From Acidobacteriota bacterium (GTDB taxonomy: Bacteria; Acidobacteriota; Vicinamibacteria; Vicinamibacterales; CAVVIG01), in NCBI GenBank assembly GCA_020850715.1, contig JADZED010000080.1, positions 68,524-132,523 of the forward strand: 64,000 bases of DNA, given 5' to 3'. The number at the start of each line of letters is the position of its first letter. Position 1 is the stretch's first letter. Below, one piece after another: positions 1 through 64,000 of this stretch. Under the pieces are notes generated by a model that did no database searches, was not told the origin of the DNA, and was given only the letters and a program-made list of their open reading frames with translations. The position numbers were made by a program, and so were the translations under genes.

Positions 1-349
1 GGCGCGCTGGCGCGGCTCGGCGGAGTTCGACGCGGCGTTCTTCAAGCTGACCGGCACGCACCCGGCCTACCACGCGATGCAGGCCTATGCGGCGCTGCTG
101 ACGGCGGCCGCCGCCATCGACAAGGCGCCGGACGCCACGCCCGCGGCAATCCGCGACGCGATGAAGACGATCGACCTGCCGGACACGCCGTTCGGACCGA
201 TCTCCTTCGACGCGCGCGGGCAGAACCGCCACCCGGTGCTCATCACCCAGGTGCTCGGCGGCCAGTACAAGATCGTTCACCCGCCCGACGCGGCCGAGAC
301 GCAGGCCGTGCTGCCGACGCCGCCCTGGAGCGCGCGGAAGGGTCTGTGA
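1..349 (+). CDS. Branched-chain amino acid ABC transporter substrate-binding protein (LivJ/LivK-like), C-terminal fragment; gene starts upstream of window
   Basis: Frame is open from the window edge to TGA at 347-349 and is GC3-rich. It ends 1 nt before the livH-like permease and heads a livHMGF-type operon. Confidence 0.6.
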   Translation, partial: ARWRGSAEFDAAFFKLTGTHPAYHAMQAYAALLTAAAAIDKAPDATPAAIRDAMKTIDLPDTPFGPISFDARGQNRHPVLITQVLGGQYKIVHPPDAAETQAVLPTPPWSARKGL

Positions 350-350
350 G

Positions 351-1226
351 ATGACCGCGCAGGCGGCCGTGCAGGCCGCGATCAACGGGCTGCTGACCGG
401 CGGCCTCTACGCGCTCGTCGGCATGGGGCTCGCGCTCATCTTCGGCGTGATGCGCATCGTGAACTTCGCCCACGGCGCGTTCATGATGCTCGGCATGTAC
501 ATCACGTTCGTGGCGGTCGGGGCGACCGGCGTCAGCCCCTACCTGATGTTCCCCGTGGCCGGGCTCGTCATGTTCGTCTTCGGCGCGCTGGTGTACTACG
601 GCCTGCTCAGCCGCCTGCCGGCGGGCGCCGACTTCATGCAGATCCTCCTGACGATCGGCCTCAGCCTGATCTGCACCGACGCCGTGCAGCTGGTCTTTGG
701 CGCCGACTATCATCTGCTGAACACCGGCCTGGCGTCGACCAACCTTGCGCTCGGCTACGGGCTCAGCGTCAACGCGCCCTGGGTGGTGTCGTTCGCGATC
801 GCGGCGGCGATTTCGGTCGGTCTCTACCTGTTCGTGCTCCGCACCATGACCGGCCGCGCCGCGCGCGCGATCGCGCAGACGCCGGCGGCGGCGCCGCTCA
901 TGGGGATCAACGTCCATCGCGTGCAGGCGATCTCGTTCGCGGTCGGCACCGCCGCGGCCGGCGTTGCCGGCGCGCTGCTGCTGCCGGTGTTCTACCTCTA
1001 TCCGACCGTCGGCGATCAGTTCACCGAGAAGGCCTTCGTCATGGTCGTCCTCGGCGGCATGGGTTCCATCGTCGGCGCCGCGACCGCCGGCCTGGTGCTC
1101 GGCGTCGTCGAGAGCCTCACGAGCCTCTACTGGGGCAACCAGTGGGCGCTGGTGGTCGACTTCGTCCTGTTCGTGCTCGTGCTGTCGTTCAAGCCGGGCG
1201 GCATCTTCGGCACCGAGCGCGCATGA
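351..1226 (+). CDS. livH: Branched-chain amino acid ABC transporter permease (LivH type)
   Basis: 291-aa polytopic hydrophobic protein with a C-terminal 'VLGGMGSIVGA' permease motif. Operon context with livM/G/F. Confidence 0.9.
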   Translation: MTAQAAVQAAINGLLTGGLYALVGMGLALIFGVMRIVNFAHGAFMMLGMYITFVAVGATGVSPYLMFPVAGLVMFVFGALVYYGLLSRLPAGADFMQILLTIGLSLICTDAVQLVFGADYHLLNTGLASTNLALGYGLSVNAPWVVSFAIAAAISVGLYLFVLRTMTGRAARAIAQTPAAAPLMGINVHRVQAISFAVGTAAAGVAGALLLPVFYLYPTVGDQFTEKAFVMVVLGGMGSIVGAATAGLVLGVVESLTSLYWGNQWALVVDFVLFVLVLSFKPGGIFGTERA

Positions 1227-2185
1227 CGCGATCGCACGCGCTCGCCGCCGCCGCGTTCGCCGGCGCCCTGCTGGTCCCCTTCGTGGTGCGGAGCGACTAC
1301 ACGCTGCAGGTGCTCTTCCGCCTCTTCCTGTTCTCGGCGCTGGGGCTCGCGTGGAACCTGGTGGGCGGCTACGCGGGGCAGCTCTCGCTCGGCCACTCGG
1401 CCTACTTCGGCGCCGGCGCCTACGGGCTGGCGCTCTCGACCAGGCTCGGGCTCCCGGCGTGGCCGTCGGTCGGCGTGGGCATCCTGGTCGCGATGCTCTT
1501 CGCGCTCGTGATCGGCGGCGTCTCGTTCCGCCTGCGCGGTCCCTACTTCGCGCTCGCCACGATCGCGTGCGCCGAGATCCTCAGGCTCTCGGCCAAGAAC
1601 CTGACCGGACTCACCGGCGGCGACGTCGGGGCCGCCGTCCCGGCCCTCTTCTCGGGCCAGGTGGTGCGCAGCTTCTACTGGTCGGCGGTGCTCCTCGCCT
1701 CGCTCGCGGCGGCGGCGACGCTGGCCGTCACGCGCAGCCGCTTCGGCTACTACCTGATGGCGATCCGCGAAGACGAGGACACGGCGCTGTCGGTCGGCAT
1801 CGACACGGCGAAGACCAAGCTCGCCGCGCTCCTGATCAGCGCCGCGCTCACCGCGGTCGCCGGCTCGCTCTACGCCAGCCTCTTCCTCTACATCGTGCCG
1901 GACCAGGTCTTCGGCCTCGACATCTCGAACGAAGTGGCGATCGTCGCCATGCTCGGCGGCGTCGGCACGATCGCCGGCCCCATCGTCGGCGCGCTCATCC
2001 TCGAGACCGCCTCCGAGCTGTTCAAGAACGTCTTCCTCGAAGCCCACCTCCTCATCTACGGCGGGCTCCTGGTGTTCGTCGTCCTCTTCCTCCCCGACGG
2101 CATCGTCGGCACGATCGTGCGGCGGCGCACGCTCGCGCGCCGCCGGGCGAAGCCGCCGCGGGCGCCCGATCATGCCGCTGCTTGA
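1223..2185 (+). CDS. livM: Branched-chain amino acid ABC transporter permease (LivM type)
   Basis: ATG at 1223 overlaps the livH stop (ATGA). Hydrophobic, with 'GQLSLGHSAYFGAGAY'. The upstream part of listed ORF 1142..2185 overlaps livH and was discarded. Confidence 0.85.
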   Translation: MTRSHALAAAAFAGALLVPFVVRSDYTLQVLFRLFLFSALGLAWNLVGGYAGQLSLGHSAYFGAGAYGLALSTRLGLPAWPSVGVGILVAMLFALVIGGVSFRLRGPYFALATIACAEILRLSAKNLTGLTGGDVGAAVPALFSGQVVRSFYWSAVLLASLAAAATLAVTRSRFGYYLMAIREDEDTALSVGIDTAKTKLAALLISAALTAVAGSLYASLFLYIVPDQVFGLDISNEVAIVAMLGGVGTIAGPIVGALILETASELFKNVFLEAHLLIYGGLLVFVVLFLPDGIVGTIVRRRTLARRRAKPPRAPDHAAA

Positions 2186-2906
2186 AGTGGACCGCGTCAG
2201 CAAGCGCTTCGGCGGCCTGCGCGCCGTCAGCGGCGCCTCGTTCTCGATCGGCGAGAAGGAGATCGTGTTCCTCGTCGGCCCGAACGGCGCCGGCAAGACC
2301 ACGCTGTTCAACCTGATCACCGGCTTCATCCACCCCGACGAGGGCCGGATCCGGTTCGCGGGAACCGACGTCACCCTCATCACGCCGAACCGCGCCGCGC
2401 GGCTCGGCATCGGCCGCACGTTCCAGATCGTGAAGCCGCTCGGCAGCCTGACCGTGCTGGAGAACGTCATGCTCGGCGCGTTCCTCCACACCGCCAGCCG
2501 CGCCAGGGCGGCCCACGACGCGCGGGAGGTGCTCGCGTATCTGCGGATGGAGGCGGTGGCCGCGGCGACGGCGCGCGATCTGCCGCTCGCGATGCTGAAG
2601 CGGCTCGAGATTGCGCGGGCGCTCGCGACCAGGCCGAAGCTGATCCTGCTCGACGAGGTGGTGTCGGGTCTGTCGACCGCCGAGGCGATGGCGCTCGCCG
2701 CGCTGCTCCAGAAGCTGCCGGAGCGGGGCGTCGCGGCGGTCGGCGGCGTCGAGCACGTGATGCGGGTCGTCGTGAGCATCGCCAATCGGGTCGTGGTCCT
2801 CGACCATGGCGCGCAGATCGCCGAGGGAGAGCCGCACGACGTGGTACGGATGCCGGCGGTCGTGGAGGCCTACCTGGGGGCGAAGTTCCGGGAGCGCCAC
2901 CTGTGA
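2172..2906 (+). CDS. livG: Branched-chain amino acid ABC transporter ATP-binding protein (LivG type)
   Basis: Walker A 'GPNGAGKTT' and Walker B 'LILLDE'. Overlaps the livM end. Confidence 0.9.
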   Translation: MPLLEVDRVSKRFGGLRAVSGASFSIGEKEIVFLVGPNGAGKTTLFNLITGFIHPDEGRIRFAGTDVTLITPNRAARLGIGRTFQIVKPLGSLTVLENVMLGAFLHTASRARAAHDAREVLAYLRMEAVAAATARDLPLAMLKRLEIARALATRPKLILLDEVVSGLSTAEAMALAALLQKLPERGVAAVGGVEHVMRVVVSIANRVVVLDHGAQIAEGEPHDVVRMPAVVEAYLGAKFRERHL

Positions 2907-3625
2907 GCCAGCCGTTGCTGCAGGTCGAAGGCGTCGAAGCGGGCTACGGCAGCCTCCGCGCGCTCGCCGACATCACGCTGCACGTCGACGCCGGCGAGAT
3001 CGTCACGCTGGTCGGCGCCAACGGCGCGGGCAAGACGACGACGCTGCGGGTCGTCTCGGGCCTCGTGCACCCGACGCGGGGGATCGTCCGCTTCGCCGGA
3101 GAGGACATCTCGCGGCTGCCGCCGCACGAGATCGTCGAGCGCGGCATCAGCCACGTGCCGGAGGGGCGCAAGCTGTTTCCGCACATGACGGTCGCCGAGA
3201 ACCTGGCGCTTGGCGCCTACAGCCGCCACGCCCGCGCCCGCATGCGCGAGGCGCTCGAGGAGCAGCTGGCCACGTTTCCGCGCGTCAAGGAGCGGCTCGC
3301 CCAGCTCGCCGGCACGCTGTCGGGTGGCGAGCAGCAGATGGTGGCGATCGCGCGCGGGCTGATGGCGAGTCCGCGGCTGCTGCTGCTCGACGAACCGTCG
3401 CTCGGCCTGGCGCCGAAGATCGTCGAGGAGATGTTCGCCAAGATCGCCGAGATCGGGGCGAAGGGGACGACCGTCCTCATCGTCGAGCAGAACGTCGTCG
3501 AGGGGCTGAGCATCTCCTCGCGCGGCTATGTGATCGAGAACGGCGAGGTCGACCGCACGCTGGGATCGTCGGCTGCGGAGCTCCTGAGCAACGAGCGGCT
3601 GCGATCGGCCTATTTCGGGCTGTGA
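2903..3625 (+). CDS. livF: Branched-chain amino acid ABC transporter ATP-binding protein (LivF type)
   Basis: GTG start overlaps the livG stop (GTGA). Walker A 'GANGAGKTT', signature 'LSGGEQQ', Walker B 'LLLLDEPS'. Confidence 0.9.
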   Translation: MSQPLLQVEGVEAGYGSLRALADITLHVDAGEIVTLVGANGAGKTTTLRVVSGLVHPTRGIVRFAGEDISRLPPHEIVERGISHVPEGRKLFPHMTVAENLALGAYSRHARARMREALEEQLATFPRVKERLAQLAGTLSGGEQQMVAIARGLMASPRLLLLDEPSLGLAPKIVEEMFAKIAEIGAKGTTVLIVEQNVVEGLSISSRGYVIENGEVDRTLGSSAAELLSNERLRSAYFGL

Positions 3626-3766
3626 AGCCACGCCGGCGGTCCTGCCCCCAACGCCCCATCCGGCGCTCGGCGAACAGCACGGGTCGCCTCGTCGCTTGCG
3701 CGCCGGGCGGGGCGGCACGTTCGCGGCCACCCGCGCCGCACTCGACAGGCGATCGGACCGGGTGCG

Positions 3767-5146
3767 CTAACGCGTGACCGCAGTGAAGTAGTCGGGCAAC
3801 CCGGGCTTGGTGTCCTTCAGAATCTCCACAATCGCCTGCCGATCGGCCAGCGGGAGCTTCTGCGCGTAGATCGCCGAGCTCTCCGATCCCGACAGCACCT
3901 CCCACAGCCGGCGGTAGACCGCGTCGCGTGCCGCCTCCGGCAGGCGATCGAACGACGGCGTGTAGATCATGTAGCTGCAGGGATACCGCATCAGGCGGGT
4001 GGCGAGATCGAGCTGCCGGAGCGAGCGCCCCTTGCGGTCGCGCGGACCCCCGGCCTGGAAGACGTCCGCAAAGCGGCTCGTGCCCTCGATGCGGCCCGAC
4101 AGCTTCGCCTCGTCCACAAACAGCATGTAGTCGACGACCTCCCGTGCCATCTCGTCCACCGGCCGCGACGTCAGCGCCGCGAGGTCCTCGGTCCGGGTGC
4201 GGGTGGCCGCGATCAGCCCCTCGTCGTCGGGCAGCGGCGCGAGCACGGCGTTGGCCGCGAGCGCCTTCGCTTCGGGCGTGGCGATGCGCGCCTCCCAGCC
4301 CATGCGCGTGAACAGGTTGACCATGCGCATCTGGTGCTCGAGCACCATCAGCGCCACGATGTCGCTGTGCGGGGAGAGATAGCCGGCGAGATCGACCCGT
4401 CCCACGAGCGAGGCGACGTTCTGGTTCCCGTCCTGCACCAGCGTCGTGAAATCGGCGTCGTCGGCCACGACCGCGTTGCCCATGTGGCGCGCGGCGCCGT
4501 GCCGGCCGGTCACGTACCAGCCGCCCCATCGCAGCTCGAGCGGCGTGCGGTGATCGACCTCGTACACGGGCGCGTAGAGCGGCATCCCGTCCTCGCCCGG
4601 ATGGACGCTGCCGGCGAAGAGCCCCGGCACCTCCAGCGTCGTCGTCGCGATGTGGCACGAGAGGCAGGCCGCGTTGCGGACGAACTTCGGCGGCCGGTCG
4701 GGGTTGTCCACCAGCGTGTAGAAGATCGTCCCCTGTTCGGGATCCTGCGAAGCGAATTCGATGAGATCGCCGCCGCGCACCCAGCCCACGGCGACCTGGT
4801 CGTTGTAGTAGAGCGCGCGCGGATTGGCGGGCGAGATCAGCCGCGCCTGAAAGCTGGTCTTCGACAGCACGAGAAGCTGCGATTCCACCGGGACGCCGAG
4901 GGCGTCGAGCACCGATCGCAGATAGCCGGTCTCGCCTTCGTACTTCAGCGCCACGTCGCCGGCGCGCACCTTCCTGTCGAGATCGGCAACCGGATCGTGC
5001 GGCGGCCGCCGCCAGTAGTCGATCGCCGGATGGCGGCTCGCGGCCGAAAACGGCGCCGAGAGCTGCGCCGAGAACACCGCCGCCGCGGCGTGGAGGAGCA
5101 GGCCGGCGCCGGCAAACAGGGGAAACAGCGCACGCCTCATCGACAT
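3767..5146 (-). CDS. Secreted hypothetical protein with a single CxxCH haem-c attachment motif
   Basis: Signal-like N-terminus 'MSMRRALFPLFAGAGLLLHAAAA' and the motif 'NAACLSCHIATT'. Starts 7 nt after the Rrf2 stop, so probably co-transcribed with it. Confidence 0.6.
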   Translation of the reverse strand: MSMRRALFPLFAGAGLLLHAAAAVFSAQLSAPFSAASRHPAIDYWRRPPHDPVADLDRKVRAGDVALKYEGETGYLRSVLDALGVPVESQLLVLSKTSFQARLISPANPRALYYNDQVAVGWVRGGDLIEFASQDPEQGTIFYTLVDNPDRPPKFVRNAACLSCHIATTTLEVPGLFAGSVHPGEDGMPLYAPVYEVDHRTPLELRWGGWYVTGRHGAARHMGNAVVADDADFTTLVQDGNQNVASLVGRVDLAGYLSPHSDIVALMVLEHQMRMVNLFTRMGWEARIATPEAKALAANAVLAPLPDDEGLIAATRTRTEDLAALTSRPVDEMAREVVDYMLFVDEAKLSGRIEGTSRFADVFQAGGPRDRKGRSLRQLDLATRLMRYPCSYMIYTPSFDRLPEAARDAVYRRLWEVLSGSESSAIYAQKLPLADRQAIVEILKDTKPGLPDYFTAVTR

Positions 5147-5153
5147 GGCGCGT

Positions 5154-5609
5154 TCAACCCGCGGCAGGCCGCGCGGCGGTCACGCGCAGGAGGCGCTTCA
5201 CCTCGGGCGCGCGCGGCATGAAGTCGGCGAGGGTGTGGCTGTCGAGCACGTCCACGAACGCGTGCTGCGCATGCCTGAGCACGGCCTTGAGCCCGCACAC
5301 CGGCTCGATGGGACAGGTGTTGGTCTGCGCGTCGAAACACTCGACCAGCGTCCAGTTGCTCTCGGTGCGGCGCACCAGCGCGCCCACGTTGATGTCGGAG
5401 GGCGCGCGCGCCAGGCGCAGGCCGCCGAGCCGGCCGCGAACGCTCGAGACGAGCCCTTCGGCGATCAGCATCTGCACGACCTTCACGAGAATGTGCGGCG
5501 AGATCCGGTACGCGCGGCTTACTTCGCCGATCGAGACGGGACGTTCGTCGTGGAGGGCGAGGTAGAGCAGCAGGCGCAGCGCATAGTCGGAGAACTTGGT
5601 GAGGTGCAT
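5154..5609 (-). CDS. Rrf2 family transcriptional regulator (NsrR/IscR-like, Fe-S type)
   Basis: N-terminal 'MHLTKFSDYALRLLLYLA', HTH 'ISPHILVKVVQMLIAEGLVSSVRGRLGG', and Cx7Cx5C ligand pattern 'ECFDAQTNTCPIEPVC'. Confidence 0.9.
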   Translation of the reverse strand: MHLTKFSDYALRLLLYLALHDERPVSIGEVSRAYRISPHILVKVVQMLIAEGLVSSVRGRLGGLRLARAPSDINVGALVRRTESNWTLVECFDAQTNTCPIEPVCGLKAVLRHAQHAFVDVLDSHTLADFMPRAPEVKRLLRVTAARPAAG

Positions 5610-5635
5610 CGCCGATCCGCGGAGAGCGTATCACC

Positions 5636-5652
5636 AAACGTATATGTCGTTT
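5636..5652. promoter_or_regulatory. Candidate Rrf2 autoregulatory operator (AAACG-N7-CGTTT) in an AT-rich patch
   Basis: Inverted repeat 'aaacgtatatgtcgttt' lies 27 nt upstream of the Rrf2 start, in an otherwise GC-rich genome. Confidence 0.25.
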
Positions 5653-5711
5653 ACATGATTTGCCGCGTTCGAGAGACCATCTTCGCCATTCCGCAGGGTA
5701 GCTCTTGTTGG

Positions 5712-6518
5712 TCAGTGACTTGCACGGCTGACTTGGCTCCGCAGCCGCTCCGCCTCGGCCTTTGAGAAGGTCCAGTCGCGCGGCATCTCCCGCGCCAGTT
5801 CCGCCGACGTCCACTTTGCGCGCATCAGCCCGCGCCGGGGATGCGTCGTCGTGCCGAGCAGCAGATGGCCGATCTCGTGCACCATCACGTGCCCGACCAG
5901 CTCCCCCGCTCCGATCCGGGCGCTCGCAGCGAGTCGCTCGACGCGGTCCACATAGATCGTCGCGAACGTACCTCCGCCGGCGGAGGTGTCGACGGCGGCG
6001 CTGCCGAGCGTGTCGCTGCCGAGCGGGTCTGCGGAGCGCGGATGCAGCGCCTGCGTGATGCGTACGATCAGCTCCCCCCTGGACGGTTGAATACCGCAGC
6101 GCTGAGCGGTGGCTTCGCGGTCCATCGCACAGACGAGCCACCGGACGTTCAGCTTTGCCGACCGCAAGGCGTCCCGCGTCGTATCCATCGCGGCGGCGAG
6201 CTCGTCGTCGGGCAGGCCAGCGGCGACATAGAGGCGGATGACGATGAGGAGGGAGCGTGCGGCGTCGGACGTGGCCTCGCCGCCGTCCCCGCCGGCGGGT
6301 GCGTCGATGAGCCGGTTGTGCGCGTCCTCGCTGTAGATCCGGAACCCGGAGTCGTGGTTGGCCGAGATCACGTTGCCGTGGAAGATGTTCTGATTCGAAA
6401 TCTCTGAGGAGTCTCCCGTGCTGTCGACGGCGACGATGGCCCCGGTCGCGTTCCCCGCGACGAGGAGGCACACGAGCGCGGCGAGTGCCTGCGCAGAGGC
6501 GATTCGGGGGATGCGCAT
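5712..6518 (-). CDS. Putative secreted zinc metalloprotease (HExxH)
   Basis: Start taken at the internal ATG (6518), which gives the signal peptide 'MRIPRIASAQALAALVCLLVAGNATG'. 'HVMVHEIGHLLLG' near the C-terminus. Confidence 0.5.
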   Translation of the reverse strand: MRIPRIASAQALAALVCLLVAGNATGAIVAVDSTGDSSEISNQNIFHGNVISANHDSGFRIYSEDAHNRLIDAPAGGDGGEATSDAARSLLIVIRLYVAAGLPDDELAAAMDTTRDALRSAKLNVRWLVCAMDREATAQRCGIQPSRGELIVRITQALHPRSADPLGSDTLGSAAVDTSAGGGTFATIYVDRVERLAASARIGAGELVGHVMVHEIGHLLLGTTTHPRRGLMRAKWTSAELAREMPRDWTFSKAEAERLRSQVSRASH

Positions 6519-6894
6519 CCTGTCGCGGGAGGTCGTAGCAAGAGGCGTACGGAGCTGAGCGGCGCCGAATGGCAGAATACGGCCGGATCTGGGGAAGCGG
6601 GGATTCCCCGCTGCACGGAAGACCGCCAGACGGGAGACAAAAGGTCGCCGGTCGCTGCGCATCCGGCGCGGTCGTGCCCTATCGTCGACCGGTGCGGGGA
6701 GAGCGAGAAGTTGGAGACGAGGGTCTTCTTGCGCACGACCGGGCGGGAGATTCGAAGCTGCCTGCCCCGAACCTCCCGCCGCGCTGACCGGCGGCTCATT
6801 CAGTCCGACGACCGAGACTGACGAGACTGAGAGCCCGACGACTGGGCCTGACGCCAGAGACCGATGACTGACGACTGGCCGGCTGGCGACTGCT

Positions 6895-9051
6895 CTATCG
6901 CACGCTCGCCGTCGCCGCCGCTCCCGCCCCCTGGCGTGCGAGCGCCGCCGCCTTCTCGATCGTTCCCTTCGCCCGGCTGATCGCCTCGCTCAGGTGCGCC
7001 GCCTGTTCCTTCGCGAGATCCCACTGCTGCTCTTCCATCGCCTCGCGCACGCCGGGGAGCGTCTTGGCGGCGTAGCCGGTGTAGTAGCCGGGCGCGGTCA
7101 GCAGGTACTTGTACCAGGGGCGGCGCGGCAGCCCGCGTTGGTCGGTGAAGTCGCGCTCCACCTGCATCACCAGGCCGTTGAGCTCCGGCAGCACCTTGTC
7201 GCGCCCGGCGGCCGGCGAGGCGAGCAGCGTCTCGATTGCCGCGTTCGCGTCGACGGCCGATTCACGCATGCCCGCGGCTGCCGCCGCGAGCCCGGCGAGC
7301 GTCCCGCGCATCTGTCCCGCCGTGTCGAGGCCTTGCAGATCGTCGAGCTCGCGGAGGATGTAGTCGGCGGTGGCGGTGTACTCGAACGGCAGGACGTCTG
7401 CGCTCGCGAGGCGCATCAGCATCTTCGCGATCGTGTCCGCCTGCGAGACGCCGTACTTGTAGCCGGGATCGCCGTACTTCTGGTACGCCGCGAACGTGTC
7501 GTACAGCGAATGGCGGACGCCCGACGCGCCGCCGCTGAACCCGGGGCCGAGCGACGGCACGCCGAGGTGATCGATGAACACGGTGTAGTCCGAGCCGGAG
7601 CCGAGCGCGTCGAGCCGGATCGGCTCGTTCGGCTGCTGCGCCACCCACGCGTCGTACAGGCTCTTGCCGGATGGGTGCGACGCGTCCTTCGTCGTCTCGA
7701 TCACCCACTTCTCGAGCGAGCTGTTGCCGTCGACGCCCCAGTTGCCGGCCCCGTAGCTCTCGCGGTTCATGTAGACGACCATGTTCTTCTTCAGATCGTC
7801 GCCGAACTGCTCGCCGTGCTCGGTGGAGCCGAGCAGGAAGAATTCCTCGCCGTCCCAGCTCCCGAGCTGGATCGTCCGGCGCGGCCGGAACCCCTGCTTG
7901 ACGGCGGTCGAGATCGCCCGCGCCGTCTCGAGCAGCGAGGCGGCGCCGCTGGTCGGATCGGCCGCCCCCATCACCCACGCATCCCGGTGGCCCGCCGCCA
8001 TCACGATCCGCTCGGGCTCGACCGAGCCGCGCAGCGAGGCGATGACGTTCCAGACCGGCCGCTGCTGGTAGTCGTTCTCGATGTGCATCGAGACCTTCGC
8101 CGGCCCCGGACCGATGTGATAGGTGAGCGGCAGCCCGCCCTGCCAGCCGCGCGGCGCGGCCTCTCCTGCCTGAAGGTGCACGAGCAGCTTCTGCGCCTCG
8201 CCGTACGAGATCACGATCGTCGGGATCTTCTGGATGCTCTCGGCCGCCTCGGGCGCGATCCGCTCGACGCCGGGAATCGACGGCGTGCCGGGCGTGAGCG
8301 GATCGCCCGGGTAGATCGGCACGTCGAGGAAGCTCCCGCGCTCGAAACCGGTCGAGGGCCGATACCTCCCTTTCGGGTACACGTCGCCCCGCACGTAGCC
8401 GTCGTCGGCCGGATCGGAGTAGACGATCGAGCCGATCGCCCCGCGCTTGTACGCCTCGCGCGTCTTCATCCCGCGCATCTGCGACGGCTGGCCGCCGTAG
8501 CGCGCGATCGCAATCTTCCCCTTCAGCGAGACGCCCATCCTGTCCAGCAGCCGGTAGTCCTCGATGCGGCCGTAGTTGACGTACACCAGCTCGCCTTCGA
8601 CATCGCCGGAGCCGACATATGCGGCGAACGCCGGCAGCGCGCCCTTCGTGTGGGCGCTGTCGGGATCTTCGGGGATCGACGGCTCGGTGAGGGAGAGATC
8701 GACCTTCTCGGGAAACGTGAGGCTCACGCGGTTGTTGCCCGGCCACGGGATGTAGACGTCGTACTTGTTCATCTTGACGTCGAAGCCGAGCGCCTTGTAC
8801 TTGTCGGCGAGATAGACGGCGTAGTCGTAGTTGGTCTTGCTGCCGACGACGTGCGGCTCGAGCGTGATCGCCCGGTGAATCTCCTTCATGCGATCGGCGT
8901 TCGGCACGGTGGACATGATCCGCTCGGCGGCGCGTTCGCGTTCGGCGCCCTGGGCGGAAAACCCCATCATCGGGGCCGGTTGCTGCGCGTGTGCGACGGC
9001 CGCGGCCAGCGCGGCCGCCGCGGCGATGGCGGCAAGAGATTTCGCGTTCAT
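6895..9051 (-). CDS. M28 family peptidase, glutamate carboxypeptidase II / transferrin-receptor-like (PA + M28 + dimerisation domain)
   Basis: ATG at 9051 is preceded by GGAGGAGCC and followed by the signal 'MNAKSLAAIAAAAALAAAVAHAQ'. 'GHRDAWVMGAADPTSGAASLLE' resembles the GCPII zinc-site region. Confidence 0.8.
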   Translation of the reverse strand: MNAKSLAAIAAAAALAAAVAHAQQPAPMMGFSAQGAERERAAERIMSTVPNADRMKEIHRAITLEPHVVGSKTNYDYAVYLADKYKALGFDVKMNKYDVYIPWPGNNRVSLTFPEKVDLSLTEPSIPEDPDSAHTKGALPAFAAYVGSGDVEGELVYVNYGRIEDYRLLDRMGVSLKGKIAIARYGGQPSQMRGMKTREAYKRGAIGSIVYSDPADDGYVRGDVYPKGRYRPSTGFERGSFLDVPIYPGDPLTPGTPSIPGVERIAPEAAESIQKIPTIVISYGEAQKLLVHLQAGEAAPRGWQGGLPLTYHIGPGPAKVSMHIENDYQQRPVWNVIASLRGSVEPERIVMAAGHRDAWVMGAADPTSGAASLLETARAISTAVKQGFRPRRTIQLGSWDGEEFFLLGSTEHGEQFGDDLKKNMVVYMNRESYGAGNWGVDGNSSLEKWVIETTKDASHPSGKSLYDAWVAQQPNEPIRLDALGSGSDYTVFIDHLGVPSLGPGFSGGASGVRHSLYDTFAAYQKYGDPGYKYGVSQADTIAKMLMRLASADVLPFEYTATADYILRELDDLQGLDTAGQMRGTLAGLAAAAAGMRESAVDANAAIETLLASPAAGRDKVLPELNGLVMQVERDFTDQRGLPRRPWYKYLLTAPGYYTGYAAKTLPGVREAMEEQQWDLAKEQAAHLSEAISRAKGTIEKAAALARQGAGAAATASVR

Positions 9052-9240
9052 GGCTCCTCCCTGGTTGAGATCGACGGGCATACAGGCGGGAACAGACGCC
9101 GGCAGGCATCGCGTACGGCGCCGGGGAATGGAGAGCCGGCGCCCCGACGCTGCCACGCGCGTCGTGATCCGTCTGGCGGCAGTCGAGTATACTGCCGCGG
9201 CACTGCAGCACAGAAGCGGCGGCCTCGAGTTGACCTCAAA

Positions 9241-10218
9241 GTGATCTGCGTCGAGATCTCACGGCCTGGCGATGCCGGCGTGCTGCGGGAGGTCGAGCGG
9301 CCCGACCCCGTGCCCGGCGCCGGTGAAGTGCTGATTCGCGTCGCCGCGGCCGGTGTGAACCGGCCCGATCTGCTCCAGCGACGCGGCCGCTATCCGCCGC
9401 CGCCTGGTGCGAGCGACATTCCCGGGCTGGAGGTGGCCGGCACGGTCGCCTCGGTCGGCAGCCTCGTCCGCGAATGGCGTCCGGGCGATGCGGTGTGCGC
9501 GCTGGTGTCGGGCGGCGGCTATGCCGGCCTGTGCGTCGCGCCGGCGGTGCAGTGCCTTCCCGTGCCGCGCGGCCTGGACGCGGTCGCGGCGGCCGCCATT
9601 CCCGAGACCTTCTTCACCGTCTGGGCGAACCTCTTCGAGCTCGGAAGGCTGCAGCCGGGCGAGACCGCGCTCGTGCACGGAGGCGCAGGCGGCATCGGCA
9701 CCACCGCAATCCAGCTCGCTTCCGTCCGCGGCGCGACGGTGTTCGCCACGGCCGGCACCGACGAGAGGTGCCGCGCGTGCGAGCGGCTCGGCGCCGCCCG
9801 CGCGATCAACCATCGCGCCGAAGACTTCGCGCGCGCGGTCGCCGGGGCGACCTCCGGCCGCGGCGTGGACCTGATTCTCGACCACATCGGCGGCGGCTAC
9901 ACGCCCCGCAACCTGGCGTCGCTCGCCCCAGGCGGCCGGCTCGTGCAGATTGGCGCGATGCAGGGCTCGACGACGGAGATCGACCTGCGGCCGATTATCG
10001 CGCGTCACCTCACGCTGACCGGTTCGGCGCTCAGGCCGCGCAGCGTCGAGGAGAAGGGGCGGCTGGCGCAGGCGCTCCGCGAGCACGTGTGGCCGCTCCT
10101 CGAGAGCGGCCGCGTGAAGCCGATCGTCTTCCGGACGTTTCCGCTCGCCGAGGCTGCCGAGGCCCACCGGCTGATGGAAGCCGGCGGCCACATCGGCAAG
10201 ATCATCCTCCTCGTCTGA
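9241..10218 (+). CDS. NAD(P)H:quinone oxidoreductase / zeta-crystallin family medium-chain dehydrogenase
   Basis: 'VNRPDLLQRRGRYPPPPGASDIPGLEVAGTV' and nucleotide fold 'VHGGAGGIGTTAIQLA'. GTG 9241 was chosen as start; the listed 1074-aa ORF is mostly antisense shadow of the M28 gene. Confidence 0.8.
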   Translation: MICVEISRPGDAGVLREVERPDPVPGAGEVLIRVAAAGVNRPDLLQRRGRYPPPPGASDIPGLEVAGTVASVGSLVREWRPGDAVCALVSGGGYAGLCVAPAVQCLPVPRGLDAVAAAAIPETFFTVWANLFELGRLQPGETALVHGGAGGIGTTAIQLASVRGATVFATAGTDERCRACERLGAARAINHRAEDFARAVAGATSGRGVDLILDHIGGGYTPRNLASLAPGGRLVQIGAMQGSTTEIDLRPIIARHLTLTGSALRPRSVEEKGRLAQALREHVWPLLESGRVKPIVFRTFPLAEAAEAHRLMEAGGHIGKIILLV

Positions 10219-10345
10219 CCGGCGGCCGGCCGGTGGATGGCCCCCGTGGCGGATGACCAGACGCCGGGCCGGAATTGCCTTGCATTCGCCCCCAGCTCGG
10301 CCATAATGTCCCTGCTGAAACGTAAAAGAAAAATAAAGGTGTTCC

Positions 10346-11863
10346 GTGCGCAGACTCATTCAGACAGCATGGTGTAGGGTTCTCGCGACATCCTTCGTCG
10401 TGTTGCTCACCGCCCCGGCGGCGCGCGCGCAGACGGCGGCCGCGCTCGCCGAGGCGATGGACATCCCCGCGGGAGACGTCGTGAGCGCCGGCCTGGTGCT
10501 GCCTACGGCCCCGTCGTCGGATCCGCCGAGCGTCCAGGCGGTGACGGCATGGGGCCAGAGGCTCACTCCGCGCGCGGGGTCGTCATTGGCCGTGCTCTCG
10601 ACGGGAGTCGCGGCCGACATGAACGATCCCGGCTTCGCGTTGCCGGACCCGGGCACCGACTTCAGCACCTCTGTCGCCAACCCGCTTCCGGTGAGCGACG
10701 TGCCGGGGTGTCCCGCGAGCCAGTCGACAGTGAACGACCTCACGATCCTTCAATTGCAGCTCCGGGTTCCTCCCGGCATCGCCGCGCTGCGCTTCGATTT
10801 CAATTTCCTGTCCGCGGAATATCCTGAATGGGTCTGTACGCAGAACAACGATCGCTTCGTGGCGTTCCTCGACTCGACCGCCCTGGCGCAGAACATCGCG
10901 TACGACTGGTATGGCCAGGCCATCCAGGTGAACAACGCGGAGATGTTCCAGGTGTGTGCGGGGTGTCCGCGGGGCTTGGAAGACCTGATCGGCACGGGGA
11001 TGGAGCCGATCGGCGAACAGGTGGGCGGCGGTACCGGCTGGCTCACGACCCAGGCGTCCGTGGTGGCCGGCGACACGATCACGCTGCACCTGGCCATCAT
11101 GGACGGCGGCGACGGGATCGGCGATTCGGTCGTGCTGCTGGACAACTTCCAGTGGATCGTCGCGACGGGGCCGACCGTCGACGCGGGCGCGGACGCGACG
11201 ATCGTGGCCGACGCGTCCGGCTTCGCGACGTTCGCCCGCACCGGCCTGGTGACGGGCACGCCGACGTCGGTGCAGTGGAGCATCGGCGGCCTGGTGGTAT
11301 CGACGACGGCAGACGTGTCGGTGGCGCTCGCCACGGGCAACCACACGCTGACGCTCAGTGCGACCGACGACACCACCGCGGTGTCCGACGACGTGATCGT
11401 TACGGTAAATCCGTCGAACGTCATCATCGGGCCGGCCGGACCGCCCGGACCGCCCGGGCTGCCGGGAGCGGATGGCGCGCCCGGTCCGCAAGGACCGCCC
11501 GGGTTGCCGGGAACCGATGGCGTGCCTGGACCGCAAGGGCCGCCGGGATCGCCCGGCGCCGACGGTGCGCCCGGTCCGCCCGGACCGCCCGGAGCGGATG
11601 GCGCGGCCGGACCGCAAGGGCCGATCGGGCCTGCGGGCTCGGTGGGACCTGCGGGCGCGGTGGGACCTGCGGGCGCGAAGGGCGACAAAGGCGACGCCGG
11701 CGCGCCGGGCGAAGGGCTCGTTCCTGGATCGCTGCTGTTCCTGCCAGACGGCATCGCGCCGCCTCCGGGCTATGTGCTGGTCGGCAGCTCTCCGATGCTG
11801 CTGCGTCTGGCGCCCACGCGGAATCTGAGGATCTGGAAGGTCAACGTGTACCAGCGGCAGTAG
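10346..11863 (+). CDS. Secreted multidomain protein with a collagen-like triple-helix repeat region
   Basis: Signal peptide '...[10 protein letters not shown]'. N-terminal domain with '[13 protein letters not shown]' (choice-of-anchor-like), an Ig/PKD-like segment, then 32 uninterrupted G-X-Y triplets (11429-11716) and a short C-terminal domain. Confidence 0.8.
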
Positions 11864-11874
11864 GAACCGCAGCG

Positions 11875-11908
11875 GCGGCGGCGCATCGCCTCGCGCGAGC
11901 GCCGCCGC
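11875..11908. terminator. GC-rich hairpin between convergent genes (no U-tract)
   Basis: 10-bp perfect stem 'gcggcggcgc'...'gcgccgccgc' with a 14-nt loop, 12 nt after the collagen-like gene stop. Confidence 0.35.
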
Positions 11909-11987
11909 GCCGCTGTGACCTCGCGCAGGGGACGCGCGCCGGCCGCCGACCGCACGCGCCGGCAGACGGCGATCTCGATCGAGACCC

Positions 11988-12722
11988 TCAGAATCGCACG
12001 CGGAGGCCGGCAGCGGCTCGCGGTCCGCCGGCGTTCAGGGCAATCGTCTCTCCGCCGGCTCGAAGATGGATCTTCGCGCGCGCGAACTGCGCGCAGAAGC
12101 CGAGGCCCGCGTGCCGGGAGAAGAAGAAGCCCACGTCGCCGCCGACCTGGAACCCCATCGCCGAATCGCGGGCAGGCGCGGTCGTCGCCCGTTCGAATGA
12201 GGCGGCGTCATAGGGATAGGCGTCCGTGTAGGTGAAGTCTTCCACGACCGGCTGCTGCACCGCGACAAACGCCGGCCCGGCGTAGAGAAGCACCTGTCCC
12301 CGCGCCCGGAAGCCGAGCACGGCCCCGACCTGAAGGCCGACAATCGTCGACCGCCGCTTCAACCCGCCGACCTCGCCGCTCGTCGTGCGGAACCGGTCGA
12401 AGTACAGCGGGTGCGGCAGCCGGCCCGTCACCTTCGCCGAACCGACGCCGGACGTCCGGCTCACCAGCACGCCGACAGCCAGAGCGCGCCACACGCGGAC
12501 GCTCGCGCCGATCTCCAGGCCGGCGGCGCCGCCGACCTTGTAATCGGCGTCGAACGTCTCTTCTTCCGCGTTGAGGATCTTCGCCGCGCTGCTGCGGAAG
12601 GGATCCTCGGGCGCCTGGTATGAACCGTCCACCGCGACGAGCACCTTGCTCGAAGGTTGGGCCATGCAGACCCCGGCCGACGAGGCGAGCAAGACGAGGG
12701 AGAACGAGAAGGGCTTCAGCAC
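11988..12722 (-). CDS. Outer-membrane beta-barrel protein (small porin/OmpW-like class)
   Basis: Signal 'MLKPFSFSLVLLASSAGVCMAQ', alternating amphipathic strands, and a C-terminal '...GLRVRF' aromatic terminus. Confidence 0.6.
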   Translation of the reverse strand: MLKPFSFSLVLLASSAGVCMAQPSSKVLVAVDGSYQAPEDPFRSSAAKILNAEEETFDADYKVGGAAGLEIGASVRVWRALAVGVLVSRTSGVGSAKVTGRLPHPLYFDRFRTTSGEVGGLKRRSTIVGLQVGAVLGFRARGQVLLYAGPAFVAVQQPVVEDFTYTDAYPYDAASFERATTAPARDSAMGFQVGGDVGFFFSRHAGLGFCAQFARAKIHLRAGGETIALNAGGPRAAAGLRVRF

Positions 12723-12735
12723 GTCACGCTCCGCG

Positions 12736-14883
12736 TCACCGCTGGTCGGGCTTTGCCCGCCATCCGGATGTTTCAGGCGAAACGCCCGAATCCGTCGTCA
12801 ATCCCGGCGCGCCGACGGGCGCCAGGCGCTGCACGCCGGAGAAGCGTCTTCGTGTGCCGTCGTCCGCGCGGGCGGTGATGTCGAGCTCCACGTAACCGCT
12901 CCCGCGCCGATCGAGGTTCCACTCCCACTTCACGCACGCCGAGCCGAACGCGTCGATGCGCGCCGATCCCGGTCCGCAGCGATCGAAGTACTCGGCGAAG
13001 GAGAACGTCCAATGGGCGCTGATTTGCCGCCCGTTGTCGTCGTATTCCACGGCGGCGATGCTCTCGATCGAGGCGCCCTGTCCGCCGGTCTCGGTGACGG
13101 TCGCGGTGAACTTCCAGCAGGGCACGATGGCGAACTGACACTGCGTCGTCCCGATGGCCGGACTGGGCGCAAAGCTGATCGCCAGCGAGGCGGCTGGGAA
13201 CACGCCGACCGCCGACCAGGCCTCCGAGATCGCCCGCTCGGCCGCGCTTCCGCTTCCGTACAGATCGCGGGCGGCCTGAATGGTGGTGGCGCGCGCGGTT
13301 GCGAACGTGGCGCTCGACGGCATGAGCGCGGTGAAGGCGCGATAGAAGATCTTCTCGATCTGCTCGCGGTTCGCGGCGCCGACGCCGTGCACGCTCAATC
13401 CGGACGTCCGGTTCACGCCCCCTTCGACGGCGAGATAGAAGGCGTGGTTGCCGATGCCGGAGTTCGTGTGGACGCCGCCATTGTCGCCCTCGCCCGTGTA
13501 GCGGCGGCTGTAGTGATCGGGCTGATCGAACGCCCGCGGATCGGAGAGCGATCGGATGCCGCCTGGCGTGAACACATCTTCGCCGATCAGGTAGTCGGGT
13601 GTGCCGAGGCTCGCGGAGCCCGGCGTCTGGTGGAACCATTCGGCGCCGGTTCCCATGATGTCGGAGAAGCTCTCGTTGAGCGCCCCCGATTCGCCGGCGT
13701 AGGCGAGGCGCGACGAGAAGGCCGTGATGCCGTGCGTGAGCTCGTGCGCGACGATATCGAGCGCCCCCGCGAAGTAGTTGACGTGCTGCCCGCGGTAGGT
13801 GAGATCCGGCGGCAGCCCTTCGCCATACACCATGAGCCCGCCCCAGTGGGGGTCGTAGAACGCATTGAGATAGAAGGTCGACACATCGTCCCAGTCGGGC
13901 GAGCCGGCCCACTTCAAGACATCCCCGCGCTCGATCGGATGGACGATGTTCAACATGCGGTAGTCGCGATCGTCGAGGCCGTGCCGGTTGAACCGCTTGT
14001 AGAAGTAGTCGTAGGTCCATCCCGCATACGTGTGGGCATCGACCGCCGCGGGATCGTCCCAGACGTTGTCGGCGTCGCTCGCCATGTCGCTGGCGTACAG
14101 CGGCCGGCCGCCGTAGAGCACCTCGGCGGTAGTACCGACGTCGCCGCGCAGATCGAACGTTCTGAACCGATCGGGCGGCCTGAGCTCGTCGTCGGCGACG
14201 TAGCGCCCCGACATCGTGGAGGCGCTGACCTTCTTGCGATCGCCCAGCACGCCCGTGCCCGTGCCGACGACCGACTGCGTCTGCCGATCGGAGTAGGCGC
14301 GCAGGACCGCGCCCGTCTTCGCGTCGACAAAGACGACGAGGCAGTCGGTTCGCGAATGGACGATGACGACATAGGCGAGGCTGGCGCCGCCGCTCTGCTC
14401 GGGCAGCACGACCAGTTCCGGCGGCGCCAGCGGATAGGCGCGGCCGCCTTCGACGTGGCGCTCGGCTGCACCTCTGGCCTCGTCCACGTCGAGCGTGGGG
14501 TTCACGTCGAGGTCGAGGGCGGGATACACGGTGCCGAAGGCGGATACCGTGATGCCGTCCTTCGACTGGCGGGCGACGTCGGCCCCCCAGATCCGCACGC
14601 CGCGATGGAACTGGTCGAATCGCTCGTGGACGCGTCCCGCCAGCAGGGAATCCGGCGAGGTCTTCCAGGGCCGCAGCTCGCGGCTCCGGATCATCGCGTC
14701 GATCTGGCCATCGAGCTCCCGCATCTGCCGGACGCCGGACGAGGAATCGATCGCCAGGATCTGCGCGCGGGAGCCGGCGGACGGCAGGGAGGCAGGAGGC
14801 GAGACGACCTGCGCGGCGGCGGCGGCCTGCAGCACCCAGGCGACTCCGAGCGCCACGCGCGCGGCGCCGAACGTCGATCTCAT
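12736..14883 (-). CDS. M4 (thermolysin-like) secreted metalloprotease with C-terminal extension
   Basis: 'VAHELTHGIT' HExxH plus 'GALNESFSDIMG' (third zinc-ligand Glu motif). Start at ATG 14883 gives the signal 'MRSTFGAARVALGVAWVLQAAAAAQ'. Confidence 0.9.
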   Translation of the reverse strand: MRSTFGAARVALGVAWVLQAAAAAQVVSPPASLPSAGSRAQILAIDSSSGVRQMRELDGQIDAMIRSRELRPWKTSPDSLLAGRVHERFDQFHRGVRIWGADVARQSKDGITVSAFGTVYPALDLDVNPTLDVDEARGAAERHVEGGRAYPLAPPELVVLPEQSGGASLAYVVIVHSRTDCLVVFVDAKTGAVLRAYSDRQTQSVVGTGTGVLGDRKKVSASTMSGRYVADDELRPPDRFRTFDLRGDVGTTAEVLYGGRPLYASDMASDADNVWDDPAAVDAHTYAGWTYDYFYKRFNRHGLDDRDYRMLNIVHPIERGDVLKWAGSPDWDDVSTFYLNAFYDPHWGGLMVYGEGLPPDLTYRGQHVNYFAGALDIVAHELTHGITAFSSRLAYAGESGALNESFSDIMGTGAEWFHQTPGSASLGTPDYLIGEDVFTPGGIRSLSDPRAFDQPDHYSRRYTGEGDNGGVHTNSGIGNHAFYLAVEGGVNRTSGLSVHGVGAANREQIEKIFYRAFTALMPSSATFATARATTIQAARDLYGSGSAAERAISEAWSAVGVFPAASLAISFAPSPAIGTTQCQFAIVPCWKFTATVTETGGQGASIESIAAVEYDDNGRQISAHWTFSFAEYFDRCGPGSARIDAFGSACVKWEWNLDRRGSGYVELDITARADDGTRRRFSGVQRLAPVGAPGLTTDSGVSPETSGWRAKPDQR

Positions 14884-15076
14884 CGTGTCCTCCTGCCAGT
14901 CGTCGTCGAGTCGGACCGCCATCTTAGACCGGGCGACGCTTGGATTTCAAAGCGACGCGGCATCGCCCGGCAGGCCGGCCGCAGTCGGGGCGCTGCCTCC
15001 GGCCTGGTTCTCCCAGGAAATCCTTGCCGCCTGCGCCCATCTCGACTACCGTGTCTGCCCAACTGGAGCCGACGCC

Positions 15077-16579
15077 ATGAACCAGCGCCTGCCGTTCGTG
15101 CCAGCGCCTTTCGCCCTCCTGCTGCTCACTGCCGCGGCGGCCGCGGCGCAGCCGGCCGCGCCGCCCTTCGCGCCCGTGCAGCGCGAACTGCTCGCCGTGC
15201 CGAACTCCTACTCGAACGCCTGGGGCGACTTCGACAACGACGGCGATCTCGATCTGGCCGTGTCGCTCGGCACCGGCGAAGTTCGCCTGTACCGCAACGA
15301 CGCCGGCACGCTGGTGAGCGTGGGCGCCCAGCTCGGCATGCCGCAGGCCGGCAGCTACGAGCTGCGCGGCCTCAGTTGGGGCGACTACGACGGCGACGGC
15401 TTCATCGATCTGCTCGGAGGGCCCACCGCTGCCGACCAGGTCACCAAGGTGCTGCACAACGAAGGCGGGAGACGCTTCGTCGACCTCGCCGCCGATCTCG
15501 GCCTGACGATCCCGGGGCGCTCGTCGCGCCAGACCAACTGGGTCGACTACGACAACGACGGCGACCTCGACGTCTATGCGACCAATCGCACCGGCGAGAA
15601 CGGGCTGTATCGGAACGAGGCCGGAGTGTTCGCCCGGGTGTTCGCCGGCGCGGGGCCGACCGACGCCAGGCCGACGGTCGGCGCCTGCTGGTTCGACATG
15701 GACGCGGACGGCGACCTCGACCTGTTCCTCGCGAACCAGTCGGGCGCGGCTGACGCGCTCTGGCGCAACGACCTCACCGCCTTCGCCGACGTGGCCGCGG
15801 CCGCCGGCGTCGCCGGTCCGCCCCGCACGAAGGATCAGGGCGGCGTCGGCTGCGCGATCGGCGACTACGACAACGACGGCGATCTCGACATCTTCGTGCC
15901 CAACTACGGGCCCAACCAGCTCTATCGCAACAACGCCAACGGCACCTTCACCGACGTCGCGCAGGCGCTGGGCGTCGGCGTGGAGAACCACGCGGTCGGC
16001 TCCGATTGGGGCGACTACGACAACGACGGCGATCTCGACCTGGCGGTGATCTCCTACGAAGGGGCGGTCGGCGAGCAGCAGCCGCACAACGCGCTCTTCA
16101 GGAACGACGGCCCGGCCGGCTTCGTGAACGCGCTCGCGCCGGACAGCCCGCTGAACGCCGCCGACCACGGCGCGCAACTGGTCGATTACGACGGCGACGG
16201 CGGCCTCGATCTGTCGGTCACCGACGGGTACGGACCGGTCGGCGGCCATTTCGTCTTCCGCAATACGCTTCCCGACGATGTGAAGAAGCGCAGCCTGAGC
16301 GTGCTGGTGCTCGACGCCAAGGGGCACCAGACCCGCTTCGGTGCAGAAGTCCGGCTGTTCGACACGGCCGGCCGGCTGCTGGCCGTGCGCCTGGTGCCCG
16401 CCGGCGGCGGCTACAACGCGCAGCGGGCGGCGCCGGTTCACTTCGGGCTCGCGGCGCTCGCGCCGCTCACCGTCGAAGTGACGTTCATGAGCCGCGAGGG
16501 ACGGAAGGCGCAGACCGTGAAGAACGTCGACCCGGCCGCGTACCGCGGCAAGAGCCTCGTCGTGCGCCAGGCGAACTGA
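15077..16579 (+). CDS. FG-GAP/VCBS repeat protein (CRTAC1 / ASPIC-UnbV-like)
   Basis: Signal peptide, then repeated 'GD(Y/F)DNDGDLD' calcium-binding FG-GAP motifs. ATG 15077 was chosen as start; upstream ORF sequence is antisense shadow of the M4 gene. Confidence 0.8.
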   Translation: MNQRLPFVPAPFALLLLTAAAAAAQPAAPPFAPVQRELLAVPNSYSNAWGDFDNDGDLDLAVSLGTGEVRLYRNDAGTLVSVGAQLGMPQAGSYELRGLSWGDYDGDGFIDLLGGPTAADQVTKVLHNEGGRRFVDLAADLGLTIPGRSSRQTNWVDYDNDGDLDVYATNRTGENGLYRNEAGVFARVFAGAGPTDARPTVGACWFDMDADGDLDLFLANQSGAADALWRNDLTAFADVAAAAGVAGPPRTKDQGGVGCAIGDYDNDGDLDIFVPNYGPNQLYRNNANGTFTDVAQALGVGVENHAVGSDWGDYDNDGDLDLAVISYEGAVGEQQPHNALFRNDGPAGFVNALAPDSPLNAADHGAQLVDYDGDGGLDLSVTDGYGPVGGHFVFRNTLPDDVKKRSLSVLVLDAKGHQTRFGAEVRLFDTAGRLLAVRLVPAGGGYNAQRAAPVHFGLAALAPLTVEVTFMSREGRKAQTVKNVDPAAYRGKSLVVRQAN

Positions 16580-16662
16580 TCGCAGGACCCGGCGGCCGTC
16601 GGGCAGCACGCGCGCCCTGCGCGCGGGCGCCGAGGCCTCCGCCGGATGCGTTTCGGACGGCC

Positions 16663-18090
16663 CTACCGCGCGCCGGCGGCGGCTCCCCCGGCCGCCGCCA
16701 CGTCGACCACCGCGCGATAGATCAGCTCCACGAAATCGCCGACGCCCTCGACCGAGATCTTCTCGTCGTTGCCGTGCATGCCGGTGTCGTCGACCGGCGC
16801 CGGCCCGCCGATCCCGTAGGCCTGCACCCCCTTCGCGCGGAGCTGCGCGTTGTCGGTCGCCGCCGTCAACATCATCGGCATCGTCTGCGCGCCGGGAAAC
16901 GCCGCCGCCTGCGCGCGTGCGAGCGCGGCGAACATCTCGGTATCGAGACCCGAGGCCGGAGGGGCCGGGCGGCCGCCGGCATTGCGGACGATCTCGACCG
17001 CCGGATCGTCGACGATCCGGCGCATCTGGTCGACGAAGGCGTCCATGTCCTCGTCCGGCAGCGCGCGGATGTCGAGCGTCGCCTCCGCCTCGGCGGGGAT
17101 CACGTTGCCGCGGAAGCCGCCTTTCACGATCGTCGGCGAGATCGAGGTGCGCAGCATCGAGCTGTAGTTGACGTTGGTGCCCCGCAGCAGCTCCTGCGCC
17201 ATCAGCCCCATCGTCGGATCCTCGAGGTGCGTGTAGACGAACGCCTCGTCGGGCGGGCTCACCTTCGCGAGCGTCTGGAAGAACGCGCGCGTCGTCTCGT
17301 TGAGCCGCATCGGCGGCAGCCACCCGCCGAGCTTGGCGACGGCGGCCGACAGGTGCACGATCGCGTTGTCGAGCCGCGGCCGCGAGGCGTGGCCCGACAC
17401 GCCGCGGGCAACGAGCCGCACGCCGCGCCCCACCTTCTCGGTCGTCGCCACGCCGACGTACTTCACCTTGCCGCCTTCGGTGACCGTGAGCCCGCCTTCG
17501 GCGAGCGCGAACTCAGCGTCGATCTTGTCGAAGTGCTCGTCCACCATGAAGCCGATGCCGAGCTGCGACGACCCTTCCTCGCCCGCCTCTGCCAGGTAGA
17601 TCACGTCGCGGTCGAGCGGCACCTTCATCCGGTGGATCAGCAGGAAGGCCATCAAGCCGGCCGACACCGTGTCCTTGTCGTCGATGGCGCCGCGCCCCCA
17701 GACCATGCCGTCCTTGATCGTGGCGGCGAACGGATCGAGGGTCCACTTGTCGCGCTCGACGCCGACCACGTCGGTGTGTCCCATGATGAGAACCGGCCGC
17801 CGGCTCCCGTTGCCCTTGATGCGGGCGACCAGGTTGCCGCGTCCCGGCTCGAGCTCCAGGATCTCCGACGGGATGCCCTCCTTGTCGAGCACCCCCTTGA
17901 TGTACTGGGCGACCTTCGTTTCGCTGCCGGGCGGATTGCTCGTGTCGATGCGGATCACCTCCTGGAGGATCCGGACCGCCTCGTCCTGCGCGGCGTCGAA
18001 GTCGGGCATCCTCGCGCGCGGCGATTGCGCGTGGATCGCCGGCGCGGCCAGGAGGGCCAGAGCCAGCAGGAGAGTGCGGGTCTTCGCCAT
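16663..18090 (-). CDS. M20 family metallopeptidase (ArgE/DapE/CPG2-like), secreted
   Basis: 'IMGHTDVVGV', 'GRGAIDDKD' and 'LAEAGEEGSS'. The internal ATG 18090 gives the signal 'MAKTRTLLLALALLAAPAIHAQ'. Confidence 0.8.
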   Translation of the reverse strand: MAKTRTLLLALALLAAPAIHAQSPRARMPDFDAAQDEAVRILQEVIRIDTSNPPGSETKVAQYIKGVLDKEGIPSEILELEPGRGNLVARIKGNGSRRPVLIMGHTDVVGVERDKWTLDPFAATIKDGMVWGRGAIDDKDTVSAGLMAFLLIHRMKVPLDRDVIYLAEAGEEGSSQLGIGFMVDEHFDKIDAEFALAEGGLTVTEGGKVKYVGVATTEKVGRGVRLVARGVSGHASRPRLDNAIVHLSAAVAKLGGWLPPMRLNETTRAFFQTLAKVSPPDEAFVYTHLEDPTMGLMAQELLRGTNVNYSSMLRTSISPTIVKGGFRGNVIPAEAEATLDIRALPDEDMDAFVDQMRRIVDDPAVEIVRNAGGRPAPPASGLDTEMFAALARAQAAAFPGAQTMPMMLTAATDNAQLRAKGVQAYGIGGPAPVDDTGMHGNDEKISVEGVGDFVELIYRAVVDVAAAGGAAAGAR

Positions 18091-18423
18091 CGCGCGCCTC
18101 GCTTGGAAGATCGGATCGACGCGCGCATTGTGCCACACGCCGCGGGCGATATCGAGGCGTCGCGCGCCGCGGGCCATGGCTACCGGCTATTCGATCCGAC
18201 CATGGATCAGGCCGATGGAAAGGCTCGACGTTCTGCAGCAATCCAACGGGACCGACGCGTCCGGATCTGGCCGGTATTTACCGTGCCTCCCGTATTGAAA
18301 AGGTCACACGCCGGGCCTACCGTGAGCACGGTATTCCGAGCCGCCCGCGCATCGCTCGCGCCGGGCGGACGCCTGGATGCCGGAATCGGGAGCCGTGAGG
18401 CCGGATTGAAGGAGGTTCGCCCC

Positions 18424-21267
18424 ATGCAGCAGCTGACGCATCGGCGATTGATCGGGCCATCATCGAGCCTGGCATGGCTGGCGCTGGCCGCCGGCCTCGG
18501 CCTCGCCGTCTCGGGCATCGAGGCGGCGGCGGGGCAGGCAGGAATTCAAGGTGAGATCATCGGTCACGTGTCCGACGCGACGGGCGCCGTCATGCCCGGC
18601 GTGAGCGTCACGCTCAGCGGGGCGGCCATGATGGGCGCGCAGGAGACCGTGAGCGACGATGCCGGGGGATATCGCTTCGGAGGCGTGCCGCCGGGCGCCG
18701 GCTACGTCCTCAGGCACGAGCTGGCCGGCTTCACGACCGTGGTTCGCGAGGGCATCGTCGTCACTGCCCGCGCCACCACGACCGTGGCGGTGACACTGGG
18801 GGTGGCGGCGGTGGCTGAAACGATCACGGTGAGCGGCGCGGCGCCGCTGGTCGACACGACCAGCGCGAGACAGGGTGCGTCGATCACCAAGGATCTGCTC
18901 GAGTTGATCCCGACCGGGCGCGATCCGTACGCGATCCTCGCGATGGCGCCGGGGATCGTGCGTGTCACGCCGAACGTCGGCGGTTCGGGCGCCGATCAGC
19001 TGCAGAACACCGTGTATGCCGGCACGACGGCGCGGCGCATGAACATCGCCGGCGCCGAGACCGCCGTCCGTTTCTGGGACGGCCGCTACATGAACTTCGA
19101 CGCCTACGAGGAAGTGGTGGTGGAGACCGCCGGCGCCGGGGCGGACATCCGGCGTCCCGGCGGAGGCTACAGCATGGAGCTGGTCCCGAGAAGCGGCGGA
19201 AACCGCCTGCAGGGGAACATCTCCTTCTTCGGGATCGACAAGGCGATGACCGCGAGCAACATCGACGACAGACTGCGCGCCGACGGCGTCAGCGAGGGGG
19301 GCAACACCGACTCGCTGCACGACGTGTCGGTGAACATCGGCGGTCCGTTCGTCAAGGACAGGCTGTGGTGGTTCGCCTCCGCCCGCCACTTTCGCACGTT
19401 CCGCCACGTGCTGGGCATCCCGCAGCTCGAGGAGGGCGTCCTGATTCCGACGGTGATGAACGTCACCGCCCAGCTCAATCCGCAGCACCGCCTCCAGGGC
19501 TTCTGGAGCTGGTCGGCGAAACGGAGCCCGCAGCGCGACATGAGCCGGTTCATCGCGCCGGAAGCGAGCTACAACCAGGACTCGACCGATCAGCTCAAGC
19601 AGATCAAGTGGCTCGGCGCCTTCGGCGACAACTTCGTCGAGCTGCAGGGATTCATGTACGACACCTGGTGGCCGTCCTATCCGCAAGCGGGCAGCGGCGC
19701 GCCGATGAAGGATCTGGCCACCGGGCTCAGCTTTCACGGCCAGTACAACGACTTCACGAAGCGCGATTTCGATCGCTATCAGTCCAGCGGCTCGCTCAGC
19801 CGCCACGTGGCGGACTGGCTGGGTGCGTCGCACGATCTCAAGCTCGGATTCGACTGGCAGACCCACCGGTACGACGAGGACATCGAGGTCGGGCAGGGGT
19901 CCGACAGCCAGGTTCGGTACGAGCTGCGCAACGGGGCGCCGGCATTCGCCGTCCTGTACAACAGCCCCGTCACGCTGAATCGGAACTCCGACGGGCTGTC
20001 GCTCTACCTGCAGGATCGGATCAACCTTGCCCGCCTGACGGTTGGCGCGGGGCTGCGCTGGGATTACTACAACGCCTGGTGGCCGGCCCAGGGGTCGCCT
20101 GACGGCAACCGCTTCGAGGCGATCTTCGGGCGGCTCGACATCGCCAAGAACGGCAAGGTCCTGACGTGGCAGAACGTCGCGCCGCGGTTCAGCGCGGTCT
20201 ACCGGCTGACGGCCGACGGGAGCACGGTCGTCAACGCGGCGTACGGACGATTCCCCGGAGAGATGGATCCCAGCCTTCACACCGACTTCATCCATCCGAG
20301 CGGGCTGCGGTGGCAGCGCCACGTGTGGTACGGCGACGAGAACGGGAACGACGTCCTCGACCTCGCCGAGATCGGTTCGCTCGTCAACCAGTTCGTGCCG
20401 CGCGACAACCGTCTGGATCCCGATCTGGAGAATCCGACGACCGAGGAGGTGAGCGCCAGCCTCAATCGCGACCTGGGCGGGAGCATGGCCCTGAAGGTCA
20501 ATTACGTCTACGCGCGGTACCTCGAGACGATCAATCTCGTGGGGATCAACGCCGCCGTGCCCTCGTCGGCCTACCGGCCCATGGAGATCACCGACCCGGG
20601 TCCCGACGGCGTCCGGAGCACGGGCGACGACCGGCCGCTCACCGTGTACAACCTGGACGCCGCCTACGTCGGGAAGGCGTCGTTCCTGCGGACGAACCTT
20701 CCGGGCGCCCAGCGAAAGGCGCACTCCTTCAACGTGCAGCTGCAGAAGAGGCTGTCCAACAACTGGCAGTTCCTGGTCGGGTACGGCTTCAGCCGGACCA
20801 GCGAGACCGCCAACGTCGACTTCACCAATCCGAACGCCTTGATCAACGCCGAGGGGCGCGCGGACATCGATACGCCTCATTCGTTCTCGCTGACCGGCAG
20901 CTATCAGCTGCCCCACGACGTGGTGCTGTCCGCCAACTGGAACCTGCGGTCGGGCATGCCCTACGACCGGGTGCTGCAGGTGTTCGGACTGCGCCAGGGT
21001 TCGATCAGCGTCAGGGCCGACCCCCTGGGAACCTATCGCCACGACTCGATGAACATGCTCGACTTCAGGGTGGAGAAAGGGTTCCGCGCGGCAACCGGCC
21101 GGCTGGCCCTGCTCGTCGAGGTCTTCAACACGCTCAACACGAACGCGAGCATGGACGTCGGGGTGGGAGGGCTCGGCCGCGGCACGGTGACCGGCGGCAA
21201 CTTCGGCAAGGTCGCCATCGTCGCGCCGCCGCGGACCCTCCGGCTGGGCGCGCGCTTCACTTTCTGA
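18424..21267 (+). CDS. TonB-dependent receptor-like outer-membrane protein with N-terminal carboxypeptidase-regulatory-like domain
   Basis: Signal peptide, 'GHVSDATGAVMPGVSVTLSG...DDAGGYRFGGVPPG' CarboxypepD_reg pattern, a long beta-barrel, and the terminal 'LRLGARFTF'. Confidence 0.8.
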   Translation: MQQLTHRRLIGPSSSLAWLALAAGLGLAVSGIEAAAGQAGIQGEIIGHVSDATGAVMPGVSVTLSGAAMMGAQETVSDDAGGYRFGGVPPGAGYVLRHELAGFTTVVREGIVVTARATTTVAVTLGVAAVAETITVSGAAPLVDTTSARQGASITKDLLELIPTGRDPYAILAMAPGIVRVTPNVGGSGADQLQNTVYAGTTARRMNIAGAETAVRFWDGRYMNFDAYEEVVVETAGAGADIRRPGGGYSMELVPRSGGNRLQGNISFFGIDKAMTASNIDDRLRADGVSEGGNTDSLHDVSVNIGGPFVKDRLWWFASARHFRTFRHVLGIPQLEEGVLIPTVMNVTAQLNPQHRLQGFWSWSAKRSPQRDMSRFIAPEASYNQDSTDQLKQIKWLGAFGDNFVELQGFMYDTWWPSYPQAGSGAPMKDLATGLSFHGQYNDFTKRDFDRYQSSGSLSRHVADWLGASHDLKLGFDWQTHRYDEDIEVGQGSDSQVRYELRNGAPAFAVLYNSPVTLNRNSDGLSLYLQDRINLARLTVGAGLRWDYYNAWWPAQGSPDGNRFEAIFGRLDIAKNGKVLTWQNVAPRFSAVYRLTADGSTVVNAAYGRFPGEMDPSLHTDFIHPSGLRWQRHVWYGDENGNDVLDLAEIGSLVNQFVPRDNRLDPDLENPTTEEVSASLNRDLGGSMALKVNYVYARYLETINLVGINAAVPSSAYRPMEITDPGPDGVRSTGDDRPLTVYNLDAAYVGKASFLRTNLPGAQRKAHSFNVQLQKRLSNNWQFLVGYGFSRTSETANVDFTNPNALINAEGRADIDTPHSFSLTGSYQLPHDVVLSANWNLRSGMPYDRVLQVFGLRQGSISVRADPLGTYRHDSMNMLDFRVEKGFRAATGRLALLVEVFNTLNTNASMDVGVGGLGRGTVTGGNFGKVAIVAPPRTLRLGARFTF

Positions 21268-21280
21268 GGAGAGACACCAC

Positions 21281-22735
21281 ATGACACGGACTGTGCCCGG
21301 GATGGTCATCGTCGGCTTCGCGATCCTGCTGGCCCCAGCGCCGGCGCGCGCCCAGCCATCACCACTGTCGAAGCCGAAGGCTTCCGCGCTCGCCTGGGTC
21401 GACGCGAATCAGGCGGCCCTGAAGCAGGTGTCGGACGATCTGTGGAGCTATTCCGAGATCGGCCTCCGGGAGATCAAGTCGCACGAGCGGCTGACGAAAT
21501 ACCTCGAAGCGCAGGGCTTCACGATCCAGAGCGGCATCGGCGGCATGCCGACCGCGTTCGTCGCGACCTACGGCAGCGGCCGCCCGATTGTCGGCTTCCT
21601 TGCCGAGTACGACGCGCTGCCGGGCACCTCGCAGGAGGCGGTGCCCCAACGATCGCCGCGGGCCGGCATCGACGCCGGCCAGGCGTGCGGACACAATCTG
21701 TATGGAACCGCCAGCGTCGCCGCCGCGATCGCCGCAAAAGAAGCGATGGCGAGCAACGGGCTGGCCGGGACCATCCGAGTGTACGGCACGCCGGCCGAGG
21801 AGACGTTGATCGGCAAGATCTTCATGTTCCGGGCGGGCGTCTTCGACGATCTCGATGCCGCCTTCTCGTGGCACCCGGGCGACGAGACCGTTGCCAGCTA
21901 CGACTACTCGAAGGCGCTGGTCTCGATGAAGTTCCGCTTCCAGGGGCGAACCGCGCACGCCTCCACGTCGAAGCACGACGGGCGCAGCGCGCTCGATGCG
22001 GTCGAGCTGATGAACGTCGGCGCGAACTATCTGCGCGAGCACGTGAAAGACGATGCCCGCATTCATTACGTGATCACCGACGGCGGCGGCCAGCCCAACG
22101 TGGTGCCCGCCCGCGCGGAGGTGTGGTACTACGTCCGCGCGGACAAGCATCGCGACGTCGAGCGCTACTTCGCGCGCCTCGACGGGGTCGCCAAAGGCGC
22201 CGCGCAGATGACCGAGACCACGGTGGAGAAGACGGTCGTCACCGACACGCCGGAGATCCTGCCGAACCGGACGCTTGCCGAGCTCGTGGATCGCAACCTG
22301 CGCCTGGTCGGGCCGCCCAAGTTCAGCGCGGCCGACATGGCGTTCGCGACGACGCTGCAGTCGTCGCTGGACGACGAGTACGACGAGGTGATGTCGGAGG
22401 CGATCGGCGCCCTGCCGAAGGAGACCGAGCAGGGGGTCGCCTCGAACGATCAGGGCGTGATCAGCTGGTCGGTGCCAATCGGCAGGCTCACCGCGGCGAC
22501 CTATCCGCTGGGGACGCCTGGGCACAGCTGGCAGGTGGTGGCCGCCGTGGGCCACACGCTCGGCCAGCCCGGCATGATCGTCGCCGCCAAGACGCTGGCG
22601 CTGTCGGCCGTCGAACTGCTGGCCGATCCGAAGCTGGTCGCCGCGGCAAAGCGCGATCTCGAAGAGCTCAAGCGCGGACAGACCTACAACAGCCTGTTGC
22701 CGGCCGGGCAGCCGGCGCCGACGGCGATTCGCTGA
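21281..22735 (+). CDS. M20D amidohydrolase (AbgB-like), secreted
   Basis: Signal peptide, 'EYDALPG', 'GHNLYGTASVAAAIA' and 'GTPAEET'. Starts 14 nt after the receptor gene. Confidence 0.8.
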   Translation: MTRTVPGMVIVGFAILLAPAPARAQPSPLSKPKASALAWVDANQAALKQVSDDLWSYSEIGLREIKSHERLTKYLEAQGFTIQSGIGGMPTAFVATYGSGRPIVGFLAEYDALPGTSQEAVPQRSPRAGIDAGQACGHNLYGTASVAAAIAAKEAMASNGLAGTIRVYGTPAEETLIGKIFMFRAGVFDDLDAAFSWHPGDETVASYDYSKALVSMKFRFQGRTAHASTSKHDGRSALDAVELMNVGANYLREHVKDDARIHYVITDGGGQPNVVPARAEVWYYVRADKHRDVERYFARLDGVAKGAAQMTETTVEKTVVTDTPEILPNRTLAELVDRNLRLVGPPKFSAADMAFATTLQSSLDDEYDEVMSEAIGALPKETEQGVASNDQGVISWSVPIGRLTAATYPLGTPGHSWQVVAAVGHTLGQPGMIVAAKTLALSAVELLADPKLVAAAKRDLEELKRGQTYNSLLPAGQPAPTAIR

Positions 22736-22769
22736 TCTCTGAAGGGTTACGAACGTACCGCCTGGAGGT

Positions 22770-22797
22770 GCCCGATCCTGTGCGCGGGGGATCGGGC
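22770..22797. terminator. Hairpin between convergent genes
   Basis: 9-bp stem 'gcccgatcc'/'ggatcgggc' with a 10-nt loop, located between the 22735 (+) and 22822 (-) gene ends. Confidence 0.35.
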
Positions 22798-22821
22798 GCC
22801 TGACGTGCGGCTGAGGAAACG

Positions 22822-24024
22822 CTACAGCGAAAAGCGGATCTCGCGTCCGCCTCGCGCGAGGATCACCCGGCGACCACGCATCCACGACACGCCGACGTAC
22901 CCGCTGCAATCAATTGGCGCGATCGCCGATGGATCGCGATGCCACGCCTTGATCAGGAATTCAGCAGGCACCGCGGGAGATTCTGCGACCGCCAGCGTCC
23001 CGCTGAACCCGGACCACACTTCGGCCTGTCCCATCATCGTCGGGCTCCAGGTGAGGCGACGATCCGCGGGATGCTTCCCGAGACGCGCGGCGACGGCCGG
23101 GGTCACGATGTCGGCCCCGGCGCCTGAATCGAACAGGAAGTATCCGGCGATCCGGCCGTTCACCGTGCCACCGACAAACGGGTTGCCCTCGTCCCACACG
23201 AGGTCGGCGCGGCCGCCGGCATCCTGTTCCAGCCCCTCCCCGCCCCCGTGGGCTGCGATCTGGAACGTGCGGCGCCCGAAGTCGAGCGCGGCGGTCACCG
23301 TGCGAAGGGTGTCGCCGGGCGAGAGTACGCCCTTGACGCCGAGGTCCTCGGGAAAGTCCGCCACTTGAACCGGACAGGTGGTGAACGACATTTCGCCAAT
23401 CGTGATCCGGTTCACGATGGCCGGACTGATCGGAAGCCGCCGGCCGCTGCCTGACAGCGCGGAGTCGCCCTCCGCCAGCCGGCGGATGCCTGCCTTGTCG
23501 CTGTAGCCGCGCGAAATCAGCGTCGTCGGAGCGCCGGTGTCGACGATGAACGGCTCGGCGGGGTGATGATCGATCGACACCGGAATCGTCGGCAGCAGCG
23601 TACCCTCGACGAACGGCACGACCGACTCTGAACCGGGCTGGAGCTGGTTGATCGGCCGGTCGCCGACGGCCTCGGCGAGCGCTGCCAGCGCGAGGACCTT
23701 GCTCTGCAGCGGCCCCGATGCCGGCATCGCGGCCAGCGCCGCGAGGTCTTCACGCGCGGACGCGATCCCGAGGGTCCGGTAGAGCGCGAGCGCCAGCTCC
23801 CGGCGAGTCTCGGGGCGCTCGCGCAGGACCATGCCCGCCGCCGATGCGGAGATGGCCCGCAGCACCTTGTCGTCCCGCCGCCGGCTGGCCACCAGCACCC
23901 GGCCGAGCGCGGCGTCGCGGTGCCGCCCGAGATCGTCGAGCTCGACGATCGCCTTCGCGGCCGCGCGCCAGTCCACCGCCGACACGGCGCGGTGCAGCCG
24001 CTCGACCGGTGCGGCGTCCATCAT
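22822..24024 (-). CDS. Two-lobed retropepsin-like (clan AA) aspartic protease, cytoplasmic; last gene of the radical SAM operon
   Basis: Two catalytic signatures in one chain, 'FIVDTGAPTTLI' and 'FLFDSGAGADIV'. No signal peptide. ATG-ATG at 24024/24021 lies 23 nt after the upstream rSAM stop; the longer listed ORF would overlap that gene. Confidence 0.65.
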   Translation of the reverse strand: MMDAAPVERLHRAVSAVDWRAAAKAIVELDDLGRHRDAALGRVLVASRRRDDKVLRAISASAAGMVLRERPETRRELALALYRTLGIASAREDLAALAAMPASGPLQSKVLALAALAEAVGDRPINQLQPGSESVVPFVEGTLLPTIPVSIDHHPAEPFIVDTGAPTTLISRGYSDKAGIRRLAEGDSALSGSGRRLPISPAIVNRITIGEMSFTTCPVQVADFPEDLGVKGVLSPGDTLRTVTAALDFGRRTFQIAAHGGGEGLEQDAGGRADLVWDEGNPFVGGTVNGRIAGYFLFDSGAGADIVTPAVAARLGKHPADRRLTWSPTMMGQAEVWSGFSGTLAVAESPAVPAEFLIKAWHRDPSAIAPIDCSGYVGVSWMRGRRVILARGGREIRFSL

Positions 24025-24047
24025 CGCATCGAGCGTACCACGTGCGG

Positions 24048-25100
24048 TCAGGAGAACAGTTCCCGTTCGAGGCGATCCAGTTGCGCGACCACCTCCGGGC
24101 GCGCCGCGCGATCGCTCAGGTAGCGGCCCACGCGCCCTTCGCGATCCCAGAGCTGCACGCAGAGCTCGCACGTCTTGTGAGGCATCAGCGCCGGCTGCAG
24201 GGCCGGATCGCCCGTTTCCGCCAGCCATTTCAGCGGATACGCAAACCCGACGAGCCGCACCAGGCGGAGCAGCGGATCGCGCAGCCACGCCTCGCGAGCC
24301 GACACGAGGCTGTTCCCGCGCGCATCGCCAAACTCGAACGGATGGCAGCCGCGCCGCTCATACGCCAGGCCCGAACAGCACGGCCCGATCGAGCCGTCCT
24401 CCCGGACGATTGGCCCGCTGGACAGGCACGGCTCGAGTGCGGGCGGCCCGGCGGCCGGCGCGACGCGGCGGAGGATCTCGGCGGCGCGGCCGATCCGCCG
24501 GACCGATTGCCGATAGATCGGCACATCGGGCCCCGTGGCGGCGCGCAACTCGTCGAGCAGCGCGAGGTCTTCCTCCGAAGGCGGCGTCTCGACACACGCG
24601 CGCACCGAGTGGGCGATGCGCCTGGCCTGCAGGGCGCGCAGCAGGGCGCAGAAGGCGGACAGCGCCAGCTCCTTCTGGTGGTAGCGATCGAACCCGAGAT
24701 CCCAGTGGTCGATCGCCGCGAGACGGTCGAGCACCTTCAGCGTCGCCGCCGGCGATACGGCCCATGCCCCTGAGGTCACGATCGAAGTGGCGAGCCCGAC
24801 GCGCTTCGCGGCGGCGGCGAGGACCGCCACGCCGGGGAGCGCCAGGACCGGCTCGCCGCCGGTGAACGTCAGGTGACGCACGCCCGCGTCGTACAGGGCG
24901 GGCAGCTCCGCGGCGTAACGCGCGGCGTCGGCGACGGTGAGGGTGTCGCCGGCGACCTCCGGGCCGCTGGACGTCACGCAGTGATCGCAGTGGAGCGGAC
25001 ACCGGCGCGTGACGCTGAACACGAGATTGCTCTGCGCCAGGCGCTGCATCGCCAGGAACTCGTCCGCGCCTGCATAGCCGGGATGAGACGCGTGCGGCAC
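24048..25100 (-). CDS. Radical SAM enzyme, compact twitch/SPASM-like paralogue 1
   Basis: 'CPLHCDHC' CxxxCxxC, 'FTGGEP', 'PCLSSGPIVREDGSIGPCC' (Cx10Gx4CC), 'HPF', 'LLRLVRLVGF' and 'CELC'. GTG 25100 keeps the N-terminal 'EFLAMQRL...FSVT' segment conserved in the paralogues; ATG 25049 is an alternative start. Listed ORF 24048..27059 is mostly an out-of-frame shadow. Confidence 0.8.
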   Translation of the reverse strand: MPHASHPGYAGADEFLAMQRLAQSNLVFSVTRRCPLHCDHCVTSSGPEVAGDTLTVADAARYAAELPALYDAGVRHLTFTGGEPVLALPGVAVLAAAAKRVGLATSIVTSGAWAVSPAATLKVLDRLAAIDHWDLGFDRYHQKELALSAFCALLRALQARRIAHSVRACVETPPSEEDLALLDELRAATGPDVPIYRQSVRRIGRAAEILRRVAPAAGPPALEPCLSSGPIVREDGSIGPCCSGLAYERRGCHPFEFGDARGNSLVSAREAWLRDPLLRLVRLVGFAYPLKWLAETGDPALQPALMPHKTCELCVQLWDREGRVGRYLSDRAARPEVVAQLDRLERELFS

Positions 25101-25108
25101 GGCGCGGA

Positions 25109-27121
25109 TCAGACCGCGGCCAGGTTGAGCATCGGCAGGCGCGCCGGCTGGCGTGCCTCCGGGGCCGGTTCGCCGCCCAGCACGTAGGCCCGCAGCTCCT
25201 CGGTGGTGCGGACCCTGTGGCCGATCGGCAAGGTGAGCAGCTGGCTGCCCTCCGCCATCAGCACGTCCGACTCGATCAGCTCGTTGACGACTGCGTCGAG
25301 CGTGCCGTCGGCGACCTCCTTCGGATACCGGCCCGAAAGCTCGTGCGCCAGCGTCTGCCGGCCCTTGACCTCGTCGCACAGCAGGACGACGTCCTGGTGG
25401 AGATCGGCCAGGCGGAGAAAGCGCCCGTCGCCATGGCGCGTGTCGCGAATCTGCAGGAACCCGGCGCCGATCACGTACTCGTAGACCGGCGGCGTCTTCG
25501 CCTCGTGCGCGGCGATCCACGGCTTGATGGCCTCGCGCAGCTCCTCCACGTACTCGCCGGGCGGGGCCATCCGCGGCGAATTGAACTCGAAGAAATAGCC
25601 GATCTTGCGGGGATCGACGCGCCCTTCGGGGAAATTGAACGTGTAGTCGGACCTGAGCGCGTAGTGATCGACGTCGAGCGCCTCGCGGTCTTCGAAGAGG
25701 GGCGCGAAGCGGTGCATCTCGATGAAGTGCACGTTGTGCAGCGGCGGCTGGATGTGACGCAGGCGGGGAATCAACGCGGCCATGTCGCGATACCACTGCG
25801 CCTCTTCTCCGGGAAACCCCGCCAGCATGTTGTAGGAGAGATGGACGCCGATCTCCCGGCACCACCGCAGGAACATCACGTGCCGGATCGCCGACGTGCC
25901 CTTCTTCATCAGCTGCAGGAGGGGGGTCGACAGCGACTCGATGCCGGGCTGGACGTGCACGACGCCGGCCCGCTTCATCTTCACGATCTGCGCCTTCTTC
26001 ATGCTGGCGCGCACCTCGTAGAACAGCTCGAGATCCAGATCGAGATCGATCAGCCGCTCGAACAGCTCGTCGCAGTGCCAGTGCGAGATGATCCAGTCGG
26101 TCGCGGTGAGCTTGACCGTCTGGTAGCGCGCCGAGATCGTCGCGATCTCGCGGATCACCCGATCGATGCTCTTCGCGCGAAAGCTCATGAGGTCGTCGTT
26201 GATGCCGCAGAACACGCAATGGTTCTTCTGTCCCCACCAGCAGCCGCGCGAGCTCTCGAACGGCACGAACTCGACGTTGAAGACCTTGCCGGTCTCCGCG
26301 CGCAGCCGCTCGGCCTCCTCGTAGAACGCGTCGTAGTCGGGCATCGGGCTCTCGTCGAGATTCGCGAGCGGCCGGCCCGCCACGAGCTGCAGGCGGCCGT
26401 CCCGCCAGCTCGTCACGCCGGGAATGCCGTCGGTCGGCTCGCCGGCCGTGATTCGTCGCAGGTACTCGCGGAACGATTCTTCCGCCTCGCCGAGGAACAC
26501 GTGATCGATCACCTCGGGGAGCCCCCGGTGATACTCCTGCCCCATCTCGCCGTCGAAGCAGGCGCCGCCCGCCAGAATCTGCACCGCGGGGCGCGCGATC
26601 TTGACGCGGCGGGCCAGCGCCAGGCTCGCCATGACCTGGTTGAACGTCGCGCTGAACCCGACGACGGTCGGCTCCATGTCGAGCACGCGGCGCGCCGCCG
26701 CGTCCAGGAAGTGCGGCACCGTTTCGTCGCGCAGGTGCCTGAGATAGGCCAGGTCGCCGAACTTGACGCACCATTGCCCGACGACCTCGTCGCGCTTCAG
26801 CGTACGGTGAAACGCATCGAGGTAGGCATCGCTGTCGAGCGCCTCGCGGCCGAACACGTCGACCGAGAACAGGTGCTCCGACAGGCCGTACAGCGCCCGC
26901 TCGTTGGCGAAGCGCCCCGCGGTCTCGAAGCCGACCAGCGCGGACATGTCGAGATTCGGATACAGACAGCGGACCCCCACGCCGGCTTCTTCGCAGAGCC
27001 GCGAGAGGATGCCCAAGGCAATCGACGGACGCTGCGTCGTTGCCCAGGGCATGTGGCACAGCACGACGCGCGGCCCTGTGCCATCCTGGCGAAGTGATTC
27101 AGGCATGTTGGTATCCAGCAT
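25109..27121 (-). CDS. B12-binding-domain radical SAM enzyme, RiPP maturation C-methyltransferase-like (TIGR03975-like), with C-terminal RRE-like region
   Basis: N-terminal B12-binding-type fold 'VVLCHMPWATTQRPSIALGILS', atypical cluster motif 'SRGCWWGQKNHCVFCG' (Cx7CxxC), and 'VHVQPGIESLS'. ATG 27121 lies 1 nt after the upstream stop (TGA-g-ATG). Confidence 0.8.
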   Translation of the reverse strand: MLDTNMPESLRQDGTGPRVVLCHMPWATTQRPSIALGILSRLCEEAGVGVRCLYPNLDMSALVGFETAGRFANERALYGLSEHLFSVDVFGREALDSDAYLDAFHRTLKRDEVVGQWCVKFGDLAYLRHLRDETVPHFLDAAARRVLDMEPTVVGFSATFNQVMASLALARRVKIARPAVQILAGGACFDGEMGQEYHRGLPEVIDHVFLGEAEESFREYLRRITAGEPTDGIPGVTSWRDGRLQLVAGRPLANLDESPMPDYDAFYEEAERLRAETGKVFNVEFVPFESSRGCWWGQKNHCVFCGINDDLMSFRAKSIDRVIREIATISARYQTVKLTATDWIISHWHCDELFERLIDLDLDLELFYEVRASMKKAQIVKMKRAGVVHVQPGIESLSTPLLQLMKKGTSAIRHVMFLRWCREIGVHLSYNMLAGFPGEEAQWYRDMAALIPRLRHIQPPLHNVHFIEMHRFAPLFEDREALDVDHYALRSDYTFNFPEGRVDPRKIGYFFEFNSPRMAPPGEYVEELREAIKPWIAAHEAKTPPVYEYVIGAGFLQIRDTRHGDGRFLRLADLHQDVVLLCDEVKGRQTLAHELSGRYPKEVADGTLDAVVNELIESDVLMAEGSQLLTLPIGHRVRTTEELRAYVLGGEPAPEARQPARLPMLNLAAV

Positions 27122-27122
27122 C

Positions 27123-28292
27123 TCAGGGGTTCCCGTTGCCAGGGTCGTCCAGGCTCTGGAGCAGCGCCGCGGCATCGGCGAAGCCCTCGATCTCGCCGGC
27201 GTGCGCGCCGAGCTCTTCGATCGTGCGCCGCAGCAGGGCGTGCTCGTCGAGGAGGCGGCTCGCCAGCACGGCGATGCGCAGGCGGTTCTCCGGCGCGCCG
27301 GCCCGGTTCACCAGGTAGGCCGCGACGCGATCGTTGGTCAGCAGCTGCGGGCACAGATCGCACACGTCGTCGGGAAGGGGACGGCGCAGCTCGGCCTCCA
27401 GGTCTGCGTCCTGCACCCATCGCACCACATCGAGAAACCCCACCACGCGGATCATCTGCAGCAGCGGCAGGCTCATGTAGTCGCGGTGCACGTCGGACAG
27501 CAAGCGCAGGCGCGGGTCGCCGACGTCGAACGGGTGGCGCCGCTCTTCGACGAGATTCACGCAGCACGGGGCGACGCTGCCGTCGTAGCGGACGACCAGG
27601 CCCTGCGTGATGCAGGGCTTGTTCCACGGGTGGTATTTCTCGCTGTCGCCCAGGCCCAGGTCCAGGCCGCGCCCCACCTTGCGCACCCGCTGGCTGCAGA
27701 CGTCTTCCGGATCCGCGAAGGTGCCGACCCAGGACAGCATCCGCTCGTCCTCCTCGGTAGGCGGGTCGTGATAGGTGAACCGGATCGTGGCGGTGCGCCC
27801 GAGCCGCCGGGCCGCCTCGTACGCCCTCGACACGTTCTCCTTCGCCACAAACGGCGTGTGATAGATGTCGGTTGAAATGTCCCAGATCTGAATGCCCGGA
27901 TACCGGCCGACGATCTTCGCCGCGCTGGTCTCGTCGTACGCCCAGTGCGCGGCCGTCACCACGCCCGATGTCAGCCCGGCGGCCCCCGCGGCGTCGCTCA
28001 TCACCTGCAGCTGGTCGCGAGCCAGCAGCGGTTCGCCGCCGGTGAAGCTGATCGCCCGAATGCCGTAGGCCGCCAGATCCGCCATCTGCCCCGCATAGCG
28101 CCGCGCGACCTCGATCGGCATCGTCGTCGAACCCTTGTCCGGTCCGGCGTCGACGATGCAGTGCGCGCAGCGAAGCGGGCAGGCGAGCGTGAGATTGAAC
28201 GTCAGATGCCGCGCCGCGCCCTTCTGCATCTGCGCGAGCTGCGCCAGCGTCAGGCGCACTTTCGGATCCGGCAGGCGAACGGCTACCGACAC
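27123..28292 (-). CDS. Radical SAM enzyme, compact twitch/SPASM-like paralogue 2
   Basis: 'CPLRCAHC', 'FTGGEP', 'WDISTDIYH', 'PCITQGLVVRYDGSVAPCC', 'HPF', 'LLQMIRVVGF' and 'CDLC'. GTG 28292 overlaps the paralogue 3 stop by 10 nt. Confidence 0.85.
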   Translation of the reverse strand: MSVAVRLPDPKVRLTLAQLAQMQKGAARHLTFNLTLACPLRCAHCIVDAGPDKGSTTMPIEVARRYAGQMADLAAYGIRAISFTGGEPLLARDQLQVMSDAAGAAGLTSGVVTAAHWAYDETSAAKIVGRYPGIQIWDISTDIYHTPFVAKENVSRAYEAARRLGRTATIRFTYHDPPTEEDERMLSWVGTFADPEDVCSQRVRKVGRGLDLGLGDSEKYHPWNKPCITQGLVVRYDGSVAPCCVNLVEERRHPFDVGDPRLRLLSDVHRDYMSLPLLQMIRVVGFLDVVRWVQDADLEAELRRPLPDDVCDLCPQLLTNDRVAAYLVNRAGAPENRLRIAVLASRLLDEHALLRRTIEELGAHAGEIEGFADAAALLQSLDDPGNGNP

Positions 28293-29356
28293 GCGACCTG
28301 TTTCTCCTGCATGAAGGTCTCGCCGAAGATCGCCGCAGCCAGCTCGGCGATCTTGGCGCTGTTTTCAGGGCGTTCGGCGCGCTGGCGAACGGCCGCGGCC
28401 ACCGGCGGGCTCGTCCAGAGCCGCACGCAGCACTCGCACGGATGGCGGGGCGCCGCGGCCGCCATCGGATGATCGGGAAACATCTCGTCGACCCACTGCA
28501 GGACCGGCGCGAATCCGACGGTCCGGATCAGCTGCAGCAGCGGATCGGTGCACCAGCGATCGTGCGCAGCGGCGAGGCCGGCCCGATCGGCGCGGGGGTA
28601 CTGGAACGGATGGCCGTCGCGCTGGTCCACGAGCCCGGCGCAGCAGGGCGCGACCGTCCCGTCGTGCCGGACGACCATGCCGTTGGGAATGCAGGGCCAC
28701 GCCGGCACGCCGGCGGCCGGCACGTCGGTCGCGATCGCGGCGCCGCGCCCGTTTCGGGTCACCGGCTGCACCGCGATGCCGACGCCCGGGGGAAGCTGCT
28801 CGAGGAGCGCGCTGTAGAGCGCCTGGTGCTCCGCCGGCAACGGGACCGGCGCCGCCATGCGCACCAGCGCCTTCCGCCCCGCGCCAATCGCTTCGCGCGC
28901 CGCGTGGAGGACGACCTCCATCGGCGCGAACTCGAGGTGATAGATGTCGGTCGAGAGGTGCCAGTGTTCGATCGCGTCGAAATGACGGATGTGCTGCCGC
29001 GCGGCCGCCGGCGTTGCCGCCCAATGGCACGCCGTCACGATCGTGCACGTCATGCCCGAGGCGACGGCCGCGCGCGAGAGAATCTCGAGCTGGCGGCGCG
29101 CCAGCATGGGTTCGCCGCCGGTGAAGCTGATGCGCACGACTCCCCGCGCCGCGAGCTCGGGAAGCTCGCCCGCGTACCGTTCGGCAGCCTCGACGGAGAG
29201 GTACCGCGTCGTGTCCGCCACCGGCACGGTCGAGACGATGCAGTGACGGCAGGCGAGGGGACAGGCCTCCGTCAGGCTGAACGCCACATGCCTCGCAGAG
29301 AGCGCCTGCAGGCCGGTCAACTGTTCGGTGGTGAGAATGGCGCCGAGATCGTGCAT
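28283..29356 (-). CDS. Radical SAM enzyme, compact twitch/SPASM-like paralogue 3
   Basis: 'CPLACRHC', 'FTGGEP', 'WHLSTDIYH', 'PCIPNGMVVRHDGTVAPCC', 'HPF', 'LLQLIRTVGF' and 'CECC'. ATG 29356 was chosen as start; GTG 29380 is an alternative. Confidence 0.85.
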   Translation of the reverse strand: MHDLGAILTTEQLTGLQALSARHVAFSLTEACPLACRHCIVSTVPVADTTRYLSVEAAERYAGELPELAARGVVRISFTGGEPMLARRQLEILSRAAVASGMTCTIVTACHWAATPAAARQHIRHFDAIEHWHLSTDIYHLEFAPMEVVLHAAREAIGAGRKALVRMAAPVPLPAEHQALYSALLEQLPPGVGIAVQPVTRNGRGAAIATDVPAAGVPAWPCIPNGMVVRHDGTVAPCCAGLVDQRDGHPFQYPRADRAGLAAAHDRWCTDPLLQLIRTVGFAPVLQWVDEMFPDHPMAAAAPRHPCECCVRLWTSPPVAAAVRQRAERPENSAKIAELAAAIFGETFMQEKQVACR

Positions 29357-29440
29357 CCCTGGGTCCTCTCGCGCGCACACCCCGACTGTCCGATCGAAGC
29401 GATCGCCGGCAGCCGGGGTGCGATGGGAGGCTGCCGGGCG

Positions 29441-29606
29441 CTAGTGTCCCGTCCCGGTGGTTCGCGACACCATTCGCGGGCGGCGCATCCCCGCTGGCGG
29501 CGTTGCTCGTCGCTCAGATATCCCCAATATCCTCACTCCTCGCGCCTGGCCATCGGGGCGCGGCGCTCCGCGAGTGATGCCACGATCCACTGGGACGGGA
29601 CACTAG
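29441..29606. repeat. MITE-like repeat element, copy 1 (~166 bp, ~30-bp terminal inverted repeats, CTAG at both ends)
   Basis: Left end is 'ctagtgtcccgtcccggtggttcgcgacacc'; the reverse complement of the right end is 'ctagtgtcccgtcccagtggatcgtggcatc'. A second copy lies at 45557-45708. Central hairpin 'gatat-cccca-atatc'. Confidence 0.75.
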
Positions 29607-29911
29607 CCCGGAAGCTTGCGGATGACTTCGACGCCGCCGGCGCCACGCAACCGGGTCGCCACGAGCTCGCGATTCACGGCCTGGCGGGACGCGACCTTGC
29701 CGAGCTCGTTCAACAGCGAGGAGGTCGTCACCGACGCATTGTCGGTCACGGCGTTCACCTCGTAGTTGTCCTCGACGCCGCTGCCCGGCCGCAGCTGCAC
29801 GAGCTCGCTGATCGTCATCTGCTCGAATGGCTTCTGCGCGCCGGGAATGCGCACGGAGCGCAGATCCTGGGTGCTCCCGACAACATAGGTGAGCTTGGTG
29901 CGATCGGGCAT
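29603..29911 (-). CDS. Hypothetical 102-aa protein; candidate substrate/precursor of the downstream radical SAM operon
   Basis: Strong RBS (AGGAGGGAGAC-ATG) and GC3-rich codons. No Cys, Trp or His. S/T/V/N-rich middle and '...RLRGAGGVEVIRKLPG' end. The TAG stop lies inside the terminal CTAG of the repeat element. Confidence 0.7.
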   Translation of the reverse strand: MPDRTKLTYVVGSTQDLRSVRIPGAQKPFEQMTISELVQLRPGSGVEDNYEVNAVTDNASVTTSSLLNELGKVASRQAVNRELVATRLRGAGGVEVIRKLPG

Positions 29912-30006
29912 GTCTCCCTCCTAGAGATCAAGAATGGTTGGGCGCAACAATCGATGACCGGATGACTTTACCAGGATGACGAGCGTGTCAACCACGGTTT
30001 GCACAG

Positions 30007-30027
30007 ACATTTTGATCACCAAAATGT
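30007..30027. promoter_or_regulatory. Perfect 8-5-8 palindrome (candidate operator) in the divergent promoter region
   Basis: 'ACATTTTG-atcac-CAAAATGT' sits in the AT-richer spacer between the 102-aa ORF (minus) and the amidase gene (plus). Confidence 0.35.
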
Positions 30028-30179
30028 ATGTACCGAAGCTCGACGGGGAAATCTCCGCGGCGCACCAGCTCGGCCTGAGATCGATTCCGCCCTGACCGCC
30101 CCGCTCAGTCGAGGTTATAGTCCAGGTGCTCGCGAGGAGGTGTGCGGTGATTCTGACCACGTTCGTGCCGGCGGCGCGC

Positions 30180-32048
30180 ATGCGGCTGCGCTACTTCACC
30201 ATGGCCGTTGTGGCGATCGTCGCGGCCGCGTTCCCGCCCGCGCCAGCCGCGCAGGGGCCGGGCGCGGCCGCCCGCGCCGCGGCGCCAGCGGTGCCGTTTC
30301 GTCTGATGGAGGCCACGATCCGCGAGACGCAGGCGGCGCTCACCGCCGGCACGATCACCTCCGAGCAGTTGGCGCAGATGTACCTCGCACGCATCGAGGC
30401 GTACGACAAGCGGGGGCCTGCGATCAACGCCGTGATCCGGCTCAATCCGAACGCCGTCGCCGAGGCGCGGGCGCTCGACACCGAGCGCCGCGCGCGCGGT
30501 CCGCGCGGCCCGTTGCACGGCATCCCGCTGCTGCTCAAGGACAACTTCGACACCGCCGACATGCCGACCGCGGCGGCGTCAATCTCGCTCGCCACCTCGA
30601 TCCCGCCCGACGACGCCTTCATGGTGCGCAGGCTGCGGGACGCCGGCGCCCTGTTCCTCGGCAAGACCAACATGAGCGAGTTCGCCTGGACCCTCACCAC
30701 CGGCAGCTCGCTCGGCGGCCAGACGCTCAACCCGTACGACCTCACGCGCAATCCCGGCGGCTCGAGCGGCGGCACCGGCGCCGCCATTGCCGCCAATTTC
30801 GCGGTCTTCGGGACCGGCACCGATACCTGCGGCTCGATCCGCATTCCCGCCTCGCACAACAGCCTCGTCGGCCTGCGCGCGACGCAGGGGCTGCTCAGCC
30901 GCGACGGCATCGTGCCGCTCGCCCTCAGCCAGGACATGGGGGGACCGATGGCCAGGAGCGTGGAAGACATCGCCATCGCGCTCGACGGGGTGGCCGGCGT
31001 CGACCCGCACGATCCGGCCACGATCGCGAGTGCGGCGCACACGCCCGCCACCTATACGGCCTTCCTGAAGACCGGCCGGCTTCGGGGCGCCCGCATCGGG
31101 CTCCTCCTCGACGCGGTCGTGCCGGACCAGACCGACCCCGACGTCGCCGGCGTGGTCGCCTCGGCGGAGGCCGAACTGCGGCGCCTCGGCGCCGAGGTCG
31201 TGAAGGTGACGATCCCCGACTACGCCGTCATCAGCAACTTCTCGTTGATCACGCGGGAGTTCAAGGCGAACCTCGAGGCGTACCTCAGGGCGACGCCGGC
31301 CGCGCCTGCCAAGACGCTGCAGGCAATCCTCGACACCGGCACGGTGCACCCCGGCGCGCGCAGCCTCTTCGACCAGGCGCTCCAGTTTCCTTCGACCGAT
31401 ACCGGCGATTACCGCCAGCGCGTTGCGGCCAGCGCCGTCTTCCGCAGCGCGATTGTCAACGCGCTCGACGACAACCGGCTCGACGCGCTCCTCTACCCGA
31501 CGATGCGGCAGAAGCCGGTGGCGGTGCCGCTCACCTCGCAGCCGGGCAGCAACTGCCGCGTGAGCGCGCACAGCGGACTGCCGGCGATCTCGGTGCCCGC
31601 CGGCTTCACGCCCGACGGCATCCCGGTCGGCATCGAGTTCCTCGGCCGCGAGTACTCCGAAGGTGATCTGCTGGCGCTGGCGTACTCGTGGGAGCAGGCG
31701 ACGCATCACCGGCGTCCACCGGTGACGACTCCCGATCTCGATGTCGATTGGTCCTACGCGATCGCCGACGGTGCCGCGAACGTGCGGATCGATCCTGACG
31801 GAAGGCGCTTCCGCTTGACCGTGCCAGATGCGGACACCCACGTCTACCTCGATCCCTCGATGAGGATTGAGGAGGGCGTCGTCCGCGGCGAATTCGAGGA
31901 CGACCGGTGGCGCGTGGGCTACGAGATCCCGATCGCCCGGAGCGCGGGGGGAGGAGGGACCCGTCGGGCGGACACGGCCACCGTTCGCGCGGTCGACCTG
32001 CAGAGCGGCCGCGCCTACGAGCTGCACGGGACAGCGGTGCCGCAATAG
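30180..32048 (+). CDS. Amidase-signature family enzyme, secreted, with C-terminal extra domain
   Basis: ATG 30180 gives the signal 'MRLRYFTMAVVAIVAAAFPPAPAAQG'. 'GGSSGGTGAAIAANFAVFGTGTDTCGSIRIPAS' is the amidase signature. Confidence 0.85.
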   Translation: MRLRYFTMAVVAIVAAAFPPAPAAQGPGAAARAAAPAVPFRLMEATIRETQAALTAGTITSEQLAQMYLARIEAYDKRGPAINAVIRLNPNAVAEARALDTERRARGPRGPLHGIPLLLKDNFDTADMPTAAASISLATSIPPDDAFMVRRLRDAGALFLGKTNMSEFAWTLTTGSSLGGQTLNPYDLTRNPGGSSGGTGAAIAANFAVFGTGTDTCGSIRIPASHNSLVGLRATQGLLSRDGIVPLALSQDMGGPMARSVEDIAIALDGVAGVDPHDPATIASAAHTPATYTAFLKTGRLRGARIGLLLDAVVPDQTDPDVAGVVASAEAELRRLGAEVVKVTIPDYAVISNFSLITREFKANLEAYLRATPAAPAKTLQAILDTGTVHPGARSLFDQALQFPSTDTGDYRQRVAASAVFRSAIVNALDDNRLDALLYPTMRQKPVAVPLTSQPGSNCRVSAHSGLPAISVPAGFTPDGIPVGIEFLGREYSEGDLLALAYSWEQATHHRRPPVTTPDLDVDWSYAIADGAANVRIDPDGRRFRLTVPDADTHVYLDPSMRIEEGVVRGEFEDDRWRVGYEIPIARSAGGGGTRRADTATVRAVDLQSGRAYELHGTAVPQ

Positions 32049-32245
32049 CGGCTGTCCACCTCGACGCCATGCAGAGCCCCTGGGTCTGCGTCGCGGCAGG
32101 CCTGGAAGGCCTGCACGACACGCACGCGGCACGCGCTCTGGGTGCCGTCCCGAGCAGCGCCGACCGCGCGCCCGCGGCGGGCCAACCGGCCGCCCGCGCC
32201 GCATGGCCGTCGACATCCAGCGCTGGACGAAGGTAGGCTTCCGCC

Positions 32246-32908
32246 ATGCCGTGCTGTCAGGGCCAGGACTTCGACCGCATGTTCGATGCCCGGCGGGCGC
32301 GCAAGGACTTGCGCGCTTACAGCCGGCGCGGAGCGCGCGGCGCCACGCGCCGGCTCCTGGATGCCGTGCGCGCCTCGCTGCGGGAGCAGCAGGCGGCAGG
32401 GTTCACGCACCTGGACATCGGCGGGGGAGTCGGAGTCCTTCAACACGAGCTCGTGCGGGACGGGGCCGTCCATACGACCGCCGTGGACGCCTCGCATGCT
32501 TATCTCGAGCTGCTGCGCCTGGCGGCGGCCGAGCGCGGTTATGAAGCGCGGCAGACGCGAATCGAGGGCGACTTCACGCAGGTGGCCGATCGTGTGGAGA
32601 CAGCCACCGTCGTCACGCTCGACAAGGTCATCTGCTGTTATCCCGACATTGCGGCCCTGGTGCGGGCGTCAGCGCGGAAGGCCACGGCGATCTACGGCAT
32701 CGTCGTCCCGTGCGACAGGGCGTGGGTGCGCGCCCTGGTCGGTCTCGCCAACTGGCTGCTGCGGCGCGTGCTGCGCTGGCAGTTCCGGGTGTTCGCGCAT
32801 TCGCACCGGACGATCGACCGGCTCTGCACCGAGGAAGGGCTGATCCTGGATCGCCAGGATCCCGGCCTGTGGTGGTGCGTGCGGCTCTACCGGCGGGCTG
32901 CCGGCTGA
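32246..32908 (+). CDS. Class I SAM-dependent methyltransferase (family uncertain)
   Basis: 'HLDIGGGVGVL' motif I-like glycine loop; size and layout fit small methyltransferases. Confidence 0.55.
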   Translation: MPCCQGQDFDRMFDARRARKDLRAYSRRGARGATRRLLDAVRASLREQQAAGFTHLDIGGGVGVLQHELVRDGAVHTTAVDASHAYLELLRLAAAERGYEARQTRIEGDFTQVADRVETATVVTLDKVICCYPDIAALVRASARKATAIYGIVVPCDRAWVRALVGLANWLLRRVLRWQFRVFAHSHRTIDRLCTEEGLILDRQDPGLWWCVRLYRRAAG

Positions 32909-32918
32909 CGGCAATGCA

Positions 32919-32964
32919 GGTGCAATCCGGCCATTCGAACCCCTTAGGGACCTGCGACCGCCAG
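32919..32964 (-). other. Decayed tRNA-Leu 3'-half-like fragment (att-like repeat bounding an islet)
   Basis: Colinear with tRNA-Leu positions 35239-35284. It shares 'ggtgc', 'attcgaacccc' and an exact 12-mer 'tgcgaccgccag' at the same spacing. The T-stem is no longer complementary, so it is non-functional. Confidence 0.5.
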
Positions 32965-33129
32965 TGCCGCGAGCGAAGGGTCGTGGGCCAATTCGAACCG
33001 GTCCGGAAGGACCAGGTCGGCCCTTCCTCGACATCGCCGGTCGGGAATCGCGCCAGCTCCGGCCTCGATGGCGGCGAAACGAACCGCGGAGAACCGCGGC
33101 CGCACGGCGCACCCTGCCGAGGCCGGTGA

Positions 33130-33402
33130 GATCGGCTCCTCGAGCGCCGGCACAAGCTGGCGCGCTTCCGTGATCCCGACCGGTCGTTCGACATCTTTGA
33201 CTTCGATTTCAACAAGAAGATGAATTGCGCCCTGGTCTTCGATCTGGCGACCGGCCGCTTCATTGGCCAGCGCGAAGACGTCCTGCTTCTTGGCCCGCCG
33301 GGCACTGGCAAGAGCCACCTCGCCCAGGCGATCGGCCGTGCCGCCATCCAGCAGGGCTACCGGGTGATCTATCGGGAGGCGCACACGCTGCTGGAGGAGA
33401 TT
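33130..33402 (+). pseudogene. Truncated IS21-family istB (transposition helper ATPase) remnant
   Basis: 'RLLERRHKLARF...FDIFDFDFNKK...VLLLGPPGTGKSHLAQAIGRAAIQQGYRVIY' (Walker A). Homology stops abruptly at 33402, no istA is present, and further decayed or frameshifted N-terminal sequence may lie upstream. Confidence 0.7.
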
Positions 33403-33490
33403 TCAGCATCGCCAGAATCCGTGTTCAGCATGGCCAGAATCCGCGTTCGGCTTGGGTCGGAATCGGCGTTCAGCATGGACCAGAGCACGC
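33402..33490. repeat. Four head-to-tail 22-23-nt direct repeats at the istB breakpoint
   Basis: The four units are 'ttcagcatcgccagaatccgtg', 'ttcagcatggccagaatccgcg', 'ttcggcttgggtcggaatcggcg' and 'ttcagcatggaccagagcacgc'. Confidence 0.7.
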
Positions 33491-33700
33491 ACCAAGGCAG
33501 CCGGAGAGGTTCTTCTCCTGATCGTTCAATTGAGGAAGGATCTCAGAGCCGTAAGAGCGCAGCTTGCGCCTCGAGACAGACGTCGAATCTCGCCACTCAT
33601 CCATACCTGCAACGAGATGTTCGATGTCTGCATGGAAGCGATCTGGCCTGAGAATGGGCCGGTCCGGCCGTTCACCGGCAACGATTAACTCCGATTCTTC

Positions 33701-34957
33701 CTATGCGGCCTGTTCAGGGAACAACCCGGGCATCCAACGCGCCGCCAACGCTGCAGGGAAAGTGATGAACAGGGGCGCCCGCGTGCTCTCTGAAGCAAGC
33801 ACGCCACGATCAAGCAAAGCAGACACAACACGCCGGGCAGCACGTTCACTTGCTCCCAGCAGCGAGGGAACATCGCCGCGCGGCAACTCGCCGCGGAACA
33901 GAACCGCCTCGAGAACCCGGCCTGACTTCGCGGGAAGCGTACCGGCCCGAACCTCCTCCTCGGTCCAGAGCAGAATGCGATCCCTCAGACGATCCGGCTG
34001 CACAAGCTGCTCCATGAAGCGAACCTGATCGAGACAGGTCTTGAGAAAGAACTTCGTGAATTCCGCAAGCGCGTCCTCGCTCAGCGCTCCTCGCCCGTCA
34101 AGATCGTTGCGGCGCGCCGAATCGCAATTCATCAGGTGCTGCTTGTACTCGGCCGCATTTCGCGCAAGACCGCGGGCTACCGACCAGACGCTTCCGGTAT
34201 CGAGCGCTTCCAGCAGGCTTGCATGCGACATCAAACGCACCACGCGCCCATTACCGTCGGCAAAAGGGTGAATCCACAGCAGACGATGGTGCGCCGCCGC
34301 CGCCGAAAGAATCGTTTCAGATCGTCCGAGCGTCGCATAGACCTGCTCGAAACGTGTCATGAACCGGGGCACCGCGCCCGGACTGATCGCGAAGTGGCGT
34401 CCGACCTTCACATCATCACGACGAAATGCACCTGCAACGACCCTCACCGTACGCCCGCTCTCAGGGTCTGAAACCAGAAGTAGCGCTTCGGGCAGATGTT
34501 CGCTGAACCGCCGATGAATCTCCCGGACGGCTTCAATTGTCGTTGCGCGGCCCTTTAGGCCGCCCTCATCGATCCAGCGCTGCACGGCAACATGGGCCTT
34601 CGCTTCGAGTTGCAGATTGCGCTTTTCGGCGTCAGCGCTGTAGTCGTTATTCATCGCCCGCTCGATGTCCACCGGATGCGTGTTGTGTCCCTCAATCAGA
34701 TTGGAGTAGTAGCAGTTCATCGCCCTGACGAGTTCGGCCAGCGGTCCGACGATGCCAGCCGGCAAGCTACGCCGAAATCCTGACGAAGCAGCCGCGAGCT
34801 CGACTGCCAGATCGCTCAGCGGTCCCCGATGCCATGAGCCCTCAGACAGAACCAGCGGTTCCATCGCGGTTGTGTTTTCACCGCGGTCATTGGCCCCCTG
34901 TTTGGCCGCTTCTAAGGCCGGTTCGTCAACGCTCATAATCAACCGTATAACATGCAT
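33701..34957 (-). CDS. Fic family protein (AMPylase/Fido domain)
   Basis: Canonical Fic motif 'HPFADGNGRVVR' and the N-terminal Fic_N-like 'YYSNLIEGHNT'. The local GC looks lower than the surrounding sequence. Confidence 0.85.
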   Translation of the reverse strand: MHVIRLIMSVDEPALEAAKQGANDRGENTTAMEPLVLSEGSWHRGPLSDLAVELAAASSGFRRSLPAGIVGPLAELVRAMNCYYSNLIEGHNTHPVDIERAMNNDYSADAEKRNLQLEAKAHVAVQRWIDEGGLKGRATTIEAVREIHRRFSEHLPEALLLVSDPESGRTVRVVAGAFRRDDVKVGRHFAISPGAVPRFMTRFEQVYATLGRSETILSAAAAHHRLLWIHPFADGNGRVVRLMSHASLLEALDTGSVWSVARGLARNAAEYKQHLMNCDSARRNDLDGRGALSEDALAEFTKFFLKTCLDQVRFMEQLVQPDRLRDRILLWTEEEVRAGTLPAKSGRVLEAVLFRGELPRGDVPSLLGASERAARRVVSALLDRGVLASESTRAPLFITFPAALAARWMPGLFPEQAA

Positions 34958-35178
34958 TTAGCAGAAATTCAACCATGCTATTGGCCGCTTCGATGGCCGG
35001 TTTGTTGGCCGCTCAGTCCGGCAGAATGGCTGGGTTTCCAAAATACCGCTGACTTGTTTCACCGGAGCCGGCCTACAACTTCGGCCTCGTGAGGAAGATC
35101 GTTTCGGAATGAACTAGAAGGTATGGCGGATGACGCCGCAAGCGCCCAGAGCAGCTAATCGGCGCTGAAAGCCGATCT

Positions 35179-35207
35179 CTTGACAACAGACTTGACAACT
35201 TGACAAC
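35179..35207. repeat. Three copies of CTTGACAAC next to the tRNA-Leu 3' end
   Basis: 'cttgacaac-aga-cttgacaac-ttgacaac' lies 31-59 nt beyond the 3' end of the tRNA, at the tRNA/islet junction. Confidence 0.6.
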
Positions 35208-35237
35208 TTACGGCCGCCATAAATCGTCGTAAGTCAT

Positions 35238-35324
35238 TGGTGCGGAAGGGGGGATTCGAACCCCCACGGTCTTGCGACCGCCAGCCCCTCAAGCTGGTGC
35301 GTCTGCCAGTTCCGCCACTTCCGC
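35238..35324 (-). tRNA. tRNA-Leu (anticodon GAG), long variable arm, CCA encoded
   Basis: Manual fold: acceptor GCGGAAG/CTTCCGC, anticodon stem CCAGC/GCTGG with loop TTGAGGG, variable arm CGGTCGCAAGACCG, and T-arm GGGGG-TTCGAAT-CCCCC. Confidence 0.9.
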
Positions 35325-35338
35325 GAGGGGACTCGATT

Positions 35339-35731
35339 CTACTTGCTTTCCGAGGCCGGTGTCGCAGGTGCCGGTGAGGTCGCCGGCGCCGGCGCGGGCG
35401 TTGTGGCCGGCGCGGGCGTTGTGGCCGGCGTGGCCGGCGCGGGCGGTGTGGCCGCCGCTGGGGGTGCCGGGGTGCCGCCGACCACCGAGTTGGTCGGTGC
35501 GCGCTGCCCGATGATGGCGAGCACGAGCGCGCCCAACATGAAGAGCACGGCGAGCACGGTGGTCGCCTTGGTCAGCACCGTGGCGCTCCCACGCGCGCCG
35601 AACGCCGACTGGCTGCCTCCGCCGCCGAACGCAGCCGCGATGTCCCCCTTACCCTGCTGCAGCAGCACGACGAGGAGCAGCAGGAGGCAGACGAGGACGT
35701 AGACGGTGGTGATGAGGTAATAGAAGATCAT
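35339..35731 (-). CDS. secG: Preprotein translocase subunit SecG with a long Pro/Ala/Thr-rich C-terminal tail
   Basis: 'LLLLVVLLQQGKGDIAAAFGGGGSQSAFGARG' is the SecG core. Conserved tpiA-secG-tRNA-Leu order. Confidence 0.85.
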   Translation of the reverse strand: MIFYYLITTVYVLVCLLLLLVVLLQQGKGDIAAAFGGGGSQSAFGARGSATVLTKATTVLAVLFMLGALVLAIIGQRAPTNSVVGGTPAPPAAATPPAPATPATTPAPATTPAPAPATSPAPATPASESK

Positions 35732-35759
35732 CAGACAACCAGAATTTCCGAATCTCCGA

Positions 35760-36527
35760 TTATAGCGCAGCCGGCCGGGCGGCCATCACGATGGCGGCAA
35801 AGCTGGGCACGTCGAGGCTCGCGCCGCCGACCAGCGCGCCGTCGACATCGGCCGACGCCAGCAGGTCGCGGACGTTCTCGGGCTTCACGCTGCCGCCGTA
35901 GATCACGCGGCACCGGGCGGCGACGTCGGCGCCGAACCGCTGTCGGAGCCGCGCCCGGACGTGCGCGTGCGCCTCGGCCGCCTGCGCCGGTGTGGCGTGG
36001 CGCCCGGTGCCAATCGCCCAGACCGGCTCGTACGCCACGGCGAGCCCGGCCGCCTGCCCGGCGGGAATACCTTCCAGGCCGGCGTCGATCTGTCGATCGA
36101 GCACGCCGAGCGTTTCGGCGCGCTCGCGCTCTTCCAGCGTCTCGCCCACGCACACGATCGGCGTCAGCCCGGCGGCGATCGCCGCGCGCGTCTTGCGGTT
36201 CACCGAGGCGTCGGTCTCGCCAAACAGCCGCCGCCGTTCCGAGTGTCCGACGATGGCGTAGTCCGCGCCCGCTTCCTTGATCATCCCTGGCGACACCTCG
36301 CCGGTGAAGGCGCCTTCAGCCTCCCAGTAGAGATCCTGCGCACCCACGCCGACGTTGCTGTTGCGCACGGCATCGGCCACCGCGTGCAGTGCGGTGAAGG
36401 GCGGCGCGACGACGATCTCGACGCCCGCCACGTCCTTGACGACGTTCCGCAGCTCCTCCGCGAAGCCGATGGCCTCGCGGACCGTCTTGAACATCTTCCA
36501 GTTGCCGGCGATCAGCGGTCTCCGCAT
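35760..36527 (-). CDS. tpiA: Triosephosphate isomerase
   Basis: 'LIAGNWKM', 'IVGHSERR' and 'AYEPVWAIGTG' motifs. Confidence 0.95.
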   Translation of the reverse strand: MRRPLIAGNWKMFKTVREAIGFAEELRNVVKDVAGVEIVVAPPFTALHAVADAVRNSNVGVGAQDLYWEAEGAFTGEVSPGMIKEAGADYAIVGHSERRRLFGETDASVNRKTRAAIAAGLTPIVCVGETLEERERAETLGVLDRQIDAGLEGIPAGQAAGLAVAYEPVWAIGTGRHATPAQAAEAHAHVRARLRQRFGADVAARCRVIYGGSVKPENVRDLLASADVDGALVGGASLDVPSFAAIVMAARPAAL

Positions 36528-36599
36528 GCTGGTTCATCCCGGCGGGCGCGCGGACGGGGATCGGCGTCCAGCCTCTCCTGCCTGTCCCGCCCGTCCTGT

Positions 36600-37832
36600 C
36601 TATCCCGCCCGCCCGGCCTGCCCCGTCTCTCCCGCCCCTTCGGGCCGATCGGTCAGCGCCGCCACGCCGGGCAGCGTACGTCCGCCGAGGAGCTCGAGCG
36701 ACGCGCCGCCGCCGGTCGAGACGTGCGTGATGCGATCGGCGACGCCGGCCTTCTTCAGCGCGGCGATCGAGTCGCCGCCGCCGACGACGGTCGTGCCGTG
36801 CACCGCGGCAACCTCGCGCGCGACGGCGGTCGTGCCGGCGGCGAAGAGCGGATTCTCGAAGACGCCCATCGGTCCATTCCAGACCACCGTTCTGGCGGCC
36901 GCGATCGCGGCGCCATAGGCGGCAATCGTCGCCGGTCCGATGTCGAGCCCCATGCGATCGCCGATCGAGGCATCGCCCACGGCGAGCACGGCGCTCGCCG
37001 CCCCATCCTGCAGCGCCGGCGCGACGACGTGGTCGATCGGCAGTTCGAGCCTGACGCCGCGGGCCGCCGCGTCGGCCATGATCGTGCGGGCCGTCTCGAG
37101 CTTGTCATCTTCGATGAGCGATCGACCGACCGGCAGACCGCGCGCCTTGAGGAAGGTGTAGGCCATGGCGCCGCCGACGAGCAGCGCGTCGACCTTCCCG
37201 AGCAGGTTCTCGATCACCTCGATCTTGTCGGACACCTTGGCGCCGCCGAGGACCGCGACAAAGGGCCGTTCGGGGCTGCGGAGGACGTGATCGAGGTACT
37301 TCAGCTCCTGTTCCATCAGGAAGCCGGCCGCCGCCTGCGCGAAGTAGTGGGTGATGCCCTCCACCGAGGCGTGCGCCCGATGCGCGGCGCCGAACGCATC
37401 GTCCACGTAGCGGGTGGCGAGCGAGGCGAGCGCCCCGGAGAACCCGGGGTCGTTCTGTTCTTCCTCGGGGTGGAACCGCAGGTTCTCGAGCAGCACGACG
37501 CGGCCGGGCGCGGCGTGGGCGTCGACGACGCGCCGCGTCTCCTCGCCGACGCAGTCGGGCGCGAACGCGACCGGGCGCGCGAGCAGTTCCCCGAGGCGGG
37601 CGGCGACCGGCGCCAGGCTGAGCTGCGGGCTCGGGCGGCCCTTCGGCCGGCCGAGGTGGCTCGCCACGACGGCTGCCGCGCCGTGGGCGAGCGCGTACTC
37701 GACGGTTGGCAGCGAGGCCCGGATGCGCGTGTCGTCGGCGATCGCGCCGCCCTTCAGCGGCACGTTGAAGTCGACGCGGATGAAGACGCGCGCCCCGGCC
37801 AGGTCGAGATCGCGAATCGAGAGCTTCGGCAG
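36600..37832 (-). CDS. pgk: Phosphoglycerate kinase (probable non-canonical CTG start immediately after the gap stop)
   Basis: 'RVFIRVDFNVPLK', 'DDTRIRASLPT' and 'STGGGASLELLGG'. The conserved N-terminus lies upstream of the first GTG (37763); the frame opens at CTG 37832, right after an in-frame TAA. Confidence 0.85.
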   Translation of the reverse strand: MPKLSIRDLDLAGARVFIRVDFNVPLKGGAIADDTRIRASLPTVEYALAHGAAAVVASHLGRPKGRPSPQLSLAPVAARLGELLARPVAFAPDCVGEETRRVVDAHAAPGRVVLLENLRFHPEEEQNDPGFSGALASLATRYVDDAFGAAHRAHASVEGITHYFAQAAAGFLMEQELKYLDHVLRSPERPFVAVLGGAKVSDKIEVIENLLGKVDALLVGGAMAYTFLKARGLPVGRSLIEDDKLETARTIMADAAARGVRLELPIDHVVAPALQDGAASAVLAVGDASIGDRMGLDIGPATIAAYGAAIAAARTVVWNGPMGVFENPLFAAGTTAVAREVAAVHGTTVVGGGDSIAALKKAGVADRITHVSTGGGASLELLGGRTLPGVAALTDRPEGAGETGQAGRAG

Positions 37833-38840
37833 TTAGAGCCCCTTCTTCGCCATGAACCGCACCAGGTCGACGCAGCGGTTCGAGTAGCCCCATTCGTTGT
37901 CGTACCACGACAGCACCTTCACGAAGTCGCCCTCCATCACCTTCGTGTAGGCCGCGTCGACGATGGACGACGCCGGGTTGCCGCGGAAGTCGATCGACAC
38001 GAGCTCGTCGGTCGAGACGGCCAGGATCCCGGCGAGCGGTCCGTTCGCCGCCTCGGCGAACGCCGCGTTCACCTGGTCGGCGGTGGTCTTCCGCTCGACC
38101 ACGGCCGCCAGGTCGACGATCGACACGTTCGGCGTCGGCACCCTCATCGCGATGCCGTCGAGCCGGCCCTTCAGGTCCGGCAGCACCTCGCCGACCGCGG
38201 TCGCGGCGCCGGTCGTCGTCGGAATGATCGAGAGCGCGGCGGCGCGCGCACGGCGCAGGTCCTTGTGGGGGAGATCGAGCAGGTTCTGGTCGTTGGTATA
38301 GGAGTGCACCGTCGTCATCCAGCCCTTGCGGATGCCGAAGCGCTCGTGGAGCACCCTGGCGAGCGGCGCGAGGCAGTTGGTCGTGCACGACGCGTTCGAC
38401 ACGACGTGATGGCGCTGGGGATCGTAGGCCTCCTCGTTGACGCCGAGCACGACGGTGAGGTCCGGCTTCTTCGCCGGGGCTGTGATGATCACCTTCTTGG
38501 CGCCGGCCTCCAGGTGCCTGGCGGCGTCGCCGCCGCTGGTGAAGAGGCCCGTCGACTCGAACACCACGTCGACGCCGAGATCCTTCCAGGGGAGCTGGGC
38601 CGGGTCGCGCAGCGACAGCACCTGGAACTCGTCGTTGCCGACCGCGATCGCCTGGTCCTTCGACTGCACCGGCACGCGCAGGTTGCCGAGCACCGAGTCG
38701 TACTCGAGCAGGTGGGCGAGCGTCCGGGCATTGGTCAGATCGTTCACGGCGACGAAGTCGAGCTCCGGATCGCCGAGCGCCGCCCGCAGGATGTTGCGCC
38801 CGATGCGCCCGAATCCGTTAATGCCGACCCGTACAGGCAT
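37833..38840 (-). CDS. gap: Type I glyceraldehyde-3-phosphate dehydrogenase
   Basis: 'GINGFGRIGRN', 'SNASCTTNCLAP' and 'WYDNEWGYS'. Confidence 0.95.
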   Translation of the reverse strand: MPVRVGINGFGRIGRNILRAALGDPELDFVAVNDLTNARTLAHLLEYDSVLGNLRVPVQSKDQAIAVGNDEFQVLSLRDPAQLPWKDLGVDVVFESTGLFTSGGDAARHLEAGAKKVIITAPAKKPDLTVVLGVNEEAYDPQRHHVVSNASCTTNCLAPLARVLHERFGIRKGWMTTVHSYTNDQNLLDLPHKDLRRARAAALSIIPTTTGAATAVGEVLPDLKGRLDGIAMRVPTPNVSIVDLAAVVERKTTADQVNAAFAEAANGPLAGILAVSTDELVSIDFRGNPASSIVDAAYTKVMEGDFVKVLSWYDNEWGYSNRCVDLVRFMAKKGL

Positions 38841-38888
38841 CGATATCCCTCCAAGGCAAACGTTTCATTCTACAATAGCGCCTCGCCC

Positions 38889-40220
38889 ATGTACGCGCTC
38901 TACAGCCTGCTGACGCTGCTGGTCTTCGTCGCGGTGTCCCCCTATTTCGTGTATCAGGCGCTCCGCTACCAGAAGTACGTCGGCAGCCTCCGCCAGCGGC
39001 TCGGGTACCTGCCGATCACCTTCAACGTGGACGGCGAGGAATCCATCTGGATCCACGCGGTGTCGGTGGGCGAGGCGCTGACCGCGCGCGCGCTGGCCGC
39101 CGACCTCAAGGCCCAGTATCCCCGGCTGAGGCTCTTCCTGTCGACGACGACGATCGCGGGGCAGCAGGTGGCGCGTCGGAACCTGCAGGACGTCGACGCG
39201 GTGTTCTACTTCCCGTTCGACTGGACCTTCATCGTGCGGCGAACCCTGAGCCTGGTGAAACCGCGGCTGTTCATCATGATGGAGACCGAGATCTGGCCGA
39301 ACCTGCTGCGCGAGTGCCGCGCGCGCGGCATCCGGACCATCGTGATCAACGGCCGCATCTCGTCGCGGTCCTACCCGCGGTACCGGTTGATTCGCGGCTT
39401 CTTCCGCCGCGTGCTCGCCGACGTCGATCGCTTCTGCATGCAGAGCGAGGAGTCGGCCCGCCGGCTGGCCGACCTCGGCGCCGACCCGGCGCGCATCGCG
39501 GTCACCGGCAGCCTCAAGTTCGATTCGCTCGAGATGCCGGCCCCCGCCGCCCACGGCAGGCCGCGCCAGCGCGTGCTGCGCTTCTTCCGCTTCGGGCCCG
39601 CCCGCACGGTCATCGTCGCCGGCAGCACGATGCGCGGCGAGGAGGAGGCGGTGCTCAAGGCGTTCCGCAGCGTGAAGACGGCGGCCCCGACCTCCGTCGC
39701 GATCGTCGCGCCGAGGCAGCCCGAGCGCTTCGGCGAGGTCGAGCGGCTCGCGCGCGACCGCGGCTTCGACACCGTCCGCCGCTCCGAGCTGCAGATCGAC
39801 GCCGAGCCGCGCGCCGACATCGTCGTCCTCGACACGATCGGCGAGCTGGCGCAGATCTATCAGCTTGCGACCGCCGTGTTCGTCGGCGGGAGCCTCGCCG
39901 ATCACGGCGGGCACAACATCCTCGAGCCGGCGGTCTTCGGCAAGCCGATCGTCTTCGGCCCGCACATGCAGAACTTCCGGGAGATCGCCGAGACGTTCCT
40001 GCTCAACGCAGCGGCGCTGCAGGTGGCGGGCGAACGGGAGCTCGACGACGCGCTGCTCGCGCTCGTGACCGATCCGGTGCGGCGGGCGCGGCTGGGCGCC
40101 GCGGCGCGCGCGCTGGTCGAAGCCAACCGCGGCGCCAAGCAGAAGACGCTGGCGGTGATTCGGGAGCTGGTGCCCGTCGCCGGCGGCGGCGCCGTGATTC
40201 CCTTCCGCCTGGTGCATTGA
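38889..40220 (+). CDS. waaA: 3-deoxy-D-manno-octulosonic acid (Kdo) transferase
   Basis: 'IWIHAVSVGE', 'METEIWPN' and 'GGSL...GGHN.LEP'-type C-terminus. The listed 1419-aa ORF is mostly antisense shadow of the glycolysis genes. Confidence 0.85.
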   Translation: MYALYSLLTLLVFVAVSPYFVYQALRYQKYVGSLRQRLGYLPITFNVDGEESIWIHAVSVGEALTARALAADLKAQYPRLRLFLSTTTIAGQQVARRNLQDVDAVFYFPFDWTFIVRRTLSLVKPRLFIMMETEIWPNLLRECRARGIRTIVINGRISSRSYPRYRLIRGFFRRVLADVDRFCMQSEESARRLADLGADPARIAVTGSLKFDSLEMPAPAAHGRPRQRVLRFFRFGPARTVIVAGSTMRGEEEAVLKAFRSVKTAAPTSVAIVAPRQPERFGEVERLARDRGFDTVRRSELQIDAEPRADIVVLDTIGELAQIYQLATAVFVGGSLADHGGHNILEPAVFGKPIVFGPHMQNFREIAETFLLNAAALQVAGERELDDALLALVTDPVRRARLGAAARALVEANRGAKQKTLAVIRELVPVAGGGAVIPFRLVH

Positions 40221-41221
40221 TCCGGACGCTCAGCGCCGCCTACGGCGCGGCCGCCGCATGGCGGCGTCACTGGTACGCGGCTCATCCGGCGCGGCGGCGG
40301 CGGCTGCAGCGCCCGGTCGTGAGCATCGGCAATCTCCGCGTCGGCGGCAGCGGCAAGACACCGGTCGTCGCGCATCTCGCCGCGCTGCTGATCGACGAAG
40401 GCGAGCGGCCTGCCGTGCTCACCCGCGGCTACGCGCGCCGGCATGCGCCGGCCGGCGTCACGATCGTGTCCGACGGGCGGCGGATGCTCGCCGGACTCGA
40501 CCGCGCCGGCGACGAGCCGCTGCTGCTCGCGCGCGCGCTGCCGCAGGTGCCGGTGCTGGTGGCTGCGGATCGGTACGCGGCGGGGCGCGTCGCGGAGACC
40601 GAGTTCGGGGCCACCGTCCACCTTCTCGACGACGGCTTTCAGCACCTGCGGCTGGAGCGCACCGTCGATCTGCTGCTGGCGGGGGCCGACGACCTGCGGG
40701 ATCGGCCGCTGCCGGCCGGAAGACTGCGCGAATCGATCGCGGCGGCGGCGAGCGCCGATGCGCTCCTCGCGCCGGCCGCCGACGCGGCCGAGGTCGAGCG
40801 GCTGGCCGGGGCGCTCGGCGTGGCGACGGCGTTCCGCCTGACGCGCGCGCTCGGGAGGCCGCGGCCGATTGCGGGCGGCCCGGCAGCGGACGTCGCGGCC
40901 GCAGGCCGGCGCATCTTCGCGGCCGCCGGGATTGCCCGGCCGGAGCGATTCTTCGCCGATCTGGCCGCCGCAGGCTGGGACGTGGCCGGCACGATGCGCT
41001 TCCGCGACCACCATCGGTTCACGCGCGGCGACGCCGCGCGGATGGCGGCGGCGGCGCGCGAGGCCGGCGCGGCGCTCGTGCTCACGACCGAGAAGGACGC
41101 GGTGCGCCTCGAGCCCCATGCCGGCGCGGCGGCCGCCGCGCTCTTCGCGGCCGTGCCGCTGCGGGTGGCGATCGAGCCGGCGGCCGCCTTCAGGCGCTGG
41201 CTGATGGAGCGGCTGCGGTGA
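40217..41221 (+). CDS. lpxK: Tetraacyldisaccharide 4'-kinase
   Basis: 'VVSIGNLRVGGSGKTP' P-loop and 'TRGY'. TTG 40217 overlaps the waaA stop. Confidence 0.8.
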   Translation: MIRTLSAAYGAAAAWRRHWYAAHPARRRRLQRPVVSIGNLRVGGSGKTPVVAHLAALLIDEGERPAVLTRGYARRHAPAGVTIVSDGRRMLAGLDRAGDEPLLLARALPQVPVLVAADRYAAGRVAETEFGATVHLLDDGFQHLRLERTVDLLLAGADDLRDRPLPAGRLRESIAAAASADALLAPAADAAEVERLAGALGVATAFRLTRALGRPRPIAGGPAADVAAAGRRIFAAAGIARPERFFADLAAAGWDVAGTMRFRDHHRFTRGDAARMAAAAREAGAALVLTTEKDAVRLEPHAGAAAAALFAAVPLRVAIEPAAAFRRWLMERLR

Positions 41222-42135
41222 GGCACCGCATCGAATTCCTCGCCGTCCGCTTCCTCGTCGCGTGCGTGCGCATCATGCCGCACGCGATGGTGCGCGCCGC
41301 CGGCCGGGCGCTCGGCCTCGGCTTCTACCTGCTCGACGCGCCGCATCGGCGGATCGCGGGGCGGAACCTCGCCGTCGCGTTCCCGGTCCGTCCGGCGGCC
41401 GAGCGCCGCCGGATCGCGCGGCGCGCGTTCGCGCACTTCGGACGGCTGCTGATGGAACTGCTGAAGTTCAGCACGCTGGAGCCGGCCGCGATGCTCGCGC
41501 GCGTGGAGGTCGACGGCGAGGAGCGCGCCCGCGCCGCGTACGCGCAGAATCGAGGCGTGCTGTTCATCACGGGCCATTTCGGCTTCTGGGAGATCCACGC
41601 CATCGTCCACGCGCTGAAGGTCCGGCCGATCGGCGTGCTCGCGCGCGCGCTCGACAACCCCGCGCTGAACGCCCTGCTCGAGAGAATCCGGCAGGCGACC
41701 GGCAACACGGTGATCTACCGCAAGGGCACGATCCGCCGCGTTCTCCGCATGCTGCAGGCTGGGCAGGGGGTTGCCGTGCTGATCGATCAGCACATCCAGG
41801 CGCGCGACGCGGTCGCGGTCGACTTCTTCCAGCGCCCCGCCGCCACGACCTCCGCGGTGGCCGCGCTCGCGCTGCGGACCGGCGCGCCGATCGTACCGGT
41901 CTTCGCCCTGCCGCTGCCCCACGGCCGCTACCGCGTCATCTACGAGCACCCGGTCGACCCGCCGCCGGCCGACGGCGACGACGCGATCCGCGAGCTCACG
42001 CAGCGCTGCACGGACGTCCTCGAGATGTACGTGCGGCGGCATCCCGAGCTGTGGCTGTGGATGCACCGGCGCTGGCGCGACGGGGCGGAGGCGGGGGAGC
42101 AGGTGCCGGGCATGTTTCCGGCGGCGGAGCTGTAG
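41218..42135 (+). CDS. Lipid A biosynthesis (lauroyl/myristoyl-type) acyltransferase, LpxL/HtrB family
   Basis: 'FITGHFGFWE' HX4D/E-type acyltransferase motif. GTG 41218 overlaps the lpxK stop. Confidence 0.7.
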   Translation: MRHRIEFLAVRFLVACVRIMPHAMVRAAGRALGLGFYLLDAPHRRIAGRNLAVAFPVRPAAERRRIARRAFAHFGRLLMELLKFSTLEPAAMLARVEVDGEERARAAYAQNRGVLFITGHFGFWEIHAIVHALKVRPIGVLARALDNPALNALLERIRQATGNTVIYRKGTIRRVLRMLQAGQGVAVLIDQHIQARDAVAVDFFQRPAATTSAVAALALRTGAPIVPVFALPLPHGRYRVIYEHPVDPPPADGDDAIRELTQRCTDVLEMYVRRHPELWLWMHRRWRDGAEAGEQVPGMFPAAEL

Positions 42136-42159
42136 GGCGCGGCGGGCGCCGGCCGGGCC

Positions 42160-42852
42160 TCAATCGGTGAAGCGGTACTTCAGCAGGACCCAGAGCGCGA
42201 CGAACCCGGCGGCCCAGGTGATCTTCTTGCCCTCGGTGTAGCTGCGGCCGGCATAGGTGATCGGCACCTCGTAGACGCGGTAGCCCCGCTTGAAGATCTT
42301 CGCCGTGAGCTCGGGTTCGATGCCGAAGCCGTTCGATCTGAGCGTCAGCGAACGGAGCACGTCGACCCGCATCGCCTTGTAGCAGGTCTCCATGTCGGTG
42401 AGCATCGTGTTGTAGAGCACGTTGGTCGCCAGCGTGACCAGCTTGTTGCCCACGTAGTGCGCGAACATGAACGCGCGGTGGCGGCCGAGGAAACGGGAGC
42501 CGTAGACGACGTCGGCGCGTCCCTGCACGATGAGGTCGATGAGGTCCGGGAGCTCCTCGGGCGAGTATTCCAGGTCGGCGTCCTGGATGACGGCAATGTC
42601 GCCGGTGACGGCCGAGAAGCCGCGGCGCAGCGCCGCGCCCTTGCCGGCGTTGCCCTGGCGCAGCAGTGTGAACCCGAGCTCGCGCTGCAGCCGGTCCAGG
42701 ATCTCGCCGGTGCCGTCCTTCGAGCCGTCGTCGACGACGATCAACTCGATGCGGAGGGGCACGGCGAGCACACGGCGGATGATTTCCTCGATCGTGGTAC
42801 GCTCGTTGTACGCGGGAATGATCACCGACAGCAGCGGCCCGGTGTCCGTCAT
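42160..42852 (-). CDS. Family 2 glycosyltransferase (polyprenol-phosphate sugar transferase-like)
   Basis: 'LSVIIPAYNE', 'VVDDGSKDGT' and 'IQDADLEY'. The internal ATG 42852 was chosen as start. Confidence 0.8.
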   Translation of the reverse strand: MTDTGPLLSVIIPAYNERTTIEEIIRRVLAVPLRIELIVVDDGSKDGTGEILDRLQRELGFTLLRQGNAGKGAALRRGFSAVTGDIAVIQDADLEYSPEELPDLIDLIVQGRADVVYGSRFLGRHRAFMFAHYVGNKLVTLATNVLYNTMLTDMETCYKAMRVDVLRSLTLRSNGFGIEPELTAKIFKRGYRVYEVPITYAGRSYTEGKKITWAAGFVALWVLLKYRFTD

Positions 42853-42874
42853 GAAGGGGAAGACCGTACCACAG

Positions 42875-43852
42875 ATGCGGCGCCTGGTCATCCTCGCGCC
42901 GAACTGGCTGGGCGACGCCGTGATGGCGCTGCCCGCGGTGGCGGATCTCCGCCGCGCGCTGCCGCGGGCGCACCTCGCCGCCGCCGCAAGACCGGGCATC
43001 GCGCCGCTGTTCCGGATGGTGCCGGAGGTCGACGAGGTGCTGACGCTCGACGGCCGGGCGCACGGTGGCGGCCTGGCCTGCGGCGGCTTCGACACCGCGC
43101 TGCTGCTGCCCAACTCGTTCCGATCCGCGCTGGCGGCCGCACGGGCGCGCATTCCGGGACGCTGGGGGTATCGGACCGACTGGCGCGCGATGCTCTTGAC
43201 GCGCAGCGTCGCGCCTCCTTCACGCGTGCACCAGACGGAGTACTACCAGCGGCTCGTGCGCGAGCTCGGGTTTCCGAGCGGTTCCGGCGTGCCGGCCGTG
43301 CGCATCCCGGACGCGGCGCGAGCCAAGGGCGCCGGCGCGCTCGCGCACGCGGGATGGGACGGCCGCGCGCCGCTGGTGGCGCTCGCACCCGGCGCCGCCT
43401 ATGGCGGCGCGAAGCGCTGGCCGCCGCGCCATTTCGGCGAGCTGGCCGCCGCGCTCGCCTCCGACGGGATCGTCGCCGTCCTGGTCGGCAGCGCGGCCGA
43501 TCGGCCGACCGGCGCGGAGGTGATCGCCGCCTGCCGCGAGGGCGGCGCGCTGCTGGACCTGGTCGGATCCACCGATCTCGAGACGCTCGCCGGCGTGTTC
43601 GCGCACTGCCGCACGCTGGTCACCAACGATTCGGGCGCCATGCACCTCGCCGCCGCGCTCGGCGTGCCGATCACCGCGGTGTTCGGCCCGACCCGCGATC
43701 GCGAGACCCGCCCGGCCGGTGCCGCGCACGTCGTCCTCACGCACGAGGTCTGGTGCCGCCCCTGCATGCGGCGCGAGTGTCCCGTCGACCACCGGTGCAT
43801 GACCGGCGTTGCCGCCGCCGACGTGATCGCCGCGGCAAGGCGCGTGCTGTGA
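42875..43852 (+). CDS. Family 9 glycosyltransferase (LPS heptosyltransferase, WaaF-like)
   Basis: 'LAPNWLGDAVMALP', 'GAAYGGAKRWP' and 'VTNDSGAMHLAAALG'. An alternative ATG lies at 42851. Confidence 0.75.
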   Translation: MRRLVILAPNWLGDAVMALPAVADLRRALPRAHLAAAARPGIAPLFRMVPEVDEVLTLDGRAHGGGLACGGFDTALLLPNSFRSALAAARARIPGRWGYRTDWRAMLLTRSVAPPSRVHQTEYYQRLVRELGFPSGSGVPAVRIPDAARAKGAGALAHAGWDGRAPLVALAPGAAYGGAKRWPPRHFGELAAALASDGIVAVLVGSAADRPTGAEVIAACREGGALLDLVGSTDLETLAGVFAHCRTLVTNDSGAMHLAAALGVPITAVFGPTRDRETRPAGAAHVVLTHEVWCRPCMRRECPVDHRCMTGVAAADVIAAARRVL

Positions 43853-44448
43853 GCGCCCCTCGGCGGGCCGGCGCCGCGCCGGCCGCGCGCGGCTGCGTGT
43901 TCGTGGACCGCGACGGCACGCTGATCGAGGAGGTGGGCTACCTCGATCGGCCGGAGCGGGTCGTGCTGTATCCGTGGACCGTCGACGCCCTGCGGGCGCT
44001 CAATCGCGCGGGGCTGCGGGTGATCCTCGTTTCGAACCAGTCGGGCGTGGCCCGCGGCTTCTTCAGCGAGGCGGTCGTCCACGACGTCCACCGCCGGATC
44101 GCGGAGCTGCTGGAGGCCGGCAATGCGCGCATCGACGCGTATTACCATTGTCCGCATCATCCCGACGGCTCGGTGCCCGATTACGCCATCGCCTGCGATT
44201 GCCGGAAGCCCAGTCCCGGCCTGGTGGCGCGCGCGGTCCGCGAGTTCGGCATCGACCCGACGCGCTCCTTCGTCGTCGGGGATCGCTGGGTCGATGTCGG
44301 TCTGGCCCGCCGCGTGGGCGGGCGCGGCGTCCTCGTGCGCACCGGCTACGGAGCCGCGGAGGAGCGCCATCCGCCCGACCTGCTGCTGGCCGACGCCGTG
44401 GCGGACAACTTCGCGGGCGCCGTCGGCTGGATCCTGAGACAAGCATGA
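43849..44448 (+). CDS. gmhB: D-glycero-beta-D-manno-heptose 1,7-bisphosphate 7-phosphatase
   Basis: HAD motif 'VFVDRDGTL', 'VSNQSG', and the zinc site 'CPHHP...C.CRKP'. GTG overlaps the upstream stop. Confidence 0.8.
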   Translation: MSAPRRAGAAPAARGCVFVDRDGTLIEEVGYLDRPERVVLYPWTVDALRALNRAGLRVILVSNQSGVARGFFSEAVVHDVHRRIAELLEAGNARIDAYYHCPHHPDGSVPDYAIACDCRKPSPGLVARAVREFGIDPTRSFVVGDRWVDVGLARRVGGRGVLVRTGYGAAEERHPPDLLLADAVADNFAGAVGWILRQA

Positions 44449-45560
44449 TCATCGCGCGATCCGTTCATCCGCTGCCGGGCGAGGCCGAGCGCAGGGAGCG
44501 TCTGCTCGCGCTGGTCGACGGCTTCTCGAGCCGCCGCGTGCTGGTCGCCGGCGATCTGATCGCCGACCAGTTCATCTACGGCGAGGTCGCGCGCGTGTCG
44601 CGCGAGGCGCCCGTGCTGATCCTCAAGTACGACGCGACCGAGATGCTCGCCGGCGGCGCCGGCAACGCCGCCAACAACGTCGCCTCGCTCGGCGGCCGCG
44701 CGACGCTGGCGGGGCTGGTCGGCGCCGATGCCGAAGGCGCCCGCCTGCTCGCGAGCTTCGATCGCGCGGTGAACACGCGCGGCGTGCGGCGGCTGCGGGG
44801 CCATCGCACCCCGGTCAAGACGCGCATCCTCGCCGGCGGCGTGCACTCGGCCAAGCAGCAGGTCGTGCGGATCGATCGCGAATCCGGCTGGCCGCTGCGG
44901 GCGCCGGCGCCGGCCGCGTTCGTGGCGGCGGTGCGGCGCGCGGCGGCGAGCTGCGACGCCGTGATCCTGTCAGACTACGGATCCGGCCTCGTCACGCCCG
45001 GGCTCGCCGACTCGCTCCGGATGATCGTGCAGCAGCGCGCGCGGCGGCGGGAGGTGCCGGTGCTCGTCGATTCCCGCTACCGGCCGCTCGACTATCGCGG
45101 CCTCACCGCCTGCACGCCGAACGAGGCGGAAGTCGAGCAGGTGCTCGGGATCCGCGTGGACGACGACGCCGCCGCGCTCGAGCGGGCGGGGCGGCGGCTG
45201 CTGGCGCGGACGAAGATGCGGGCGGTGCTGGTCACGCGCGGGAGCCGCGGCATGGCGCTGTTCGAGCCGAAACGGCCCACGGCGCACATTCCCATCTTCG
45301 GATCCGACGAGGTCGCCGACGTGACGGGCGCCGGCGACACCGTGATCGCGACCTTTGGCCTCGCGCTCGCCGCGGGCGCTTCGTTCTACGAGGCGGCGCG
45401 GCTCGCCAACTATGCGGGCGGGCTCGTCGTGATGAAACGCGGGACGGCGACCGTCTCGGCCCGCGAGCTCGGCGAGGCGATCGCCGGCGACCATGACACG
45501 GCGACCGAGCGCTGGTCGCAGGAAGGGCCGGAACAGGGCCGGCGGCGGGCGCGGCGCTAG
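44445..45560 (+). CDS. hldA: D-glycero-beta-D-manno-heptose-7-phosphate kinase (RfaE domain I type)
   Basis: PfkB-type 'GGAGNAANNVASLGG' and 'DVTGAGDTV'. ATG overlaps the gmhB stop. The TAG stop lies in the terminal CTAG of repeat copy 2. Confidence 0.8.
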   Translation: MIIARSVHPLPGEAERRERLLALVDGFSSRRVLVAGDLIADQFIYGEVARVSREAPVLILKYDATEMLAGGAGNAANNVASLGGRATLAGLVGADAEGARLLASFDRAVNTRGVRRLRGHRTPVKTRILAGGVHSAKQQVVRIDRESGWPLRAPAPAAFVAAVRRAAASCDAVILSDYGSGLVTPGLADSLRMIVQQRARRREVPVLVDSRYRPLDYRGLTACTPNEAEVEQVLGIRVDDDAAALERAGRRLLARTKMRAVLVTRGSRGMALFEPKRPTAHIPIFGSDEVADVTGAGDTVIATFGLALAAGASFYEAARLANYAGGLVVMKRGTATVSARELGEAIAGDHDTATERWSQEGPEQGRRRARR

Positions 45561-45708
45561 TGCCCCGTCCCAGTGGTTCGCGACACAACTTGCGGGCGGC
45601 GCATCCCGGCGGACGGCGTTGCTCCTCCCTCGAATACTCGCGGTATTCTCGGTCGTCGCGCCTTGCCATCCGGGCGCCGCGCCCGGGACTACGTTGACGG
45701 GACACTGG
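45557..45708. repeat. MITE-like repeat element, copy 2 (~150 bp) between hldA and hldC
   Basis: 'ctagtgccccgtcccagtggttcgcgacac...gcgggcggcgcatccc...ggcgttgctc' is nearly identical to copy 1 over the first ~70 nt. Right end is 'gacgggacactgg'. Central hairpin 'gaatac-tcgcg-gtattc'. Confidence 0.7.
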
Positions 45709-45737
45709 GAATCGGGGTTTCCGAAGCCATCATTCAG

Positions 45738-46214
45738 ATGCCGGTCCTGTCGTTCGCCGACCTCTCCGCCGCCGTCGCCCGCGATCGAGCCGCCGGCCGG
45801 ACGATCGCGCTCGCCAACGGCGGCTTCGACCTGCTGCACGTCGGCCACGTGCGATACCTGCGGGCGGCTGCCGCCCAAGCCGACCGGCTCGTTGTCGCCG
45901 TGAACGACGATCGGTCGATGGCAAAGCTGAAGGGGCCGGGACGGCCGGTCATTCCTGCGGCCGATCGCGCCGAACTGGTCGCCGCGCTCCGCGGCGTCGA
46001 CTACGTCGTCGTCTTCGACGACGATACCGTCGAATCGCTGCTGCTGGCGATCAGGCCGGAGGTCCACTGCAAGGGGACCGACTACACCGCCGACACGGTG
46101 CCCGAGCGCGAGGTTGTCCGCGCCTACGGCGGCCGCACGGCCATCGTGGGCGATCCGAAAGATCACTCCACGCGCGATCTCGTCGCGCGGCTCTCACGTG
46201 ACGGCCCGGACTGA
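45738..46214 (+). CDS. hldC: D-glycero-beta-D-manno-heptose 1-phosphate adenylyltransferase (RfaE domain II type)
   Basis: Cytidylyltransferase motif '[15 protein letters not shown]'. About 158 aa. Confidence 0.85.
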
Positions 46215-47292
46215 GACCGCCGGCGGCCGCGCCGCGGCCGCCGGCGCGCCGCCGCACCGCATCCTGCTCGTGCGCCTCGGCGCCCTCGGCGATGTCGTGC
46301 ACGCGATTCCGGTGGCCGCCGCACTGCGCCGCGCCCTGCCTTCGGCCCGGATCGACTGGCTCGTGAGCGCGAAGCACCGGGAAGTCCTCGACCTGGTGCC
46401 GGCGATCGACCAGCGCCTGGCCATCAACGATCGTGCCGGCGCGAGCGGCGGACGCACGCTGCTGCAGGCGATCGCCGGCCTGCGCCGCGAACGCTACGAC
46501 GTGGCGATCGATCTGCAGGGCCTGATCAAGTCGGCGGCGCTCGCCCGGCTGTCCGGCGCGACGCGCGTGATCGGCTTCGCCTCCCCGTTCGTGCGCGAGC
46601 CCCTCGCCAGGTGGTTCTATACCGAGGCGCACGATCCGGGCACCGGCGGCGTGCACGATCGCGGCGAAGGGCGCCATATCGTGGAGATCAATCTCGGGAT
46701 CCTCGAAGCGCTCGGCATCCCCCGCGGCCCGATCGTCTTTCCGCTGGCGCCGATCGACTCGGCGGCCGCGCGCAGCGTGCGCGAGCGGACGGGCGGGCGG
46801 TACGCCCTGCTGAACCCCGGCGCCGCATGGCCGAACAAGCGGTGGCCGCCCGAGCGGTTCGCGGCGGTCGCACGGGCGCTGCGCGCGCGGCACGCGCTCG
46901 CCTCGACGGTGCTGTGGGGCCCCGCCGAAGAAACGCTCGCGCGCGAGGTCGTCGCCGCATCCGAGGGCGCGGCGGCGCTCGCGCCCAGGACGTCGATCGC
47001 GGATCTGGTGGCGCTGGCGCGTGGCGCGGCGCTGATGGTGTCGGGCGATACCGGACCGACGCATCTCGCGGCGGCGGTCGGCACGCCGATCGTGGCGTTG
47101 TTCGGGCCGACTCGGCCGCAGCGCAACGGACCGTGGGCGCCCGACGATCTCGCGATCTCGCGCGCGGGGGTGTGCCAGTGCCATCACCTCCGGCGCTGCC
47201 GGCTTGCCTCGATGTGCCTGCTGGACGTGCAGGTCTCCGAAGTGCTCGAGGCCATCGACCGCCGGCTGGCGCGGAGCGCCGCCCGTGGCTGA
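46198..47292 (+). CDS. Family 9 glycosyltransferase (LPS heptosyltransferase, WaaC-like)
   Basis: '[17 protein letters not shown]', 'DLQGLIKSA' and '[15 protein letters not shown]'. GTG 46198 overlaps the hldC end. Confidence 0.75.
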
Positions 47293-47827
47293 TGCGCGCC
47301 CGGCGGAGCGGGGCGCAACCGCGTTCCTCGCGCGGTGGCGCGTCACCCTTGGCTTCGTCGCCGGGGCGCTCGCGCTCTGGCTGGCGGAGCCGACCGCGCG
47401 CACTCTTGCCGCGGGCGTTCCGATCGCCGCGGCCGGCGAGTCGCTGCGACTCTGGGCCGCCGGCCACCTGCACAAGTCGCGCGAGGTCACCTCGTCGGGC
47501 CCCTACCGCTGGCTTGCCCACCCGCTCTACGCCGGGTCGTCAGCGATCGGCGCCGGCATCGCGATCGCCGCCGGCAGCATCGTCGTGGCAGCGGTCGCCG
47601 CCGCATACCTGACGGCCACCCTTACGGCGGCCGTCCGAAGCGAAGAGGCGTTTCTCCGCCGGACGTTCGGCGACCGATATGTCGAATACCGCCGCGGCGG
47701 CGAGGTGGAATCGGAGGCGCGGCGCTTCGCCTGGTCGCAGGCCATCGCCAACCGCGAGCACCGCGCGATCGTCGGTCTGCTGGTCGCCCTCGCACTGCTC
47801 GCGCTCAAAGCACGGCTCGCCGCCTGA
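47285..47827 (+). CDS. Membrane methyltransferase of the isoprenylcysteine carboxyl / phospholipid methyltransferase (ICMT/PEMT) type
   Basis: Hydrophobic, with 'TSGPYRWLAHPLY' and 'EEAFLRRTFGDRYVEY', characteristic of ICMT-like enzymes. GTG 47285 overlaps the waaC-like stop. Confidence 0.55.
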   Translation: MADARPAERGATAFLARWRVTLGFVAGALALWLAEPTARTLAAGVPIAAAGESLRLWAAGHLHKSREVTSSGPYRWLAHPLYAGSSAIGAGIAIAAGSIVVAAVAAAYLTATLTAAVRSEEAFLRRTFGDRYVEYRRGGEVESEARRFAWSQAIANREHRAIVGLLVALALLALKARLAA

Positions 47828-48112
47828 GCGGCCGCCTCGGCGGCGCTGTCGGCCGGCTTGGCCATCTGGGCTAATGAGCATCATTCTGTCTTCTTCTTCG
47901 GGAACGTGTTCTACCCTGTTTCGATGAGCTGAAACAAGACATGTTGCTGGAATACGTTTCAATATCGTTACTTAGAGAGATGGTCCCTCGAAGCAAGTAT
48001 CTGAATGGGACACGAACATACGTTCCTGATCGCCCACCTCCATCCTCGTCGGATTTCGATAAACCATAGAATCGACGGATCTTGATCTCAGCGGAAGACC
48101 TTGGACGACCTC

Positions 48113-48128
48113 TGGCGCAGCAATTGCA
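48113..48128 (+). promoter_or_regulatory. Sigma-54 (-24/-12) type promoter candidate
   Basis: 'TGGCGC-agcaa-TTGCA' matches TGGCAC-N5-TTGCW with correct GG/GC spacing, ~75 nt upstream of the response-regulator GTG. Confidence 0.4.
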
Positions 48129-48202
48129 CTTTAGAGTCATATTGTGCGCTTTGTTGCTCCTTCGATGTCATTGAAGGAGCTGTTGCTCGAGGAAATACTC
48201 AC

Positions 48203-48574
48203 GTGCCCACTGTCCTGCTCGCCGAAGACAACGAAGCCAGCCGCAACGCTCTCGCGCAGGGGCTCGAGCTGCGGAACTATCGTGTGCTGACGGCGGTCGA
48301 CGGCCTGCAGGCGGTGGCGCTGGCGCGCGCATCCAAGCCGGATCTCATCCTGATGGATCTGGGGCTGCCCGGCCTCGACGGCTGGGAAGCGACGGCGCGG
48401 CTGAAGACGGACGGCGAGACGCAGCACATTCCGATCATCGTCCTGAGCGCGCGGGCGGAGCCGAACGACCACCACCGGGCGCTCGCGGCCGGCGGCGACG
48501 ACTTCGCCATCAAGCCGATCGAGCTCGATCGGCTTCTGGCCAGGATGGCATTGTTGCTGGCGAAGCATCCGTGA
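48203..48574 (+). CDS. Single-domain response regulator (CheY-like receiver)
   Basis: 'VLLAEDNE', 'DLILMDLGLPGLDGWE' and 'DDFAIKP'. GTG 48203 was chosen as start. Confidence 0.85.
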   Translation: MPTVLLAEDNEASRNALAQGLELRNYRVLTAVDGLQAVALARASKPDLILMDLGLPGLDGWEATARLKTDGETQHIPIIVLSARAEPNDHHRALAAGGDDFAIKPIELDRLLARMALLLAKHP

Positions 48575-48605
48575 CGATGGAGGCCGCGGCCTGCGAGGGC
48601 GGGCT

Positions 48606-51113
48606 TCAGCGTGCAGGCGGCGATTCGATCGGCAGCCGATGGGATCGCACGAGCGCACGTTTGACGATCTCGACCAGCACCAGATAACTCGACGTGGCGG
48701 CGACGAGGAAGGCGAAGTACCGCAGCGGCGGGATCGTGAACCCGAGCAGCGGCGCGAGCGGCGTCGCGGGCAGCGCCAGGCCAAGCGCCACGACGGCCAG
48801 GGTCGTCGCAGCCAGTGCGGCGCTCGGCCGGCTCCGAAGCGGATTCTCCATCGTCCGGATGACGAAGAGGACCAGGGTCTGCGTCGCCAGCGATTCCACG
48901 AACCAGCCCGTGTGGAAGAGCGTCTCGGTCGCGTGCAGGACGTGCAGCAGGACGTAGAACGTGAGGAAGTCGAACAGCGAGCTGACCGGCCCGATCATCA
49001 GCATGAAGTCGCGGATGAGGCGCATGTCCCAACGTTGCGGGCGGCGCACGTACGCCCGGTCGACCCGATCGGCGGGGATGGTGATCTGGGCAACGTCGTA
49101 CAGCAGGTTGTTCAGGAGAATCTGCGTCGGCAGCATCGGCAGAAACGGCAGGAAGACGGATGCGGCGGCCATGCTGAACATGTTGCCGAAGTTCGAGCTG
49201 GTGCCCATCAGCAGGTACTTCATCATGTTGCCCGACGCTCGCCGGCCTTCGAGGATGCCGCGGTGCAGCACGCGCAGCCCGGTGTCGCCGAGAATGATGT
49301 CCGCCGACTCCCTGGCGGCATCTGTGGCGTTCAGCACCGAGATCCCGACGTCGGCGGTGTGGAGCGATGGGACGTCGTTGATGCCGTCGCCCAGGAAGCC
49401 GACGACATGGCCGCGCCGCTTGAGCGCCTCGATGATCCGGTTCTTCTGCGACGGCGACACGCGCGCGAACACCGACGCTTCCTCGACCACGTGGCCCAGC
49501 GCCGCGTCGTCCAGCCGCGCGAGTTCCTCTCCCGTAACCAGCGTCTCGTGCTCGATGCCGACCTGCTCGCAGACGCGGGCGGCCACCCGCTGGTTGTCGC
49601 CGGTGAGGATCTTCACCGCGACGCCATCGCGCCCGAGTTCGGCGATCGCGTCTCCCGCGTCTGGCCGGACCGGATCGGCAAAGGCGATGAAGCCCGCCAG
49701 CCGCAGGTCCCGTTCGTCCTCCCGCGTGTAAGCCGGAGCGGGCGCGACTTCCCGGTACGCCACCGCGAGCACCCGCAACCCGTCGGTTCCGAGCCGTTCG
49801 CACGTCGAGCTGCCGGGCCGGCTCTCGGTTTCGCCGTCGCGGTCGCCGAACGTCGTGAGAGGCAGCAACTGTTCGGGAGCGCCTTTGGTGACGAGCAGCC
49901 GCCGGCCATCCGGCGCATCGACGACCACCGAGACCCGGCGCCGCTCGAAGTCGAACGGGATCTCATCGACCTTCCTGTAGCCGCCGGCATCGTCCGGCCG
50001 CGCTTCGAGGATCGCGGCATCGAGCGGGCTCCGGATGCCGGACGAGAACCGGCTGTTGAGGGCGGCGAGGCGCAGCGGCCGATCCGACGGCTGGCCAGCC
50101 CCATCGACGACGCAGTCGATCTGCACGTCGCCCTTCGTGAGCGTCCCGGTCTTGTCGCTGCACAGGATGTCGATGCTGCCGAGGTTCTGGATGGCCGGCA
50201 GGTGCCTGACGATCACCCGCTCGCGCGCCATGCGCATCGCGCCGGCGGTGAGGGTGACCGACGCGATCATCGGCAGGAATTCCGGCGTGAGCCCCACGCC
50301 CAGCGCCACGGCGAACAGCAGCGACTCAATCGGATCGCGCCCCATCGCGAGCGCGACGAGCAGGATGAAGAGCACGAGCGCGACCGTCGTGCGCAGAATG
50401 AGGAGACTGAAACGGCGCAAGCCGAGTTCGAACTCGGAGGCGGGCGCGCGCGCACCGAGGCGTCTGGCGATGTCGCCGAACACGGTCCGCGGTCCCGTGG
50501 CGAGCGTGGCGGCCACGGCCGTGCCGCTCACGACCGAGGTGGCCATGAACACGAAGCCGGGATCGTCGGGCCCTGCGGCGGCGGCGTCAGCCGCGGCCGC
50601 GTACTTGTCGACCGGCAGCGATTCGCCCGTGAGCATCGCCTGCTGGACGGAAAGATCGCGCGCCTCGATCAAGCGCGCATCGGCCGGCACCAGGTCGCCC
50701 GCCGACAGGCGGACCAGATCGCCGGAGACAACGTCCCGCAGCGGGATCTCCTGCCATCGCCCGTCCCGCTCCACCGTCGCCGTCGCCGCCACCGAGGCCC
50801 GCAGGCGATCGGCCGCCTGCTGCGAGCGGTACGTCTGCCAGAAATTGATGGCGATCCCGAGAAGGACGATGGCCGCGATGATCAAGGCGTCGGTGCGCTG
50901 CCCGAGCGACGCCGAGATGCCGCTGGCGACCAGCAGGATGGCAACCAGCGGATTCGCGAACAGATCAATCACCTGGACGAGGGCGGACAGCGGGCGGATT
51001 GGGACCGGCTCATTCGGGCCGTCCCGGGCCAGGCGCCGCGCAGCCTCCGCACTGGTCAGTCCCGCCGGACGACCGGGCGGGGAGGGATGCGCGGCGCCGG
51101 CTCCTTCAGCCAT
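48606..51113 (-). CDS. mgtA: P-type ATPase, Mg2+-importing (MgtA/MgtB-like)
   Basis: 'LTGESLPV', 'CSDKTGTLT', 'LTGDN' and 'GDGINDVPSL'. The internal ATG 51113 ('MAEGAGAAH') was chosen as start; the upstream part of the listed ORF is non-coding-like. Confidence 0.75.
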   Translation of the reverse strand: MAEGAGAAHPSPPGRPAGLTSAEAARRLARDGPNEPVPIRPLSALVQVIDLFANPLVAILLVASGISASLGQRTDALIIAAIVLLGIAINFWQTYRSQQAADRLRASVAATATVERDGRWQEIPLRDVVSGDLVRLSAGDLVPADARLIEARDLSVQQAMLTGESLPVDKYAAAADAAAAGPDDPGFVFMATSVVSGTAVAATLATGPRTVFGDIARRLGARAPASEFELGLRRFSLLILRTTVALVLFILLVALAMGRDPIESLLFAVALGVGLTPEFLPMIASVTLTAGAMRMARERVIVRHLPAIQNLGSIDILCSDKTGTLTKGDVQIDCVVDGAGQPSDRPLRLAALNSRFSSGIRSPLDAAILEARPDDAGGYRKVDEIPFDFERRRVSVVVDAPDGRRLLVTKGAPEQLLPLTTFGDRDGETESRPGSSTCERLGTDGLRVLAVAYREVAPAPAYTREDERDLRLAGFIAFADPVRPDAGDAIAELGRDGVAVKILTGDNQRVAARVCEQVGIEHETLVTGEELARLDDAALGHVVEEASVFARVSPSQKNRIIEALKRRGHVVGFLGDGINDVPSLHTADVGISVLNATDAARESADIILGDTGLRVLHRGILEGRRASGNMMKYLLMGTSSNFGNMFSMAAASVFLPFLPMLPTQILLNNLLYDVAQITIPADRVDRAYVRRPQRWDMRLIRDFMLMIGPVSSLFDFLTFYVLLHVLHATETLFHTGWFVESLATQTLVLFVIRTMENPLRSRPSAALAATTLAVVALGLALPATPLAPLLGFTIPPLRYFAFLVAATSSYLVLVEIVKRALVRSHRLPIESPPAR

Positions 51114-51231
51114 CGTCGTCAGGGTACCATCGGCCCTCGCGCGGGCTGGCCTTCCATTCCGAGGACTGCTATACACGTCTCGTGGATGAGACGCGACAGG
51201 GCGCCGGCGACAGCGTTCGGGACGGGCGGCA

Positions 51232-52044
51232 GTGCTCCAGCAACTGAAGCGGCCGATCGGGCGCTGGCTCCAACAGACCGGCAGGCTCGAAGGATTCCGC
51301 GACTCCGCGCCGTACTCCTGGTACCTCCGCCTGTTCTTTCCGGCCTTCGCGCGCCGGAAGGCGCTCGAGCTGGAGGTGTATCGGCGCCTGCTGCCGGACG
51401 ACCGGCTGATCTTCGACATCGGCGCGAACATCGGCTCGAAGGCGATCCTGTTCACGAAGCTGGCTGCCCAGGTGGTCTGTGTCGAACCGGACGCCGCGTG
51501 CGTCGACGTGCTGCGACGTCGGTTCCAGCGGAATCCCGACGTGCGCATCGTGCACGCGGCGGTCGTCGGCGATTCGGCAGGAACCGGGACGCTCTTCAAA
51601 CTGGCGGGCGCCTCGAGCTACAACACGCTGTCGCCGAAGTGGCTGGCGCTGTTGACCGACCAGGCGAAGCCGAGATTCGCATCGCCTCCCGAACAGGAGG
51701 CCGGCGAGATCGTGCCGACGACGACGCTCGATCGCCTGATCGCGCGGTTCGGCACGCCGTCGTACATCAAGATCGACGTGGAAGGCAGCGAGCTGTCCGT
51801 CATCAAGGGCCTGTCGACGACGGTGCCGCTCGTGAGCTTCGAGGCGATCCTGCCGGAGTTCAGGGAAGAGACGCTGCAGATCCTCGATCTGCTGCACGCG
51901 CGGGCGCCGGACGGCAGGTTCAACTACTGCCTCGACGACCCGGGTCCCGAACTGGCATCCCCCGAGTGGCTCACCTACGACGCGATGCGGGCGTTCGTCG
52001 GGCGGGGCGAAGGGCTGCTGATGGAGATCTACTTCCGGAGCTGA
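51232..52044 (+). CDS. FkbM family methyltransferase
   Basis: 'IFDIGANIGSKAILF' and 'IKIDVEGSEL', typical of FkbM-type methyltransferases. Confidence 0.6.
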   Translation: MLQQLKRPIGRWLQQTGRLEGFRDSAPYSWYLRLFFPAFARRKALELEVYRRLLPDDRLIFDIGANIGSKAILFTKLAAQVVCVEPDAACVDVLRRRFQRNPDVRIVHAAVVGDSAGTGTLFKLAGASSYNTLSPKWLALLTDQAKPRFASPPEQEAGEIVPTTTLDRLIARFGTPSYIKIDVEGSELSVIKGLSTTVPLVSFEAILPEFREETLQILDLLHARAPDGRFNYCLDDPGPELASPEWLTYDAMRAFVGRGEGLLMEIYFRS

Positions 52045-52207
52045 TGGGCAGTTCCAGCCGGAGGGACCGGATCGCGCGGCAATGGCACGGCGGCGCCGTG
52101 CGGCGGGACTGTCCGCGCGCGTGGGAACAGGCGGCCGTGAGGGGCGACCGTCGCAGGTGGGATGGCTCGCCAACCGGAGTCCGCTCGCGCGTCAGGCGAG
52201 CGATGGT

Positions 52208-52284
52208 TGGCGGGGTCGACGGGACTCGAACCCGCGGCCTCCGCCGTGACAGGGCGGCGTTCTAACCAGCTGAACTACGACCCC
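52208..52284 (-). tRNA. tRNA-Asp (anticodon GTC), CCA encoded
   Basis: Manual fold: acceptor GGGGTCG/CGACCCC, anticodon stem CCGCC/GGCGG with loop CTGTCAC, and T-arm GCGGG-TTCGAGT-CCCGT. Confidence 0.9.
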
Positions 52285-52362
52285 AATGCTGCGATCGATC
52301 GATCGCGGACTCGAGGATCGCGGGGTTTCGGCGCCCGCGTCCTGTCGTCCTGCGATTCCGAG

Positions 52363-52434
52363 TGGGCGGTGCAGGATTCGAACCTGCGACAGCCGGCGTG
52401 TAAAGCCGGTGCTCTACCACTGAGCTAACCGCCC
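52363..52434 (-). tRNA. tRNA-Val (anticodon TAC)
   Basis: Manual fold: acceptor GGGCGGT/ACCGCCC, anticodon stem CCGGC/GCCGG with loop TTTACAC, and T-arm GCAGG-TTCGAAT-CCTGC. CCA is not encoded. Confidence 0.9.
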
Positions 52435-52532
52435 ATGGCAGACCTGCAGGCCAACCCTCCGGCCGCGCCCAGAACGCACCATTATACGTGCGCGACCGGA
52501 GCGCGGCAACGACGCCAGCGCTCGAGCGCAGG

Positions 52533-52937
52533 TCACCGGCGGCCGGCCGGCGCGCCGGCGCAGCAGGCGAAGGCCGGCGGGGCGCCGGGCGCCGGCAGGC
52601 CACAGCCGGTCTTCTCCTGCAGCCGCACCCGGTCGCGGCGCACCAGGTCGAGATGCCCGAGCGCGTGCGCGACGACGTCGCGGACCGTGCCGGTGACCGC
52701 GTCGCGTCGATCGGCGAGCCGGTAGTAGACCCAAGGCCCCTGGCGGCGCGCCGCCACCAGGCCGGCCCGGCGCAGGTAGGCGAGGTGACGCGACGTCTTG
52801 GGCTGCGAGATGCGCAAGCTCTCGTGGATGTGGCAGACGCAGACCTCGCCGCCCAGCAGGAGGCCGAGGATGCGCAGCCGCGTCGCATCGCCGAGCGCCT
52901 GAAAGAGCGTCTCCATCCGCAGCAGCGCCTCGGTCAT
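52533..52937 (-). CDS. arsR: ArsR/SmtB family metalloregulator
   Basis: 'LGDATRLRILGLLLGGEVCVCHIHESL' (HTH with CVC metalloid site). Divergent from arsM. Confidence 0.8.
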   Translation of the reverse strand: MTEALLRMETLFQALGDATRLRILGLLLGGEVCVCHIHESLRISQPKTSRHLAYLRRAGLVAARRQGPWVYYRLADRRDAVTGTVRDVVAHALGHLDLVRRDRVRLQEKTGCGLPAPGAPPAFACCAGAPAGRR

Positions 52938-52974
52938 ATATGCATTGACAAATATATCATGGGCGGGCTACAGT
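52934..52974. promoter_or_regulatory. arsR/arsM divergent control region: AT-rich inverted repeat overlapping a TTGACA -35 and a TACAGT -10 candidate
   Basis: 'TCATATAT-gcattgacaa-ATATATCA' (7/8 inverted repeat). TTGACA at 52945-52950 and TACAGT at 52969-52974 (18-nt spacer), 36 nt before the arsM ATG. Confidence 0.45.
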
Positions 52975-53009
52975 GACGCATACGCTTACGCGAATATCTG
53001 GAGGCTCCG

Positions 53010-53909
53010 ATGTCACAGGCGGTTCCCGGCGGCGAGGCGAAGGACCAGGAGGTGAAGGGCAGGATCAGGGAGCGGTACGGCGCGATCGCCCGTTCGGTCG
53101 GCGCCGGGCGCTGCGGGACGACGGCCTGCGGGTGCGGCGATCCGATCTCGTCGAATCTCTACTCGGGCGAGCAGACCGACGGCGTGCCCGCCGACGCGGT
53201 CGCCGCCTCGCTCGGCTGCGGCAACCCGACCTCGCTCCTCGCGCTCGAGCCGGGCGAGACAGTGCTCGATCTCGGCTCGGGCGCCGGACTCGACGTCCTG
53301 CTCTCGGCCCGGCGCGTCGGTCCGACCGGCAAGGCGTACGGGCTCGACATGACTGGCGAGATGCTCGCCCTCGCGCGCGAGAACCAGCGCAAGGCCGGCG
53401 CGGGCAACGTCGAGTTCCTCGAAGGCACGATCGAGGCGATTCCGCTGCCCGACCGCGCCGTCGACGCGATCATCTCCAACTGCGTGATCAACCTGTCGAC
53501 CGACAAGGACGCCGTGCTCCGCGAGGCATTCCGCGTCCTCAAACCCGGCGGTCGTCTCGGCGTGTCGGATGTCGTCACCCGCGGCGCCGGCGACGTGCCG
53601 GCCGAGATCCGGCGGAGCATGGAGCTGTGGATCGGCTGCATCGCCGGAGCGCTGTCGGAAGACGAGTACCGCGACAAGCTGCGCGCCGCCGGCTTCACCG
53701 ACATCGAGGTCGAACCGTGGCGGATCTACCGTCTCGAGGACGCGCGCGCCTATCTTGGCGAGGCCGGGCTCGACGTCGATCGGCTTGGATCGGCCGCCGA
53801 CGGCCGCTTCGCGAGCGCCTTCGTACGGGCGCGGAAGCCGATGGCGGCGGCGCGGCCCTGCTGCGGCTCCGATTGCTGCGCGGCGAGCAGCGTGCCCGCC
53901 GATTCGTGA
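53010..53909 (+). CDS. arsM: Arsenite S-adenosylmethionine methyltransferase
   Basis: 'RERYGAIA', Cys pairs 'CGCGDP' and 'LGCGNP', 'VLDLGSGAGLD', and 'ISNCVINL'. Confidence 0.8.
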   Translation: MSQAVPGGEAKDQEVKGRIRERYGAIARSVGAGRCGTTACGCGDPISSNLYSGEQTDGVPADAVAASLGCGNPTSLLALEPGETVLDLGSGAGLDVLLSARRVGPTGKAYGLDMTGEMLALARENQRKAGAGNVEFLEGTIEAIPLPDRAVDAIISNCVINLSTDKDAVLREAFRVLKPGGRLGVSDVVTRGAGDVPAEIRRSMELWIGCIAGALSEDEYRDKLRAAGFTDIEVEPWRIYRLEDARAYLGEAGLDVDRLGSAADGRFASAFVRARKPMAAARPCCGSDCCAASSVPADS

Positions 53910-54145
53910 AACGCCGGGCCGACGGGGGGCCGGTCCGCGAGCTACCCTGGCTCCCGCCCCACCGCACAGTCTCCGGCGGCGGGGACGCCGGGGCGCCCGG
54001 CGAACGTGGCGCGCGACGACCTGCGCCGCGCGGGGCGAGCTGACCGCCGCCAGCTCGCGGCAGGCGCCACAAGACGGCTGTCGCCGCCGGCGCTGCCGGC
54101 AGGGCGCCGATCCGCCCCAGCGAAGGCGGTAGAATTGGCGCACCG

Positions 54146-54934
54146 GTGCCAGGACGCTGCCCGCACATTCTGCTGCTGTTGGCGCTCGTCGCCGCTGTGC
54201 CGGCGCCTGCGCCGGCTCAGGGCCTGACGATCGCCGCCGCCTCGGATCTGCAGAGCGTGATGCCGATCGTGGCCGATCGATTCGAGCAGGCGACCGGCCA
54301 GACGGTCACCGTCACCTTCGGCTCCTCCGGCAACTTCTTCTCGCAGATCCAGAACGGCGCGCCGTTCGACCTGTTCTTCTCGGCCGACATCGACTATCCG
54401 CGGCGGCTTGCGGCCGACGGTCTCGTCGAGCCGGGCTCGATCACCCTCTACGCGATCGGCCGCCTGGTGCTGTGGGCGCGGAGGGCGTCGACGCTCGATG
54501 TGGCACGGGGCCTCCAGACGCTGCTCGATCCGCGCGTGCGGCGCGTGGCGATCGCGAACCCGGAGACCGCCCCGTATGGGCGCGCCGCCGTCGCGGCGCT
54601 GAGGCACGCCGGGCTGTATGATCGCGTGCGGCCGAAGCTGGTTCTCGGCGAGAACGTCGCGCAGGCCGCCCAGTTCGTCGATTCGGGCAACGCCGACGCG
54701 GGCCTCATTGCCGAATCGCTGGCGCTCGATCCGCGGCTGCGGGACCGGGGCGTCTCCCATGAGATTCCGGCCGGCGACTACCCGCCCATCGAACAGGCCG
54801 CGGCCATCGTGCAGGCGTCGAGCCGGAAGCCGGCGGCGCGCGCGTTCCTCGCATTCCTGCGCACGCCGGCGATCGTGCGGCTGATGCAGACCTACGGATT
54901 CACGGCCGGCGCCGCCGTGGACGGCGCGCGCTAG
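54146..54934 (+). CDS. modA: Molybdate ABC transporter substrate-binding protein
   Basis: Signal peptide (GTG start), 'TFGSSGNFFSQIQNGAPFDLFFSAD' and 'VAIANPETAPYG'. Confidence 0.85.
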   Translation: MPGRCPHILLLLALVAAVPAPAPAQGLTIAAASDLQSVMPIVADRFEQATGQTVTVTFGSSGNFFSQIQNGAPFDLFFSADIDYPRRLAADGLVEPGSITLYAIGRLVLWARRASTLDVARGLQTLLDPRVRRVAIANPETAPYGRAAVAALRHAGLYDRVRPKLVLGENVAQAAQFVDSGNADAGLIAESLALDPRLRDRGVSHEIPAGDYPPIEQAAAIVQASSRKPAARAFLAFLRTPAIVRLMQTYGFTAGAAVDGAR

Positions 54935-54942
54935 CCGGCGCC

Positions 54943-55617
54943 ATGGACTGGCAGGCCATCGTCCTCAGCATCCGCCTCGCGGCGATCGTGTGCGCCGTCC
55001 TGCTCGCGATCGGCCTGCCGATCGCGTACTGGCTCACGTTCTCGCGGTGGCGCTGGAAGTTCCTGGTCGAAGCGGTCGTGGCGCTGCCGCTCGTGCTGCC
55101 GCCGACGGTGCTCGGCTTCTACATGCTGCTGGCGATGGGATCGCGCAGCCCGCTGGGCCGCCTGTGGGAGCGCTGGACCGGACATCCCCTCGCCTTCACC
55201 TTCGACGGCCTGGTCATCGCCTCGATCCTCTATAGCCTGCCGTTCGCCGTGCAGCCGATTGCCGCGGCGTTCGCCCAGGTGGACCGCGGCCTGCTCGAGG
55301 CGTCCTCGACGCTCGGCAGTTCGCGCTGGCGCACGGCCGTGCGCATCGTCCTGCCCTTGTCGGTGCACGGCATCGTGGCCGGCGTCGTGCTCAGCTTCGC
55401 GCACACGCTCGGCGAGTTCGGCGTGGTGCTGATGGTCGGCGGCAACCTGCCCGGCCAGACGCGGACCGTGTCGATTGCCATCTACGATCAGGTGCAGGCG
55501 TTCCGCTACGGCGAGGCCAATGCGACGGCGCTGCTGCTGCTCGCGTTCTCGTTCGGCGTCCTGTCCATCGTCTACGCGTTGACGAGGCGTCCCCGGGCGA
55601 TCGCCTCGCGCACATGA
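54943..55617 (+). CDS. modB: Molybdate ABC transporter permease
   Basis: 224-aa permease with 'EASSTLGSSRWRTAVRIVLP' EAA-loop. Confidence 0.85.
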   Translation: MDWQAIVLSIRLAAIVCAVLLAIGLPIAYWLTFSRWRWKFLVEAVVALPLVLPPTVLGFYMLLAMGSRSPLGRLWERWTGHPLAFTFDGLVIASILYSLPFAVQPIAAAFAQVDRGLLEASSTLGSSRWRTAVRIVLPLSVHGIVAGVVLSFAHTLGEFGVVLMVGGNLPGQTRTVSIAIYDQVQAFRYGEANATALLLLAFSFGVLSIVYALTRRPRAIASRT

Positions 55618-56711
55618 CGCTGGCGGCCACGATCCGCGCGCGGCTCTCGCACGACTTCACGCTCGATGTCCGGTTCGAGGCGCCGCCTGGCGTCACGATG
55701 GTATTCGGCGAGTCGGGGTCGGGGAAGACGACGATCCTGAGGTGCCTGGCGGGGCTGCACAGGCCGGATGAAGGGCGCATCGCGATCGGCGCCCTCGTCG
55801 CGTTCGATTCAGGGCTGCGGATCGACGTCGCCGCGCGCCGGCGCGGGCTCGGGTACGTGTCTCAGGACCTCGCGCTGTTCCCCCACATGACGGTCGCGCA
55901 GAACCTGCAGTACGGGCTCGCGCGGCTCCCGGCGACGGAACGGCGGCGGCGAATCGGGGCGATCGCCGCGCAGTTCCGGATCGATCATCTGCTGGCGCGC
56001 CGGCCTGGCGGAATCTCCGGCGGCGAGCGCCAGCGGGCGGCGCTCGCGCGCGCGCTCGTCACCGATCCGCAGTTGCTGCTGCTCGACGAGCCGCTGTCGG
56101 CGCTCGACCACGTGACCCGGTCGCGCATCATCGAGGATCTGCGGGGCTGGAACGCCGCGCATGCGATCCCCGTCCTCTACGTGACCCACTCGCACCGGGA
56201 GGTGTTCGCGCTGGGCGAGCGTGTGATCGCATTGGAGCGCGGGCGCGTCGTCGCCGAGGGCCGCCCGCAGGAGGTGCTCGACACGCCGGCCCACGAGCCG
56301 CTCGCGCAGCTGGCCGGATTCGAGAACGTCTTCGACGCCACCGTGCTCGGCGCCGACGCGGCGAACGGCACGATGCGCTGCCTCCTGCCAGGCGGCGCCG
56401 AGCTCGAGGTGCCGCTCGCACGCGCCGCGCCGGGCGCCGGCATCCGTATCGCGATCCGCGCCGGCGATATTCTCCTCGCGGCCGGTGAACCGAGCGGCCT
56501 GAGCGCGCGCAACGCGCTGCGCGGCGAGGTGAGGTCGATTGAGCGGGAGGGGGCCGCGGCGATCGTGATGGTCGACGCGGGCTGCCGGTTCCAGGTGCAC
56601 GTCACGCCCGCGGCCGTCGAGTCGCTGGGCCTGGCGGGGGGGCAGCCGGTCTGGCTGGTCGTGAAGACCTATTCGTGCCGCGTGGTCTGGAACCAGTCGC
56701 GCGAATCCTGA
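55614..56711 (+). CDS. modC: Molybdate ABC transporter ATP-binding protein with C-terminal TOBE/Mop domain
   Basis: 'GESGSGKTT', 'ISGGERQR' and 'LLLLDEP'. ATG overlaps the modB stop. Confidence 0.85.
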   Translation: MTLAATIRARLSHDFTLDVRFEAPPGVTMVFGESGSGKTTILRCLAGLHRPDEGRIAIGALVAFDSGLRIDVAARRRGLGYVSQDLALFPHMTVAQNLQYGLARLPATERRRRIGAIAAQFRIDHLLARRPGGISGGERQRAALARALVTDPQLLLLDEPLSALDHVTRSRIIEDLRGWNAAHAIPVLYVTHSHREVFALGERVIALERGRVVAEGRPQEVLDTPAHEPLAQLAGFENVFDATVLGADAANGTMRCLLPGGAELEVPLARAAPGAGIRIAIRAGDILLAAGEPSGLSARNALRGEVRSIEREGAAAIVMVDAGCRFQVHVTPAAVESLGLAGGQPVWLVVKTYSCRVVWNQSRES

Positions 56712-56713
56712 TC

Positions 56714-57100
56714 TCAGGCCGGCGCGACGCAGGCGCGGATCGTGTCGATCAGGACCGACGGCGGGCAGGGCTTGCCGAGGTGGTGATCGCACCCCGCGCG
56801 CATCGAGCCCACGCGCTCGTGCGGGAGATCCGAGCCCGTCAGGGCGATGATCGGGATCTCCCTGGTGGCCGGCTGCTGCTTGAGGCGCCGGGCCACCTCC
56901 CACCCGTCGATATCGGGGAGCCCGAGATCCAGCACGATCACGTCGGGCCGGGAGTTTCTCACGATGGCCAGCGCGTCGCCGCCGGTCGCGGCTTCCAGCA
57001 CGTCGTAACCCGAGCCATGGAGGAAGAGCGCGTAGCCGCGGCGCGCGGCGTCATGATCGTCGATGAGCAGCACACGGATGGCCGCCGTCGTTCGAGACAC
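56714..57100 (-). CDS. Single-domain response regulator (CheY-like receiver)
   Basis: 'VLLIDDHD', 'DVIVLDLGLPDIDGWE' and 'HLGKP'. Confidence 0.85.
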   Translation of the reverse strand: MSRTTAAIRVLLIDDHDAARRGYALFLHGSGYDVLEAATGGDALAIVRNSRPDVIVLDLGLPDIDGWEVARRLKQQPATREIPIIALTGSDLPHERVGSMRAGCDHHLGKPCPPSVLIDTIRACVAPA

Positions 57101-57279
57101 TCGCGGCCATGGTAGCGCCTATCGGCGGGGGAGTCACCATGCCACGGGTGACCCCGACCGTGTAAATTTCACACGGTGCACGGCGTTCGAGCGAACGCGC
57201 CGGCTGCCGCCGCCTGTTTTCCCGGGCATTGTGCGGTTCTGGCTGGTCCTGCTGTTGCAGGCGTCGCGACGGAGCCACT

Positions 57280-59643
57280 GTGTTCAGTGAACATCTTTCA
57301 TCCGCGATCGCCGAGCTCCGGCCGGCCTACGCACGCCACCGACTGCTGGTCGGCGGCCTCGGAGCGGCGCTGGCGCTGGCCGCCCTGCTTCCGCTCGTCG
57401 CCGCTCTTTGGGTCGCCGTCGACGTCGTGTCGGCACGCGGCGGCCTTCCCGGCCCTGCCGCCATCGGCCGCATCGACCAACTCGATCAGGCGACCGCGAT
57501 CTTCGACGACCAGGACCGGCTCGCATTCACGATCTACAAGGAGCAACGCATCGCGGTGAGGTTGGATCAGGTGTCGCCGATCCTGGTCCAGGCGATCCTG
57601 GCCATCGAGGATCAGCGCTTCTACGAGCATCACGGCTACGACATCGTCCGGATGCTGTCGGCGGCGATCGCCAACCTCAGGCATCAGCGCCTCGCCCAGG
57701 GGGCGAGCACCATCACGCAGCAGCTCGCGCGGCAAAGCTTCCTGGCGCCCGACAAGACGCTGCACCGCAAGATCCAGGAACTGATCCTCGCCAGCCGCAT
57801 CGAGGCGCAGTTTGCCAAGCCGCAGATCCTGGAGATGTATCTGAACAAGGTGTACTTCGGCGACGGCCTCTACGGCGTCGAAGCGGCGGCGCGCGGCTAC
57901 TTCGGCCGGCACGCGTCGGAGCTGACCCTGGCGGAAGCGGCGCTGGTCGCCGGCCTCGTCAAGTCGCCGTCGACGTATGCGCCGACGGTCAGCCCGCAGC
58001 GGGCCGTCGCGCGCCGCGACGTGGTGCTGCAGGCGATGCTCGACAACGGCGCCATCGATCGCGCCGCGTTCGACGCGGCGAAGGCGTCCACCCTCTCCCT
58101 GTCCGACGGGCTGCGCCAGCTGGCGCCGCACGGCGAGTACTTCAAGGAGGAGGTGCGGCTCCAGCTGATCGATCGATTCGGCTGGGAGCGGGTCTACCAG
58201 GGCGGCCTCAAGGTCTATACGACGCTCGACATGCCGATGCAGGAGGCCGCCGAATCGGCGATTGCCGAGTCGATGGCGACGCTCGACGCGCGGCGTCAGG
58301 CTCTCGCCAGGCGGCGCGCCGCGCGCAGGCAGGCGGCGCCGGTTCCCGACGTGGCGCCGCTGCAGGGTGCGCTGATTGCGCTCGATCCGCACACCGGCCA
58401 CGTGCGCGCCATGGTGGGCGGCCGCGATTTCGAACGCAGCCATTTCAACCGCGCGATGCAGGCGCGCCGCCAGCCGGGCTCGGCGTTCAAGCCGTTCGTC
58501 TACGCCGCGGCGCTCGAATCGGGCTTCACGCCGGCGACGATGATCGATCATCTCGACGAGGCGATCGAGACGCCGCAGGGCGCGTGGACGCCCGAAGACG
58601 GGCACGCCGGCGAGGGTCCGATGAGCCTCCGGGCCGCGCTGCGCCTGTCGAGCAATCGCGCCGCGGTGCAGCTGCTGCAGGAGGTCGGTATCCCGAGGAC
58701 CGTCGAGTACGCCAGGGAGATGGGCGTCGGCGCCGTGCCGAGCGTGCCCTCGCTCGCGCTCGGATCGGGCGAGGTCACGCTGGCGTCGATGACGGCCGCC
58801 TACGCGGCGTTCGCCAATGCCGGCCGCGTGCCGAAGGTGCGGCTGATCCGCCGCGTCGAGGACCGCGGCGGACACGTGCTCTACGAGGCCGAGGACGAGG
58901 CGACGCAGGTCCTCGACGAGACGACGGCGTTCCTGATGTCGAGCATGCTCGCCGACGTCGTGAACGCCGGCACCGCGTACCGCGCACGCCAGCTCGGGTT
59001 CACGCTGCCGGCCGCCGGCAAGACCGGAACGACCAACGCGTTCAAGGACGCGTGGTTCATCGGCTACACGCCGCACCTCGCCGCGGGTGTCTGGATCGGA
59101 TTCGATCAGCCGCAGACGATTCTGCCCAACGGCTTCGCCGCCGATCTTGCGGTCCCTGTCTGGGCCAGCTTCATGAAAGCGGCGACCAGAGAGGACGGTC
59201 GCGACTGGTTCGAGACGCCCGACGGCGTGACCACGGCGGCGGTGTGCCGGCTGTCGGGCAAGCTCGCGACCGAAGGGTGCCAGGGCGTCGACGTGGCCGA
59301 CGCGGAAGGACGGCTCGAGCGGCGCTCGATGGTGTACACCGAGTACTTCGCTCCCGGCACCGCGCCGACCGAGTACTGCAATCTTCACGACCGGCGCGGA
59401 TTCTTCTCGAGCCTCGCCGCGCTTCTCGGCGGACACGGCCCCGCGCCGCCGCCGGCGGCGCCCGCCGCAGAGCCGCCGCCCACGCCCGCGATCGCGCCGC
59501 GGCCGGCGGCGCCGATCCCGGAGGCGCCGCCGGCGAAGGTCGAGAAGCAGAGGAAGCGGGGCTTCTGGGCGCGGCTGCTGGGCATCGGGGAAGGCGGCGC
59601 CAAGAGGTCGGACGACCGGAAGGAGCAGTCCGACCGAAGATGA
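57280..59643 (+). CDS. mrcA: Class A penicillin-binding protein (PBP1A-type transglycosylase/transpeptidase) with Pro/Ala-rich C-terminal tail
   Basis: GT51 'EDQRFYEHHG'; transpeptidase 'SAFKPF' (SxxK), 'LSSN' (SxN) and 'KTGTT'. The start (GTG 57280) is uncertain. Confidence 0.85.
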   Translation: MFSEHLSSAIAELRPAYARHRLLVGGLGAALALAALLPLVAALWVAVDVVSARGGLPGPAAIGRIDQLDQATAIFDDQDRLAFTIYKEQRIAVRLDQVSPILVQAILAIEDQRFYEHHGYDIVRMLSAAIANLRHQRLAQGASTITQQLARQSFLAPDKTLHRKIQELILASRIEAQFAKPQILEMYLNKVYFGDGLYGVEAAARGYFGRHASELTLAEAALVAGLVKSPSTYAPTVSPQRAVARRDVVLQAMLDNGAIDRAAFDAAKASTLSLSDGLRQLAPHGEYFKEEVRLQLIDRFGWERVYQGGLKVYTTLDMPMQEAAESAIAESMATLDARRQALARRRAARRQAAPVPDVAPLQGALIALDPHTGHVRAMVGGRDFERSHFNRAMQARRQPGSAFKPFVYAAALESGFTPATMIDHLDEAIETPQGAWTPEDGHAGEGPMSLRAALRLSSNRAAVQLLQEVGIPRTVEYAREMGVGAVPSVPSLALGSGEVTLASMTAAYAAFANAGRVPKVRLIRRVEDRGGHVLYEAEDEATQVLDETTAFLMSSMLADVVNAGTAYRARQLGFTLPAAGKTGTTNAFKDAWFIGYTPHLAAGVWIGFDQPQTILPNGFAADLAVPVWASFMKAATREDGRDWFETPDGVTTAAVCRLSGKLATEGCQGVDVADAEGRLERRSMVYTEYFAPGTAPTEYCNLHDRRGFFSSLAALLGGHGPAPPPAAPAAEPPPTPAIAPRPAAPIPEAPPAKVEKQRKRGFWARLLGIGEGGAKRSDDRKEQSDRR

Positions 59644-59656
59644 GCCACGCCGGCGC

Positions 59657-60697
59657 GTGATACGATTCGCCTCGGTTCGCGCCGTGCCGTTCCGGGATCT
59701 CATCGGTCACCGCCAGATCGTCGCGCTGCTCGCGCGCGCCGTCGCCCACGGATCGCTGCCGCAGAGTCTGGTCTTCGCGGGACCCTCCGGCACGGGCAAG
59801 CGGCTCGCCGCCATCGCGACCGCGCAGGCGGCCAATTGCGGAGGCGCTCGCGCCGCCTCGGCGCTGGCGGTCGATGCCTGCGGCATCTGCCCCGCATGCG
59901 TACGCATCGCGCGCGGCGTGCACCCGGACGTGCCGATCCTCGCGCCTGGCGATGCCGGCCATATCCGGATCGACGACGTGCGCGACGCGATCGGTCGTGC
60001 CGCCTACCGGCCGTTCGAAGGACGGCGTCGCGTCGTGATCATCGACGAGGCCGATGCGCTGGTCGACGCGGCGCAGAACGCGTTGTTGAAGACGCTCGAG
60101 GAGCCGCCGCCGAGCTCCACGTTCATCCTGGTCACTGCGCGCCCCGATCTCCTGCTGCCGACAGTCCGCTCGCGCTGCCAGCGGCTGAGGTTCGGGCCGC
60201 TTGGCGCGGAGGATATCGCCGCGGCGCTCATGGCGCGCGGCGTGGCCGAGCCCGAGGCGCGCGTGCTGGCCGATGCCGCCGAGGGGAGCCTCGGCCGGGC
60301 GCTCGCTGCGAGCGCCGGCGAGCTCGGCGAGGCGCGCCGCGTGGCGCAGCGCGTGCTCGAGCGATCGGCCGCGGCATCCGAGCCGGCACGCCGGATCGAC
60401 GCGGCCAAGGACCTGCTGGCCAGGACCGGCGCCGGCGGCGCGGGCGATCGCGAGCAGCTCGCCGCGCACCTGCGCGCGATGGCGTCGCTGCTGCGCGACA
60501 TCGTGCTCCTGGCAACCCGCGCGGACGCTCGCGCGCTCGCCAATCCCGACGTGCGGAGGTCGCTCGAACCTCTCGCCGGGACATACCGGGGCGAGCGCGG
60601 CGTGCGCGCGTTTTCCGCGATCGATCGGGCGCTGGCCGCGCTGGACCGGAACGCGGGGGTCAAGGTGGTGGCCGACTGGCTGGTGCTGCAACTGTAG
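59657..60697 (+). CDS. holB: DNA polymerase III subunit delta prime
   Basis: 'FAGPSGTGKRL', zinc module 'CGICPACVRI' and 'IIDEADAL...NALLKTLEEPP'. Confidence 0.8.
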   Translation: MIRFASVRAVPFRDLIGHRQIVALLARAVAHGSLPQSLVFAGPSGTGKRLAAIATAQAANCGGARAASALAVDACGICPACVRIARGVHPDVPILAPGDAGHIRIDDVRDAIGRAAYRPFEGRRRVVIIDEADALVDAAQNALLKTLEEPPPSSTFILVTARPDLLLPTVRSRCQRLRFGPLGAEDIAAALMARGVAEPEARVLADAAEGSLGRALAASAGELGEARRVAQRVLERSAAASEPARRIDAAKDLLARTGAGGAGDREQLAAHLRAMASLLRDIVLLATRADARALANPDVRRSLEPLAGTYRGERGVRAFSAIDRALAALDRNAGVKVVADWLVLQL

Positions 60698-60794
60698 ATC
60701 GCACACGGGTTGCGACTCCCGATTTCCAGCCGCGAGCTTTCACCCTGAGCCTCCACCCCCGGGCCTCCGGCCCCCGCTCGTTCGTCATAATGGT

Positions 60795-61598
60795 GTGTCC
60801 GTGGCCGATCCGGTTCCCGTGCGCCTCGTTCCGGTCAAGCTGACGCCTGTCGGCCGCGCCCATTTCCTGCCGGCCGACCTGCCCGGCGGGCCGGCGCCCG
60901 GCGCGGGCGTCCAGGTGGTCGTCCAGAGCGACGCCGGCCAGACCCTCGGTACCGTCGTTCGCTCCGCCCCTCAGATCGACGCGAAACGTCGTCCGCGCTC
61001 CGATACGCCCGCCCGCGTCGTCCGCCTCGCCACGCGCGAGGACGTGGTCACGCGCCTGAAGCACGAACACCGGGAGCGCGAGGCGCTGCGGATGGCGGGG
61101 CTGAAGATCCGCGAGCGCGGGCTGAGCATGAAGCTGACGCGCGTCGAGCAGACGCTCGACGGCTCCCGGCTGATCTTCTATTTCACCGCCGAAGCGCGCG
61201 TCGATTTCCGGGAGCTGGTGCGCGAGCTGGCCGCCGAGTTCCACACCCGCATCGAGATGCGGCAGATCGGCGTGCGCGACGAGGCCAGGATGCTGGGCGG
61301 CTACGGCACCTGCGGCCGGCCGCTCTGCTGCACGACGTTTCTCACGTCGTTCGAGCCCATCTCGATCAAGATGGCCAAGCAGCAGGACCTGAGCCTGAAC
61401 CCGTCGAAGCTCGCCGGCCTCTGCGGCCGGCTGAAATGCTGCCTGCGCTACGAGCTGCCGAACGCCAAGGGCGTGGTGCACGGCGGCTGCGGCAGCGAGG
61501 GAGACTGCGACAACCCGACCGGCTGCGGCACGTGCGGGAGCGGCGGCGGCTGCGATGCCTGCGGGGCGGGCGGCTGCGGGTCGTGCGGGCCGCGATGA
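60795..61598 (+). CDS. PSP1 domain protein (YaaT/RicT-like) with Cys/Gly-rich C-terminal tail
   Basis: 'LIFYFTAEARVDFRELVRELA', 'IEMRQIGVRDEA' and 'CGRPLCC...CGRLKCCLRYE'. GTG 60795 or 60801 as start. Confidence 0.75.
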   Translation: MSVADPVPVRLVPVKLTPVGRAHFLPADLPGGPAPGAGVQVVVQSDAGQTLGTVVRSAPQIDAKRRPRSDTPARVVRLATREDVVTRLKHEHREREALRMAGLKIRERGLSMKLTRVEQTLDGSRLIFYFTAEARVDFRELVRELAAEFHTRIEMRQIGVRDEARMLGGYGTCGRPLCCTTFLTSFEPISIKMAKQQDLSLNPSKLAGLCGRLKCCLRYELPNAKGVVHGGCGSEGDCDNPTGCGTCGSGGGCDACGAGGCGSCGPR

Positions 61599-62467
61599 GC
61601 CGCCCGCGCGTCGCGATCACGGCGGGAGATCCCGCGGGGATTGGTCCCGAGATCGCCGCGCGCGCGGCGGAGGATTCCCGCGTGCTCGCCTCGTGCGAGC
61701 CGATCGTCTATGGTCCGCCGGCGGGCGACGCGTTCACGCCCGGCCGGCTCAGCGCCGCCGCCGGACGGGCCGCCTACGACGCGATTGTACGGGCGGTCGA
61801 GGACGCGCAGGCCCGCCGCATCGACGCGGTGGCCACCGCGCCGGTGAACAAGGAGGCCTTCAGGCTCGCGGGGCTGCCCTGGACCGGGCACACCGATCTG
61901 CTGGCCCACCTCACGGCGTCGCCGCGGGTGGCGATGATGTTCCACTCGGAGAGGCTGCGCGTGGTGCTCGCGACCGTGCACGTGCGGCTCGCGGAGGTGC
62001 CCCAGCGGCTGACGCGCGCCGCGATGGAGGCGACGATCGCCCTCGCCGCGCGCGAGCTGCCACGGTTTGGCTTCGCCCGGCCGCGCCTCGCCGTCGCCGG
62101 ACTGAATCCGCACGCTGGCGAGCACGGCCTGTTCGGCGACGAGGAGGCGCGCGCGATCGCTCCGGCCGTCGCCTCGTGCCGCGCCGAGGGGATCATCGTC
62201 TCCGGCCCGTTCCCTGGCGACTCGGTCTTCGTCCGCGCCGTCCGCGGCGAGTTCGATGCCGTCGTTGCCTGCTACCACGATCAGGGGCTCATTCCGGTGA
62301 AACTGCTGGCATTCGGCCAGGCCGTGAACGTGACGCTCGGGTTGCCGATTGTCAGGACCTCGGTTGATCATGGGACGGCGTTCGACATCGCCGGCCGGGG
62401 CGCCGCCAGCGCGGAGAGCATGATCGCCGCCGTGCTGCTGGCCGCCAGACTGGCGGCGCAGGCTTGA
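61595..62467 (+). CDS. pdxA: 4-hydroxythreonine-4-phosphate dehydrogenase
   Basis: '[13 protein letters not shown]', 'TGHTDLLA', 'NPHAGE' and 'YHDQGLIP...[11 protein letters not shown]'. ATG overlaps the PSP1 stop. Confidence 0.85.
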
Positions 62468-62522
62468 AGGCCTGCACGACGAACCGAACCGGCCGTGCCG
62501 GCGCACGAGTCCGCCCCTCCCC

Positions 62523-62999
62523 ATGAAAGAGAAGACCGAACGCGAGCTCGCGCAGGCGAACATCGCCGAGAACCGGAAGGCGTTCCACGACTACCACCTG
62601 CTCGAGACCTTCGAGGCGGGCGTGGTGCTGCTCGGCACCGAGGTGAAGGCGATCCGCGAAGGACGCGTCAACCTGCGCGACAGCTTCGCGCGCGTGGAGG
62701 ACGGCGAGGTCTTCGTCTACAACGTGAACATCAGTCCCTACAGCCATCGCGGCTACGCCGATCACGAGCCGCTGCGGCGGCGGAAGCTGCTGCTGCACCG
62801 CAGCGAGATCCGCAAGCTCATCGGCCGGACGGTCGAGAAGGGGCTCACGCTCGTCCCGCTGCGCATGTACTTCAAGGACGGGCGCGTGAAGATGGCGGTC
62901 TCGCTGGCGAAGGGGAAGAAGGACTACGACAAGCGCGAGACGATCAGACGCCGCGACGCCGATCGGGAGACCCGTGCGGCGGTCAAGGCGCGACGCTAG
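62523..62999 (+). CDS. smpB: SsrA-binding protein
   Basis: '[27 protein letters not shown]' and '[12 protein letters not shown]'. Confidence 0.95.
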
Positions 63000-63011
63000 A
63001 ATGATCGCCTG

Positions 63012-63899
63012 ATGCGCATTCTGGTAACGGGCGCCTGCGGCCAGCTCGGCGCGGCGGTGGCGGCCGAGTGCGGGCGCGCTCATGAAGTGGCCGCGCTCGG
63101 CCGCGGCGATCTCGACGTGACCGACGATGCCGCCGTCGAGGCGGCGGTCGCGGGCTTCGGCCCTGATGCCATCGTCAACGGCGCGGCGTATACCGACGTG
63201 GACGGCGCCGAGGATCATCCGATCGACGCGCTGAACGCGAACGCCTTCGCGGTGCGGGCGCTCGCGAGCGCGGCGCGCGCCTGCGGCGCGGCGCTCGTCC
63301 ACTACAGCACCGATTTCGTGTTCGACGGCGAGGCCGGGAGACCATACACCGAGGCCGACGCTCCTGCTCCGCGGAGCGTGTACGCGATGTCGAAGCTGCT
63401 GGGCGAGTGGTTCGCGGCCGACGCGGCTCGCCACTACGTGCTCCGGGTCGAGAGCCTGTTCGGCCGCGCCCCGGGCGCGCGTCCCGCGAAGGGGAGCGTC
63501 GCCGGCATCCTGCGGGCGCTCGCGGCCGGCGAGGCGGCGAAGGTGTTCGAAGATCGGACGATCTCGCCGACCTACGTGATCGATGCCGCCCGTGCGACGC
63601 GGCATCTCATCGAGCGCGGCGCGCCCTCGGGGGTGTATCACTGCGTGAACTCGGGATCGGCGACCTGGCTGGAGCTCGCGCGCGAGCTCGCGCGCGGGCT
63701 CGGCGTCGAGCCGAAGCTCGTTGCCGTGCGGATGAGCGACATGGCGCTCAGGGCGCAGCGGCCGCGGTACTGCGCGCTCGCCAACGCGAAGCTCGCGGCA
63801 GAGGGGTTCGCGATGCCCGCGTGGCAGGACGCGCTGGCGCGCTATCTGGAGACCGTCCGCCACGATCTCGCCCGCGAGGCGGCCGGCCGCCAGGCCTGA
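63012..63899 (+). CDS. rmlD: dTDP-4-dehydrorhamnose reductase
   Basis: 'MRILVTGACGQLG', 'NGAAYTDVD', 'STDFVFDG' and 'YAMSKLLGE'. Confidence 0.85.
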   Translation: MRILVTGACGQLGAAVAAECGRAHEVAALGRGDLDVTDDAAVEAAVAGFGPDAIVNGAAYTDVDGAEDHPIDALNANAFAVRALASAARACGAALVHYSTDFVFDGEAGRPYTEADAPAPRSVYAMSKLLGEWFAADAARHYVLRVESLFGRAPGARPAKGSVAGILRALAAGEAAKVFEDRTISPTYVIDAARATRHLIERGAPSGVYHCVNSGSATWLELARELARGLGVEPKLVAVRMSDMALRAQRPRYCALANAKLAAEGFAMPAWQDALARYLETVRHDLAREAAGRQA

Positions 63900-63901
63900 C
63901 G

Positions 63902-64000
63902 TCAGCCCGGCGCATCGATCCCGGCGGCGTGGACGATCGCGCCGTCGAGGCGATCCCGGCGAATCATGAAATCGGCGTACGCTGCGCCCGGCGGGCACAG
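63902..64000 (-). CDS. C-terminal end of an unidentified protein (gene starts beyond the window)
   Basis: GC3-rich open frame from the window edge, '...LCPPGAAYADFMIRRDRLDGAIVHAAGIDAPG', ending at TGA (63902-63904). No family assignment is possible. Confidence 0.3.
   Translation of the reverse strand: MCPPGAAYADFMIRRDRLDGAIVHAAGIDAPG

What the first reader, a model, noticed from the sequence alone, without database searches (positions are those of the whole stretch)
22822..29911. Uncharacterised radical-SAM-rich, RiPP-like operon (102-aa ORF, three paralogous twitch-like rSAMs, B12-rSAM, two-lobed retropepsin-like protease)
Seen:
- Six same-strand (minus) genes have coupling-type junctions. 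rSAM-3 and rSAM-2 overlap by 10 nt (28283-28292). rSAM-2 is followed by TGA-g-ATG into the B12-rSAM (27121-27125). The B12-rSAM stop is 8 nt from the next GTG. The rSAM-1 stop is 23 nt from the protease ATG.
- Four of the six genes are radical SAM enzymes. Three carry CxxxCxxC (CPLACRHC, CPLRCAHC, CPLHCDHC) and one carries Cx7CxxC (GCWWGQKNHCVFCG) behind a B12-binding-type N-domain.

Established knowledge:
- The Cx7CxxC architecture is what I recognise from the TIGR03975 / 'RiPP maturation radical SAM C-methyltransferase' family.
- Cx9-15Gx4C auxiliary-cluster modules are typical of peptide-modifying SPASM/twitch enzymes.

Inference: this is a peptide maturation pathway. Its enzyme set has no transporter and no Cys-containing or NHLP/Nif11-type precursor, and a clan AA protease would serve as the peptidase. 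It does not match any RiPP class I know (sactipeptides and ranthipeptides need Cys; proteusins use NHLP leaders and PoyD-type epimerases). The flanking genes are unrelated hydrolases, which suggests a self-contained accessory module.
Basis: partly seen in the sequence, partly recalled or inferred. Interest (0 to 1): 0.85.

Follow-up and report, generated by a model that had tools for sequence, protein, structure and literature searches.

The report
Uncharacterised epimerase-and-methylase peptide maturation operon
This is a real, widely conserved six-gene operon that most likely turns a small ribosomal peptide into a product carrying D-amino acids and extra methyl groups, using an enzyme combination and a precursor family that no described peptide natural-product class has.

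Summary

- **Methylase.** The B12 enzyme is a clear TIGR03975 RiPP C-methyltransferase (540 bits against a cutoff of 282).
- **Paralogous radical SAM (rSAM) enzymes.** The three paralogues are distant but full-length relatives of the peptide epimerase EpeE/YydG. The profile E-value is 1e-23, and the AF2 model matches PDB 8AI1-6 with TM 0.80-0.82. All auxiliary-cluster cysteines and the H-donor Cys223 equivalent are invariant.
- **Precursor.** The 102-aa ORF belongs to a rare, unnamed family of about 40 clusters among 1.8 billion proteins.
- **Synteny.** In every locus long enough to judge (about 23), this ORF is followed in fixed order by two EpeE-like rSAMs and the B12 enzyme. The loci come from Acidobacteriota, Alpha- and Deltaproteobacteria and Bacillota. 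A third rSAM, the two-lobed Asp protease and an S8 peptidase are optional.
- **Precursor anatomy.** The family has a conserved leader box (…LTISELVQLRPG), a Ser/Thr/Val/Asn-rich core and a variable tail. Some members carry Tat signals.

Best reading: a new RiPP family that combines epipeptide-type epimerases with proteusin-type C-methylation. Chemistry and product are inferred, not shown. No publication was found. I rate it a new variant of a known kind, interest about 0.6.

The parts
29603..29911 (-). Gene A: 102-aa predicted precursor peptide. It has no Cys and belongs to no known family.
   Evidence: An AGGAGG box sits 5 nt upstream. Nine close homologues were found. A profile search of 1.84e9 proteins found 40 representatives. 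A rSAM gene always follows it. The AF2 model has mean pLDDT 54.8, and residues 42-60 are below 50. NCBI names its homologues 'hypothetical protein'.
29783..29866 (-). Leader box (residues 16-43, DLrxVRIPGxxKPFEQlTISELVQLRPG); an inferred recognition and cleavage region.
   Evidence: This is the lowest-entropy segment across 55 family members, at 1.07 bits, against 1.75 for the core and 2.87 for the tail. The distant variant in L035 has a classical ...ELSEEELEDVAGGG leader at the same place.
29696..29764 (-). Inferred core (residues 50-72, YEVNAVTDNASVTTSSLLNELGK).
   Evidence: It is moderately conserved and rich in Val, Thr, Ser and Asn. It overlaps the segment AF2 models with lowest confidence, residues 42-60. 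Its assignment as the substrate region is an inference.
29440..29607 (-). 168-nt palindrome that starts at the stop codon of A; a probable mRNA hairpin (attenuator or stabiliser).
   Evidence: The arms are 59 nt and 76% complementary. The 254-nt intergenic RNA folds at -165 kcal/mol with z = -9.1. A related copy lies at about 45545-45720. Other loci also have a strong GC hairpin directly after A.
28283..29356 (-). rSAM-3: EpeE/YydG-like radical SAM enzyme with a twitch (T-SPASM) domain; a predicted peptide epimerase.
   Evidence: It hits PF04055 and, as best NCBIfam, TIGR04078. Positional orthologues are 43-59% identical in all loci. The profile hit to 8AI1-6 has E 1.4e-23.
27123..28292 (-). 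rSAM-2: EpeE/YydG-like radical SAM enzyme; a predicted peptide epimerase.
   Evidence: TIGR04078 aligns over positions 3-295 of 309. The top PDB hit is YydG. The AF2 model has pLDDT 92.9 and matches EpeE with TM 0.80-0.82 at E 1e-14, while the next fold scores E 1e-6. C227, C243, C244, C311 and C314 are invariant in 44 homologues.
25109..27121 (-). B12-binding radical SAM enzyme of family TIGR03975 (RiPP C-methyltransferase), with a C-terminal PqqD-like domain.
   Evidence: It scores 539.8 bits against a cutoff of 281.85, covering the full model. The Cx7CxxC motif GCWWGxxxxCxFCG is present in all 25 loci that contain the gene. The C-terminal 200 aa give weak PqqD hits in 6 of 10 orthologues.
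24048..25100 (-). rSAM-1: third EpeE/YydG-like paralogue, optional across the family. The start is GTG 25100 or ATG 25049.
   Evidence: TIGR04078 aligns over positions 3-296 of 309. Orthologues occur only in L001, L006, L007, L010, L027 and L040.
22822..24024 (-). Single-chain two-lobed retropepsin-like aspartic protease with a helical N-domain of about 140 aa and no signal peptide; the predicted leader peptidase.
   Evidence: PF13650 and PF13975 each match in two stretches. D162-x-G-A and D299-x-G are invariant in 10 orthologues. It lies downstream of the rSAMs in most loci.

Best explanation
This is a RiPP (ribosomally synthesised, post-translationally modified peptide) pathway.

1. **Precursor.** Gene A is translated into an unstructured precursor. 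Its conserved leader box (about residues 16-43, ending ...ELVQLRPG) recruits the enzymes. Recruitment is probably through a PqqD-like domain fused to the C-terminus of the B12 enzyme.
2. **Epimerisation.** Two to three EpeE/YydG-type radical SAM enzymes abstract C-alpha hydrogens at specific residues of the Val/Thr/Ser/Asn-rich core. They return a hydrogen from the opposite face through the invariant second Cys of the PCC motif (the EpeE Cys223 equivalent). This converts L- to D-residues.
3. **Methylation.** The TIGR03975 cobalamin-dependent radical SAM enzyme adds methyl groups to unactivated carbons.
4. **Processing.** The two-lobed aspartic protease then removes the leader. In variants with a long acidic ...DPFKA tail, an S8 peptidase trims the follower.
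5. **Export.** In a Tat-signal subfamily the modified peptide is exported by Tat and cut in the periplasm.

Shown here: gene anatomy, family assignments, fold, conserved catalytic residues and co-conservation. Inferred: that A is the substrate, the leader/core boundary, epimerisation and methylation as the actual chemistry, and the role of the proteases.
For: Synteny: gene A is followed in fixed order by a rSAM3-type gene, a rSAM2-type gene and the B12-rSAM in every locus long enough to judge. These loci come from Acidobacteriota/Terriglobia, Bradyrhizobium, Cereibacter, Desulfobacteraceae and Bacillota.

Methylase: TIGR03975 scores 540 bits against a cutoff of 282.

Epimerase-like enzymes:
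- A profile of 25 paralogues and orthologues hits EpeE/YydG over its full length with E 1.4e-23, while the next hit, SkfB, has E 5e-7.
- The AF2 model (pLDDT 92.9) matches 8AI1-6 with TM 0.80-0.82.
- The PCC motif aligns to EpeE C222/C223 and is invariant in 25/25 and 44/44 sequences.
- C223 is the established H-atom donor (PMC13012085).

Precursor:
- A is predicted to be disordered.
- Its leader box is more conserved than the core, and the core more than the tail.
- The distant variant in L035 has a textbook double-Gly leader.
- Hairpins follow A in all 8 loci folded.
- Tat signals in a subset show that A itself is the exported entity.

Proteases:
- Both catalytic Asp of the aspartic protease are invariant.
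- The S8 peptidase co-occurs with the DPF[KQ]A tail in 7 of 7 loci.
Against: - No experiment exists, and nothing shows that A is modified.
- The paralogues score only 39-47 bits against the YydG equivalog model, whose cutoff is 300. They are 16-18% identical to EpeE.
- EpeE Asp210, the proposed proton donor for Cys223 regeneration, aligns to an invariant Gly in this family.
- The RRE assignment rests on sub-threshold PqqD hits.
- The 'core' is unusually conserved for a RiPP, and a helix of about 30 residues is predicted after it, at low confidence.
- There is no transporter or immunity gene in the window.
- The protease is absent from both Bacillota loci.
Confidence: 0.6

Rival explanations
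1. It is still a RiPP pathway acting on A, but the EpeE-like paralogues do not epimerise. They would use the C-alpha or side-chain radical for other chemistry, such as C-C or C-O cross-links at the conserved Tyr/Trp, dehydrogenation or backbone changes. Three paralogues would then install three different modifications.
For: - Similarity to EpeE is remote: 16-18% identity, and far below the equivalog cutoff.
- The Asp210 equivalent is Gly.
- A conserved aromatic residue (Y/W50) sits at the start of the core.
- One epimerase suffices for 2 sites in EpeX and for 18 sites in PoyA (PMC8326336). Three conserved orthologue lines therefore hint at distinct jobs.
Against: - The H-donor Cys (C223 equivalent) is invariant next to a cluster ligand in all 44 homologues. 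Cross-linking rSAMs have no known need for it.
- There is a single auxiliary cluster, as in EpeE, not the two-cluster SPASM domain typical of cross-linkers.
- The fold matches EpeE at TM 0.80-0.82, while the best non-EpeE matches reach only TM 0.41-0.60 at E 1e-6.
Confidence: 0.2
2. A is not a precursor cut down to a small peptide. It would be a small protein that functions as a modified whole, for example in the periplasm after Tat export. The radical SAM enzymes would be protein-modifying enzymes, as for methyl-coenzyme M reductase, and the 'protease' would only remove a pro-region or act elsewhere.
For: - A is 100-190 aa long and conserved over about 70 residues.
- Tat normally carries folded proteins, and some members have Tat signals.
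- The protease is missing in the Bacillota loci.
- B12-rSAMs do modify proteins such as MCR (PMC8828468, listed).
Against: - AF2 gives no confident fold: pLDDT is 54.8 and pTM 0.24.
- The B12 enzyme belongs to the RiPP family, not to Mmp10 or QCMT (33 bits to TIGR04014).
- The distant relative in L035 has a classical short leader-core peptide.
- One or two peptidases are co-conserved in most loci.
Confidence: 0.12
3. It is a small-molecule or cofactor pathway in which A is a regulator or chaperone and the rSAMs act on a non-peptide substrate.
For: There is no direct proof that A is a substrate. JGI auto-annotation calls the rSAMs 'pyruvate-formate lyase-activating enzyme'.
Against: - The best family hits are all peptide-modifying: TIGR03975, YydG, StsB and PqqE.
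- No other biosynthetic gene is co-conserved. Flanks differ in every locus.
- Peptidases are co-conserved.
Confidence: 0.03

Closest known systems
Epipeptide system epeXEPAB (YydF/YydG) of Bacillus subtilis and other Bacillota
   Same: - The three paralogues share the EpeE fold over its full length. The profile E-value is 1.4e-23 and TM is 0.80-0.82 to 8AI1-6.
- They share the CxxxCxxC cluster, the single auxiliary cluster in an extended twitch domain, and the PCC motif containing the H-donor Cys223 equivalent.
- The substrate core is rich in Val/Ile-type residues and lacks Cys.
   Different: - Identity is 16-18%, and scores are far below the TIGR04078 cutoff.
- Asp210 is replaced by Gly.
- There are two to three paralogues per operon instead of one.
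- The precursor family is unrelated and about 100 aa or longer, against 49 aa for EpeX.
- A B12 C-methylase is present.
- The peptidase is an aspartic protease (plus or minus S8), not the EpeP membrane protease, and there is no EpeAB ABC transporter.
- The system is found mostly in Gram-negative phyla, whereas epipeptides are described as restricted to Bacillota (PMC13012085).
Proteusins (polytheonamide type: PoyA/PoyD/PoyB/PoyC; OspD, AvpD, PlpD systems)
   Same: - The predicted chemistry is the same combination: radical epimerisation plus cobalamin-dependent C-methylation of a long ribosomal precursor.
- The methylase belongs to TIGR03975, the family cited for proteusin-type maturation.
- The leader is long and conserved.
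   Different: - The leader is not NHLP or Nif11. None of 41 members hits those models.
- The epimerase lineage differs. [quoted passage not shown]
- No N-methyltransferase, dehydratase or papain-like protease is present.
Clavusporin (mpc) clusters of Actinobacteria
   Same: - A B12-rSAM performs multiple C-methylations on a Val/Ile/Thr-rich core.
- The precursor has a leader-core-acidic follower architecture, with a dedicated leader peptidase and a separate follower-removing step (PMC10849626).
- The long ...DPFKA variants paired with S8 look analogous.
- The C-terminal domain of the window's B12 enzyme gives a faint DUF5825 hit at E 0.058. DUF5825 is the MpcC partner family.
   Different: - The mpc clusters have no epimerase-like rSAMs.
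- They have a 39-aa precursor, an S9 peptidase, an MFS transporter and a separate DUF5825 protein.
- They are found in Actinobacteria only.

Membership tests
TIGR03975 RiPP maturation radical SAM C-methyltransferase (B12-rSAM gene 25109-27121) | Whole-protein HMM score above NCBIfam's curated cutoff, covering the full model. | tested here: met
   It scores 539.8 bits against a cutoff of 281.85, over model positions 1-606 of 606. The next family, ApyD, scores 67 bits.
TIGR03975 RiPP maturation radical SAM C-methyltransferase (B12-rSAM gene 25109-27121) | N-terminal cobalamin-binding domain plus a radical SAM core with a Cys triad. | tested here: met
   PF02310 scores 27.7 bits (E 2.7e-6, below GA 32.1) and PF04055 scores 49.5 bits. 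The Cx7CxxC motif GCWWGxxxxCxFCG is conserved in all 25 loci that hold the gene.
TIGR03975 RiPP maturation radical SAM C-methyltransferase (B12-rSAM gene 25109-27121) | Cobalamin-dependent C-methylation of a peptide. | not testable with these tools
   This needs co-expression or in-vitro assay with LC-MS (+14 Da).
EpeE/YydG radical SAM peptide epimerase (TIGR04078) | Equivalog HMM score above the curated cutoff. | tested here: not met
   The three paralogues score 39.2, 46.8 and 41.0 bits against a cutoff of 300. The alignments are nonetheless nearly full length.
EpeE/YydG radical SAM peptide epimerase (TIGR04078) | EpeE fold: radical SAM core plus an extended twitch (T-SPASM) domain with one auxiliary [4Fe-4S] cluster. 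| tested here: met
   The profile matches 8AI6 with E 1.4e-23 over profile positions 14-321 and chain positions 21-328. The AF2 model (pLDDT 92.9) matches 8AI1-6 with TM 0.80-0.82, while the best non-EpeE matches (CteB, BtrN) have E about 1e-6 and TM 0.41-0.60. The ligand-equivalent Cys C227, C243, C311 and C314 are invariant.
EpeE/YydG radical SAM peptide epimerase (TIGR04078) | Catalytic H-atom donor cysteine (EpeE Cys223). | tested here: met
   The PCC motif aligns to EpeE C222/C223, after correcting the chain numbering by a 25-residue tag. The second Cys (C244 of rSAM-2) is invariant in 25/25 and 44/44 sequences. Its role is documented in PMC13012085.
EpeE/YydG radical SAM peptide epimerase (TIGR04078) | Asp210, the proposed proton donor coupled to thiyl reduction. 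| tested here: not met
   It aligns to the invariant Gly231 of rSAM-2. Nearby acidic residues (invariant D237, near-invariant E249) might substitute.
EpeE/YydG radical SAM peptide epimerase (TIGR04078) | The epeXEPAB operon context (EpeX peptide, EpeP protease, EpeAB ABC transporter) in Bacillota. | tested here: not met
   No such genes occur in the window or in any of the related loci.
Proteusins | Precursor with a nitrile-hydratase-like (NHLP) or Nif11 leader. | tested here: not met
   None of 41 A-family members hits TIGR03793, TIGR03798 or any RiPP-precursor model at E<=1. Pfam gives no hit either.
Proteusins | [quoted passage not shown] | tested here: not met
   The epimerase-like enzymes here are EpeE-type with an auxiliary cluster. 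The two types share no significant homology (PMC8326336).
RiPP biosynthetic gene cluster (generic) | A small co-oriented precursor gene co-conserved with the tailoring enzymes, with a conserved leader and a more variable core. | tested here: met
   A is always followed by the enzymes. Entropy is 1.07 bits for the leader box, 1.75 for the core and 2.87 for the tail. The L035 variant has a GG-type leader.
RiPP biosynthetic gene cluster (generic) | RiPP recognition element (PqqD-like domain). | tested here: inconclusive
   The C-terminal 200 aa of the B12-rSAM hit PF05402 in 6 of 10 orthologues, with best E 0.008. All hits are below threshold. A PDB profile search gave only noise.
Clan AA retropepsin-like aspartic protease (PF13650/PF13975) | HMM hit above the gathering score, present twice in one chain. 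| tested here: met
   PF13650 scores 57.0 bits (GA 24.3) in 2 stretches. PF13975 scores 54.9 bits in 2 stretches.
Clan AA retropepsin-like aspartic protease (PF13650/PF13975) | Catalytic D-[TS]-G in each lobe. | tested here: met
   D162-T-G-A and D299-S-G-A are present. D162, G164, D299 and G301 are invariant in 10 orthologues. One orthologue (L032) has D-L-G in lobe 2.
Clan AA retropepsin-like aspartic protease (PF13650/PF13975) | Membership of the named subfamily TIGR02281 (clan_AA_DTGA). | tested here: not met
   It scores 16.6 bits against a cutoff of 57.95.

The most novel reading that the evidence does not exclude
The operon would make a polytheonamide-like product by a route built independently of the proteusins. 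A long linear peptide would be given a pattern of D-residues by two or three site-specialised EpeE-type epimerases and hardened by B12-dependent C-methylation. The result would be a membrane-active or channel-forming peptide in soil Acidobacteria, rhizobia and sulfate reducers. It would come with a new leader family, the first retropepsin-type RiPP leader peptidase, and a subfamily that leaves the cell by the Tat pathway.
Probability: 0.3. Interest if true: 0.8.

Novelty: new variant of a known kind. Interest (0 to 1): 0.62.

Why it matters
- **Epimerase range.** EpeE-type epimerases are currently known from one system said to be confined to Bacillota. Here the same fold and catalytic Cys appear as two to three specialised paralogues in at least four phyla, wired to a cobalamin C-methylase.
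- **Convergent route.** If the predicted chemistry holds, nature has assembled the proteusin-like combination of D-residues and C-methyl groups a second time from a different epimerase lineage. That would also supply site-selective epimerases for peptide engineering.
- **New parts.** The precursor family, the single-chain two-lobed aspartic leader peptidase and the Tat-signal variants are all unnamed in current libraries.
- **Testability.** Cultured carriers exist: Cereibacter ovatus JA234, Bradyrhizobium sp. HKCCYLS20291 and Desulfolucanica intricata. The hypothesis is therefore directly testable.
- **Detection gap.** antiSMASH would flag the locus only generically through its TIGR03975 rule, which at least one study discarded as a likely false positive.

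Tried and rejected
1. **Third paralogue and Asn53.** I asked whether the optional rSAM-1 type tracks the Asn in the core motif 'EVNAVTDN'. The first 11 loci fitted, but L037 and L039 have the Asn without the third rSAM. Rejected.
2. **Pentapeptide-repeat immunity gene.** Such a gene is adjacent in L032 (identical to L038) and in L040. The copies are only 26% identical, and the gene is absent from L001, L006, L007, L010 and the window. It is not a conserved component.
3. **P0041.** This 1952-aa protein gave 11 partial matches to the A profile. It is a cadherin-like repeat protein matching on composition, and the hit is spurious.
4. **PDB profile search with the B12 C-terminal domain.** It gave only bromodomain and adenylate-kinase noise.
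5. **Signals in the region.** The sigma-70 promoter scan found nothing upstream of A on the minus strand, and the terminator scan was at chance level. Rfam found nothing in 22-31 kb, including no cobalamin riboswitch.
6. **Literature.** Searches for TIGR03975, T-SPASM, retropepsin + RiPP, YydG + B12, and epimerase + cobalamin + Acidobacteria found no description of this cluster.
8. **Palindrome at 45.5 kb.** The repeat finder did not find this second copy to be palindromic. It is a degenerate copy.

Full report
**1. Observation**

Six minus-strand genes lie between 29911 and 22822.
- A (29911-29603, 102 aa) has an AGGAGG box 5 nt before its ATG.
- rSAM-3 spans 29356-28283, rSAM-2 spans 28292-27123, and the B12-rSAM spans 27121-25109.
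- rSAM-1 spans 25100-24048. An ATG at 25049 is an alternative start.
- The protease spans 24024-22822.

The junctions are a 10-nt overlap, TGA-g-ATG, an 8-nt gap and a 23-nt gap, as reported. The Cys motifs CPLACRHC, CPLRCAHC, CPLHCDHC and GCWWGQKNHCVFCG are present. Each paralogue also carries Cx10Gx4CC...CxxC. The flanks are a convergent M20 peptidase and a divergent amidase.

**2. Enzyme families**

Pfam finds PF04055 in all four rSAMs, and PF02310 in the B12 enzyme (27.7 bits, below the 32.1 cutoff). PF13650 and PF13975 each match the protease twice.

NCBIfam places the B12 enzyme firmly in TIGR03975, 'RiPP maturation radical SAM C-methyltransferase'. It scores 539.8 bits against a cutoff of 281.85 over the full model. 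HpnJ, PhpK, BchE and the MCR methylase score 33-60 bits. The unusual Cx7CxxC triad is conserved in all 25 related loci that contain this gene.

The three paralogues score best against the YydG epimerase model, nearly end to end, or close to best in the case of rSAM-3. They reach only 39-47 bits against a cutoff of 300. They are therefore not YydG equivalogs.

**3. The paralogues are EpeE/YydG-like**

- Single-sequence phmmer against PDB puts YydG first.
- A profile of 25 paralogues and orthologues matches YydG/EpeE chains 8AI1-8AI6 over their full length with E 1.4e-23. The next hit, SkfB, has E 5e-7.
- An AF2 model of rSAM-2 built on 44 homologues has mean pLDDT 92.9 and pTM 0.90.
- That model superposes on EpeE with target-normalised TM 0.80-0.82 and E about 1e-14. 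The best non-EpeE matches (CteB, BtrN) have E about 1e-6 and TM 0.41-0.60.
- After correcting the crystal construct numbering by its 25-residue tag, the family's invariant PCC motif aligns with EpeE C222/C223. C227, C311 and C314 align with the remaining auxiliary-cluster cysteines.
- Cys223 is the H-atom donor that quenches the C-alpha radical from the opposite face (PMC13012085).

One feature is not shared. EpeE Asp210 is the proposed proton donor for regenerating the thiol. It aligns with an invariant Gly in this family.

**4. The small ORF is a real, rare, unnamed family tied to these enzymes**

- It has nine close homologues at 49-75% identity.
- An exhaustive profile search of 1.84 billion representatives finds only 40 proteins. 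One of them, P0041, is a compositional false positive.
- None of 41 members hits any NCBIfam precursor family such as NHLP, Nif11 or others at E<=1.
- NCBI names the Cereibacter and Bradyrhizobium copies 'hypothetical protein'.
- AF2 gives no confident fold. Mean pLDDT is 54.8, and residues 42-60 are below 50.

**5. Synteny**

I recovered loci through the precursor and through rSAM-2 homologues.
- Every locus with enough DNA shows A, then a rSAM3-type gene, then a rSAM2-type gene, then the B12-rSAM, in that order. Each paralogue matches its positional orthologue best.
- Hosts include Acidobacteriota/Terriglobia MAGs, Bradyrhizobium sp. HKCCYLS20291, Cereibacter ovatus JA234, an alphaproteobacterial MAG, a Desulfobacteraceae MAG, Desulfolucanica intricata and a Bacillota MAG.
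- The third paralogue (rSAM-1 type) is optional. It occurs in the window, L001, L006, L007, L010, L027 and L040.
- The Asp protease follows in most loci but is absent from the two Bacillota loci.
- L011, from a Solibacteraceae MAG, is a decayed copy.
- Flanking genes differ everywhere, so the unit is self-contained and mobile. In the window, an IstB-like fragment, a Fic gene and tRNA-Leu lie 3-5 kb away.

**6. Anatomy of the precursor**

Across 55 members the segment 16-43 (DLrxVRIPGxxKPFEQlTISELVQLRPG) is the most conserved, at 1.07 bits entropy. The segment 50-72 (YEVNAVTDNxSVTTSSxLxxLG) is intermediate at 1.75 bits, and the tail is variable at 2.87 bits.

A distant variant, L035, pairs one EpeE-like rSAM, the same B12 enzyme, a JmjC protein and an Asp protease with a 92-aa peptide. 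That peptide's leader reads ...LDELSELSEEELEDVAGGG and is followed by WSISVMGNVNANGAVVG. This is a textbook double-Gly RiPP precursor aligned to the same box. It supports placing the leader/core boundary near ...LRPG|S/G.

Three subtypes exist.
- Short forms, like the window's.
- Long forms ending in an acidic ...DPF[KQ]A tail. These always co-occur with an S8 peptidase, in 7 of 7 loci.
- Forms with an N-terminal Tat signal. TIGR01409 passes its cutoff in two members and is borderline in others. In the one Tat-type locus where the protease could be read (L032, identical to L038), it has a signal peptide, and a CsgG-like lipoprotein gene lies upstream in the Tat-type loci.

**7. Other supporting features**

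- The C-terminal 200 residues of the B12 enzyme give sub-threshold PqqD hits in 6 of 10 orthologues. This is compatible with a fused recognition element but not proof.
- Both catalytic Asp of the protease are invariant in 10 orthologues.
- A strong hairpin follows the precursor gene in all 8 loci I folded.
- In the window that hairpin is a 168-nt palindrome. The surrounding RNA folds at -165 kcal/mol with z = -9.1. A second, degenerate copy lies near 45.5 kb, so it is a REP/MITE-like repeat sitting where an attenuator would be expected.

**8. Mechanism**

The best-supported model runs as follows.
1. A is bound through its leader box.
2. Two or three EpeE-type enzymes convert specific core residues to D-configuration through the conserved Cys.
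3. The TIGR03975 enzyme C-methylates unactivated carbons.
4. The aspartic protease removes the leader.
5. S8 trims the acidic follower where one is present.
6. Tat exports the product in one subfamily.

The enzyme family assignments, the fold, the catalytic residues and the co-conservation are shown. The substrate identity, the sites, the actual chemistry and the product function are inferred. Overall confidence is about 0.6 for this full statement and about 0.85 that it is a RiPP pathway acting on A.

**9. Comparison and novelty**

- It works like a hybrid of epipeptides (the epimerase lineage) and proteusins or clavusporins (B12 C-methylation, long leader, follower). It fails the membership tests for each of them.
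- It is not a YydG equivalog and lacks the epeXEPAB context, which is described as restricted to Bacillota.
- It has no NHLP leader and no PoyD-type epimerase.
- It has no DUF5825, S9 or MFS set.
- antiSMASH would flag it only through its generic TIGR03975 rule.
- Six literature searches found no description of it.

I rate it a new variant of a known kind. It is a solid, testable genome-mining lead rather than a categorically new system. Interest is 0.62.

Noticed in passing
window 29440-29607 and about 45545-45720: A 168-nt GC-rich palindrome begins at the stop codon of gene A. The surrounding RNA folds at -165 kcal/mol with z = -9.1. A second, more degenerate copy lies 16 kb away, next to an ORF end. 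It looks like a REP/MITE-like genomic repeat.
   Followed up: partly
window 33220-35324: An IstB-like ATPase fragment (33220-33651), a Fic-domain-like ORF (33701-34957, -) and tRNA-Leu(GAG) (35238-35324, -) lie just beyond the operon's upstream neighbours. GC dips to 0.63 at 34-36 kb. This could be a genomic-island edge. The protein identities were read from the translations and not tested.
   Followed up: no
L030 1911-2408, L032 4826-5311 (= L038 5339-5827); P0013, P0022, P0023, P0026, P0028, P0036, P0039: A subfamily of the precursor carries an N-terminal twin-arginine (Tat) signal. In the one Tat-type locus where the protease could be read (L032, identical to L038), the Asp protease has a signal peptide. 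In the Tat-type loci (L030/L031 and L032/L038) a CsgG-like lipoprotein gene lies directly upstream. This suggests export of the modified peptide by Tat, periplasmic processing and perhaps an outer-membrane pore.
   Followed up: partly
L001, L005, L006, L007, L010, L014, L040: Precursors with a long acidic C-terminal extension ending ...DPF[KQ]A (or DPFSAS) always have an S8 subtilase in the cluster. It lies downstream of the Asp protease, or upstream of A in L005 and L014. Short precursors never have one.
   Followed up: partly
L035 9465-16307: A distant cousin cluster holds a 92-aa peptide with a classical ...EELEDVAGGG leader, one EpeE-like rSAM, the same B12-rSAM (identical GCWWGQKNHCVFCG motif), a JmjC-like protein and a 600-aa Asp protease, with an S51 peptidase gene just downstream (16720-17811).
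   Followed up: partly
L011 9953-12452 (Solibacteraceae MAG): A decayed copy of the cluster. The precursor is intact, rSAM-3 is split, rSAM-2 is cut to about 100 aa, the B12-rSAM is missing and the protease is truncated.
   Followed up: partly
L032 11054-12220 (= L038 11567-12691), L040 3354-4688: Pentapeptide-repeat protein genes sit next to two cluster subtypes. Such proteins are immunity factors for some gyrase-targeting peptides. They are only 26% identical to each other and are absent from the other loci and the window.
   Followed up: partly
L034 4311-8283 (Desulfolucanica intricata): In this Bacillota genome the cluster is preceded by a sensor kinase, a sigma-54 activator and a MimR_N/GAF regulator. 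Other loci have AraC (L004) or Crp/Fnr-type (L008, L009) regulators upstream. Regulation is therefore lineage-specific.
   Followed up: no
window 17900-21267 (+): The C-terminal two thirds of the long + strand ORF read like a TonB-dependent receptor with an N-terminal carboxypeptidase-regulatory-like domain, a type common in Acidobacteriota. The cluster's closest relatives are also acidobacterial, with 57-66% identity for rSAM-3 and the B12 enzyme. The window probably comes from a high-GC acidobacterium. This was not tested.
   Followed up: no
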